A stretch of 64,000 nucleotides of DNA. Source: Octopus vulgaris (lineage: Eukaryota). Position 1 is the first letter of the stretch, and the number at the start of each line of letters is the position of its first letter. Below are positions 1 to 64,000 of the stretch, one piece after another. The notes beneath the pieces were generated by a model, which had not been told where the DNA came from, did no database searches, and saw only the letters and a program-made list of their open reading frames with translations. A program made the position numbers and the translations under genes. Where the stretch lies: contig OX597817.1 of NCBI GenBank assembly GCA_951406725.2, positions 97,836,001 through 97,900,000 on the forward strand, written 5' to 3'.

Positions 1-99
1 ATGTTTAGTGGAAGATTTTAATTCAAAACTTATGAAAACAAGACAGTTGTAATACAGAACCAGAGCCAGTTTCAGCCAGGTTGCTAACAAAAAGGTTAA
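1..99. mobile_element. Right end of a TTAA-flanked (piggyBac-like) MITE, cut by the window edge
   Basis: Ends in ...GCTAACAAAAAGGTTAA, resembling the reverse complement of a CCCTTT-type terminus followed by TTAA. The other end is not visible. Confidence 0.35.
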
Positions 100-323
100 T
101 GCTATAGCAGGAGTGCAGAATGTATACACACATGCTGAGAGGGAAGGCAACCACCCCATGACAAATTCAAGGATCTCCAGACCAGACTTAGTTTTGCCAG
201 ACTTAGTGAGGACTGCTTGAATGGCACATGATCTGCTAATTATATGTGCCAGCATATATGTATTTACCATAAAAAGTTATGGAGGATTTAGCAAAATGTT
301 AATGCGTATACTAAAAATTAACA

Positions 324-1570
324 TCAGGCTGAGTAAAAAGTTAGCAACATTTTGTAACATGAAATTCAACACAATATATTTCAACTATGTGGAAATGTTA
401 TTCATTAAAGTAAGTACCATTACAATCAACACATTTTTGCCAACAAGTCACGAGTTTCTTTAATCTGGTAACATAAAAATCTGGAGTTCTAGAGCTGATG
501 AACTCTTTGAATGCACTTTTAGCATCTGTTTGATTTTTGAACTCCTGTCACAGGAAACCATCAAGGGGCTTGAAAAAGTGGTAGTCGGTAGGAGAAATGT
601 GTGGGGAATAAGCTGGATGGAGAAGAACTTTATAGTCAAGTTCCTTCAACTTCTGGAGCATCATTAGTCAAATGTGTGGTTGAGCATTGTCATGAAGAAT
701 GATTGGTCCTGTTGACCAGTCTGGGACGGAGGAGTAGCAGTTTTTTATTCATTTTGGCAATTTCATGGCAATATGTTTCTGCAATAATGGTTTTTCCAGG
801 TTTTAAGAAATTATAGTGGATGAGTCCAGCAGTACACCATCAAAAAGTCACCATAACCTTCTTTTTGAAGAGCTTGGGTTTGGGGAGGGTTTTTGGTGCT
901 TCGTTTTGATCCAACCACTGCAAAGAATGTTTTTTTTTATCCTTGTACAGAATCCACTTTCCAATGCAAGTTACAATACAATCAATGGATCGGTCTGGTT
1001 ATGGAGAAGAAGCAATGAGCAAATTTCATATCTGCACATTTTCTGATTTTCATTGAAACCGTATGGTACCCATATGTCAAGCTTTTTTGATTTTCTGATT
1101 GCATGCAAATGGTTGCAGGCAGTTTTCTGGCTAACTTGATGTTCTTTTCCCAGCACCCAAGTGGTTTTACATGGATCTATCTGAAAGACGGTTTTTAATT
1201 GACCATCATCCACTATGCTCACAATCTTCAAGGCTCAGATCTCCATTGCGAAATCGTTTAAACCATTTTCAATCTGACCCACTCATTCCCAAATGTTTCA
1301 TTAATATCACAAGCAGTTTCAGCTGCTTTACATCCTTTTTTGAAGTTAACTAGCAAAATTGCTTGAATATTGCGCTTTGACAGTTCCATTTCAGATGGTT
1401 ATAACAATGGTGAAAAAAAAACATCAATGTTAATTTATTGATGCATTTGGGGAAGTCTCTGTTTTATCAGACAGTTGCAAAAAATGTTTAAAAAATTTCA
1501 AAACTCTGCAAAAATCTGGTACAAATTCTTCATGATTCAAAATGTTGCTTACTTTTTTTATTCAACGTGA
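324..1570 (-). mobile_element. Full-length decayed mariner (DD34D) transposon
   Basis: Imperfect TIRs at about 324-361 (TCAGGCTGAGTAAAAAGTTAGCAACATTTTG) and 1531-1570, with TA at 1571-72. The minus-strand transposase starts at ATG 1389 (MELSKRNIQAILL) and contains WVPYGF (WVPHEL-like), HDNAQPH, YSPHISPTDY and WQKCVDCNGTYF, broken by stops and frameshifts. Confidence 0.9.
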
Positions 1571-1779
1571 TATAATCAGTCAGGTGCAATGTGATACCAT
1601 AAAGGAAAAATTCAATCGTCACTAAGTGTGACTAAGGATGCCAGAGCACCTACATGGCTAGAAATAAGAGTTAAAAATACTCTTAATGCTGTTGGAGGAG
1701 CACAGAATGTATACACATATCACATATACAGGTATCATGCAAAAAGGAAAAGTAGAACTCAGAATATGAGTATATGTCC

Positions 1780-2500
1780 AAGGGGGTACCCAAAAGTAAC
1801 CAGAAACATCCTTTGTGGGACAAGATCATATTTCAGGCTTCTGCCACTAGAAAGCACTTGATGTGACTTACAGGGAACAGTCTGCTGACTGGCGTCATTG
1901 TGTGGGATTGTACTGTCACATGGTGTGTCTTTGTTTTGCAGTGCTTCTCCCCTGTTCATCGATTTTTGCTATAGCTGAAACAAAGGAACAGTGTGCTTCC
2001 ATGAAATTCTGTTTTTTGCTGGGGAAACCAGCTGCCGAAACAGTTCTCATGCTTCAAAGAGCTTACAATGCCACTGCCATGACAAAACACAAGTTTAGAA
2101 GTAGTTTTCATGCTTTAGGAATTGTCGCTTGAGGACCAACCTTGATCAGGGTGACCATCAACCTTCTGAATGAATGAAAATTCATGAACTGATCCTAGTG
2201 GACACATCACCAAACAATTTACTACTTGTTGATATGACTAGTGTGTTCTGGTGCTCCTACCAACAAATTCTGAGCAAGAAATTGCAAATGAAAAGAGTTG
2301 CAGCAAAATTTGTGCCTTGCTTGCTCATGGAAGATCAAAAGCAGTCACAACTGAATGCATGTTGTGAACTGAAAGAGCAGCTGGAATTGATTCAAACCTT
2401 TTTCCAAAGGTTATCACTGGTGACAAAAGCTGGTGCTACAAAATTTGCAGATGTGGATGAGGTGAAGAAAAAGAATGACAGAAGTGTTAAAAGGCATCAC
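1780..2500 (+). mobile_element. Internally deleted mariner (irritans-like) transposase relic
   Basis: Motifs EQCASMKFCFLLGKPAAETVLMLQRAY and MKRVAAKFVPCLL are present. ITGDKSWCY is joined directly to KFADVDEVKK, so the catalytic core is deleted. The relic ends at a (TA)n tract. Confidence 0.8.
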
Positions 2501-2513
2501 ATATATATATATA

Positions 2514-2841
2514 TGTAGTGAAGTCATCTTGACAGTTTTCAGTGTGCGCGTGCGGGGTTGGAATCTTCTAGAAGGCCTGCAAAGGTTCCCTCATGCACAC
2601 ACACTAAAAGACTGACAGAAAAAGTTCTGTCGCATTCCTTGCTTGCAGCGGAGACTCGGGACGCAGCCGTTGAACACTGTAGACGTGTTTTTGATTAACT
2701 CCAGATTTGCTGTGTGGTTGCTGACTGACCAAAATGTACATTTCACAATATACCCGAATAAAGAGTTGTATATATTGTTCGGATGCCTTTCTTGTTTCCT
2801 TATGTATACATTTTTTAAAACAAAGAGGAAGAAATCCTACA
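2514..2841 (+). repeat. 5' LTR
   Basis: TGTAGTG...TCCTACA with an internal AATAAA; about 14 differences from 7636-7963 by eye. Confidence 0.97.
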
Positions 2842-2843
2842 AG

Positions 2844-2855
2844 TGGTAACCCCGA
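2844..2855 (+). promoter_or_regulatory. Primer-binding site, tRNA-Trp type
   Basis: TGGTAACCCCGA, 2 nt after the LTR, one mismatch from the tRNA-Trp PBS TGGTGACCCCGA. Confidence 0.85.
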
Positions 2856-4281
2856 AAACAAGAACACTAGGCCAGTTCCAGCGACCCAGCTATGTTCCTG
2901 TCACAGTTCCAGTGATCCAGCCATGTTCCTGCTCCAGTCAACGACGACGCCAACATACCCCAGCAACTCAGGACGTGTTCCACTACTGTCGCCTTCATCT
3001 TGATGACGCCTTTCTCTGCCATCGCCATCTTTGACGCCACCATCAACACCGACATCATAGTTTATTGTCGCCCGTACTCACCAACATGACCAATTTTACT
3101 CACGCTGTTAGAGTGAGAATCTTTCACTGAGAGGAAAACAGTTGCAGTCTACCTATCTATATCAAGAGACTCAGCACAGCATCATAGCCACAACTTCTAC
3201 ACGGGTAGTAACCGGCTCTGCCACGTGACCCACAACATCTTGTTATAGAACTCTTAATATTGTGTACCTCAAGAACTGGTAAACTAACTCCATCTTTAAC
3301 TCTACGCTGAGACATTTTTTCTATGCTCTGTATTTTGTCTTACACGCATACACCTTGTTTGGTCTTTTGTACACACTTACACGAACACATAGACACAAAC
3401 ACTTGTCGCATGCACTCACACACTCAACTCTGCTAGGACACACACAAACATTTGTTGGTTCAATTGCTGGTTTTCTTCTTTTTTAATTTCAATTTATTTT
3501 TGTTTCTTTTCCTTTTTCATCAGTTTCTACTTTCATTCGATTTTTTCCCTTCCTTTGACAGGATCATCTGGTAAAATTAAAAACAAAATGTCTTTTGCAT
3601 CATTACCTGTTTTTACTGGAGATGCAACACTTTGGTTTGCGTAACTAGAGGCACATTTTTCAGCTCATAGTATTTCTTCTGAGCAACAATTGCAACTTCT
3701 TTATAGCTGTATGCCTTTGCAACTTGCAATTACTGCTAGAGATCTCGTTACAGATCCTAGTCCAGACGCTACTTATGCATCTGTGAAGGCAGAGATTTTA
3801 TGTAGAAATACCAGAAGTGAGGAGAGTACATTTAATGAGTTAATGGCAGACGAAGAGTTGGGGGATAGAACGCCGTCACAATTTTTGCGCCGTTTGAGAG
3901 AGTTAAGCGGTAAATCCGCTGACGCTCCTCTACTTTGGAAGATTTTCTTTTCAAGATTACCTTCCAATATACAAACAATTTTGCCACAGCACTTGAGTCA
4001 AATACTGTGGACCAAATAGCCTGATAAAATTGTTGAATTCTCCATGCAGCCGTCGTCACGTGCTGCTTGCGTCTGATCCGAGGTATCTTCTGCAGACTCA
4101 ATTGATGGCCTTTCTAAAAAAATTTACATTCTTACCAAAAGGATGGACGTGATGTGTTGTGATGGCAAGAGTTTCTCAAGATCGCATCTCGTTCCTCACA
4201 GTCAAAGTCCGGACTGTGTTGGTACCACTCCAAATTTGGAGACAAAGCACACAAGTGCATACAGCCATGCGCCTTTAAACA

Positions 4282-4323
4282 TTTAAACTAGCTTTGGAGG
4301 AGTTGTACACGTCAACTTCCTCC
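4282..4323 (+). promoter_or_regulatory. gag-pol -1 ribosomal frameshift cassette
   Basis: T TTA AAC is in the gag frame immediately before TAG 4289-91. A 7-nt spacer is followed by the stem-loop GGAGGAGTTG...CAACTTCCTCC. The protease ORF (4294) is in the -1 frame. Confidence 0.8.
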
Positions 4324-7300
4324 TCTTCGTTCTCTGGTTATCGTACATTTTTTGTAAAAGATCTAGTGTCGAAGAAATTCTTCATGGTAGACACTGGTTC
4401 TTGTGGTAGTATTTGGCCTCTGCGTCTTACTAACGACAGGCCAAAACGCTCTAATGTTACTTTGCACGCTATTGACTTGTCACCAATAGCCACATTCGAG
4501 CAGGTTTTGTTACGCCTCAACATAAATCTTCGTTGAGATTTTCAATGGGTTTTTGTCATTGCTGACATTCCGCATCCTATTTTAGGTGCGGATTTTCTAA
4601 ATCACTTTGATCTATTAGTAGATGTCAGGCATCAGAGGCAAGTCGACAGTTCGACTACACTCTCCACGCCGACTAGAGGATCTACCAATTCAGCTATTAG
4701 CCCAACATTTTTTGTTGCTACATCTGGAGATGTTTTTCATTCTCTTTTGGCTTCTTTTCCAGAGCTAGCCGATATTACTTTTAAAATGGCAAAACCCGTA
4801 CACTCAACACTCCATTTCATTACAACTACTGGGCCACCTGTTTTTTTGCACCTACGGCATCTTGAACCTGACTGTCTTAAAACGGCTAGGGCTGAGTTTG
4901 AGCATATGCTCCAGCTTGGTCTGATACACTCCTCCACCAGCCCATGGGCATCACCTCTTCATTTAGTCCAAAAAGGGGATACAGATTTTCGCCCAGTGGG
5001 AGATTATGGGCATCTAAATTCTGTGACGATTCCTGATAGATATCCAATGGCAAATCTTCATGGCTCTACAATTTTTTCTAAGGTTGACCTCATACGTGCT
5101 TATCATAAATACCAGTCAACCCAGCTGATGTTCCTAAAACGGCAATTACCACTCCTTTTGGTTGTTTCGAATTTTTATACATGAGTTTTGGTTTGCAGAA
5201 CGCTACTAGTACGTTCCAATGTTTTATAGATGAAGTTGTTCGTGGACTTGATTTTGTTTTCGCGTATGTCGATGATATCTTCACCGCAAGTGATACACAT
5301 GAAAATCATCTCCAGCACTTGTCTCAGCTTTTTCAACGTCTTCGCGACTATGGTGTTCACATTAATCCAGACAAGTGTGTTTTTTGGGCAATCTTCTCTT
5401 GACTTTCTCGGTCATTGTATTGATTCGAGTGGAATCAAACCTCTCTCGTCTAAAGCTGATGCAATTCAGCGCATCGCACCTCCTTCTTCTTTACGTCAAC
5501 TTCGCCATTTTTTGGGTATAGTTAATTTCTATCGATGCTTCATAGACCAGTGTGCGGACAAGCTGCTTCCTTTAACGCAGCTACTAACGGGCAATTCTAA
5601 AAAGAATGCCCACTCTTTCAGCTGAAGCATTGTCTGCCTTTGAGTTGGTAAAAAAAGGAACTAGTTTCAGTTCCTGTTCTAGCACATCCGGCTCCTGATG
5701 CTCCACTTTCTTTATCTGTGGATGCATCAGATTCTGCAGTTGGTGCTGCATGCCGTAGATGGTGAAACAAAACCTTTGGTTTTCTTTTCTTGCTAACTGC
5801 AGCCTGCCGAACACAGATATAGTATTTTTGATCGGGAGTTACTAGCGATCTATCTGTCGGTTCGGCATTTTCAGCACCAGGGATGGGAGTTTGTGATTTA
5901 TACTGATCACAAGCCCCTTACGTTTGACCCATCTTCCAAAACGGACAAACTCTCCCGTCGTGCTTTCCGTCACCTGGACTATATTTCTCAGTTTACAAGT
6001 GACATTCGACATGTGCCAGGGAGGAGAATGTCCCAGCTGATGCTCTCTCTAGGCTCCCTGTCAATTCCATTTCCTCTCCTGCAGCAATTGACTTAACTGC
6101 TATTTCGCAAATCAACCACCTTTAGCGGAGTTGGATTTAACTTCGTCCAAGTTTATCAATTGTAAGTTTGCCTACCTTCCGCACCCTTCAGCTGAAGTCT
6201 CTATTCTTTGTGACATCTCCACCAGTTCTCCTAGGCCGTTAGTACCTGAGAACCATCAACGTTCTGTTTTTGATGCCCTTCATTCATCCGGGCATCTCTG
6301 CCACAGTAAAGCTTGTTACTGCTCGGTTCTTCTGGCCCAATATGTGGCGATCGATTACCTCTTGGGCACGCTCTTGTTTGAAGTGCCAGAGGGCTAAAGT
6401 CCATAGACACGTTCGTGCTCCACTTGAAACAGTTTTCTTCTCCTGAGGCCTGTTTTCGCCATGTCCACCTTGATTTGGTTGGACTATGGCCTGTGAGTCG
6501 CGGTTTCTCATATATTTTAACTTGTATCAATCGTTTCTCACGTTGGCCGCAAGCCATTCCTATAGCAGACATTTCTGCTGAAACTGTTGCGAAAGCCTTT
6601 ATGTCTAGCTGGATTGCTAGGTTCGGTGTACTGTCCAGTTTAACCACAGATCGTGGTCAACAATTCGAAGCTGTTTTATTTCGTGAGTTATCACGAATCC
6701 TGGGGGTGCATCATATACGCACCACTAGTTACCCTCCCGCTTCTAATGGGATGGTGGAGCGTTTCCACAGGCAACTTAAGGATGCGTTGCATGCCTCGTC
6801 AAATCCACAGTTGTGGACTGAATTTCTTCCTATCGTCCTGCTTGGATGTCGGACTGCGGTTAAAGCAGACCTTGGTTTTTCTTCTGCCGAACTCTTGTAT
6901 GGTACCACACTGGCATTGCCTGGTACGATGTTGGTGCCAGACAAGTCACAGTATCTTAATTTAGAGTCTTATGTGGCTCAACTACGCAGTTATTTTTCTG
7001 CCCTTCCTCCTATGGGTCCCTGACACCAAAATCCTCCTTCTAATGTGCCATCAGATCTTGACTCTTGGACACATGTTTTTGTTCGAGATGATTCTGTCAA
7101 AGGACCTCTTGTTTCTCCTTATAAAGGACCGTTTCGTGTGCTTTCCAGCACACCGAAAATATTCGAACTTGACATTAACATATTTTGAGGTGTCCCCATT
7201 TTTTGATGACACCACTGCCACAACCACCTTTGAACCTTCACATGCACCTTTGACAACACCACCACTTACACATGCACCTTTATCAACACCAACTTTGGCA

Positions 7301-7635
7301 ACACCACCTTCGTCGTTGCAACCTGCCTCGAACAAACCTTATGTTACAAGGTCAGGCAGAACTGTTCACTGGCCAAAGAAACTTTCAAAGACTATTTATG
7401 TTTGACATTCTCAATTGTGTTTCCAGTGACAGTTACAATACTTATTGAACTTTGTTTTGTTTTTTTTTTGTATTTTTTCTCTTTCTTTGGTGCATGCTTC
7501 TTTGTGTTGTAAATTTTATTTTGTGTTGTCATGTTGTGGGCCACATGTTTTTGGTGATTTGGTAGCTACCTTATTTTCTGGAGCCACTACAATTTTTTTG
7601 TTTTGTTTCGTGCTTCCACTCTTGAGGGGGAGCCT

Positions 7636-7959
7636 TGTAGTGACATCATCTTGACAGTTTTCAGTGCACGCGTGCGGGGTTGGAATCTTCTAGAAGGCCT
7701 GCGAAGGTTCCCTCATGCACATGCACTAAAAGACTGACGGAAAAAGTTCTGTCGCGTTCCTTGCTTGCAGCGGAGACTCGGGACGCAGCCGTTGAACACT
7801 GTAGACGTGTTTTTGATTAACTCCAGATTTGCTGTGTGGTTGCTGACTGACCAAAATGTACATTTCACAATATACCCGAATAAAGAGTTGTATATATTAT
7901 TCGGATGCTTTCCTTGTTTCCTTACATATACATTTTTTAAAACAAAGAGGAAGAAATCC

Positions 7960-7963
<4 letters not shown>
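7636..7963 (+). repeat. 3' LTR, preceded by PPT GAGGGGGAG at 7624-7632
   Basis: Direct repeat of 2514-2841. Confidence 0.97.
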
Positions 7964-8007
<44 letters not shown>

Positions 8008-8088
8008 TTAATCCAAACATGAAAGCACAACAACACAAGGACGTGGAACAAATATAGTAATATTTGGACGCTAAGGAAAGAAGGAGGG

Positions 8089-8121
8089 TTTAACGTTTCG
8101 AGCAGAGCTCTTCATCGGAAA
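8089..8121 (-). ncRNA. Minimal hammerhead-like motif in a Penelope-type terminal fragment (about 8005-8165)
   Basis: Minus strand reads TTT-CCGATGA-AGAGCTCTGCTC-GAAAC-GTTAAA. The core is a CCGAUGA variant and stem III is essentially absent. Confidence 0.55.
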
Positions 8122-8294
8122 CATAGGAAAAAAAAATCGCCAACCATACACACGCAGTCGCATCGCTTATATATGTCTGTATCCATATATATATATATGT
8201 GTGTGTATGTATGCATCACTTATATATATATCTAAATCTATCTATCTATATATATATGTATGTATATCTAAATCTGTCTATATATATATATACT

Positions 8295-8430
8295 ATCTTT
8301 TACTTATTTCAGTCATTAAATTCCCTTTTTAAGCCTGGTACATATTCTATAGTAGAAGACACCCACAGTGCCACACAGTGAGACTGAACTCAGAACCATC
8401 TTAGGAAGCAAGCTTCTTATCACACACACA
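8295..8430 (-). mobile_element. Heavily deleted tRNA-derived SINE
   Basis: Pieces match the SINE at 41921-42337 (TTTCAGTCA, GGTACATATTCTAT, GAGACTGAACTCAGAACCAT). Confidence 0.7.
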
Positions 8431-8604
8431 CACACATACACTTTATTTGTGGGTTAATAAGGCAACCAGTGGTTTCATATGAAAAAATCTTTGCATATAA
8501 CTGTTAGCTGCCCTATTAACCCACGAATAAAGTATATTTGTACATCAATGTGGTGTTGCTCTCATTCTCAGTGTTCAATATTAACATATATACATATATA
8601 TATA

Positions 8605-9200
8605 TCATCATTTAGCATCCATATTCCATACTGGCATGGGTTGGATGGTTTGAGATCTGATGTTCCCAAGGACTCTATCATACTCCAGTGTCTGCTTTGG
8701 CATAATTTCTATGGATGGACACTATTCCTGATACTAATACTTCACAGTGTGTACAAGGTACTTTTTTTTAGTCACCGGCACTAGTGAGCTCGCCATGTAG
8801 CTTTCAAGACTATGAATCCTAAAGGTGCAGTTTTATACCAGGAGATGAAGGAGTAAAAGTGAGTCAATGGGCAAGAGCAGAAGAGGTTTCTTGCTCCAGA
8901 GGGGCTATATGCTTACTCACTTTTTGGTAGAGAATGTTGGAGTGATTAGGATGTAAATAATAATGATGAGGTATCAGGGTGGACACCCAAGGTGTGAGGT
9001 GAGTAGAAATGGGACAGAGCAACCAGGAGTGTGGATAGGTGAGGATTGCATGAAAGTACATGTAGAGGAAGAGATGGGATAAAGGTGAGGTGTTGAGAGG
9101 TAGGTAACCACTCTGAAGATTGTATGGAGTTGAAAGATGGATGTAGTGAATGGTTGATGGCCAATGATGCATGAGATAGGGGAAGTGAGGGAGTAGGATA
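8605..9200 (-). mobile_element. Old non-autonomous element with an RTE-type 3' tail
   Basis: CATCATTTAGCATCC...GGCATGGGTTGGATGG resembles the RTE 3' end at 42373; a similar plus-strand copy lies at about 40100-40865. Confidence 0.5.
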
Positions 9201-9449
9201 TGTGTGTGTGTGTATAGAGAGAAAGAAAGTTAAATTGATACATGATGGGTTTCTTCAAAATTTCCATTCACCAAATTTCTATCACAAGGCATCGATAAAG
9301 CTGAGGCTTCAGTAAATATCATTTGCTCAAAGTGCTGTACATAAGGATTGAATCTGGAATCATTCCATACTAAACAATAGCAGTATTCTCTTGATCTGCT
9401 TAGTACAGCAATTAAATCTCCCCTAATGAACTGTTTAGAATCTTTGAAA

Positions 9450-12400
9450 TGGTTGTAAAAATGTTTTAAGCCCAAAAACTTGATAGAGGATGCTTCAGTA
9501 TTAAAATGGAGATGGGGTGCATAATTAGAATATTTTGATTTGAACAAAAGAGCAAATTAATCTAAAACATGCTAGATTTGGGTTATATACTGTTAAAGTC
9601 ATTGGATAGAATGCTTTGCAGTTTTTGTTCTGACTCTCTGCACTTTAAGTTCCAAGGTCAACTTTGTCTCTCATTCTTCTGTGGGTCAGTAAAAAGGTAC
9701 CAATCCAAGGCTGTAGATTCATGGACCTATTAGAGTGTCAGATGCAATGACACTAGTTTCAATTTGTGTTGGTCTTAAAAATCATGGCCTTTCCCTTGAG
9801 CAACATTGGTTGCATCCAGAGGGAAAGTCATATGCAAGGCCAACTAAGAGTCATCCACAGAAGAAAAGAAATTAAAAAACTTGTCCAGGCCTGTACATAT
9901 AGGTGCAGACATATTGCCAACCCTAACTGCTGGAGGCCTCATATGTGCTGCCTCAGATTTATTTGTTCCTTTATTAGAATTAAAGCGTAGATTGTTGAGC
10001 TGTAGCTCCTCTGGAGGCTCAATTTATAAGACTGTTGTTTTTGCAAGGCATGTAAACAGAAATCTGATGATACAGTTGATTATTCTAAATGTTTCAAAAT
10101 AATTTAGAAATATAAACACACTGGAATCCCACAACTTGCTCATGTGTATCATAAAGGATGCACCTTGTGAAGTTGTTTGAGCATGTCCACTTGAGTCGGA
10201 TAAGTGATACCTGCTTAGAAGCCTCTATTTAGCCAGGGTCATTAAGAATTCAGTTGATTACTACTACTCATATCTTATTTAAATGAATTTTCATCTACAC
10301 TAGCAGCAACAAAACCCAACTCTAATGGTAAGGCAGATTTAGGTACCAGAAACTAGCACATTTTGATATAAGTCAATTCAGGTGTGATCAGTGAAATATT
10401 TCTCATACAATTCCATGCCAAGTCTTTGGTCTTCATCTTCATCCAAGGAAATCTTATTCACTTTGTAAGATAAACAGCATTGGATCGGAACCAAGATGAT
10501 GAAAGGACTTTATTTTGTGCAGCCTCTCAATCAGCTACGTTATCAGCATCTGAAACAATCAAAATAAATTATAGAAATTCTCTTTGTACCTTGACTGATT
10601 TTGGATCAACAAACAGTTTTATTGCAAAGGAATTGTTTGCTTCATTGTAACTGTATCATTAGTCTACTATGGAGTTTGAGGACTATTCTCCTTTTACTAT
10701 ATATGATTACATTGATATTAGAATACAAATCCAATGTCAAAATTAAAATGTACAACAGAAGGTAGTTTGTACCTGAAACACAACTAATTGTAAAAACGAG
10801 TTTCTTAGCTCATTACCAGCCAATAAAGATGGATCCTAGAAGAGAATGACCAAAACTACTATTTATGATATCTTACACATTAATGCTGTACTATTTTCTT
10901 TTTTTCAGTAATGAAGATTGACCCACTTTCCATATTTTCTAATTTTCTTATCAACCAAAGTGTATTAAATTATGCAACCTATCTTCAACAGATTTTGAAA
11001 TCATCTATATGGAAGTCAATCTTCCATAAAAGAAGGTTTAATTGAGCCTTCTCATTTTCCATGAAATGCACAAGTTCTTGTCACAGGAACTAACAAACTA
11101 TGATTGGCAATAGATTATGCCCAAATTGGCAATAGATTCCCCCCAACTTAATGCCTATCTATCTTCAAATATCATCAACATTTCTAATACATGCATCTAC
11201 TAGGACAACCAAAACATAAAAAATAAGAATGAATTGTATAGAAATATCTACTTACATAATAAAATAAGTATATAAAAAATAAAAATAAAATCTCTCTCTC
11301 AACAATTCACTCCCCTTGAGGGAAATTTCTTCCCCTCTTCTATTTCTTAGTAAACCCTATTTCTCTGCTTCTTAAGCTGAAAATAACTGCAGATGGCAGC
11401 AGCAACAGTAGTCACCAGTCAAATTTCACACATTTTGGATACAATTACACAAGATATTTTGTATGATATAAACATGAAATCAACATGTTATCAAATATAA
11501 ATTCAAAATTGAAAATAAAGTCCTTACTACATTTAATGCTTATGAGAATCTTTACCAATTTTGTTGATTGGGCATTGGTGTTACAAATGTAGTCCCAAAA
11601 ATTGAGAAGTATAAATCAAGAAAGTACCTCTTTATCTTAATGAGATAATTGATGATGTGATACAAGAGGAACATAATTCAAATCTGATTGTTTTTTAAAA
11701 TTGTTGCTAAAGAAATTTTACATTCAGTTATGACATGTATTGGTGATAAGGAAACTGCTTTACTTAAGTCACACCATTGAAAATTGTAGCAAGTAATCTG
11801 GCCCTGAGGCATTTGATGGATTTTCATATACCAACCATATTTCCTCAGTTTTGACATCTTTTTTGCTTACAATGTTAAATGAGCTAAAAATTACTTGTAT
11901 AAAGTCAACCTTTCTCGATTTCATAAGAAAAATTATTTCAGTTGGATGTAAGGGCTCTTAAAAGTTATTTTCCATTTTAAAGGCAGATGCTGCCACAGCA
12001 TATCTAGCCACACCAAATGATAAAAGACTTAATTCTTCAGTTATATGCTTCTAGTACAGCCAGTTGTATGTTGCTTTCTCCATAATATGAGTCAATTGCA
12101 TTCTTGCAAACTGAATGAAAACAACCTGCCAAGGAGCTAGAAGTATGGGTGGTAAACTTACTCAGTTTAACACCCAATTAGTCCTTGGTTGCCTTTAGTG
12201 AAGTTCACCTGTTGCAAGCATTCAGGCTAGGTCTCCTTTTTGGCTATAATGTCCTCTCTTCCTCCACCTGCTTCAGAGATCCTGAAAAGCATAGATCATC
12301 AGCTTTCTCTCTCTAACTAAATTGAAAAGAAGAAAGCATTTGCAATCATTGAAGCTTTTTGGAAATGGAGATCTTTCATTCAAATATTTTATAGAACAGT

Positions 12401-12500
12401 AAAGGCTGAACAGCCAGCCAGAGCATTACTTTTCTTAAATAAAAAATATGGGATTAAAAATACTTCTAATTTAAGAAAAGAATTGCTATGGCTATTCTGT
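9450..12500 (+). pseudogene. Very degenerate second Gypsy (Mag-like) gag-pol relic, no LTRs seen
   Basis: Protease-like TLTDFGSTNSFI (about 10590), RT-like AQVLV...IDYAQIGNRFPQLNAY (about 11070-11160), LYQF...GIGVTN (about 11550) and RNase H-like IEK...AFAIIEAFWKWR (about 12320). A degraded SINE lies at about 9600-9770. Confidence 0.7.
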
Positions 12501-12854
12501 CTTTACATAAATGTGTGTACGCACACACACACATTGATTAAAAACACAACTATATTCAAGTTTATTTCTTTTTTATTTTAGTTTTTGCATATTTTTTATT
12601 AACTTTTTATGGTTTGTCTGAAGCGATAGTGTTCCTAAATCCATGTCTGACATTTCAAGAATTGAATTTTTGTAGTCTTTACTGCTAAAGGTTTTTTTTT
12701 ATACTTAGCATCATGCATCAGCAGTCACAAACAAAATTCTATGATATGGCAGCTAAAAACAAAACATGTACAAAGGAATTCCTAAGGAAATTGATCAAAA
12801 GGCAAATAGGTACAGCAACTCAAGAGATCAGAAAAACAAATCAATATGTACATG

Positions 12855-13222
12855 TTCTTTTATTCTTTTATTTGTTTCAGTTATTTCACTGTGGCCATGC
12901 TGGAGTACTACCTTAATAAGTTTTAGTTGAAGAAATCAACCCCAGCACTTATTCTTTGTAAACATAGTACTTATTCTATTGGTCTTTTTTGCTGAACTGC
13001 TAAGTTATGGGGGACATAAACACACCAGCATCAGTTGTCAAGCAATGGCGGGGGGGGGGGGACACAAACTCAAACACACAAATACACACATATATGATGG
13101 GCTTCTTTCTGTTTCTGTCTACTCACAAGGTTTTGGTTATCCAATGTGTCATGCAGTGGGACTGAACCTGGAACCATGTGGTTGGGAAGCAAGCTTCTTA
13201 CCACACACCCATGCCTGTGCCT
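12855..13222 (-). mobile_element. tRNA-derived SINE (octopus-type)
   Basis: Same family as 41921-42337 and 62505-62876. Confidence 0.9.
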
Positions 13223-13240
13223 ATATACATATATATATAC

Positions 13241-13856
13241 ATGTGTAATTGTTAAAAAGGACAACAAACATTAAGGCAAGGCAAACATCTCAAGTCATAT
13301 ACATTATTATTATTATTATTATTGGAAAAAAAATTCAAATCTTACAGCTGTTTTGGGGATATCCCAGAATATGGGATATCCCGTCATCAGAGACAAACAG
13401 GGAAAATGAGAAGGGTATAGATTAATGAAATGATGACATAGAGGACAGGAGAAAAGGAATAATGAGATGAAAGAAAGAGAAGAAAAAAGAAACATAAAAG
13501 TTCACAGTTCAACTTTCCGAACTTGTAGAAATAAAGGTGTAATCCTGTGTAAATCCACGTGGGTTAAAGTCCTGATAGTGTAAATGTGCTTATTTCTACA
13601 AGATCAGAAAGCTGAACTGTGAACTTTTATGGTTCTTTTTTTCCTTCTCTTTCTTCATCTTATTCCTTTACTCCTGTCCTCTATGTTGTCATTTCATTAA
13701 TCTATACCCTTCTCATTTTCCCTATCTGTCTCCGATGATGGAATAGCCCAGGAACAGCTGCAAGACTTTGAATCTTTTTTCCAATAATAATAATGTATAT
13801 GACTTGAAATGTTTGCCTTGCCTTAACGCTTGTTGTCCTCTTTAACAATTATATAT
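13241..13856. repeat. Fold-back element with ~270-290-bp inverted arms and a hammerhead core in each arm (Penelope pLTR-like)
   Basis: 13241-13534 is the approximate reverse complement of 13590-13856. Minus strand 13340-13393 reads TCT-CTGATGA-[CGGGATATCCCA/TGGGATATCCCC]-AAAACAGCTGTA-AGA. Confidence 0.9.
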
Positions 13857-13990
13857 CTGCTATATGCGAAATCTGCAATGACTCCATATCTACTGCCTTG
13901 GCTATAACCTTGGAGCCCTAGTAATCCATTACAGCATTTACCTAGCATACCTAGTCGTTTAGAACACCTGTGAACTAAACTCCCATATTT

Positions 13991-14023
<33 letters not shown>

Positions 14024-14147
14024 GTATAAAAAATATATATAAAAATACAAAATGGGACAAGAACGCAAAACATTCAAAAAACGGACGGGTCATTTGAAGC
14101 CTCTAATCTTTAGTCAAGAACCAGATCATCCTCGCAATTTTGGATGA

Positions 14148-15236
14148 CCGTATATACTTGATCTCATGTAAAAGTTCAACCCGCTATTTTGGGCCAAAAA
14201 GCAAAATTTTCCATAGACCCTGTATAAAAGTCAACCCTAGTATTTGTGAACAGGACAACATTTGTGGGCCAAGGTACTATATCATTTTGTACATAGAAAT
14301 AACACTGTTACAAAATTGTGTGGCTACCTTGTTGTAGCCTGATCTTTAGGTGGAATGCTTGGTGCTTATAATGGAATGCTCAGTGCTTATAATAGTGAGC
14401 ACTACACATCTGTTGATGGGTGCTACATTACTAAAATGTATGTACAGGATATGCTGCGAGCCTGCATACATCTTGAAGCACAATAAACACATGCACCATA
14501 CACTTGTTGTTTACATGGTGAGAAACATGTTTCACAGACAGCACTATTGGCAAACACTGGCAAATGCCACTGTTTGAATTTGTACAAAGGCATGACTTTG
14601 GTAAGCCTAAAAGCTTTCAATTAATCACTAGATCAGTGGTTCCCTCATAACCTTTACATTTTCCTCATCTCCAAATACAATAAGCACATGCATCATACAC
14701 TCATCTGTTTACATGGTGAAAAACGTGTTTCACAGACAGCACTATCGGTGAACAACAGCAAGCACCACTGTATGAATTCGTACAGAGACATGACTTCCGT
14801 GAACTTAAAAACATTTAGTTAATCGCTAGATCAGTGGTTACCAAACTTTTTTTGCCACAGAATCCTTCGACATTATTTTTTAAAATGTGGAACCCCTAAT
14901 AACTTTCAGGGAACCCTGGGGTTTTGCGGAACACATTTTGAGAATCCCTGCTCTAGATTAACAACTCTACACCACATTATGAACATTTACTGGTAACTGC
15001 ACATAAGAGCTAGGACACGTGTTTTGATGTATAGAATTGGTAATATTACTGTAATTCATTGTGTTGTTGTTTTTATTCACTTAGAGATCAGTTGGGCTTT
15101 TGCTGCTGATATGGTACTTCAGATTCTAGCTTGAATTTCAGTCCCTCAAAAGTAGTATCCATGTAATAGTCGATCTCATAAATTTGACCTGAAAAAATGG
15201 TCTAAAGCATTCTACTTTTACATAAGTATATATGGT
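14148..15236. mobile_element. Non-autonomous pogo/Tigger-like element with an internal ~200-bp tandem duplication
   Basis: Termini are CCGTATATACTT...ATGTAAAAGT and ACTTTTACATAAGTATATATGG. The segment 14470-14640 is repeated at 14675-14840. Confidence 0.6.
14832..14950. mobile_element. hAT (Charlie-like) MITE
   Basis: TIRs CAGTGGTTACCAAA / TTTGAGAATCCCTG; 8-bp TSD CGCTAGAT / CTCTAGAT. Confidence 0.8.
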
Positions 15237-15239
15237 GTA

Positions 15240-15310
15240 TAAAGGCGGTGCTCCAGCATGGCCGCAGTCAAAATGACTGAAACAAGTAAAAGAATAAAAG
15301 AATAAAGAAT
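15240..15310 (+). mobile_element. SINE 3' fragment
   Basis: AAAGGCGGTGCTCCAGCATGGCCGCAGTC...AGTAAAAGAATAAAAG matches the 3' end of the SINE at 62505-62876. Confidence 0.85.
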
Positions 15311-15514
15311 GGTGTATGTATGTATGTATATATGCATGCATGCATACATGCATACATACATACATATATTCCCGTGCTCATTCATCTGGTGGTCACTGCA
15401 GAAGCTAAGAGTAAATGAGTGATTGTGAGAGCCATCCAAGCCATGTACAGGCTTGGATGGCTCCTGTTTAGCATAGTCCTCTAGGCCATAACCGAGGACT
15501 ATAAAACTGGTTAC

Positions 15515-16410
15515 TTATGGAAGCTCCTCTATACCAATGATGTTGTTCTTATATGAATCTGTAATAGAATTACAAATGAAATCCCAAGTGTGGAAACAAA
15601 ATCTGAAATCAAAGGGCATTAAAGTTAACTTAGCAACAACCAAAGTTACAGTAATTAGGAAAGCAAGCAAACCACTAATCCCTTCTGGAAAATGATCCTG
15701 TTTGATACATAAGAAAGGTGTTGGTAGAAATTCCATATTGAGTACCCAATGCAGGTTGTGGACACATAAGTGCAGTTGAAACACAGGAAGGTTAGCAGAG
15801 AAAGTAGTTTTTGTGAGGGGCAAAACTACAAGAAAAATAAACACAGAATATACAGGAATTAGATTTTCTCATATGCTCAGGAGGGTCCTTTGAGGTAGGA
15901 GATAGCATCTGTTGCCTAGGTAACCTAATTAGTAGTGGAAGAGGATGTTGTGAAAGCATGGATGTTCTTAACTCCCAGAGTGAAAGGCAAACTGTATGAC
16001 GCTTGTGTACAACAGTAATGCTAAATGATAGTGAAATGTGGGCTGTGAATGCAAAAGACATGTGAAGGCTTGAAAGAAATGAAGCTAGCCACTCTGCTGC
16101 TTGTGCAACATCAGTGTGGTTGTTCATCAGCATGCAAATGTGTTGAGAAAAAAAGTGGGTATAAGAGTTATCAGATGTAGTGTTCAACAAAGAAGACTGC
16201 ACAGGTATGGTCATGTGATGTATATGAATGATGACAGCTGAATAAAGGAGTGCTGATCATTAAATATAGATGATGATACTTGTAGAAGAGGATGATCCAG
16301 GAAGACATGGCTCAAAATAGTGAAGGCTGTCCTTCAGTCTCACAGAGTGGATGACAAAGGACCTACTTGATTGGTGATTTGCCATATTTGAGAAGACCCA
16401 CCTATCTCAG
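15515..16410 (+). mobile_element. Old RTE LINE 3' fragment
   Basis: Degraded homology to the RT C-terminus of 16723-18117 (KGVGRNS, CLG, LERNEAS, GHVM). Confidence 0.85.
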
Positions 16411-16519
16411 CAAAAATTATGCCCTAAAAGCATATCGTTTACGTCTATGCTCTTGCACCTGTCAAGCTTTCCCAACAAATCATTTTCATAACACCCATCC
16501 TTCTTTTGCCCCTTTAATC

Positions 16520-18117
16520 CTGGCCAGACGAGGCTGGCAAACAGCCACGATCGGATGGTGCTTTCATGTGCCACCGGCACTGGTATCACAGCTACAATTT
16601 CCATTGATGTTGATCGATTTTGATTTTGATTTTCACTTGCCTCAACAGGTCTTCACAAGTAGAGTTTTGTGTCCCAAGAAGGAAAGGTATGCATAAGTGG
16701 ACTTAGGCCACGGGTTATGGTCTCACTTGTCCTGCCGGGTCTTCTCATGCACAGCATACTTCCAAAGGTCTCGGTCTCTGGTCATTTCCTCGGTGAGACC
16801 TAAAGTTCGAAGGTTGTGCTTGTCCCAGGTTTTCCTGGGTCTACCTCTTCCACAGGTTCCCTCAACCGCCAGGGTGTGGCACTTTTTCACACAACTATCT
16901 TCATCCATTCTCGCCACATGCTCATACCAGCACAAACGTCTCTCTTGCACACCACAACTGATGCTTCTCAGGTCCAACTTTTCTCTCAAGGTACTTACAC
17001 TCTGTTGAGTATGAACACTGACATTACACATCCCTTGGAGCATACTGGCTTCATTTCTTGCGAGCTTACACATATCCTCAGCAGTCACGGCCCATGTTTC
17101 ACTGCCATGTAGCATGGCTGTTTGTACACATGCGTCATACAGTCTGCTTTTTACTCTGAGCGAGAGGCCTTTTGTCCCTAGCAGAGGTAAGAGCTCTCTG
17201 AACTTTGCCCAGGCTATTCTTACTCTAGCAGTTACACTTTCAGCACACCCGCCCCCGCTACTGACTTGGTCACCTAGGTAACAGAAGCTATCAACTATTT
17301 CTAGTTTTTCTCCCTGGAATGTGGCAGAAGTTGGTCTCTGCGCATTTTCAGTGTTGATTGCTCCTGAGCATCTGCCACATACAAAAACTATTTTCCTAGT
17401 TAGCCTTCCTTTGACATTGCTGCACCTCTTATGTGTCCTTAGCTTACACTTGGTGCATCTTATAGAGTTTCTACCTACGCCTTTTCTACAGATCGAGCAG
17501 GGCCATCTACCTGAAGGCTTTTGTGACTTGTCTACCTTCCTACTTATTAGGACTTTGGTTTTAGCTAGGTTGACTCTAAGGCCCTTCAATTCTAATCCTT
17601 GCTTCCACACCTGAAACTTCTCCTCCAGTTCTGATAGTGAATCAGCAATTAGAGCAAGGTCCTCAGCGTAGAGGAGCTCCCAGGAGCATCCTGTCTTGAA
17701 TTCCTCCGTTATTGCCTGGAGGACTATGATAAATAGGAGGGGGCTGAGGACTGAACCTTGGTGGACCCCTACCTCTACCCGGAATTGTTCACTGTACTCG
17801 TTGCCAACCCTCACCTTACTAGCACTGTCCCTGTACATGGCTTGCACAGCTCTCACTAACCATTCATCTATCCCTAGTTTCCTCATTGACCACAAGATAA
17901 GGGATCGGGGGACCCTGTCGAAGGCTTTCTCCATGTCAACGAAAGCCAGGTACAGGGGCTTATCTTTGGCTAGATATTTCTCCTGCAGCTGTTTTACCAG
18001 GAATATGGCATCAGTGGTACTTTTCCCTGGCACGAACCCAAACTGCATCTCATCTAAACTAACTCTCTCTCTAATTAGTTGGGCTATGGCCCTCTCCGTA
18101 ACCTTCATTACCTTCAT
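16520..18117 (-). mobile_element. 5'-truncated RTE LINE with a 464-aa RT/PHD/C-terminal ORF (16723-18117)
   Basis: QFGFVPGKSTTDAIF, AFVDMEKAFD, GVHQGSVLSPLLF and FCYLG are present. The catalytic YADD is changed to YAED and there is no endonuclease. Confidence 0.95.
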
Positions 18118-19399
18118 TATATTGTCAACTCCCCTTTTTATATGTATATTAAACTATTCGGTGTACTTTTTCATCAGATACATACAACTGTCTAGTTGAA
18201 GATAATGGAGAATGCTCAAGGAAGCAAGGCTACTGGAAAGAATTTAAAAAATGGGAGTGAAGATTGGAATTAGTAAAGAACCAATGGTGTGCCTTATTCA
18301 CTAATCACCTTGTGAGATAGGGTGTAGTTTCATTTCATTATCGGCATACTCAAATTATTGTAGTGGCTGCAGTAATGACTGCATCTCATTAATGGGCAGT
18401 CAGCACACCAAAAGCTGGGATATATATTGCTAAGGATAGATGAGTCATAAACGCTCATATCAGGTGGTGGGAGGAGGAACAGGTAAGAGGGAAAAAAGAA
18501 TAAAGACAAAGTAGTTGAGAGTAGTTACTTATATGTACACACATGGATACACTAGTCCATGCACACACACACACACACAAAGAGAAACTACATAGACACT
18601 CTTACAAAGCATATCACTATAAACCTATAATTATGGGCACACATAAACATGTAAACAAATATACATATACATATATATATGTGTGTGTGTGTGTGTGTAT
18701 ACATACAGCTATATACATATGGCCCAATATACAAATATGTATATTTATGCCCATCACATGCAGGAAAAATAAAAGAATAAAATATACTGTAGATATAGGT
18801 AAATCTCTATGGACGAATACAATTGTACAATATTAAAATAAGGGTATAATAACAAGTGTATATGTAAACACACACAAACATACAGACATATGCTGGAAGT
18901 AAATTAAAGGTAACAACAGAAATGAGAAATTATGCAACAAAAAATCTAAAATGAGATAGTTATAAACGCATAAATTCATATGCACAATATGTATATGTAA
19001 GGTTGTTGGATATGTTGAAAAGCAAAACATGAAAACATATAGGTAGTAGGAGTTTGAAAGTAACATGGCAATCAGGTGCAAAAGATGTGGGGAGCATACT
19101 AATCTCAGCCAGATCCCAACATTGCTACTTGGTAATTTAGAATCCATTTAATATACCAGTTAATAAAATTAGATGAAAAGTCTACCAGGAAACATAATTA
19201 TGCTAAATAATGTTAAATAGATAAAGTACAGAACTTGAGGCAAGGTTCCTTATAAAATTTTCAGTAACTACAAGTAAATAGGAATTGACAGAAATTGCTT
19301 CACAAGAATAAGGGTTTTTAGCAGATGAAAGTGTTATGTAATCTGTGCATACACAGGTTATCTAGAGAAGGAATGTGAATTTTTTTAACAACAAATGAG

Positions 19400-19680
19400 G
19401 TGGAATTAACTAGTAATGTTAAATGGGAATTAGGGTTTGTGGTGTAATTTATGTTTACATCTCATAAATTCATCAAATCTATTAAGAGAGTTGTCCTCAC
19501 TGTACATGATCATCATAATTTCTGTAATGCATAATGAACACCTATTATTATAATCACTATAGGGTTTTGCATGTTGAGCAATTAACCATTCGATATTGTA
19601 GTTAACTAAATCCTTTTTCAATTTCCAAATAATTTTAGATAAAGATGTGCAAGTAGCCTAGATTTGAAATTACCAGTAGA
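19400..19680 (-). mobile_element. Penelope-like element GIY-YIG C-terminal relic
   Basis: LSKIIWKLKKDLVNYNIEWLI...AKPY...RCSLCITE...LNR...CKH, homologous to 61470-61670. Confidence 0.75.
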
Positions 19681-20099
19681 CCTTTCCTTCACTAGATAAC
19701 TCATTAGGAAAGGTTACACAATACTTTCCTCTGCTACACACTGTAATTCAACCAAAACTGACATACATCTGGCAGGACATACTTGCCTCATTTATTTCTA
19801 ACCATCTCAAATTCTCTGCATCCAAGGCCCAAGTCACACTACTATATATCATCATTCTTTTATTAGATTTAGAATTATGATTTTAATAGGTCTTTGATTT
19901 TTTTTTTTTTTTTTTTTTTTGTATTCTGTCTGCAAGCATCCTACAATTTGCCCTTCAGTGAGAGGGACAGGCTCTACATTGTCAACAGAAGTAGTTATTA
20001 CTTCCTGAACTTTTACCACCCAGTTCTTACTCTGGCTATTATTCTTTCAGGGGATCCACTCACTTTACTAATTAGGTCAAATAGGAAATAAAAACTACT

Positions 20100-23000
20100 G
20101 ACTACATCTTGGAAGCCTTTTGAGCAGTTGAGAGAACCTATTTTCTGCATGTTCTTTGTCTTTAATGGTTCTGAGCACCTGCCACATATAAAGTTTTATT
20201 TTTCTTGTTAGACTACCTGCGATTTCACAATACCTTGAGTGCTTCTACTGGGCACCCTGTACCAAGGTTGTCAATTCAAAATTTTAAAAGCATTATTTCA
20301 GTAGCTGAGAGGCACTAAATACAAGTGAAAAGTACCAAACACCTAAGCAAAAGGCCCCACAAATTGGTATAAATATCAAAAGCTTTGTATAAAAAATTTT
20401 AGTTATTTAAATGATATTGAAATTACATCTTTTATCTTTTATTTGTTTCAGTTATTAGACTGTGTTCATGCTGGGGAAGCAAACTTTTTACCATGCAGTT
20501 ATGCCTGCACTTAGAATTACTTTTATTTTTACTCCATAAGATTTTCAAACTTTTCCTTATCAATTTCTTTTGATGTACAAGCTGTAGTTTCACACAATTT
20601 GATAAGGATCCATGAATCCAATTTTCTTTAACAGTTTGCTAAGTAGATTATAATCATAATAACATCTACCACTTTGTATAAGTCCATATTTGATGCCTAA
20701 AATTTCTCTTCGTGCTTTTATGCCTAGACAATTATGCTCTTGATTTCATAAAATACATATGGCTAAATATTCTTTTCACATCAGTATGTATATGTGGTAA
20801 AATAAGAAGTGTTAAAGCTAACTTAGACAAATGTTCTAATGGATTTTTCCCAGTTGAATCACTATACAATGATATTTCAATCTAGATAGAAACTGTGTCT
20901 GAAACTTGTGTCCATCATACATTTAAACAAATTTTTCCACTGAAAGTCAGATTTTATCAGAATCTCTGAATCTTCATGCATTGCACAGTTTGTAATTCCA
21001 GGTTTTATTGGTTATAAACATTCTGTTACACTAAAATAACTCACTGATCGTAAAAATCAAAATTTCTCTGGAACATGCTGTTTAATTTGCTCCAAAACTT
21101 TAACATCAGCCTCTTATCTCATTTACTTATTCCTCGGTAAATTTACTCTGTGATTTCTTCTTTAAGCTGAGAATCAAGATATGACTTCAGATCTAAATAA
21201 TCCTGCCCTGAATCATTTTCATTTAGCATTCTTTTCCTAGCGTTATAATTATTGAGCTGAGTAAATCAATGTGATGCTGAAGGTCATTCAATAATTTAGC
21301 AGAGTTTTGTGTTTCTGCTTCAAATCTTTTGTTAACTCTTTCAACATAAGAAACAATTTAATTGAAAAAGAGTAGAAAAATGGTTTTTCTTCTAACAAAA
21401 TTTTTCTACCTGAATTTTGAACAGAAAATTCCAAATTAAATTCTGATTTTGCTTTTATGTAAAAGCACTAACTTCAGCATTGAATTGTGTGAGCATGTAA
21501 CTCAGATTTTCACACTGAAAATAGTAAAAAAGCACTAAAACTAGTGCAAACAGCACTAAATCGGCAATACTGTACTGTATGGAATTTCTACCAACACGTT
21601 TTGCAAACCAAATATGGCCATTTTCTTGAGGGCACCTTTTCTACTTTGCATAACTTTAATATTGGTTAAGTTTACTTTAACACCCTTCAATTCCAGTTTG
21701 CTTTTATGTTCAAAATTTCTTCCAGTCTTCCATAAATTCTGATATTATAAGAAAAAATTCATCAGTATACACAGGTGTACCCACAGACAGCCAGTCTCTG
21801 TTATGACTTGGATGGCTATAATAAACAGGAAAGGGCTCAGGATTGAGCCTTGATGGTTCTGTACCTGTCACAGTGCTCATTGTTAATTCTCACCTTATTT
21901 ACTACATCACTGTACATAGTTTGCACAGCATACACAAACCATTCATTTACTTCTAGCTCTCTTAGAGAACTCCAGATAACAGAGTGAGAAATTCTGTCAA
22001 AAGCTTTCTCCAGGTTTACAAATGCTAGCTTTAGAGGCTTACTCTTAACTATTCTTCTGCAGTTTCTAGAGAAACAGCATCCATGGTACCTTCTTGGCAA
22101 CTTCTGTTCCAAATGAATTTTGCAATTATTTTTTCGGCAACTTTCATGACCTGGTCTATCAACTAGATGTCTCTATTGATTCTCCCCTCTGGTGCATCTC
22201 CTTTACCTTTGTAACAGTTTAAAGTTATGCTGCTATGCCAGTTACCCTATCTCTAATACTGCAGTCAACTTGGGTCTATTCGAAGGAAACTTTCTTCTCA
22301 TGTTCTCCATATTCAACAGCCTCTCATAGTAGCACTTCCATGCCTCTTTCTTCTCATTGTCACTAAGAGCAGCCTATATACACTTCTCTTTATCAAGTTA
22401 ACAAGATAGTACACTCTCTTGTCATTGTGTTTCGAATACACTTCTTTCTGCTTCTCCTCTTGCTAAATGTACCTGTTATCTTGCTTCCCTTCTAGCTATT
22501 TGATATTTTTCTTGGCTATCCTCTTTCTTCTCTTTTACCCAGGCCTATCATCTATAGTCTTATCTACAAATTATTCCACTATCATGTCATTTTTTTCTGA
22601 GGTTGAGGCCATGCTCCAACCACATACCCAGTCTGTAGTTTTCAGCAGGTTGTCCCATAGAATTCTCAGTTTTTCTCTATGAGTTTTTATTTCTTCTTCC
22701 TTCTCATCAGATGCTTGGCAAAGCACTTCCATCACTTCCATATCTTTTCTCCAAACTGCCTTATTTGTCTGGGTTTGTCTAGTTCTAGTTCTGAAATCAG
22801 TTATCATAAACCCATGTTGGTTGGTACATTCTTTACCTAGGAAAGATTCAGCATCAGTCAGCTATCTCCATTGGAGAGAATGAAATCTATCTGACTTAAT
22901 TGATAGGCAGTCATATGGCTGGCTTGTTTTCTGAAGTTAATATTCTAAATGCTTAGGTCATTTGCATTGCAGCATGTCTATTAAAGTCACCAGCTGTAAT

Positions 23001-23280
23001 AGTGATGTTGCTGTCATTCATTACTGAGATAGCCTCATAGAAATAGTTCTGCTTATGTGCCAGGTCTCAGTGTGGTGCATACTGTTGTCAATAACTAACT
23101 TGAACTTGGTTATTCTATCACACACCCTGATTATTATTGCTCTATCCATCTGTTCATTCACTTTCTTCAATCCTTCCAACCATGTTTTTCTTCCTTCTCT
23201 CCCTTCATCCATCCTTCCATCACTTTCTCTCTGCTTAAGCAGTTTCACTGTTACCTCATCTAGCTCTACTACTTTGTTGT
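20100..23280 (-). mobile_element. Old RTE LINE (APE and RT relics) interrupted by a hAT insertion
   Basis: RVCDRITKFKL (APE) and LAFVNLEKAFDRI (RT). The GRNSIQC region is split between 20262 and 21573. Confidence 0.85.
20263..21572 (-). mobile_element. Internally deleted hAT transposon
   Basis: Termini CAAGGTTGTCAA / TCGGCAATACTG and a degenerate 8-bp TSD CCCTGTAC / TACTGTAT. The minus strand reads LSKLALTLLILPH...DVKRIFSHM (hAT dimerisation domain). A SINE scrap lies at about 20425-20510. Confidence 0.75.
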
Positions 23281-23899
23281 TCTTCAGGTAAAGCGGTTTT
23301 GAACAGCCTCTATTGACATGTCCTCATTTGTCACTTCACCTACAGATGATCCACCAAAGGCTTCTCTTTGTTGAAGTTGAACAGGTCCACTGAGTTTGAC
23401 CAGGTCAGCTCTTCTTGAAAACGTTCCACCATTATGACTGATTGTTCCTCTCATTACTACCATTTGACCACATTTACCCTTAATTGGCCACATGAATTAT
23501 TTATTCCAGTCAGCTCTTTTTCTCATCACCCTTCTCTTTGAACCATATCTTCTTGTTTCACCTACAACTCTTTATCACACATTTATGTATGTATTGTCTT
23601 GTTTCCATGTACACACATTAATCACTTTCTCCTTATGGGTTTTTACTTCCTTCCTCTTGTTGATCAGGTTCCATAAGGCTGTGGAAATGCTTCATTGGCA
23701 CCTGATATGCTGACCTCATGATCAGACCCTCTCATGAAGCTTCAAATTGTCCTTCAACATCTCAAGAAATCTGGTCAAAGTTTGTCTGTATTATACCCTA
23801 TAGTAACAATTTAAGTCACTACCTACTACCAAATATGTCCATTTTAGTTGAGTAGATAAAACCTTTTTTCAAGATTAAAGAATTTTTTAATACAAGTTG

Positions 23900-24463
23900 C
23901 AAGGGGTATTTGGGGACACTTAATTATCAGTACATTACTTTCTTCTTCCTGATCTGCCATGGTAGATAAAATGCTAACACAAGAACTGAAAAGGCATGTA
24001 GTTATTTCTGCCATGTATGGAATGAGCAATTTAGAAATTATCAACTTTCTAAATTTTGCAAGATTTTATTGTACAGGTGGAATTGGAAGCTTCTGGCTAG
24101 AATGTTTCAAGTATATTAAAGTGAAAAGAAACATTTGTATGTTATCAGGACACTGCATTTCATCCATCAGGTTCAAAATATTATTGATGACTAGTAGAAA
24201 GACCACTCCTTGATAATATTTTCACATTTGATTCCAATTGCTAATAATTTTCATATTTTACGTCTAATTATTTCTTTGTATGATAATGCTCACTTGCTTA
24301 GTAAATATTGCTTTCATTATTTTATCACAGTCATAATTTCTCATTTTTAAACAAACATCACGGTAGTCCTACAACAAAGGGAGAAGCAGTTTATCAAGTT
24401 TTTACCTTCCCCTCAAAGCAACATAGAGATTTCAATTCAGCAGCCTGTCTGTAAGCTTTGCAA

Positions 24464-24496
<33 letters not shown>

Positions 24497-26923
24497 ACAT
24501 TGCAAACAATGAAATGAAAAAAATTGTATAAGTAAAAGGGCATTACTACAGATGTATATGTCCCCAACTTTATTGCCTCATAACATCCTGAAAAATGAAT
24601 ACTTTTAACAAAATTTTCTACAAATACCACATAGATATTGTGGCTTCAGAATATATAGGGATTTATGGAAAGAATTTTTGCGAGGGGGTTGAGAGAGGAG
24701 TTTCAGAAAATTCACACAATCTGATTTTTTCCCCTCATAACTTTCAGGAAGATGCATATCTTTTAATGAAAATTTATACAAATCCCTTTCAAACGGCATA
24801 GATTATGATTATAAAGAAATTTGTGGGGAAAAGTTTTTCAGGGATTTTCCCCAGCCTTCAAAATGATGGGGTTGTGTGTGTGTGTGGGGGGGGGCATCTT
24901 TGTATGAAAATGTTTTGAAAACTCTTTTTTTTTACACTCCCCCTCCCTCATCATCTCAGTCCAGACCTATTTTGGCCAATTTTTTTTTCACTTCAAAACT
25001 ATGGGAAAAGCATTTTCAGTATTAAAAATTTTTTAATATTTTCAGAGGGAAAAGTGATTTAAGGGTAATTTGGCTGTTGTTTGTAGCACATCCAAAGACA
25101 ACTCTCCTCATTTCTTTATCACTCTCACATGTACTGATGTTTTTCAATATTTTTTCCCCATAAATATATTTACATGGTATAAAAAAGAAAATTTGAGAAA
25201 TTATGAATTTTTTACAACCTCAATCCCTGCCCCTGATTGTTTCTGTTTAAAAATTAAAATATTGGAGAGCTTGAGGTCATTGCTGGCATTTATCAACAGT
25301 GATATAAAAAAATTACAGAGATGTACCTGCATAGCAAGTGATTTGATCTGAGATCAAGTGCTGAAACAAAAACAATTGCAGCATGGAAGATGTTTGTAAA
25401 CCATTCAAGAACACAAATACCATTAGTTTCACTTCAACATTAAAACTTCATATGTGTCAAAATATTTTTGGCGCTTTGAAACTGCAACCTGTTCACTGAC
25501 AAAACTTCACAAAAGTGATGCAGCACAAAGTTTTGTCAGTGAACAGCACACACACACACACATTACCTTTCATTTGTGTGTATGTGTATCTAAATGTGTG
25601 CTTGAGTGTGTATTGGTGTGTGTGTCACTGTTGAAGTTGTGTTTGGAAACTGTGAATAAGGTGCAAGTTTCGAGTGCTTGTCAGTAACTCTTTGTTTTTT
25701 TTCCTTGTGTTCTAATAGTAATTACCCAACATTCTAGGCTCTTCTCACAGCTATCTGGTGTTCAAAAATTATACAGGTATTTTTAAAAATTGTCATTCAA
25801 TAAATAATGTTTTTACATTACATATACATTAATAGCGAATTAAAACTTAAAAGAGAAAGTGAGACTTAGCAAATAAAAATGGAATACTCTGCAGTGAATG
25901 GAATGAATATTTAAATTCATGAAGAATTGGACGCAGTAAATATTTAAATTTGCAAGAAATTGGTGTTTAAAAAATTCAATGAACTTGAGAAATCAAAATC
26001 ATAGGAAATTTTTTAGAACATGAATTTATAAAAATATTTCCAGGCAGTCAACTCTTTAATAATTGCTTTCTTTTAGTAATTTTTACATACCTGATTAATA
26101 AGCAGCTTTCTCCATTATAGTATAGATGACTCTGGAAAATCAATGAGGGTCATTGCCAAAAAACTTTGGAGTGAACTATCAAAAGTGTGGTGCACAAGGA
26201 CATTCAATATAAGTCATGTACTGAGGAAAGGCCAATTCATGTTTGCAAAGTCACAGGGAAACCGTTTGACCTATGCTAAGTACTTACTTAAGAAAGTTAA
26301 AAGCTATCACAGACATGGCATACTTTGACCAAGACCATATGTCTAACTAAAATAACAGATGGTTATATGCAGATCATTCTGATATCCCCAGAGTGATGCG
26401 CACTTAGTTTCCAGGGTCTTAAAATTAATGCTGCTGAATATGCTGAGGTGCTTGAGACAGTTGTTAAGACCAAGATGGATGAAGTACACAGTGGAAGGCC
26501 ATATGTGTTTCAACAAGACTCGGTGCCTTTTCACAATACCTGCATAACCCAAGAATGGATGTCAGACAACATTTATGATTTTGTAGCCTCCAAACTCACC
26601 AGATTTCATTTCCATAGACTACTGCATTTGGAGTATTTTTGAATGGGAAACTAATCAACATCTTCACAATACTTCATTGAATACTAGCATTGTCCAGCTG
26701 ATGTCCAAAATGAATTAGGACCGTTTGGTGCAGACATATCAACAATTCTAATCCTTCATTGAAGCAGTCATTGAAGTTGAAGGTGGATTCATAGAATAAT
26801 CTTATGAAAAAGCTTGTTGAGAACTTGTGCATAAATTTTTTCGAAATACATTTGATTTGTACTAGATTAGAGTTGTTTTATCAAATTACCAAAAATGTCT
26901 TCACATACTTCTCATGCCTTGTA
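23900..26923 (+). mobile_element. Tc1/mariner maT (DD37D-like) transposase relic split by a Helitron
   Basis: N-terminus MLTQELKRHVVISA (about 23970). After the insertion come KSMRVIAK, LRKGQF and GRPYVFQQDSVPFH. Joining 24190 to 26127 restores IIDDDSGKSMR. Confidence 0.8.
24191..26126 (-). mobile_element. Non-autonomous Helitron
   Basis: Minus-strand 5' TCTATACTATAA and 3' CTAG, inserted between A and T with no TSD. Removing it restores the host transposase frame. Confidence 0.75.
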
Positions 26924-28224
26924 TTAACACAGTCTTAGCCTTACAAAATTTATTAAAAACACATTTTATATATGAAAGAGAAATACAATAAAAAATTCAA
27001 ATTGGTATCTGTGAAATTGGAAATTTTAACACTTATTTCAATTCATGTTTATTTGAAGCCAGAGATGTAAAAATGTACTGATGTAGTGATGACTGGGTAT
27101 GATGTTGGGTGTTCTGAGTTTGCTTCAGGAAGTTCATGTATAGTACTTGGAAATCCTATTGCACAACTTGAATTATCATGTAAAGAGTATTTGAAGAGAC
27201 TCTGAAACTGCATTGTGGTGAATGAATGCATGTAACTTATTTCTATGGGAACTTAGAATTAATGCTGCTGAATATGCTGTAACTCATTGGAGGGATTTTG
27301 TAGACCTTGTATTATGGTTCTTTGCAAATAAGGGACAGTTGGTGATGAACTGGACATGACATGTTGGTGGCTCTGGAAAAGGTCACCACCTTTTTATGTC
27401 ATTAAAAACCACACATAATTAATCATTCTACCAGTAATTAACCTAACTGGTTGTAATTCTATAATAATCTAGAAATTCTATAATAATCTAGAAATTAAAA
27501 CATATAACACTGCATGGCTTGATGTTTATTTGCAGATGTTTTCTATGTAAGACATGTTAGGGTTGCAATCATATATTGGAGGAGTACTTTTGATTTATAA
27601 GTAAATCCTTTCTCCCATCTGTAACCACTCAATTACAGAGTGAGAGCAGTTCTTTTCAGTTTGACTGACAGAGTTCAAGATTTGGACTGGGAATTCTCAA
27701 ACACTATGTATATTTAACAGAGAAAAGTGATGGTCATTACCTAAAAAGGTCATATTCAAAATGAAGAGGTACTTCAATGGAGGTGAGCAGAGATTTCTGA
27801 GAAATAGTTTACCATTTAAATTTGTGCATCTAATGAACATGTACTTAAGTTTTGTCATGTTTTTATGCCATTGTTTGGGACCTTTGGGATGTGTATAAAG
27901 AAGTTGCCAACATAAAACAAGCAGATTAGTATGGATGTAGAAATTTGAAAATGCTCAAGAGAACCTACAACTCTATCGTATTATTTTATGCTCCAATTTA
28001 TTCTGGGTTCCACTGGACAATCAGTGGTATATGTAAAGTACAGTTTGTTCAGTAGGGGATGTGTATGACCCTTTTACTATATTGTTATTATTTAATCCCA
28101 GGTCAGCTCTGATTGAGATCTATGATGAAAGATATTCTAACTGTAATTAAAATCACCACCATTGTAAAAAAATATTTTAAAAAATGAAAAGAACTGAAAT
28201 TGAAATCTTACTTTTTAAGTTATT

Positions 28225-28249
28225 GATTTTATTTCCTGTTATTTTACAG
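28225..28249 (+). promoter_or_regulatory. Candidate splice acceptor of the zinc-finger coding exon
   Basis: Polypyrimidine tract TTTTATTTCCTGTTATTTTACAG. Alternative CAGs end at 28328 and 28375. The in-frame TAA at 28401 supports ATG 28419 as the start. Confidence 0.55.
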
Positions 28250-28418
28250 ATTTTCCTGCAAATTTGACCATTCCTGTTGTACTTTACCTGAGTTGGACTC
28301 ATTCTGATTGGATGTTATACTTTACAGAATTATACATGGCACCAATAGTGAAGTGTCCATGTATGTTACTTGCAGCTCAGGATTTTGTTGCAAGCTTAAC
28401 TAAGCTTCTTCTGATAAG

Positions 28419-31400
28419 ATGATGTTCTCCAGTTCCAAAGAGAACCAGCTGCCATTATCTGGTAATAATGGTTCGCTTAATGTCAATCAGATATCTGACA
28501 AGGGATGTTACAGCCTTAGGTCACGTCACAATTCACAAAATATTTTCAAATGTGAGATCTGTAGCAAAATCTTTGACAGCAATTCTTCCTTGGAACAACA
28601 CATGTTTTCTGTTCATCATTCTACAAATGGAGTGTTTTTATGTGAATTCTGTAGTACCAATTTTTCACAAAAGAGCAGCCTCATGCAACACAGGTGTACC
28701 CATTTAACTAATACTACTTCACAAGCCATATTAGACACAGGTTTTCCTCAAAAGATTTATCAATCACTGACAGATAATTCTAATATAAATACTGTAAAGA
28801 TGTCACAGAATTTTACCTGCGAATTCTGTCACAAAACATTTAAAACAAACTCAGCTTTGCTGATTCATAACCGCAGTCACACTGGTGAATCTCCTTATTC
28901 CTGTGAGTTTTGTGGCAAGAACTTTCGGCAGACTGCACACTTAGATGTCCATATGAGAATTCATACTGGAGAAACACCATTTAAATGTAATTATTGTAAT
29001 AAATCTTTTAACCAGAAGAACAACAGAAACAGACATGAGTTAATCCACTTAAACGGTAACATAGAACAAAATCCTACTATATCTGGAATAAACTTTGACC
29101 CAAACGCAGCCACATCCCCAATTCATACTTCCAGTGTTCCTAACACATCTCAGAGTTTCACTGTTTCTGATGTGAAAGAATCTTCTTTGACACCTTCCAT
29201 TTCAACAGATCAAAGCAGATCTAATGATTTGATTGTACAACGGACACCACAAACATCTCATATATGTCACTTATGCAACAAAACTCTTAACAGCAAATCA
29301 GCATTACAAGTGCACTACAGAACACATACAGGAGAAAGCCCATATATCTGTCATATCTGTAACCAAAGGTTCAAACAGAGTGCCCATTTGGATGCCCATT
29401 TAAGGGTGCATAGTAAGGAAACTCCTTTTAAGTGTCAATACTGTGATAAAGGATTCTCACAGAAAGGCAACAAAAATCGCCATGAGCGTACTCACTTTTT
29501 AAACAAAGAAGGAGATACTGGTAAAGTAAATACACTACTGCCATCAACCAGAGAAGTATGTCACACAAACAGTATTATTGGTTGTGAATTTGAAACTTTG
29601 CTTGATCATGAGGGAGTCAGAATTAATATAAACTACAAACAGTTTGTTAATATTGATGCAGACAATGTTTATAGTGATAAAAGTAATCTAGCTATTTGTG
29701 AGTTTTGCCAGAGCCCCATCAAAGATTGTACTTGTGCAGCTACTCACTCTTCCTCATTCCGGCAAAATACAGAACCATATCCTTTTCAGAAGACTACAGA
29801 ACAGTTTGTTTTAAGTGATAACACCAGTAGAGAGGCTGTAGAGAATCAAACAGCGGAGGCGACAAATATTCAGAAGTATAACAACTCCAGAAGTAAACTC
29901 TCAGCCCAAACAATATGTAATGACAACACATGCATGTCAGCTTCAAGTGAATTGTTAAATTCCAATACTTCATCAAGGAACCATTCATCATTTATTTGCA
30001 AAATGTGCACAAAAGAGTTTGTCACTAACATTGAACTTCAAAGGCACATGCAGTGTCATAAGGGAGTTACTGTTTGTGAATTCTGTCATAAAGATTTTAA
30101 AAGCAGCTCATCATTAGCTGTCCACAGACGGGTTCATACTGGAGAGATGCCTTATAAATGTGACTACTGTAACAAAAGCTTTAAACAAGTACCTCATCTT
30201 GATGTCCATATGAGAACTCATACAGGAGAAATGCCATTTCAGTGCCTCTATTGTGACAAAAAATTCAGTCAGAAATGCAACAGAAACCGGCATATGAATA
30301 CACATATGAATGAAGCTGCTACTGAATCAAAGGATAAGTGTGACAAGAATGAGGTATATTCTGGCAACCAGGTTGAAAAACTTCAGTCTCTAACTGAATG
30401 TACATGTGGGAATGAATTTTCAGAACCTAATAGTTTCATAACACATATATTATCACATGACAATCTACCTGATTTATTAAGTCAAAGCAATAGTCATAAT
30501 AATCACACACCTGAAATAAACTGCAATAATTCTGGGACAGCTAGTATTAAAGACAGTCAGTGTAGAGTTTGTAATGAGACATTTACAGATCAGGCTGGCT
30601 TAGACCAACATATAGCTTCATCTCATAGAAAAAACTCATTCCCTGTCTCCAAAGATAATTGTGAAACTGAAGCAAATAAAATACAGGAGAGACCTTTGGG
30701 CTTAATACCAGGTGAAATCCCTTACATATCTTCATCAGCTAATAATTCTCTTGTAGTTTTGAATAACAATATGAGTACATTAGGCCATTTAGGAAATGAA
30801 AGTTCCAAAAGTTTCCAACCAAACAATTGCAACATTGAAGTTCAGTCAAGGTCACAATCTGGGGAATTGCTTTATGAAGCTGGTTACATAGAAAATTCTC
30901 AAAACAAAGAATCCAAAACAAATAATTGGATTGAAGCAGCAAGCTTAAAAACCAGTGAGCATAGTATTTCAACAAATTTTGTTTCCAATGATATGAGCTA
31001 TACCCCTGTTGAAAGACTTGGAACTCATGACTGTCAGATCTGTAATTCAAAGTTTACTAATTATACAAGTTTTATGGATCACCAAAACTCTCATAATAAC
31101 TGTATAGAGATGATGAGAAAATCTCAATCAGCTTCTGATGAATTTATTCATAATAATAGCAACTTCTCTGACAGAGGTGTTTTCAAATGTGAGCTTTGTG
31201 GGAAGTTTTTTCCTGACATTGCGAGCCTCCATTATCATCAACAGGTCAAACATTCACAAGAGGTTATTGCCAGGAATAATTTTAATCAACCTAGATCTTG
31301 TCATCAACTTGAGAATGGTGATTTTGAAGAAAGAGACAACTCCTTCACATCTAGTCCCAGCAACAAAGGACATTTAATAACAGGAAGCACCAACATAACT

Positions 31401-34400
31401 TCAAGTAATAAAGAAGATTTGGCAGGTATTAACAACAAACTTTTCAGTTGTAAAACATGTAACTTCCATTTTAATTCCCAGCAAGACTTGATTAAACATA
31501 AATTGTGTCACACTGTTTCAACTAATCATTCAGTAAAGTGTAATCAGGATATGACTGCAGCTTTAACTCCATCAAATACATGTGCTGCAGTGGCTGACCA
31601 AATGAATAAATCAGATTCTCCTTTGGTTTCCACCAATTCAAACATATGTGAATTTTGTAAGAAAGATTTCCGTAACCACTCTGCCTTGGTGATCCATCGA
31701 CGAATACACACAGGAGAAATGCCATTCCAATGTGAATACTGTCATCGTGGTTTTAGGCAAGTTGCTCACCTTGATGTACATTTACGTATACACACTGGGG
31801 AGACACCTTATAAATGTGCATTTTGTAGTAAGAAGTTCAGTCAAAACTGCAACCGAATAAGACACCAGAAGATTCACCTGCAACCACAAAATTTAGATGG
31901 TAGTTATGAGCAGTCAGCTAGCCACCAGGCTGGAGATCATATATACAATTGTGAATTTTGTATTTCAAAGTTCAGCAACTATGAAGAGTTTTTAGATCAT
32001 CTTAACTGCCATAACACTCCTTGCTTACAAGATGGACAACCAGAAGAATATAAGAAAAAACGAAAATTGCAGTCTGTTTCACAGAGTTTCTATTCTGAAA
32101 ATGGAACTCCTGAAGATTGGAACTGTTGTGAGAGAGGTTTGACTGGATCTAATAATAAACGTAAACAGTGTAATCCACATTCAGTAAATGCTGGTGAGTG
32201 TAACCTACAGATGGGAAGTAATTGTGACAAGACCCCTTTAAATGGGTGTAGTGTATCAGATTGTGAAAATAATGGTGGTTACTTTGTGAAAAACTGCCAG
32301 AATAGTCTGAAAGTTATTGGGAATAATGAATGTGAGTTATGTAGTGTACAGTTTGTGAATAAAGATGAACTTAATGTACACCAAGTGTCTCATCATATGG
32401 ACCAGCCTTCAACAATGTTTAGCAATAGAAATTCTACCCACTGTCAGTCCAGCATGAATTTATTGAAAGATTCTGCTGGTCAAGGCCCATCTGAGAAGAG
32501 TTGTGAGTTTTGCCAGAAGACATTCAATAGTACTTCAGCTCTCATTACACATCGACGTGTACATACAGGAGAGACTCCTTACAAGTGTAGTTTTTGTCAA
32601 AAAAGCTTTAAACAAGCAGCACACAGAGATGTTCATATGAGAATACATACGGGTGAGACACCATACAAGTGCCAGTATTGTGACAGAAGTTTTTCTCAGA
32701 ACAACAACAGACTTCGGCATGAAAAAACTCATCAGTTAGACAACAATACTACTACACAATCCAATGAAAATTCTCCAAGGGCTGAGCTCCAGAATGACAG
32801 CAATGGGGCAACTGGTTCATCAGCTGAGCAAAATGGTGCATTATGTTTTACTTGTCCAGTATGTGGAGCACTGTTTGAAAATGGTTTGGACCTCACTGAT
32901 CACCAAACAATTTGTTTCGCAGCTAATGATAAACTTGCACATAATGATGTAGATGTACCAAATTGTTCTGTAAGTCTAGTATTAGAAACAGATTCTTTCC
33001 CTAATGATGACTTGCAGCACATACCAAGTTTATCTTCAGACAATAACTACAGTCTTAAAGAAGCAGACAAGTCTAGTTACTCAGATAAAAATGTAAGTCA
33101 ACCAAGTGAAATATTTTTCAGTTGTCATTCTTGTGGAATTAAATTCAGAACTGAGTCTGTTTTAAATAAACATCAGAAGTTGTGTAAAGGTTCTTCAAGA
33201 CTGGTTCCTGTAGCAACAGATGATATTGGCCTAATTTCTACTGTCATGTCTGAAGATGGATCTTCACATTTTACATTAAAAAATAATGTTGAACCATCAA
33301 AAGCTAAGCAACATGATGCAACAGTAGATCTGTTTCCATGCAACATTTGTGGTGAAGAATTTACTCTTGCCATACATCTTAATTGTCACATGGCTACACA
33401 TTCAGAGCAAAAAGAATTTACTGATCATGTTACTAAGCAAAATAAACCAAGAGCACTTTCAATAAACCTTGAAGAACCTTCTTTGCATATGACTGTTGAA
33501 GAATTTGGGAATTGTTCTGAAGATGAAGGTCTTGCTACTCCTCAACCTGACTGTAGTGGTCATCTGGAGAATGGGGAAGACAGTGACAATGTTGCAGAGA
33601 GGGAAGACAATGATGAAGAGCAAAAAGACAGTTCAAAACAAACTCACTTTAAGTATAAGAAGAATTCACAAATATTAGATTTTGAAAATTTGATAAAAAA
33701 AGAAATTCTTCTTGAAGATTATGAAAACCCTTTACATCAACTAAAAAAAACTTTTATTACAAAAGACAGTTCTAAAGACACAGAAAATCCTTGTGGTATT
33801 GATACTGCTATGGAAACAACATCAACTTGCTTGCCTGATGCAGATCGAACAGGATACTTTTGTCATCAATGTAACATAGAGTTTACTAATGAAGAAAAAC
33901 TACATCAACACAGGATATCTGTTCATGAGGAAGCTAAAGAAAATTATGAAGTTGTGACTGGTGCAGAGCTATTATCTACACTATGTAATCGGGGGGATGG
34001 AAACCTGCTTCTTGACCAACATATATGTGAATTTTGTGAGAAAGGATTCAACAGTAGCTCTGCACTGCATGTTCATCGTAGAATTCACACTGGGGAATCT
34101 CCCTACAAATGCCACCTCTGCAATCGGAGATTTAAACAGAATATTCATCTCAATGTCCATTTGCGAACGCATACAGGAGAAACTCCTTATCACTGTCAAT
34201 TTTGTGACAAAAAATTTACACAAAACAGTAACCAAATTCGTCATCAACGTATGCATCTAGCTGATATTACCACAGTGGATAGTTCAGCTGTTGTGGACAA
34301 TATTACTCCATCTGAAAATAATGTGTCACTTGAACCAAACTCTGATTCTAGAAACAGAGATTCTTCAGATGACCATGAGCTTATGACTAATAGTGAACAG

Positions 34401-36761
34401 CAATGGAAAGATAAAAAGCCTTTATATTATAACCAACTTTTTGAAAAGGAAAGGAAATCATCTGTTCTTAACATCATTCCTCTAGAGTATCATCCCCCAA
34501 ATGAGCCTAAAATAGAAGTCAATAATAGTGACTTGACTGGTTCCATTTACATGGGAGACTCTCAGCAAATGAGTGTTTTAAAAGAGGAAATAGATGCTGG
34601 TGACGATAAGAAGCTACCTGTGAATACTAACAACAAACAACCAGCTGACAAGGAAGGCTCCCAAAGTGAAGTGAACTTGTCCTTCCCTAAAGACTCTAAG
34701 TACTACTTAAGAAATTCACACTTTAGATGTGATTTCTGCTCACGACAGTTTCGTAGTAAATCTGCACTTATCATACATCGGCGAGTACACACAGGAGAGA
34801 AACCTTACCAATGTACATACTGCTTGAAAAGCTTCAAGCAAGTTGCTCACTTAGAAACTCATTCTAGAATACACACAGGGGAAACTCCATTCAAATGTAA
34901 CTACTGTCGACGATCTTTCAGTCAGAAAAGTAATTGTGATCGTCATCATCGTATTCATGTGGCTTGGAAAAAGAGGATGAAAGCTAGAGCTAAAGCTGCT
35001 GCTAAAACAGTTCACCTGTGTACCATCTGTGATGGTCGGTTTGCTAATGCCAGTGCTTTAAGCAAGCATAAATGTTCTAAGGTAATTTCACTTGAAGAAG
35101 CAGGAGGCAACACTGATAATGTGCTTTCAAGCATACCTTACTCGTGCAATATATGTGGTAAAAACTACATTAACAAAGGATATTTTGAAAGACATAAGCA
35201 GTCACACACTTTAAACACCACTTCAGAGAAAGATGCAACATCTGTTACTGAAAAGGCATTTTATTTATGTGAGATTTGCCAGCAAAATTTTACAGATAAA
35301 ACACAATACACTGAACATGTATTTCAGCATATCTCCGAGACACCATGTGATCAAGAAGCAAGTTCATACACCTCTACTGACGATGTTCCTGTTGACCATA
35401 TTAGAGAAGTCTGCTATTTATGTGAGCAGTGTAAAAAAGAATTTTATAATAAAGAAGATTTCTATTCTCACTCTTGCTCCTCTACTTTTGACTCTGGCAA
35501 TAAGGAAAGATATGAAGAACATGACTCTAAAAGTTTTGAGAACTCCTGTAATGATGACGAAATATTTACCACAACTCTACTTGATCAAGACCTTTCACGA
35601 GAAACTGAAGTTTCTGGGTTTTCAGAACAGAATGGAAATAACAGTGGACTGAGTGTATGTGAGTTCTGCAACAAGACATTCAAAAGTTTATCATCTTTGC
35701 TTATTCATCGACGTGTACACACTGGGGAGACACCATTTAAGTGTCCTTATTGTAAACGACAATTTAAACAGATTGCACACCTTGATGTCCATTTAAGAAC
35801 ACACACTGGAGAAACTCCTTTTAAATGCCAGTTTTGTGACAAATCATTCACACAGAACAGTAACAAGAATAGGCATGAGAAAGTTCACCTGAGCAGTGAA
35901 ACTGCAGCACAACTTGAACTCAGTAGTAGTCAAATATTTTCTAAAAATTCTGTTAATTCAGCAGTAACTACTTCTGAAAAACCATGTCAAAGTTACTGCT
36001 GTGACATTTGTTTTGCTATGTTTTCTACAGAAAATGACCTAAATGAACACACCCAAACACATCAAGATACAAGCTATGATCTTGGGACTACACTTTTAGA
36101 TTTGAATCAAAATTCAAATAAAAGGCACCATCAAGGTGAAAATGCTGAATCTAACCAAAACCAAGTCCCACATGGAAAATCTAAGAGACTGAGTGACACA
36201 AAGAAAAGATGTATTATGGAAGTCAAAGGATTTCTTGCTAATGAACAAGAGTTAAAGCCAGAAGTTTTTAATCAAAATAGACTTGACGACCAAAGTATGA
36301 CATATGATAACTTTGGTGAAAATATTTCTTGCCACCAGTGTGAAATGTGTGACAAAATATTTCAAACAAATGATGCTCTAGTAGAACACAAATTCTCTGA
36401 GCATATAACATCAGCTAGTAACCAAGACATTGATGATTGCAATTCAAAAATAATAGGCAGCCAGAAGTCTGTCTCTGCTAACTTTGACAATGGTTTGCAA
36501 AAACATGTATGCGAATACTGTAACAAAGATTGCAAGAGTTTTTCTTCACTGCTTACACACAGACGAGTACACACGGGGGAAACTCCATATAAATGTAGCT
36601 ACTGTGAACGTAGCTTCAAACAATCTGCTCACTTAGATGTTCACATGAGGACTCATACAGGGGAAACACCTTATAAATGTAAGTTCTGTGACAAAGCATT
36701 CTCTCAGAATAGTAACAAGAATCGTCATGAGAGATTACACCTCATCCAAACAGCTACTTGA
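28419..36761 (+). CDS. 2780-aa multi-cluster C2H2 zinc-finger protein (about 47 fingers: nine three-finger modules plus about 20 isolated fingers)
   Basis: Uninterrupted 8.3-kb ORF. The 77-aa triplets start at 28818, 29265, 30075, 31647, 32502, 34026, 34728, 35658 and 36510. NLS-like KKKRK and S/N/Q/E-rich spacers are present. No KRAB, BTB, SET or ZAD domain recognised. Confidence 0.97.
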   Translation: MMFSSSKENQLPLSGNNGSLNVNQISDKGCYSLRSRHNSQNIFKCEICSKIFDSNSSLEQHMFSVHHSTNGVFLCEFCSTNFSQKSSLMQHRCTHLTNTTSQAILDTGFPQKIYQSLTDNSNINTVKMSQNFTCEFCHKTFKTNSALLIHNRSHTGESPYSCEFCGKNFRQTAHLDVHMRIHTGETPFKCNYCNKSFNQKNNRNRHELIHLNGNIEQNPTISGINFDPNAATSPIHTSSVPNTSQSFTVSDVKESSLTPSISTDQSRSNDLIVQRTPQTSHICHLCNKTLNSKSALQVHYRTHTGESPYICHICNQRFKQSAHLDAHLRVHSKETPFKCQYCDKGFSQKGNKNRHERTHFLNKEGDTGKVNTLLPSTREVCHTNSIIGCEFETLLDHEGVRININYKQFVNIDADNVYSDKSNLAICEFCQSPIKDCTCAATHSSSFRQNTEPYPFQKTTEQFVLSDNTSREAVENQTAEATNIQKYNNSRSKLSAQTICNDNTCMSASSELLNSNTSSRNHSSFICKMCTKEFVTNIELQRHMQCHKGVTVCEFCHKDFKSSSSLAVHRRVHTGEMPYKCDYCNKSFKQVPHLDVHMRTHTGEMPFQCLYCDKKFSQKCNRNRHMNTHMNEAATESKDKCDKNEVYSGNQVEKLQSLTECTCGNEFSEPNSFITHILSHDNLPDLLSQSNSHNNHTPEINCNNSGTASIKDSQCRVCNETFTDQAGLDQHIASSHRKNSFPVSKDNCETEANKIQERPLGLIPGEIPYISSSANNSLVVLNNNMSTLGHLGNESSKSFQPNNCNIEVQSRSQSGELLYEAGYIENSQNKESKTNNWIEAASLKTSEHSISTNFVSNDMSYTPVERLGTHDCQICNSKFTNYTSFMDHQNSHNNCIEMMRKSQSASDEFIHNNSNFSDRGVFKCELCGKFFPDIASLHYHQQVKHSQEVIARNNFNQPRSCHQLENGDFEERDNSFTSSPSNKGHLITGSTNITSSNKEDLAGINNKLFSCKTCNFHFNSQQDLIKHKLCHTVSTNHSVKCNQDMTAALTPSNTCAAVADQMNKSDSPLVSTNSNICEFCKKDFRNHSALVIHRRIHTGEMPFQCEYCHRGFRQVAHLDVHLRIHTGETPYKCAFCSKKFSQNCNRIRHQKIHLQPQNLDGSYEQSASHQAGDHIYNCEFCISKFSNYEEFLDHLNCHNTPCLQDGQPEEYKKKRKLQSVSQSFYSENGTPEDWNCCERGLTGSNNKRKQCNPHSVNAGECNLQMGSNCDKTPLNGCSVSDCENNGGYFVKNCQNSLKVIGNNECELCSVQFVNKDELNVHQVSHHMDQPSTMFSNRNSTHCQSSMNLLKDSAGQGPSEKSCEFCQKTFNSTSALITHRRVHTGETPYKCSFCQKSFKQAAHRDVHMRIHTGETPYKCQYCDRSFSQNNNRLRHEKTHQLDNNTTTQSNENSPRAELQNDSNGATGSSAEQNGALCFTCPVCGALFENGLDLTDHQTICFAANDKLAHNDVDVPNCSVSLVLETDSFPNDDLQHIPSLSSDNNYSLKEADKSSYSDKNVSQPSEIFFSCHSCGIKFRTESVLNKHQKLCKGSSRLVPVATDDIGLISTVMSEDGSSHFTLKNNVEPSKAKQHDATVDLFPCNICGEEFTLAIHLNCHMATHSEQKEFTDHVTKQNKPRALSINLEEPSLHMTVEEFGNCSEDEGLATPQPDCSGHLENGEDSDNVAEREDNDEEQKDSSKQTHFKYKKNSQILDFENLIKKEILLEDYENPLHQLKKTFITKDSSKDTENPCGIDTAMETTSTCLPDADRTGYFCHQCNIEFTNEEKLHQHRISVHEEAKENYEVVTGAELLSTLCNRGDGNLLLDQHICEFCEKGFNSSSALHVHRRIHTGESPYKCHLCNRRFKQNIHLNVHLRTHTGETPYHCQFCDKKFTQNSNQIRHQRMHLADITTVDSSAVVDNITPSENNVSLEPNSDSRNRDSSDDHELMTNSEQQWKDKKPLYYNQLFEKERKSSVLNIIPLEYHPPNEPKIEVNNSDLTGSIYMGDSQQMSVLKEEIDAGDDKKLPVNTNNKQPADKEGSQSEVNLSFPKDSKYYLRNSHFRCDFCSRQFRSKSALIIHRRVHTGEKPYQCTYCLKSFKQVAHLETHSRIHTGETPFKCNYCRRSFSQKSNCDRHHRIHVAWKKRMKARAKAAAKTVHLCTICDGRFANASALSKHKCSKVISLEEAGGNTDNVLSSIPYSCNICGKNYINKGYFERHKQSHTLNTTSEKDATSVTEKAFYLCEICQQNFTDKTQYTEHVFQHISETPCDQEASSYTSTDDVPVDHIREVCYLCEQCKKEFYNKEDFYSHSCSSTFDSGNKERYEEHDSKSFENSCNDDEIFTTTLLDQDLSRETEVSGFSEQNGNNSGLSVCEFCNKTFKSLSSLLIHRRVHTGETPFKCPYCKRQFKQIAHLDVHLRTHTGETPFKCQFCDKSFTQNSNKNRHEKVHLSSETAAQLELSSSQIFSKNSVNSAVTTSEKPCQSYCCDICFAMFSTENDLNEHTQTHQDTSYDLGTTLLDLNQNSNKRHHQGENAESNQNQVPHGKSKRLSDTKKRCIMEVKGFLANEQELKPEVFNQNRLDDQSMTYDNFGENISCHQCEMCDKIFQTNDALVEHKFSEHITSASNQDIDDCNSKIIGSQKSVSANFDNGLQKHVCEYCNKDCKSFSSLLTHRRVHTGETPYKCSYCERSFKQSAHLDVHMRTHTGETPYKCKFCDKAFSQNSNKNRHERLHLIQTAT

Positions 36762-37077
36762 GTCAAAGTAAAACAATATTGTAACTACTCAGAGACTGAA
36801 TTGTGAATACCTACCAATGTGTATAATAGCATATACTGCAACACTTCAGCTTTTCTGTCATCCTTTAAGATAAGAGTTTATCATTAATTTCATATTCATA
36901 TGTCAATCCATAAACATTGTAATAAGATGTCCATTCATCAAACTGCTTCAGTTTTGACTGATGCCTTGTTTCTGAAGTTGGTTGACTTATATGCTGTTAT
37001 ATGTAATGTTGCAGTTAACACGTCAACCACTGCCAGTAGAAAACAGCATTTTCTATTATGACAAATTAGTTTCTTAA

Positions 37078-37200
37078 AATAAAAGGCTTTATTAAGGAAT
37101 CATATCAAATTATTTTCTAATTTTATTACAATTCTACATCCTCAAATGCAAAATTAATATAACATTAAGATGTCAAACGGCATTTTTGTTTATAAATAAA
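37078..37200 (+). terminator. Candidate polyadenylation signals of the zinc-finger gene
   Basis: AATAAA at 37078-37083 and 37195-37200, about 320 and 435 nt after the stop codon. Confidence 0.55.
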
Positions 37201-37335
37201 TATTTGATGGTATTTCATATATATATATATATGAAATACCTTCAAATATGCAAGTGAGTGAACAAACAATAAAAGGGCACTCAACAAATTTATTGGGAGT
37301 TACATACATGGATCAAAACAGTTTGATTCAAATTT

Positions 37336-38239
37336 GTTGGTACTCTTGTGTTTCAAGTGTGATGCTAGTCATCAGCCATTTTGAATTTGAATGACAGAAG
37401 TTGATTGTTATTGCCATAAGGTAGGCTGCTGTTGGTTGAGGAAGGTCACACAGTGTCGTGGTTTCATGTTGGTATATGAGTAACAGTTAGTTGGAAAATA
37501 CCACATAGTGAACAGGAAATTGACCACATGGCAATTAGGAAATCAGTCAGGTTGTTGGTGGGGAAATAGGAAGGGGAAGCATGTGCAAGTCTATAGTTCT
37601 ATATATGGTTGTGTAGACATGCTCATATGGTTTTGTGTACATGTGTGTATTGATGTAACCATGTGCATCTGTTCATGGGTGCACATGTCTGCACACACTT
37701 GGACGAACGTGCATACACATATGCACACCAGTATGCACATGTGCATTTGCATGCATACATGAGTATATGCACAAAACAAGCGTTGGGGATTGGTAAGCAT
37801 TGGGAATTGATAAGTATTGGGGATTAGTATGCATTGAGCGTTGGTAAGTGGCAGTCCTGCTCATGGGGTTGGTTGGTAGTGGTGCTAAGATGGTATATCT
37901 GGGTTGTCGGCAGTCAGAGGTTTACGTCAATACAAACATGCACACAATACCATGATTGTGTCTACACACCCACATATAGAACTATATACTTGCACATGCC
38001 ACCCCTTCCTACTCCCCCCATCAACCATGTGGTCTATTTCCTGTTCTTCACATTGTCAACTTCCTGTTTACAATGCCGTATTTTCCAACTAGCTGTTACC
38101 TACATACCAACATCAAACCACGACACCATGTAACCTTTCTCAACCAATAGCAGCCCACCTTATGGTAATAACAATCAACTTGTCATTCAAATTCAAAATG
38201 GCTCACGACTAGCATCATGCTTGAAACTTGAGTACCAAC
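37336..38239. repeat. Fold-back element with ~210-bp inverted arms and hammerhead cores at both outer tips
   Basis: 37336-37545 is the approximate reverse complement of 38035-38239. Minus 37338-37378 reads TGG-CTGATGA...GAAACACAAGAGTA-CCA. Plus 38199-38237 reads TGG-CTCACGA-CTAGCATCATGCTT-GAAACTTGAGTA-CCA. Confidence 0.85.
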
Positions 38240-39690
38240 GAAAGCTGCAGAGATGTTAAAAATATCTAGTGAGGCAGAATAAAGGATTAGAATAAATGAA
38301 GTTATACAGGAAAGTATTGTACCCAATAACTGGCATAATAGTACCATTGTAAACTGTTATGAAGGCAAAGGAGATGCCTTAGAGAAAGGAAGCTATTAAG
38401 GAATCAAACTACTGGATCAAGTTATGAAGGTCATGGAGAAAGTTATGGTATATCTGATCAATGACAAAATAGACTTAAATGAGATGCAGTTTGGTTTCCT
38501 GCTTGGAAGAGGTACCATAAATGCAATTTTCTTAGGTAACTGCAAGAGAAATAGAGCAAACCACTATGCCTGGTATTTGTTGACTTGGAGAAGGCATATG
38601 ACTGGGTACCACAATAATTCAGTAGTTATTATGGAAATTACATGTGGATAAATGGCTTGTGAGGGCTGTACAAGATATGTACAAAGATGCAGTAAATGAA
38701 GTAAGAGTCAAAAATTATTTCAGTAATGAAGCTAGGAGTCTATCAAGTTTCAATCTCCAATCCTCTACTATTCATCATAGTCCTGCAGGCTATAGTTTAA
38801 GATTAGCTGTCCATGGAACTCCTATCCACTGATGATCTAATTCTCATAGCTGAATCTAGAGTAGAATCAGGAAATTCCAAACCTAGAGTTGAGAGGCCTC
38901 AAAGTAAACTTAAACAAAGACTAAGATTTTAATGAGAAGGAAAGAAAACAGGACTCTTCAGAGAAATGACCTGGTTCAGTATGTAAGAAAGTAGGTGTAA
39001 TTTTCATATGCCGTTCTTAATGTAAACTATGGACACATAAGATGTTATGGAATCACAGATAGACTAACAGAAAAGCTTCATATGTTATAGATGTACTCAA
39101 TCAGTATGTCCAATAAACAAACCAGGAATAGATTCTTTGAATGACCTGCTAGAAGTAGTCAATAGTTTTTATCACCTAGGAAATGTAATTAATATAGAAG
39201 GTGGTCACTCCAAAAGTTTAGAAGCCAAGTAAGAAGAGGTTGGAAAAGGTTCAGGGAGCTTCTGCCACTGCTAGCAACAAAGCACTTTCCTCTCAGCAAA
39301 TTGTATGACACTTATGTTAGAACTGTGATGCTGCATGGTGGTAAAACATGAACCTTGAATGCAAAGGACTTAAGAAGACTGGGTAAAAATTACGCTAGCA
39401 TACTCTGTTGGATGGTCAATGTAAGTGTGTATGAGTAACAAAGTACAAATGTGCTGAGAGAAAAACTGGGCAGATGTACTATGCAAGAAAGACGGTATGG
39501 ATATGTGATGTATATGGATGATAGAAGCTGATTACTAAAGGTGGATGGAACTTTGCAGAAGAGGAAGACCTAGGAAAACATGGAACAAAGTGCTGAAGGC
39601 TGATCTTCGAAATGAGAAGCAGCCAAGATGACTAGTAATATGCACATCTCAAGAAGATCCACCCAAATCATTGAAACTAAGATAATGAGA
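38240..39690 (+). mobile_element. Old RTE LINE RT fragment
   Basis: MKVMEKVM...EMQFGF, WLVRAVQDMY, DDL and WKRFRELLPLL; many disablements. Confidence 0.9.
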
Positions 39691-39762
39691 TCACAATGTG
39701 TGTATATATGAAGGTGGGCCACCTGCCCACTTTTGTGATTCCCATCATCCATTATCTCTTTA

Positions 39763-40000
39763 AAGGCAGTGAGCTAGTAGAAAAGTCGGCAAGCTGGCAG
39801 AATCGTTAGCATGTCGGGTGAAATGCTTAGCGGTATTTGTCTGCCACTATGTTCTGAGTTCAAATTCCACCGAGGTCAGCTTTGCCTTTCATTCTTTCGG
39901 GATCAATAAATTAAGTACTAGTGAAACACTTGGGTCGATGTAATCAACTAATCCCCTCCCCGAAAATTTCAGACCTTGTGTCTATTGTAGAAAGAATCAT
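39763..40000 (+). mobile_element. Second tRNA-derived SINE family
   Basis: Head GCTGGCAGAATCGTTAGC, B-box-like GAGTTCAAATTCC, and body GACTTTGCCTTTCAT-like / GGGTCGATGTAATC. Confidence 0.85.
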
Positions 40001-41920
40001 CTCTCTAACTGCAATATTTTGCTGCTATAATTAAATATGAGTAGAACTGCATATTCCACTAGATTTTATTTGATACCAATTACCATACTTGTTACCTGGA
40101 ACCATTTCCATTTGTTATTTATCCTTCATTCTTAATACTGTTCTCTCCACCCATACTTTTGATCACCCTCAACCATGTGTCATCTCTCCCTCTCTCCATC
40201 ATCCTTCACTTGTCTACTGTACAATTATTACAATACTGTAACTCTTCACCCCTCTTTTTTCTCCACCTTCCCCCTACTCATGTATCATTCATCACTCATC
40301 TCTTATCCATCATCCACTCCTTAACCCTACTAATTTCTAAAGTTGTCACTTTCCAATACATTCCCTATGCACCCACCAACATTGCTCTTCATGATATTTG
40401 CCCCTAACTCATTTTTCATCTCTCATTCTGTCATACACCCTTATATTGTCTCCCCATCTGCCTTCCCCGTTCTCCTGTCCCCACTTACTTCTTCTTGCCT
40501 CATACATTGAGGGTTCACTTTGAAACTTCATCACTTTTATCTTTTCCCAGCTCTACACTGGTCACTCCTATCCTCTGCTTTATAATGTAGATAGCCATAT
40601 AACACCCCTATAGCAAAAGATCTATTCTATTCTGACCCTTTCTCTCATTTCCTAGCATAGTGCTTCCTTCTTCTCAACTATAGCACCACTCAGTTGCAAG
40701 CTGCAATGTCAACTTTACTAGAGCTGGTGTCATGAAAAAGTACACTCTATAAAATGGTTAGCATTAGGAAGGGCATCCAGCTATAGAAACCATGCAAAAG
40801 CAGACACTGGAGTACAATGCAGTCTTTGGATCTGTTGGGTCCCAGCATGGAACTCAGGTGTTAATTTTAGTAAGTATACATGGATTTCCAAAACTAATGT
40901 CATGAAATATTAATTCATTTCAATTTATTTTCCCTTCTCTTACAGCAATTGAAACTGGTAGCATATTTTGGTAAAAATGTAAATCTTTTCTTTTTATTCT
41001 CAAAGCATTTTCTCCTTTTTGTTTTTAATATAAACTAGCTTAAGGTGACCTGCTCTACGCGTGGGTAAGAGTGTGGTTGTTACTTTCTGTTGCTTCCATT
41101 CTGTTTTTTATCACCACATTCTCCCTCCTTTCTCTCTCACTTTCCCACTCTCTTACTCTTCCTTTCTCTTGGACTCTTCTTCGCTTTCTCTTACTTTCTA
41201 TCTTTATCTATCTGTCTCCCATTTATAAACAACAAAAGTTCTTGAGTAAGTTGAGAAAGAAAATATTTTAAAAGATCAATCATAAATATCGGGCAGTGAC
41301 AACGGAAAGGTCTGCTTCAAGGCAGACAGCAAAACACTAACATTTAAAAGGGACAGATGAACTTGTGAGCTGAATAAAAATTAAAAAATATTGAGAACCA
41401 AAGTCTGAGGATAGTAGAGTCACCATGGCTGGCATTTCTTAACGACGGACAGCAACGTAGTGGCAGTTTAACGGCTGGCGTAAAATTTTGATCTTGATGT
41501 AAAAGAAAATTCCTAAACACCAAGTTTTGAAGTGATTCTTTCTCATGACAATAGACTCACCATGGCAAGCATTCAAAACTTCTTCATCATGGATGGCAAC
41601 ACATTGACGATTTAAAGGCTGGCATAAATTTTTTAGCTTGATGTAACAGAGAATTCCTAAACACCCACTCCTGTAAATATTAATCCCCTTCCAGCCCCAT
41701 TTAGACACCTTTTCACATTTTGGTTAATATAACCAGATTTCATTCAAGTCTACTCAGGCCACATTTTATAAGATGAGGAATTTTGTCCTAGAGGTCTCAC
41801 CTTTCATTTGAGGAAAAAAATAGTTGCCATGCAAACTCGCCAGCACTTTTAACATAGGTGTGCATATTTTCAGCTCAACCTACCACAATGCACACATTAT
41901 ATATATATATATATATATAT

Positions 41921-42337
41921 ACTCTTTACTCTTTTAGTCTTTTACTTGTTTCAGTCAACTGACTGCGGCCATGCTAGAGCACCACCTTTTAGTTGAGCAA
42001 ATCGACCCCGGGACTTATTCTTTGTAAGCCCAGTACTTATTCTATCGGTCTCTTTTGCCGGACCGCTAAGTGACGGGGACGTAAACACACCAGCATCGGT
42101 TGTCAAGCAATGCTAGGGGGTCAAACACAGACACACAAACACATACACACACATATATATATATACATATATACGACAGGCTTCTTTCAGTTTCCGTCTA
42201 CCAAATCCACTAACAAGGCATTGGTCGGCCCAGGGCTATAGCAGAAGACACTTGCCCAAGATGCCACGCAGTGGGACTGAACCCGGATCCATGTGGTTGG
42301 TTAGCAAGCTACTTACCACACAGCCACTCCTGCGCCT
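41921..42337 (-). mobile_element. Near-complete tRNA-derived SINE
   Basis: Head AGGCGCAGGAGTGGCTGTGTGGTAAG (A box), GGTTCAGTCCC (B box), TTGGGCAAGTG core, an internal microsatellite and an AGTAAAAG tail. Confidence 0.93.
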
Positions 42338-42372
42338 ATATATATATATATATAGGTATATATATATATATA

Positions 42373-45300
42373 TCATCATCATCGTTTAACATCCGTTTTC
42401 CGCCCCAGCACGGGTTGGACAGTTCGACCGGGGTCTGGGAAGCCAGGGGTTGCACCAGGCTCCAGGCTGATCTGACAGAGTTTCTACAGCTGGATGCCCT
42501 TCCTAACGCCAACCACTCCGCGAGTGTAGTGGGTGCTTTTTACGTGCCACTTGCACAGGTGCCAGGGGGGTCCGGCATCGGCCACGATCGGTTGGAGCTT
42601 TTAACGTGCCACCGGCACGGAAGCCAGCCAAGGCGGTGCTGGCAACAGCCACATTCGGATGGTGCTTTTTTATGTGCCACTGGCACTGAAGCCAGTCGAG
42701 GCAGCTCTGGCATCGGCCACGTTCGGACGGTGCTTTTTATGTGCCATCGGCACAGAAGCCAGTCAGGGCGTTGCTGGCATCGGCCACGTTCGGATGGTGC
42801 TTTTTATGTGCTACCGGCACAGAAGCCAGTCGAGGCGGCGCTGGCAACGGCCACGTACGGATGGTGCTTTTTATGTGCCACCGGCACAGGTATCACAACT
42901 ACTATTTCCATTGATATTTATTTCGATGTTTATGTTGATGTACTTGACTCAACAGGTCTCCTCAAGCACAGTGGGACGTTCTGGGATCCAGGGTACTTTG
43001 AATGGGCAGGGGCTATGCGGAACTGGTGCAGGAAGCAGCCCGGGTCTTTGCAGTCACAGCATATCTCCAGAGATCTCGGTCCTTCACCATTGCCTCAGTG
43101 AGGCCCAACGCTCTGAGGTCATGCTTGACTACCTCATCCCATGTCTTCCTGGTACCTTCAACTGTTTGGGAGTGGCACTTCTTCACACATCTCTCCTCAT
43201 CCATCCGCAGTACATGACCATACCATCGCAAGCGTCGCTCTTGCACACCACATCTGATGCTTCTTATGTCCAGCATTTCTCTCAGGGTGCTTACACTCTG
43301 TCATGCGTGCACACTGACATTACACATCCAGCGGATCATGCTAGCTTAATTTCTTTCAAGTCTACGCATGTCCTCTGCAGTCACAGCCCATGTTTCACTA
43401 CCGTGAAGCATGCCAGTTCGCACACATGCATCATACAATCTACCTTTCACTCTGAGCGAGAGACCCTTTGTCGCCAGTAGGGGTAGGAGCTTTCTGAACT
43501 TTGCCCAGGCTATTCGTATTCTAGTGGTGATACTCTCTGACTAACTTGGTCACCCAGGTAGTGGAAACTATCAACTACTTATAGTTTCTCCCCCTGGAGT
43601 GTGATGGAATCTGTTTTCTGAGTGTCTGTGGTGTCTATTGTCCCTGTGCATCTGCCGCACATGAGAGCTATCTTATCAGTTAATTTCCCTTTGATGTTGC
43701 TGCACCTCTTATGCATCCATAGCTTACATTGGGTGCATCTTATGGAGTTTCTACCTACACCTTTCCTACAGATTGAGCAGGGCCACCTGCCTGAGGGGGT
43801 GTGTGCTGAGTTCGCCTTTCTGCTTACTATAACTTTGGTCTTTGCTACATTTACTCTAAGGCCCTTTGATTCTAACCCTTGCTTCCACACCCGAAATTTC
43901 TTTTCTAGTTCCGGTAGTGATTCTGCTATGAGAGCCAGGTCATCAACATAGTGGAGCTCCCAGGGGCATCCTGTTTTGAATTCCTCTGTTATTGCCTGGA
44001 GGACTATGATGAATAAAAGGGGACTGAGGGCTGAGCCTTGGTGTACACCTACTTCTACCCGGAATTCTTCACTATATTCGTTGCCAATCCTAACCTTGCT
44101 GACAGCCTCTCTGTATAGAGCCTGTACAGCCCTTATTAGCCAATCGTCAATCTCCAGTTTCTGCATCGACCACCAGATAAGGGATCGGGGAACCCTGTCA
44201 AAGGCTTTCTCCAAGTCCACAAAAGCTATGTAGAGGGGTTTATCTTTAGCTAGGTACTTCTCCTGCAGTTGTCGGACCAGGAGTATAGCATCAGTGGTGC
44301 TTCTACCCGGCACAAAACCGAACTGCTTCTCATCTAAGCAAATTCTCCCCCTAATGAGATGGGTTATGACCCTCTCTGTGACCTTCATCTCCTGATCCTG
44401 TAGTTATTTCTATCTAGAGCATCACCCTTACCCTTGTAGCAGTTGACTATGGTGCTGCTACGCCAGTCATTGGGTATGACTCCATTATGAACTACCTGGC
44501 TTACAATGCGGGTGACTAGGCCATAGCCCACATAGCCAGCTGTTTTAAGCATCTCAGCAGTGATTCCTGGTTTCATGTCCTTAATTGCCTTAACTACAAG
44601 GGAGCTGTCTATTCGGATAGCTAGTCTCTCTACTGGGTCAACATTTGGCTGGCTCTCCTCCTCCCATTCATTCTCCTCATTCAGCAGTCTTTCGTAATGG
44701 CTTCACCAAGCCTCTTTCTTTTCACCAACATTAAAAGCAAGTGCCCCATCATCCATGCGGACACATTTCTCTCCTGCAACATCACTGTTTTCTCTCACAC
44801 ACTGTCTGGCAATCCGAAATACCTCAGCTCCTTGGTCCTCACGTCGCTGGACATTGGCAAACTTCTTCTTTTCTGCTACATCTTTGGCTATGTATACCTG
44901 CCGCCCAGCCTCCCTTTTGGCTACCTGGTACAGTTCCCTGCTACCCCCATCCCTCCAGGCTTTCCAGGCCTGTCTCTTTGCACTAATGGCTTTGTCTACT
45001 ACACTATTCCACCACCACGTAACTCTAGGTCTGGAAGGGACTTTGCACCATCCACAGACTTGGTCTGTGGCACTCAGCAAGCTGTCCCGTAGGAATTCCC
45101 AGCTACCTTCTATGTCCGACGTCTGAAGCTCCTCCTCCCTCTCATCAAATTTCTTGATGAGGATGTCCCTAAATCTCTGACCATGTGAAGGGTTCTTTAG
45201 CTTCCAAATCCTTCTTTTCTGGATTGGTTTGTTTCTTGGAGTCCTTCTGGCCTCAAGCTTAAAGTCACTTAAAGCCTATGCTGAGGGATACATTCTTCAC

Positions 45301-47300
45301 CCGGGAGGGTCTTTATATTTAAGAGCGACCCTGCATTCCGCTGTCTTGTGAGGATGAAGTCTATTTGTCTAGCGGAGTCTCCTGACTGATAGGTTATAAG
45401 GTGGCAGTCAGGCTTCCTGAAGTTAGTGTTGCAGATTACAAGGTTACATGCATCACAGAATTCCAGTAATCTAGTTCCCTTATCATTTCTGGTGCCAATA
45501 CCATGGCCACCGTGTACCCCAGTGAAGATACCCAATTCCCGCCCAACATGCCCATTAAAGTCTCCACCCACAAAGATGAGGTCCTTGCCACTAGTCTTTG
45601 AGGTAGCCTGTAGAAGGGTATCATAAAAGTGGTCCTTCTGATCATTTGGTAGTCCCGCTTGTGGGGCATAGGCGGAGATAATCATAGCTGTGCCACTCTG
45701 TAGGGCTAACCTGAGCTTAAGCACTCTATCGCAAACCCTGACAATCTCTATGATCTTATCCACCCATTTCTCCGCAAGGAGAATGCCTACACCCCCTACA
45801 CCATCCATGTTACCTTGCCAGAAGACTTTATACCTATGTGCCTTGCCTGTGAGGACCCTAGCTGAAGCACCTCTCCATCTTACCTCTTGTATGCAGCATG
45901 CATCAACCCGTCTTCTCTCAAGCATCTCTACAATCTCACTAGACCTGCCTTTCAATGTACCAACATTGACAGTGCCAACTCTGAAAACTGGGAAGGAGAT
46001 GTGGGGAGGAGGGGAGCAATTCAGCGCCTGAAAAGAAGAGGAGGGTTGTTGTGGTGGTGATCGTTTTTTAGGCATTTTTCATCTGATCTCTCTTCCAACC
46101 TGACAACATTCAAGCATTTAGGCATGTTAAGGTTGTGGCCCCTGTCGTAGGTAGGAGCTGGTGTTAGCAGCGTTGTAAGCATAAACACTAAGGTCATTGA
46201 TGATGTAGATGTAAGCTCTGTGGCAAAAATACTGAAATTCTAGGTGTTAGTAGCATTCTAAGCAAACATTATGGTCACTGAGTAACGTGGTTTAAGCAGC
46301 GTAGCAGAAACATGGATATTCTAGTGTTGGGTTGGGGGGCAGGTTCCAGCTGAGAAAAAATTTTTGGTTGCATTGCGGCGGGGAAGGGTTCCAGCAGAGA
46401 GAAGAGAGGGAGAGAGAGAGAAAGTGGGGGGTGCAGGTAATATAGGGGAGCACCAGTGGGGAGGGTTGGAGTAAGGAGAAACGATGACAGGTAGGGTTGG
46501 TGGCAGGTTCTAGACAGAATAAAACGTAGGATATCACGAATGGGGGAGGGGACTGGGAGGAGATAGCCGGTTGAGGCAGTGACAAATTTCAAAACAGGAG
46601 GAAACGTAAGATAACTGGTTAAGTGGGACGGTTGATGAGCTGCGGCGCTAGCTGCTTCTGTCTTGGGGGGGAGAGGCAGGGGTAATAAATAGTGCAAAAG
46701 CATATTGAGGAGGAGGGGTAGGAGGAATAGACACACGTAATGGTGGTGGGAGAGGGGATATCTGGTGTAGATGGTGTAAACAGAATATTCTCCAGTATTG
46801 GTGGTGGGCGTGGGAAAGGGCGGGCGCACCGCGAATGGCGAAGATTTGGATTGGGGACAGTAGTGAGAAGAATTAAGCAATTGAGGACAGTAATGGCGAA
46901 GATTTTGATTAGGGACGGTAAATGAACGAATTAACTTCGTACCGGGGGGGGGGGGGGTTTAAAAGAATTAAAGGATTATATTTCGTGGAGAAAAGAACAA
47001 GCAGATTAGCGAATAGATTCAAACATTTAAGCATTAGCGGCAAATGTATGTATGCAGTACGGGGATCGGAAGAAATGAAATGAGAATTCTTAGCTTGCTT
47101 TGGACATCGCTGTGGTCGAAGAAAGAATGAGTAGAAGAGGAGCACGAGGTAAAATTTAAATAGACTGACCGGAAGAAGTGAGTTGGAAAGACAGAAGTTT
47201 TGATTGAGAACAGTAATGGCGAAGATTTTGATTGGGGACGGTAAACGAACGAATTAACTTCATACCGGGGGGGGGAGGGGTTAAAAAAATTAAAGGATTA
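42373..47300 (-). mobile_element. Nearly full-length RTE LINE (5' UTR, APE, RT, PHD-like finger, 3' UTR, (GAT)n tail), disabled
   Basis: APE at 45269-46075 (GTVNVGTL, CCIQEVRW, GGDFNGHVG, IDFIL) and RT at 43579-44388 (YVDD). Several frameshifts and stops. Confidence 0.96.
42530..42890. repeat. ~67-bp tandem repeat (about 5 units) in the RTE 3' UTR
   Basis: CGGATGGTGCTTTTTATGTGCCACCGGCAC... recurs near 42657, 42724, 42791 and 42858. Confidence 0.9.
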
Positions 47301-47338
47301 TATATGCATTAAATATATACATGTACATATGTACGCAT

Positions 47339-47369
<31 letters not shown>

Positions 47370-47917
47370 ACGTATTATATATACAAATTATATATATATA
47401 TATGCGTATATATATATAAATACAGATATATACACTTTGTATATATATACATATTAATATATAGAACACACACATACACATATATAAATTAACCCAATAA
47501 ATATCTGATTCATAATATTTGTTCTCATGATTGTGTTGTGGTGGTGGTGATGATAATTCTTTCTATGAATGCAGACAGACGTAGAGAGAGAGAGGGGGTG
47601 TGTGGGAGAAATAGTGACAGCGAAGGCGGCGGGGGAAAGACAGTAGATGCTGTCAAACGACGTTATAGAGAGAATGTGAAAGGAAGGGAGGAAGACAGGC
47701 AGATGAGAGTAGACTTGTCAAAGTGTGCGTTTTTTTCCCTAGTAACCACACCTTTTAAGATAGGGATTTCTAACCTAGCCCACTCACATCCTCACCTCAT
47801 TTTACATATACTTGTAAATTTTGGAGTCAATCCGATGGGATCTGGTGCCCTTTAACCTGTTCTAATGCCAAAACCAGACAAACAAACTTTTTGCATTTCA
47901 GAATTATAATATAGAGA

Positions 47918-48776
47918 CTAGCTTAAGGTGACCCACTTTACGCGCGGGTGAGGTTGTGGTTGTTACTTTCTGTTGCTTCCTTTCTGTTTCTTATCGCCAC
48001 ATTCTCCCTCTTTGTTTCTCTCTCCTTTCTCTCTCACTTTCCCACTCTCTTACTCTTCATTTCTCTCGGACTTTCCCTAACTTTCTCTTACTCTCTATCT
48101 CTTTCCCATTTATAAACAACAAAAGATCTTGATTAAGTGGAGAAAGAAAATATTTTTACGCTTTTTAAACCCTTCGTCATTATTCTCATTCACTCATTAT
48201 TACTTGCTCCCTCCCTTTCACTTTCTCTCTATAACGTCGTATGATAGCGTCTACTATCTTTCCTCCACTGCCTTCGCCAGCGCTGTCACTCTCTCTTGCT
48301 CTCTATGTCTGTCTGCATTCATAGAGAGAATTATCATCGCCACCACCACACAATCATGAGAATCTTTCTCTCTATATATAGAGTGGGGGAGAGAGAAAGT
48401 AATAATAAGTGAATGAGAATAACGACGAAGGGTTTAAAAAGCGTAAAAATATTGAAGGCGGCGGAGGAAAGATAGTAGACGCTATCAAACGACGTTATAG
48501 AGAGAATGTGAAAGGAAGGGAGGAAAGAGAGAGAGATGGAGGAAGACAGACAGATAAAAAAATGAGAGTAGACTTGTCAAAGTGTGCGTTTTTCGCCCTA
48601 GTAACCATACCTTTTAAGATAGGAATTTCTAAGCTAGCTCACTGACATCCTCACCACATTTTACATGTCTCTGTAAATTTTGGAGTCAATCCGATGGGAT
48701 CTAGTGCCCTTTAACCCGTTCTAATGCCAAAACCAGACAAACAAACTTTTTGCATTTCAGAATTATAATATAGAGA
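47918..48776 (-). mobile_element. Non-autonomous Helitron copy B, head-to-tail with copy A
   Basis: 5' TC at 48776; 3' hairpin CCCGCGCGTAAAGTGGG followed by CTAG at 47918. Confidence 0.8.
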
Positions 48777-49434
48777 TTTACTCATGAAAATTCTAAACAC
48801 AAGGAAAAGGTTGACAATGACTTCAAAAATTTGGCTTGCTCACCTTCATCAGACTGCTTTACTTAGGTTCTTCTTGGCTTTAAATAGTCTTTGGCATTTT
48901 TCTTGGGTAGTTGAAGCTATGTGAGTGATAATTAAGTGTACAGAGGAAGCAGTAGTTATGTAAGAAGGGAAGATAAAGGCAGGAAGGAACAAAGTATGTG
49001 TTTGTAAGGAGTAGATTAACAGAAAGTTATGATGTGGAGATATATTTTGGTTTTATGCGGGAATTTTCTTATTGTATAAAGTTCATTCCAGTATGGAAGT
49101 AAAGGTGTCAAAGGTGCAGGTCACAATACTCTTTCTATAGAAAGTTGGTTTTGCTCTGTTACAGGGTTCATAAAAGAAAGCCTGTTAAATTAGCTGGTCA
49201 CACATCATAGGTCACACAGATATTGAATTGGTGCTGGTGATATTAAATTTCTAAGAAGAAATTTTAAACTGGGTGTATTGGGAAGATTAGGATTGAGAAG
49301 GCTATGTTACTAAAATAATTATCATTTGGGCTTTCTAGTCTCATTTTAGCATGGCTATTGTGTATAATGGCAGACATATGCATACACATAAGTTCATGAT
49401 GTTACTTTTACATCCATATGAATGTATGAAGATA

Positions 49435-50516
49435 TCTATATATATAAAACTCAACTTGTGTGTCTGTGTGTGTATCTGTGTGTGTGTCTGTGTGTTTAAC
49501 TTCCCGGCACATTTCCTCCTAGCCAAGAAATCGTAGAACCACAAAAATGGGTCACTTAAAGTCTAGGCGAATGAAAATTGAACTGCGCTATTTCTGTTCC
49601 GAAATTCATCTCGCAAGTGCAAAATTCGATAATGTGTTTGTTTAGGCCTTATCCCATGCATTGAATAGTGAACTTTACTCAGTCAGCTGTTTGACGTGAA
49701 CTGTGTTCACCATGCATGCAAGCATGCGTAAATTGCATGAAAAATAAAAGATCAAGATATAAAAACGAATTGCCGTAAACATTGTAGAAATTCGGCAAAG
49801 AAATGAATTTTCGGGATGTAGCCTGGAGGGTTTTTTCGTATTAATCGTTTGGACTTTGTGAACACATACCAATTGTTTTCATAACATTTTTAACGCTTTG
49901 AATTAAATGTGACCATTTTGCATTAAGTCTGCAGTTTGAATCACTTTAACCAAATTTTAGCAGGCCAGATTTTTGATCATCACGATACATCACCAGCAAC
50001 TCCCTGAAACTCTCCCCTGAAATCCCCGTTGAGAAATCTATATATATAAAACTCAACTTGTATGTCTGTGTGTGTATCTGTGTGTTTAACTTTTGGATCT
50101 ACCAAGTTTCATTATTAAGGATGGAAAGTAGTGTGTAGCAAATCTATATATATAAAGCTGAAGTTGTCTGTGTGTGGCAGGTTTGGTAACCTTCAACTAA
50201 CGCTATCTCCTTCAAGACCCTGCAGTGCAAGTTGACCAAAATTGAGAGTATTATAGAAGAAGGCTTGCTCTTCATTCTGTAGAAGATAAAATTCAAATCG
50301 GACCATGTTAACACCAAATATTATTTACATCAAAAAGGTGCTTTTTTTCTATGAAAATCCCTATTTTTTACGATTTTTGACTGCTGTGTCACCATTTTTC
50401 AGTGTATTTCAACTGGAAAAATGTTCACTTGAAGAGAATAACAAATTGCATAATGCAAAATTTTCCAATTCTAAAGGGTCAAAACAAACCCAAGCAACAC
50501 CGGGTGATACTGCTAG
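49435..50516 (+). mobile_element. Cluster of plus-strand Helitron-like elements (heads at 49435, 50037 and 50143; complete copy 50143-50516)
   Basis: A|TCTATATATATAAA heads followed by GTCT/GT repeats; 3' hairpin CCCAAGCAACACCGGG then CTAG|T. Confidence 0.75.
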
Positions 50517-51027
50517 TAGTTTTATATAGGTATATCTGTCTGTAAGAAGATATACACAATGAATAACAAAAATAGATATAGCAACATGTATGCATACTGA
50601 CACATAGCTGTATGTTTTTGTATAAAAACACACATGTATACTCATATCTGTGCTACAATTCATAAATAAAAAATACAAAAATATAACCCCATGGCTCTAT
50701 CTATCTATCTATTATTCTCTCTTTCTGTTTATATATATAATTACACACACACACACCTATGCATATCCATACTTACATATCTCAGCTCATTCATCTGCAA
50801 ACCCACTTCTGTTGTCAGGTACATATACACATATGTGCAAGTGTGTATGTGTACATAGATATATAATTTTTAATAGCAATTTGACTCAGCTCCTTATAAC
50901 TTAATGTTTTGTCTGCAAAACTTTTAGTCATATGGAACTGAGTCAAACTGTTATTAAAAATTATATGTAACTCCTGCTATATAAATATATATTATGCGAA
51001 ATGTGTAGTATTAAATATCCATCATTG

Positions 51028-51119
51028 TTGGTCATACCAATCAGTTTCACATAAAGAATACATAGGAGTGTTATGTAACAAACCGATTATATAACTTTAC
51101 GCTCATCAGAATTAGCCAA
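51028..51119 (-). ncRNA. Decayed type-I hammerhead motif
   Basis: CTGATGA-GCGTAAAG...CTTTATGT-GAAACTGATTGGTA. Stem III is a CpG-decayed form of the palindrome ACCGATCGGT. Confidence 0.6.
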
Positions 51120-51389
51120 TATGGAAGGGAATATAGTGACTGCTTTCTATTGTCTGAGGTGGATTAGTACAACCGGTCAGTGGCTCCTGTGAAGAAGGTG
51201 GTGAAATGTAAAAGAAGCTAGGGGATTAGTTTAAGAGTTATGTCCCTTGGTTGGGTATGCTGTGAAGTGAGCAAGTTATGTTGAAGTGGGGAAAGTGTGT
51301 ATTATAAATGTGGTGCTTCTGTGGGGATGAGGTGTGTGGTAAGTGTAGCAGTGTCATATATAATTTTTTCTGAGGGGTATAGGTATATA

Positions 51390-52472
51390 CAGTGTACCCC
51401 TCACTAATTTGCGGTTTGGCATTCGTGAAACTAATAATTGCAGAAACCACTGCCTATTTGTGGAATTGTAAATATCGTCTGCAATTTTTTATGGCTTTTT
51501 CCATGGCAATATATATTTTTTCACACTTTCTAAGGCTAAATTATTAATAACAATATACCATATTTGCCAGCTTACTAGATGCCCCTTTGCAGTTGAAGCT
51601 CCCTCTGATTAGAATAGCCGCATATCACATCGCTTGATTGTATCTCTTATTCCTGCTTTCAATCAAAGCTTGCTAATTAATATAGTGACATCTATCTATA
51701 TTTCACACATACACACTCTCTCTTGCTGTATTTGTCTCTCAACAAAAGCCTTTTGTTATAGTGAAAAAATATATATATATACAGTGTATCACATCAATAT
51801 TACTTGGACTATTGATGACAGATCAAAGATATATACAGTGATCCCTCGTTTATTGCGGTAGATTGGTTCCAAGACCAGCCACGATAACTGAATTTCCGCG
51901 AAGTAGGGACACCATATCTACAGTATTTATTTAACGTGTATTTGGACTGTTAAAATCATCCCTGTACTGTTAACAACCCACCCATTACAATAGTCTATTA
52001 ATAACAAGGGCAACTGTTAAGCAATAACACTTTAGATTTATAAAAAATAAAGATTCTTACTGTACTCAACACGAAAGAAGTTGATGTAAAATTTGAATGC
52101 GAATAGCGATGAATTTGCTGCACAGTAAAAATGCTGATGATGAAGTTGACGGCAGTGCCCTTTCCTGGGACACCTCTTCCACTTCTGAATGTGCAACCAT
52201 AGTAGTAGCAGCAGGAACTGGCTCTTTTTTGCAAGGCTGCAAAAGCATTGTGAAAGGAAGTTGCTGGTACTGCTTTTTCCATTCAAAGAGCATCTTGTAG
52301 GGATTCATGACTTCCTTGACCTTGTTGCAAAATTGCACAGAACGAATCATATCGTCGCCCCATTCCTGTGCCCCCTCTTTCAATTCTTTAGCTAGGTTGC
52401 AGAGCTTGGCTAGCCGTTCCAAAGTCAAGCCAGTTTAGTCGACAACTTCCGTTTTTTGCTGCATTTCTTCTT

Positions 52473-52503
<31 letters not shown>

Positions 52504-53075
52504 TTCTTATTCTTCTTCTTCTTCTTCTTCTTCTTCTTCTTCTTCTTCTTCTTCTTCTTCTTCTTCTTCTTCTTCTTCTTCTTCTCCTCCTCCTCCTCCT
52601 CCTCCTCCTCCTCTTTGCTGGCCGACTTCATCAAGTCTTCAAGGTCTGTGTCGGTTAACGGCTGGAAGTGGCAGTCTAATAATGCATCGATGTCTCCCAT
52701 GGTCATGTCTGCAAAGCTTTCTGTACTGCAGAGTGTTGGATTTCGGCAGGTGTAAGTCCCTTGTCGTCATAAATAATCTCGGGCCACAAATTTTTGAAGC
52801 TCGTGTTAATGGTGGTAGGCCTCATTTCTTGCAATGCCTTCTGCATATTTTGGAGGCACGTAGCAATTGTGTACTGCTGCCAGCATGCCTTCAAGTTAAA
52901 ATTTTCATTTTCGTCTTCTTGGGCAGCATCCATAGCAGCAACCAGGTTTGCCAGAACATATTTTTATGGATTTAATGAAAAATTTTAGGTGTTCATATAT
53001 ATATATATATTTTAAAAATCCACAAAGTCATGAATCTACGATAGCTGAACCACAAAGTAGCAACGAGACTGAATG
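51390..53075 (-). mobile_element. Tigger/pogo relic(s) with a transposase C-terminus on the minus strand
   Basis: TA-CAGTG termini at 51390 and 51836. Motifs NFNLKACWQQYTI, FKNLWPE, LLDCHFQPLTDTDL and KKQYQQLPFTML. Confidence 0.8.
52465..52612. repeat. (TTC)n followed by (TCC)n microsatellite
   Basis: About 40 TTC units then about 9 TCC units, inside the poly-Glu region of the Tigger relic. Confidence 0.98.
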
Positions 53076-53414
53076 TTAATTTTATACCAGCACTTTTTTA
53101 AAAATCATCGCTACATTTTATCATACACATTGTTTATTTCAACAGGATAATTTTTAAGGTCGTGAAATTAAGTTACTTGCTGGTCCCCCCTCTCTCTCTC
53201 TCTCTCTTTCTTTCTTATTATTATAGTATTGATTACTATATCTAGTGGTAATACAAACTAAATTTTTCAAAATCATGATTATTTTTAATCTCTGCTCAAT
53301 CTCCCGTTGGTGGTATGCACATATTAGACGAAAGGAAGATTTTGTAGGTTTTTTGGGGAAAAAACTGCATCCAGTAGCTACACCATGTAGCTACTGAATG
53401 CACACCATGGTGTA

Positions 53415-55620
53415 CATTCCAGAATGTACACCATGAAGGACAAAGCCAGAGCCCCACGATTTAAGGCACAGAAGGACAGAGTAACGCTAATTATGTGTAG
53501 TAATGCTGCTGGCTTCATTATGAAACCAGGATTTATCTACAAGTCTGCGAACCCAAGGGCCTTTGAAAACAAGAATAAAAACCAGCTGCCTGTCCACTGG
53601 ATGCACAACCCCAAGTATTTTGTTGAGTGCTGTGTTTTTCACAGCATGTTATTAAAGCCCTAAGATGCTGCCCCAACCCCCTAACATCTAAGGCTTCTGG
53701 CGGTGAATCCAAGTGCCAGAAAAAGGTTATGATGCTCCATGAGAAGGTACAACTGCTAGATATGTTCCGGGAAGATGAAAGTTATGCTACAGTAGGTTGC
53801 TATTATGTTATCAACAAAAGCACCATACACTATATGAAGAAGAATGAGGTGGCGATCAGGACTACTGTAGCAGTAAGTTTCTGTGAAAGAGCCAGAAAGA
53901 TAATGATAGTGAGAAATAAGCACTTCGACAGGATGGAATCTGATTTGGCATTGTGGATCGGCGACTGCAAGAAGTAAAACATTCCCTTGAGTGGTATCAT
54001 CATTTGCAAGAAAGAATTGAAATTATACCAGCAGTTCAACAGAGGAGACAGAGCAGAAGGCACTGACTAAAAACCACATCCAAGACCATTGACAGCACGG
54101 GAGCCTGAAGATTTTCAAGCCAGCAAGTGATGGTTTGACCATTTCTAGAAACAGTTTAAAATGAAGTGTTTTCTTGCATGGAGAGACAGCAGCAGCCAAC
54201 AAAGATGCCACTGAGAAGTACCACGAAACCTTCAGGAAGATCATCAAGGACAAGGGAAACAGGTTTTCATATGGCTGTCAACAATGTGGTGAAACTGGCA
54301 AAGGTACTTGGTGGCAAAGGTCAAAGGTTTTGACAACTACACCCAAGCCAGAACAGGTTTTCAATATGGACAAGACTGGCTTCTTCTGGAAGAAGATGCC
54401 TTCCAGAATGTACACCATGAAATACAAAGCCAGAGCCCCATGATTTAAGGCACAGAAGGACAGAGTAATGCTAATTATGTGTGGTAATGCTGCTGGCTTT
54501 ATGATGAAACCAAGATTTATCTACAAGTCCGCAAACCTGAAGGCCTTTGAAAATAAGAATAAAAACCAGCTGTCTCTCCACTGGGTGCACAGCCCCAAGG
54601 CCTGGATTACCAAAAGTCTAACTTTGATTTGGTTCCACCAATGCTTCATCCCTCAAGCCAAAACATATGCGTGGAATTCAAGGTGATACTTGTTATGGAT
54701 AATATTGGTAGTCACTCTTTGGATTCAATCACAACGGAGTCCAAGTTGAGTTCCAGCCTATAGATCAAGGTGTGATCCATGTTTTCAAGGCACTTTACAC
54801 TCAGAACTCTCCAACACCTTGTGGACGCAATGAATTCAGATGAAAATTTCAAGTTAAAGGAGTACTGGCATAACTTCACAATCTCAATGTGCCTGTCAAT
54901 CATCCACATTGCTCTTAAAAAGAAACCTTCATCACATGCTGGAAGAAGATATGGCCAGAGTGTGTCCAGGACTATGAGGGCTTCTCACTTGAAGATATTC
55001 AGCACAAGGCTGTCAACAATGTGGTGAAACTGGCAAAGGTACTTGGTGGCAAAGGTCAAAGGTTTTGACAACTACACCCAAGATGAGGTCAATGACCTCA
55101 TCAATGCCCACTCTGAAACCCTGACAGATGAAGATTTGTTGGAGTTGACAAAGCTCGCCAGTGAAGAGGAGGAAGGAGTGCCAGATCCAGAAGAAGAGGA
55201 GGATGAGTGGGCCTGGCAATCGAATGTCTGTCTGACCTTTTAAGGATAGCAAAGGAATTGCAAGGGAAGGTAGAAGCATAGGATCCCTATATGGTTCAGT
55301 CTCTCCAATTTAAAAACGCTATCAATGCTGCCATGCAGACATATCAAACTCTCCACACCACCATGAAGCAACTTCCCATCACAATGTTCCTCAAGCCCAC
55401 CAAGAAAGCCTTGCACAAAGATACAACATCCCCTAAAACACCTGAAGAAGATGTGTCATCTAAAGAGCTTTAAACCTTCTTTGCTGTGCAATCATTACCT
55501 TCGTTAGTTTCATCATCATCATTTTAAATCAATATCATTCATTATTGGTGAGTAACCATACATTTTACTTTATTTTTTATTAAATTATATTATATATATA
55601 TATATATATATAACACAGTT
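53415..55620 (+). mobile_element. Rearranged Tigger/pogo (CENP-B HTH plus DDE) transposase relic
   Basis: EKVQLLDM (HTH-psq), MESDLALWI, QVFNMDKTGFFWKKMP, KAQKDRVTL and ENFKLKEYWHNFTI; many stops. Confidence 0.9.
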
Positions 55621-55834
55621 TAGGTGTAAAATACACCTAAGGGATATTAAATATCTGAAGAATTTACTGGTTTATATTACCTATATCAGTAACAGTGTCA
55701 CTCCAATAGGTAAATAAAAATATACAGTTTATTAATGCATAAATATAAATCAGAAATGGAAAAACAAAACAATAAATTGAACAATTATAAATATATCTTT
55801 CTTAAATGGAATAATACTGGATAATGGAAAACAT

Positions 55835-56418
55835 AACACTTGACACATCTGAAAGACATACCAATACCACCAAAAAACGTTTATATGAAAGAGCTGATTG
55901 CCAAAATAACAGACTTCACACATAGACTAAGATGGAGAACTTTTTATTATGATAAAGACCAAATTGATACCACTAATAGCAATAAGGATATTAACATGGA
56001 ATTTACCGCTTGAATATTTAAAACCAGGAAGACGCCATTACATAATAACCCCCTAGAAACATTTAAGAAACACCCATTGCAGAACAACCGACACCAAAGG
56101 AAGCTAAAAAAGTTAACACATGAACTGAAAAATATAAAAGGAGTTATTGTTAATTCAGATAAAACAAGGAATTTATATAACATGGATATTAATTTATACC
56201 ATAAATTATTGTACAAAGAAATTACAAAAAAATACAAGGTAGTTCCTAATAGTACCCTTTGACAGATTAACATAGAGGCTAAAAAAATTATGGAAAATTA
56301 TAATATAAATGATAAAACAGAACCATTATTACCCAGTAGACCACTGATTGCAATTAAGGAGCATAAGGAGAATTTTCATATAGATACAAAGGTTAGATTA
56401 CTCTGTCCTAATAAATCT
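55835..56418 (+). mobile_element. Penelope-like element, N-terminal part of the RT ORF
   Basis: LKDIPIP...RLRWR, SDKTRNLY and IAIKEHKENF...VRLLCPNKS, matching the ITLKDHK...RLINPAKS motif. Confidence 0.8.
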
Positions 56419-59400
56419 CTGGCAATGATCACACTTGAATCATGCCATTCATCGAATTTGATTTCAATTTCAATTTTTAATTTCACTTACCTCAACAGGT
56501 CTTTGCAAGCAGAGTTTAGTGTCCAATGAAGAAAAGGTACACATAAGTGGACTGGTTACACCCCTGGCATAGGCCACAAAGTTATGGTCTCACTTGGCTT
56601 GCTGGGTCTTCTCAAGCACAGAATATTTCCAAAAATCTCAATCACTAGTCATTGCCTTCATGAGGCCTAATGTTCGAAGGTCATGTTACACCACCTCATC
56701 CCAGGTTTTCCTGGGTCTACTTCATCCACAGGTTCCCTCAACCACTAGGGTGTGACACATTTTCACACAGCTATCCCCATCCTTTCTCGTCACATGCCCA
56801 TACCAGTGCAGTCGTTTCTCTTGCACACCACATCTGATGCTTCTTAGGTCCAACTTTTCTCTCAAGGTACTTACACTCTGTCGAGTATGCACACTGACAT
56901 TACACATCCATCAGAGCATACTGGCTTCATTTCTTGCGAGCTTACACATATCCTCATATCCTCAGCAGTCACGGTCATGTTTAACTGCTATGTATCATGG
57001 CTGTTCGCACACATGCGTCATACAGTCTGCCTTTTACTCTGAACTAGAGGCCCTTTGTCATCAGCAGAGGTAAGAACTCTCTGAACTTTACCCGGGTTAT
57101 TCTTATTCTAGCAGCTACACTTTCAGCGCACCCTCCCCGGCTACTGACTTGGTCACCTAGGTAATGGAAGTTATCAACTACTTCTAATTTTTCTCCCTGG
57201 AATGTGGTGGAAGTTGTTTTCTGCACATTTTCAGTGTTTGTTGCTCCAGAGCATCTACCACATACAAAATCTATCTTCCCAGTTAGCCTTCCTTTGATAT
57301 TGCTTCACCTCTTATGTGTCCATAGCTTACACTGGGTACATCTTATAGAGTTTGTACCTACGCCTTTTCTACAGATCGAGCAAGGCTATCTACCTGAAGG
57401 GATTTGTGGTTTGCCTGCCTTCCTACTTATTAGGACTTTGGTTTTAGCTAGGCCCTTCGATTCTAATCCTTGTTTCCATACCTGAAACTTCTCCTCTAGT
57501 TCTGATAGTGACTCAGCAATTAGAGCAAGGTCATCAGCATATAGGAACCCCCAGGGGCATCCTGTCTTGCATTCCTGTTATTGCCTGGAGGACTATGATA
57601 AATAGGAGGGGGCCGAGGACTGAACCTTGGTGGACCCCTAAATTTACCCAGAATTCTTCACTGTACACGTTGCCAACCCTTACCTTACTGACAGCGTCCC
57701 TGTACATGGCTTGCACAGCCCTTACTAACCATTCATCTATCTCTAGTTTCCTCATTGACCACCAGATAAGGGATCGGGGGACCATATCAAAGGCTTTCTC
57801 CATGTCAACGAAAGCCAGGCACAGAGGTTTATCTTTGGCTAGGTATTTCTCCTGCAGCTGTCTAACCAGAAATATAGCATCAGTGGTGCTTTTCCCTGGC
57901 ATGAACCCAAACTGCATCTCATCTAAACTGATTCTCTATCTAATTAGTTGGGCTATGACCTCTCTATGACCTTCATTACCTGATCCAACAACTTGATACC
58001 TCTGTAATTATTTGTATCTAAAGCAGCACCTTTACCTTTGTAGCAGTTGACTATTATGTTGCTACACTAGTCATTGGGTATGATTCCTTCGTGTATTACC
58101 TAGCTAACTATACAGGTGACTAGGCTATAGCCGACACTGCTAGATATTTTGAGCATCTCTGCAGTCATTCCTGATGGGCCGAGGGCTTTCCCTGTCTTCA
58201 TACTCTTGATTGCTTTATCTACCAAGGTACTGTCAACTCGGATAGCTGGTCCCGCTTGTTGGGTCAACATTCGACAGACTCTCTTTATCCCATTCATTTT
58301 CTTTATTGAGCAACCTTTCATAGTGGCGTCTCCAAACCTCTCTCTTTGCATCCTCATTTAGTGCAAAAGAACCATCATCCATGCGGACACATTTCTCTCC
58401 TACAACATCATGATTCTCTCTCACACACTGTCTTGCAACACGAAATATCTCAAGTCTTTGGTCCTCATGGCACATAACATTGGCAAATTTTTTCTTATCC
58501 GCTTCCCCTCTGGCTAAGTAAACCTGTCTCCTAGCTTCCCTTCTGGCAGTCTGATACAATTCCTTGCTACCACCGTTCTTCCAGTCCTTTCAAGCCTGTT
58601 TCTTTTCTCTGATAGCCCTGTCAACAACATTGTTCCACCACCACATCATTTTGGGTCAAGAGGGGACTTTGTACCATCCACAGATCTGGTCAGTGGCCCT
58701 CAGCAGATTGTCCCATAGAAACCTCCAGTTGTCTTACATCGTGTGAAGCTATATCCCCTTCTATTTCATCAAAGGCTTCAAGTAATATGTCGCTAAATCT
58801 CTGTCCATTCGCAGGATCTTTAAGCTTCCAGACCCTTCTCCTTCATGCTGGTCATCTTCTGGGCATCCACTTAGCCCTGATCCTGAAATCACTAACTACC
58901 AGTCTATGTTGTGGGGTACATTGTTCGCCTGGGAAGGTTTTGGCATTTATAAGCAGCCATCTTTCCCTTTTTCTGGTGAGGATGTAGTCAATTTGGTTAG
59001 TGTGTCTGCCAGAACGGTAGGTGACTAGGTGACTGGCATGTTTTCTGAAGTTAGTGTTGCAAACCATAAGATCATTTGCATTGCAGAACTCCAGCAGCCT
59101 GGTTTCTTCCTTGTTGCCGAGATAATGGTAACTAATCCATGATGAAGTACTAATCTAATCATAAGTATTCTGTCGCATACTCTGACTACCTTGATTACCT
59201 TATCGACCCATTTCTCCGCAAGAAGTATACCCACGCCCCCAACCCCATCAGTGTTCTTTGCCTGTGAGGAACCTAGCAGAACCTCCTCTCCACCTTCTTG
59301 GATGCAGTACATATCGACACAACCCCGTTCAAGCATTTCAACAATCTCACCAGACCTACCTTTCAGTGTGCTGACGTTAAGAGTGCCAACCATGAGGGTG

Positions 59401-60725
59401 TGGGAGGTATGGGCCCTTGAGACCCTGGGACAGGAGCCAGCAGCATCATGTACCTGAAAAGAGAGCTCGCATTTGGCAGAATTCATAAAACAAACAATAG
59501 CCTTAAGTTCAACCTGCATAACACTACCCTTTCATATTTTTGCACTATATTGTCACTATCTTACATAGTAGATAAACCCTAAGTAGGGGTGGGGATGGTG
59601 TAAAGCCTTTAGAAGTGTTCATGGGAGACAACCAAAGGATGACAAAGGATAGGGACTTCCGGTTCAGGTGGATGGGTGGGAGGGAGAGCGTACTGCGAAC
59701 TAACAAATTTAGACAAGAGCATCTTCTGGATACGTATTCTTTCAGCAAGGTATTAAAAATTGAGTAGGGGAATCCATGTACATGCGCTAGTTTATATAGG
59801 GTGGTGGTGGTGGTGGTGGAACTAAGGTTATCTTAAGGCAACAACAAGGAAGATGAAACTATTGAAACTATATTTACATGATGGCAGGGTTCTGAAATAG
59901 ACAGAATAATGAAAAGAACTAATAAGGGGTTTATGATCTGCGCAGAAATAGAAGAGTAGATGAACGAGGTTGAAAAGACAAATCTTCTTATCTGAGCATC
60001 TTCTGGGATTGGTATTCTTCGGCCGAGGTATTGAAATCAAGTAGGGGAGTCAGAGTGCATGCACTAGTTTATATAGAGTGGTGGTGATGGTGGTGGAGGA
60101 AGTCTTGGCGAGGCGAGTGGTAATCGAAAGAGAGAGACAAACAGACAGAGTGAGGCCAAGAGAGAGACAGACAAACAGAGTGAGACACAGAGAGAGGCGG
60201 GTAGTGAACAGAAACACAGGGGGAGAAAAATATTCTTTTGGGATTTGTGCAGCATAATTAATTTAATGAGACAGCAAATGTTGATAATAGTAAAATAGAA
60301 TTGAAAAATCTGAGAGCCAATATAAGACAAAATTAGAGAAATAAGTGACTGTGTGATAAACTTTAATAGATGAATGAATGAATATATTGTGGTTAAGAAA
60401 ATGTGTGAACTAAGGTTCTCTTAAGGCAACAACAAGGAAGATGAAACTATTGAAACTATATTTACATGGTGACATGGTAATGAAATAGACAGAATAATGA
60501 AAAGAACTAATAAGGGGTTTATGATCTGCGCAGAAATAGAAGAGTAGATGAACAAGGTTGAAAAGACAAAACTTCTTATCTGAGCATCTTCTGGGATTGG
60601 TATTCTTCGGCCAAGGTATTGAAATCAAGTAGGGGAGTCAGAGTGTGTGCGCTAGTTTATATAGAGTGGTGGTGGTGGTGGAGGAAGTTTTGGCGAGGTG
60701 AGTGGTAATCGAAAGAGAGAGAGAC
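56419..60725 (-). mobile_element. Nearly full-length disabled RTE LINE with a tandemly repeated 5' region
   Basis: APE at 59025-59400 (GTLNVSTLKGRS), RT at 57534-57917, the PHD-like finger and the C-terminus are present. Direct repeats at 59820-60135 and 60408-60722. Confidence 0.93.
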
Positions 60726-60889
60726 ACACACAGAAATAAAATCAGTAAATTTGATAATAGGAATAATAATATAAAAACTAATGATAATAATAAAAATCAT
60801 AGATATATAAAGAAACTGAATAGAATTAAAAATAATGTCTACTTAATGAATAAAAATAATTTTAGTAGTTTCAACAATAATAAAGTAGA

Positions 60890-61670
60890 TACTAATAAGG
60901 TATTTTGGCTTATAATCCCATATGCCATGGAAATAAAACTAATTTGGGGAAATGCATTTATAGGCTAATTAATAAGCATTTCAATATAAATAATAAGTAT
61001 TATGAAATTAATTACAATAAAAGAATAAAGATAGGATATAGTTTAACTCATAACTTAGTAACTATTATAGCTTCTATAAATAATGAAAAATTAGATTTAT
61101 TTGATTAGAGATTGTGTTAATAATAACTCCCATTGCCAGGGCCAATGTAGAAGATATTAGTAGTAATACTACTAGGTATTTCATTAATAAACATAATATT
61201 AATAAGAATGATCAGAAACCAGTTACATCTAAAGCCTCTTCCTCAACATATATAAATAATTATTCTTATAAAACATGTGATTATAAAAATATAGATAGCT
61301 GTATGGTTAAAAATTTATGTAAATTAAAAAATGTAGTATATCAATGTAAAGTTACCACAGAAATTAATGATAAATATATTTATATTGGATCACCTAAAAA
61401 TGAAATGAAGAAGCATCTTTCAAAACATTTATTTACATTTCGGAATAGGAAAAGACGGAATTCAACGGGTCTAAGTAAATTCATTTGGTAACTTAAAGAT
61501 AAAAAAATTAATTTTAATTTCAAATGGGATGTCTTGGTGACTGCATCTAATTACATATAAGTAATAAGAAGTGCCTTTTTGTTTGAATGAGAAATTATTT
61601 CCAAGAGATGAAAAAAATATTTCTTGCCTACATAAAAACAAATATGTATTTACTAGATATAAATGATTTT
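60890..61670 (+). mobile_element. Penelope-like element C-terminal part (Cys linker plus GIY-YIG endonuclease, Neptune/Nematis-like)
   Basis: KTNLGK...LINKHF, IKIGYS, CDYK...C...C...VVYQCKV...YIYIGS...H...F and TGLSKFIW. Confidence 0.85.
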
Positions 61671-61994
61671 TTTCATTATAGTTATAATTAATAGGCTGTC
61701 ATATTGATATCTCGTAATAGATATCTTTAACTATTGTAAAGTAAATTAATAACACTTATAATTATAATTAAAATTATAAATAGAACTTAATTAATATTTC
61801 CCCATTCTAAAGATGTGAGCATATAAATAGGAACTTATTGATGTGTGTGTGTATATATATAAATGTATGTGTATTTTTTCAATGTCTACAAATAACACGG
61901 AAAAAATAAATAAATAGTTACCAGGGTAGCAAAAATTTACAGCCTACATATAAATGTAGAAACTCCAGGTTTTGGTGAAATGTTTTAGTTAAAC

Positions 61995-62328
61995 ATAGAT
62001 AAATAAATAAATGGAGTTAAACACAGGTGTTATTCAAATCATCCGACACATTTCAAAAAAACATTGGTATTATTCCAGAAGGAATAAAATTATGTAAAAC
62101 AATGCAATATTTTCAGCAGGGAAAAAAGAGGAACAAAATGCATCAATAAGATATCTTAACCAAAAATGATGCGTTTTCTTTCTCTTATTTTGCCTGATGA
62201 GTAGATTGCATTGTTTTACTTCATTTTATTCCTTCTGGAATGATACCAATGTTTTCTTCGAAACATAATGTCGGAAGTGTAAAGATTTCAATAACACCTG
62301 CATTTAACTCCATTTATTTATCTATCTA

Positions 62329-62329
<1 letters not shown>
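61995..62329. repeat. Fold-back element with ~150-bp inverted arms carrying hammerhead motifs
   Basis: 61995-62144 is the approximate reverse complement of 62167-62329. Confidence 0.85.
62190..62276 (+). ncRNA. Type-I hammerhead ribozyme motif with an intact catalytic core
   Basis: CTGATGA at 62194-200, a ~59-nt stem II region closed by G-C, GAAA at 62260-63, stem III ACAT/ATGT, GTC cleavage triplet at 62270-72, and stem I TTGC/GGAA (TTCC in the mirror arm). Confidence 0.7.
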
Positions 62330-62374
<45 letters not shown>

Positions 62375-62504
62375 TATGTGTGAATGTTTGTATGCATATG
62401 TGTGGGGATGATTGTGTATATATGTATATTTAATTTTTTCATATATGTGTGTGTGTGGATATATGTATGTGTGTGTGGATGTGGATGTGTATATGTAGAC
62501 ATTT

Positions 62505-62876
62505 AGGCATAGGAGTGACTGGTAAGTAGCTTGCTTATGAACCACATAGTTCCGGGTTCAGTCCCACTGCGTGGCACCTTGTGAGTGGATTTGGTAGACG
62601 GAAACTGAAAGAAGCCCGTCGTATATATGTATATATATGTGTGTGTGTGTATGTGCGTGTATATGTTTGTGTGTCTGTGTTTGTCCCCCCAACATCGCTT
62701 GACAAACGATGGTGGTGTGTTTACATTCCCGTAACTTAGCAGTTCGGCAAAAGAGACCAATATAATAAGTACTAGGCTGACAAAGAATAAATCCTGGGGT
62801 CGATTTGTTTGACTAAAGGCAGTGCTCCAGCATGGCCACAGTCAAATGACTGAAACAAGTAAAAGAGTAAAAGAAT
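62505..62876 (+). mobile_element. tRNA-derived SINE with an internal deletion
   Basis: Same family as 41921-42337. Confidence 0.93.
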
Positions 62877-62957
62877 ATGTATATGTCCATGGGTGTATAT
62901 ATGTATGTGTGTGTGTGTATGTATATGTATATATATATATATATATGCATGATGATA

Positions 62958-63478
62958 CCGTAAATCCTTGAGTATAGCCCACCCTTGGGTATAATATGCA
63001 GAGGATTTTTAGGGGGCTGTACCTCTGAAAAGCCTAAACCTTGTGTATAATACACACTCCTTCTCTAACTTGAGTTGTGCGTAATTAAGCCAGCAGCACC
63101 TAGTCAAACAAACACTTCCACGCATGCGTAATACAATAATGGTGATGTTTTTAACTGTTATATGGGAATGTAAATATGTTTGCAAATTGTTTTTGTTATA
63201 TGTTATTCAGTGTTCTGAATACTTTTATTTTAATAAATGTTGCTTACTGCAAGTTATGGGTGATTCTTTTAAGACTACATTGCTTTCAGGCTTAGCTTAA
63301 GGTATTTTCACGCCCAACATCACAAAATGCGTCTGAATAAACATTGCCGGACAGCAAACAGAGACTCAGATATTGCTTAGAAAATATTTTTCATTTTTAA
63401 CCTCGTATATAGTACGCACTAGGGAATTTGACCTTTAAATTTTGGGAAAAAATGCAGATTATACTTGAGGATTTACAG
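62958..63478. mobile_element. pogo/Tigger-like MITE
   Basis: TA|CCGTAAATCCTTGAGTATA ... TATACTTGAGGATTTACAG|TA. Confidence 0.85.
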
Positions 63479-63489
63479 TATGTATATAT

Positions 63490-64000
63490 ATGTGGAGTCA
63501 TGGTGGAGTTGCTATGTACATCCACGAAGACCTCACACCCCAGGTCCTTTTGTCACACTCAAATTCAGTATGTGACACACTAATTGTACATATAAGACAA
63601 CTCGGTGTAGTTATATGTGCTACATATCACCCTCCAGATGCTCTAAGTCATGTAGGCAAGTTTGAAGACTGCCTTACAAAAATAGAAGAAGTTCTAGTCA
63701 CATTAGAACAACACAGGAATGACACAATGTGAACAAGGACAGGTGAAGTCCCTCCTGAACTTCATCAACACTTTGCACATGGAACAAATAGTACTCCAAC
63801 CAACCAGGGCAGGTAACATACTGGATCTCTGCTTCACAAATAATATGGATCTCATCCATAATGTGAAAGTGACACCGACGCAACTCTCGGATCACAAAAT
63901 GGTAGAGCTGACCATGTACAGGCCAAAGGAAAGCATGGACATGCAGCCTACACGAAACTCTCAGAATCTTTCCAGCTTGAACTTCCATAAGGCAAACTGG
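63490..64000 (+). mobile_element. CR1/L2-group LINE endonuclease fragment
   Basis: GGVAMYI, YHPPD, QPTRAGNILDLCFTN and SDH motifs of an APE domain; frameshifted. Confidence 0.85.

Follow-up and report, generated by a model that had tools for sequence, protein, structure and literature searches.

The window analyzed here, a 64-kb stretch of the Octopus vulgaris genome, contains one large C2H2 zinc-finger gene on its + strand. A stop-free frame at 28404-36761 (2,785 aa) has its first usable methionine at 28419, and the resulting 2,780-aa product is present, letter for letter, in a public protein collection. The gene is orthologous to LOC115211127 of O. sinensis and LOC106880551 of O. bimaculoides, both annotated as uncharacterized. 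Their proteins and record P0006 fall into the cluster of the 2,780-aa product, and the O. sinensis protein differs from the product of the window at 6 residues. Pfam assigns only zinc-finger families to the product. An acceptor-like signal at 28228..28249 suggests one or more upstream non-coding exons and, given a polyadenylation-like signal at 37078, the gene would have one large coding exon. Six-frame translation of the window revealed no C2H2 finger or linker outside the gene; the remaining long frames with Pfam matches are retroelement pieces. Among the 19 sequencing runs listed as containing this stretch, none is recorded as RNA. Literature queries, made without gene identifiers, turned up neither a study of this gene nor a named class for proteins of this kind, and the identifiers do not occur in the available part of the main text of PMC12513265. 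The features of the locus are listed below; F1, F2 and F3 are the successive fingers of each three-finger module.

28228..28249, + strand: candidate splice acceptor (pyrimidine tract and AG), a sequence signal only, ~170 bases 5' of the start codon
28419..36761, + strand: coding frame, uninterrupted, for the 2,780-aa C2H2 protein
28551..28703, + strand: N-terminal non-module finger pair, alignable with divergent orthologues
28818..29048, + strand: module 1, with helices TNSALLI / QTAHLDV / QKNNRNR and a modeled Zif268-type three-finger fold
29265..29495, + strand: module 2; F1 and the first linker are decayed in divergent orthologues
29997-30059, + strand: extra finger, closely linked 5' of module 3
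30075..30305, + strand: module 3, with F2 Pro at +2 in both lineages
31647..31877, + strand: module 4, equal to module 5 of the 11-module orthologues
32052..32066, + strand: candidate nuclear localization signal KKKRK (basic stretch), a motif match only
32502..32732, + strand: module 5
33339..33401, + strand: lone finger; weak-scoring alignment to module 7 F2 in the 11-module orthologues
34026..34256, + strand: module 6
34728..34958, + strand: module 7, with F2 Thr at +6 in both lineages
35020..35480, + strand: lone and atypical fingers forming a block that the divergent orthologues share
35658..35888, + strand: module 8
36510..36740, + strand: module 9 (C-terminal)
37078..37083, + strand: first candidate polyadenylation signal 3' of the stop, a motif match only

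The protein contains 44 C2H2-pattern fingers, comprising nine linked triplets of 77 aa (the modules) and 17 others. An initial annotation had described nine 77-aa triplets in one protein spanning 28818..36740, set apart by roughly 70-450 aa of low-complexity spacer and lone fingers. The triplets lie within that span, but the gene begins ~400 bases earlier, at 28419. The inter-module spacers measure, in order, 72, 193, 447, 208, 431, 157, 233 and 207 aa. Lone fingers do occur in them; the spacers themselves are rich in S, N, T, E and D and acidic, and are not strictly low in complexity.

The modules repeat a single recognition fingerprint. In F1, position -1 reads TSSNSSSSS across the nine modules, +2 is serine in 9/9, +3 is A or S, and +6 is I, V or T. 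F2 has Q-1 and H+3 in 9/9, with A+2 and V+6 in seven modules each. F3 has Q-1, N+3 and R+6, each in 9/9, and a variable +2 (N/G/C/S). The F2 and F3 residues that the initial annotation called invariant are therefore exactly that. Mean pairwise identity among the nine modules is 0.73 at the contact positions (-1, 2, 3, 6), 0.27 at helix positions +1/+5 and 0.36 in the variable framework; unrelated fingers, for reference, reach 0.09-0.18 per contact position. The F2-F3 signature was absent from all 6,815 linked finger pairs of 412 non-family proteins, and the full three-finger signature from all 5,047 of their linked triplets (the counts omit the 10 members of the family and 35 duplicates from clusters). 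The copy number of one head is the highest among the proteins compared here.

Linkers within the modules have the canonical length of seven residues. The lysine of TGEKP is missing in 17 of the 18, and S/T-P is present in 14, of which 11 have S/T-P-x-K/R, which we take to be the CDK consensus. The corresponding counts for linkers of other proteins are 269/5,022 and 168/5,022. S/T-P-type linkers were also found in a lepidopteran family. At F3 +4, K or R replaces leucine in 17/20 modules of P0002 and the divergent orthologue P0416, compared with 92/1,768 background terminal fingers. Any reading of the protein must explain these two oddities, the F3 +4 residue and the S/T-P linkers; either the F3 +4 K/R or the non-TGEKP linkers may weaken canonical DNA binding.

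A model of module 1 (pLDDT 92) superimposes on the top DNA-bound three-finger structures with TM 0.85-0.92; the WT1-RNA entry 6wlh is also among its fold matches. Each module shares the fold and spacing of Zif268/EGR1, with three fingers and seven-residue linkers. Zif268/EGR1 differs from the octopus protein in having one unit per protein, a GC-rich site and TGEKP-type linkers. Conservation at -1, 2, 3 and 6, together with the net positive charge of the modules, makes it very probable that they bind DNA, and there is a good chance that they share one core motif. In the engineering table consulted (PMC3607563, Table 2, one part of that source), Q-1/N+3/R+6 helices are used for GAA and Q-1/H+3 helices for AGA, TGA or GGA. 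Small aliphatic +6 residues contact thymine in the SALL4 structure, according to a portion of PMC9838217. Combining the table with this thymine contact yields a guessed site of GAA-(T/A)GA-NT, the F1 part of which is the least certain. The guessed motif occurs 58 times in the window, compared with 44 ± 7 in shuffles, of which 3/100 reach 58; outside the ORF there are 47 occurrences versus 37, and only a single (GAAT)3 run, while (GAAA)3 runs are absent. The enrichment is marginal and provides no support for the predicted site. No target repeat for the guessed site was identified within the window.

Divergent orthologues are represented by P0007 (3,021 aa, 31% identity) and P0416 (3,017 aa), with P0245 and P0349 as fragments. 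They came from word-index searches and one exhaustive profile search, each judged on the best 41-150 matches, among which long arrays outscore single modules, so a relative with one module in another mollusc could have ranked too low to appear. Among the matches listed, the module was found only in the Octopus cluster, P0007, P0245 and P0349; P0416 entered as a cluster-mate of P0349. None of the 41 short matches had the fingerprint, and the ESM Atlas returned generic C2H2 clusters only. Judged by its divergence, the P0007/P0416 lineage is likely another coleoid, a squid or cuttlefish.

P0007 and P0416 each have 11 module positions, as against nine in Octopus, where modules 4 and 7 of the 11 have no counterpart. 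Loss of two modules in Octopus is suggested because lone fingers 3' of module 4 (11-module numbering) persist there and because the alignment places the finger at 33339 opposite module 7 F2. This finger has the best F2 score among the 12 lone fingers scored, yet only ~0 bits; it may be what is left of a lost module. In P0007, module 5 is in decay, and both divergent orthologues have a decayed F1 in module 2. Eight of the ten tethers in P0416 measure 194-249 aa. Both of the long spacers in Octopus bridge the place of a missing module. Regular tether length may have been selected for reach, or it may have been handed down from a duplicated ~290-aa unit. P0007 and P0416 also have an AT-hook-like motif, which the Octopus protein lacks.

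The initial annotation held that recognition positions were almost invariant while the DNA and framework had diverged, and it asked that the modules be aligned and checked for recent duplication (low dS). DNA identity between modules is 57-73%. Four-fold sites are identical in 156 of 439 comparisons (0.355), the level expected by chance from composition (0.356), and pS between modules is 0.69-1.04. Synonymous sites are thus saturated and a recent origin is excluded; on the evidence of the sequence, the module duplications are old. Six positions are nevertheless fixed throughout the 20 position-distinct modules that P0002 and P0416 provide (F1 S+2, F2 Q-1/H+3 and F3 Q-1/N+3/R+6). Positional partners in Octopus and P0416 are identical at 93/108 contact positions versus 133/270 variable-framework positions. 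Identity is 71% between positional partners and 62% for other pairings, and the observed sum for positional pairing was reached by 0 of 100,000 permutations. The positional partner is top-ranked for six of the nine modules and second, sixth and seventh for the other three; in a module tree, starred support groups modules 1, 2, 3 and 7 with their counterparts from the other lineage, but the tree does not settle the others. Because modules match by position across lineages, concerted evolution has not occurred. The positional match and the fixed contact residues, despite spacers that are 22% identical, indicate that purifying selection has acted on every module separately from a time before the lineages diverged. 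Retention of the recognition residues by selection rather than recent duplication is therefore supported, as far as sequence comparison can tell. Between P0002 and P0006, modules are 99% identical (686/693) and spacers 88%. Variants at secondary positions are also conserved by module across lineages (F2 Pro+2 in module 3, F2 Thr+6 in module 7, and N/G at F3 +2), so the heads are not strictly identical. The proposal that selection had kept identical readers thus holds for the selection, on account of the saturated sites and positional pairing, but the readers are near-identical, with position-specific variants.

Modules and spacers differ in charge: the net charge of modules is +5 to +10, that of seven of the eight inter-module spacers is -3 to -16, and one spacer reaches -40. 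Gln content of the spacers is 5%. Lone fingers are 44% identical between Octopus and P0416, twice the spacer value. Acidic residues occupy 19/68 of their contact positions versus a background of 9%, so lone fingers are likely non-readers of DNA. The block at 35020..35480 is likely to have a protein-contact or structural role, judging by its conservation and makeup. A single-sequence model of modules 6-8 (pLDDT 35) leaves even the fingers unfolded and says nothing about tether disorder.

The resemblance of F1 to spalt/SALL fingers, proposed in the initial annotation, is real. F1 has the feature of SALL/spalt first fingers, serine at +2 with an aliphatic +6, and resembles SALL4 Znf6 (S+2, I+6). 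A PDB search gave, for F1 of module 2 only, SALL4 chains at ~49 bits over one matched stretch; the top-ranked multi-finger PRDM9 matches to this F1 score ~21 bits per finger. SALL/spalt proteins (SALL1-4) likewise disperse several similar finger clusters along a chain of great length. SALL4, as described in sections of PMC9838217, has three clusters and a Znf7 with T-1/G+2/N+3/V+6, in contrast to the 9-11 triplets found here. That next finger of the SAL-box (T-1, G+2, N+3, V+6) is absent: F2 is Q/A/H/V and F3 is Q/x/N/R. The SALL N-terminal NuRD-binding motif, searched as a pattern, had no match in P0002, P0006, P0007 or P0416. SALL orthology was rejected on these features. ZNF236 is also large, extends from invertebrates to vertebrates, and has several dispersed clusters, some of which repeat a fingerprint; the ZNF236-like protein of Octopus, P0052, is a distinct one, with other helices and with its fingers in clusters of 2-4, and ZNF236 orthology was rejected too. 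A simple orthologue of a characterized factor, which the initial annotation had wanted checked, is in these two cases ruled out by the features tested.

Other families were set apart by architecture. Fan and Maniatis reportedly found in 1990 that widely separated finger clusters, those of PRDII-BF1/HIVEP1, recognize the same DNA sequence. HIVEP/Schnurri (ZAS) proteins have two separated double-finger clusters that read kappaB-type sites; with nine triplets, the octopus protein is excluded from the family by this description. Judged by the coding frame found here, it does not belong with the KRAB, SCAN, BTB, SET or ZAD effector types: Pfam finds only zinc fingers in P0001 and P0416. An effector domain could still sit on an upstream exon, but the public models share the start Met. 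Tandem-expanded C2H2 genes of cephalopods encode contiguous arrays of diversified fingers and have C2H2 genes as neighbors. Here the triplets are dispersed, as the initial annotation had stressed, and there is no second C2H2 gene within the 64-kb window. ZNF512 and ZNF512B similarly carry spaced fingers on disordered regions, with finger-number-dependent chromatin aggregation and pericentric localization (PMC11602157, in part). The same portion of that paper gives them four C2HC+C2H2 pairs, oligomerization and a NuRD-interaction motif. The octopus protein has linked triplets, no such pairs and no such motif, and is not a member.

The dispersed layout itself recurs in unrelated proteins and is thus unusual rather than unique, which counts against the strong form of the initial proposal. 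Among 307 non-family proteins of at least 1,000 aa with at least 12 fingers, 10 have at least five dispersed clusters sharing a three-finger fingerprint; these proteins were picked for their resemblance to the query, with redundancy among them, so the count demonstrates recurrence, not frequency. The ten comprise a pair from a second cephalopod-type family (Argonauta GAB1602416.1, named after LOC115211753, is one of them), five amphibian proteins ('ZNF585A-like', with KRAB boxes on record), lungfish LOC122809357, P0254 and P0133. P0030 has ten copies of a finger pair. The Argonauta, lungfish and amphibian look-alikes, P0254 and P0030 share with the octopus protein a layout of 6-10 dispersed copies of a 2-5-finger head and higher identity at contact (0.67-0.91) than at framework positions (0.27-0.58). 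They differ in their unrelated fingerprints, their TGE[K/R]P linkers and, in the amphibian proteins, the added KRAB boxes. They score at most 96.5 bits on the module profile, versus 137-140 for the octopus protein family. Two further candidates were rejected. P0237 has a similar-looking F2, yet its framework identity (0.72) exceeds contact identity (0.62) and it is unremarkable on the module profile; it looks like a recent unrelated duplication. The same holds for P0181, with framework identity of 0.98.

Because the contact residues are near-fixed while the rest has drifted, the protein likely grips several copies of one motif at once. Our preferred reading, to which we assign a probability of roughly 0.5, is an avidity-based multivalent reader whose heads likely share a short purine-rich motif and hold several copies of it on motif-dense DNA. 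The balance tips slightly toward simultaneous use of several modules, and cross-linking of distant DNA is rather unlikely to be the main job. Binding by a lone 9-bp head would be weak and frequent; a chain of nine tethered heads would reside for long only where the motif is clustered. Bound heads could draw neighboring DNA segments together, local cross-linking being a probable by-product, and the acidic tethers and lone fingers would likely stay off the DNA and recruit partners. Phosphorylation of the S/T-P linkers could, speculatively, permit release during the cell cycle. The graded valence seen in the sequences (9 versus 11 modules, one of them decaying in P0007) would speak for avidity. 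The modeled fold, the charge pattern, the kept contact residues, the regular tethers and the AT-hook-like motif of P0007 and P0416 would also fit it. As a precedent, chromatin foci of ZNF512B scale with finger number on overexpression, in the part of PMC11602157 that covers them.

The main competitor is a conventional transcription factor, in which most of the binding, at promoters or enhancers, falls to one or a few modules; the rest would be back-ups, or would serve slightly different sites or protein partners. We consider this unlikely; SALL4 is the model for it. In the relevant sections of PMC9838217, SALL4 that lacks ZFC1 and ZFC2 shows normal chromatin binding, and both clusters have protein-contact roles; by analogy, this dispensability would count against a strong multivalent form of our preferred reading. 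Probable loss of two modules in Octopus, the decaying module of P0007, and the decayed F1 of module 2 in both divergent orthologues point the same way, and the conserved position-specific variants would fit specialized rather than interchangeable modules. Back-ups, however, are expected to drift, whereas six residues have been kept in all nine modules after synonymous saturation, and the modules of P0002 and P0006 are conserved well beyond their spacers. That the modules are alike through recent duplication within the gene, gene conversion or misassembly, with no selection, has practically no probability left. This is refuted by the low DNA identity between modules and synonymous saturation, and by the positional pairing of modules in the different lineages; three further cluster members, drawn from separate sources, also have these nine modules.

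Two further readings change the ligand or the task. A dedicated satellite or microsatellite clustering factor, the strong form of the initial proposal, would gather tandem arrays, such as (GAAT)n, from different chromosomes into nuclear foci. The guessed GAA-TGA-AT matches (GAAT)n = (TCAT)n, to which mammalian ZFP24 binds (PMC6002757, in part); SALL4 reaches pericentric foci through a finger resembling F1 (PMC9838217, in part); and tetranucleotide repeats make up 21% of microsatellites in the cuttlefish Sepiella, in a portion of PMC12564688 that does not give motif types. The AT-hook-like motif of the divergent orthologues could be added to this list. The Octopus protein, on the other hand, showed no HP1-, NuRD- or CtBP-type motif in a pattern search, and the window contains no (GAAT)n-type array. 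Satellites turn over fast, unlike a fingerprint that is fixed between lineages with 22%-identical spacers. We regard such a factor as improbable. The ligand of the modules might instead be RNA, or a protein surface that repeats, and not double-stranded DNA. The atypical K/R at F3 +4 and the non-TGEKP linkers would suit this, some C2H2 arrays bind RNA, and a WT1-RNA complex is among the fold matches. Conservation, however, falls on -1, +2, +3 and +6 rather than on +1/+5 (0.73 versus 0.27), that is, on the residues used by the DNA code, and the linkers keep the canonical seven residues, so that binding of this kind is quite improbable.

Separated finger clusters that read one sequence are known (SALL, ZNF512B); what differs here is the fingerprint and its copy number. 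Avidity and three-dimensional chromatin organization are usually studied in factors that oligomerize or phase-separate, whereas the avidity-based reading places valence within one chain. Since this valence varies naturally, 9 versus 11, and the fingerprint is kept over deep divergence, removal of heads would test valence directly. It is possible, if doubtful, that such proteins form a recurrent 'polyvalent' zinc-finger class that arose several times, of single-chain, sequence-specific, non-oligomerizing chromatin cross-linkers that sense motif density and fold or cluster DNA. The class would have 5-11 copies of a head on tethers of ~100-400 aa and would include two cephalopod families, amphibian and lungfish proteins, and others; if so, the tethers here would serve as ~200-aa spacers and the S/T-P linkers as a mitotic off-switch. 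The amphibian, lungfish and second cephalopod look-alikes suggest a repeated design that is open to study in Xenopus. Cephalopods have thousands of uncharacterized C2H2 proteins, according to part of PMC12513265, and among these the octopus protein is a concrete, old candidate regulator.

The linkers within the nine three-finger modules of the octopus protein (window positions 28818-36740) are distinctive: 14 of 18 are of the TGE[S/T]P type, compared with 5% in other C2H2 proteins, and 11 of 18 carry S/T-P-x-K/R, compared with 3%. Both features are retained in the divergent 11-module orthologue P0416, where they occur in 13/21 and 7/21 linkers, respectively. An AT-hook-like motif is present in P0416 (residue 1985) and in the other 11-module orthologue, P0007 (residue 2011); it was not found in the Octopus proteins scanned. 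Ten codons at window positions 31260-31289 are missing in O. sinensis isoform X2 and in the O. bimaculoides model, a difference that possibly reflects a micro-intron call or a polymorphism.

Elsewhere, the window contains retroelement remnants and repeats:
6382-7023, + strand, retroelement remnant, integrase core fragment
14480-14839, near-duplication of 198 bp
16723-18153, - strand, retroelement remnant, reverse transcriptase and, after it, a C1/PHD-like finger
42532-42889, tandem repeat, 67-bp unit, 5.4 copies
43579-46078, - strand, retroelement remnant, reverse transcriptase with an endonuclease upstream and a C1/PHD-like finger downstream
52465-52613, microsatellite, (TTC)40(CTC)10

Linkers of TGE[T/S]P sequence also join the fingers of P0354, P0358, P0277 and related lepidopteran proteins. 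In these, some 13 R-K-E-H-L fingers, almost the same in sequence, follow one another in an unbroken array, and the proteins presumably resemble Drosophila CLAMP. A separate cephalopod-type family (P0146, P0014 and P0267; P0146 is Argonauta GAB1602416.1, named after LOC115211753) repeats one fingerprint, different from that of the octopus module, over six or seven dispersed clusters of 3-5 fingers each; identity between these clusters is 0.68 at contact positions versus 0.27 in the framework. Three very large proteins likewise carry one finger head in dispersed copies, with a distinct fingerprint in each: P0126 (lungfish LOC122809357; 9 copies), P0254 (6-7 copies) and P0030 (10 copies).

Five amphibian proteins described as 'ZNF585A-like' (P0258, P0280, P0281, P0283 and P0317) were also observed. 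They repeat a single four-finger head, common to frogs and salamanders, in five or six dispersed copies, and their KRAB boxes are internal. This layout provides an analogue that is open to testing in Xenopus.
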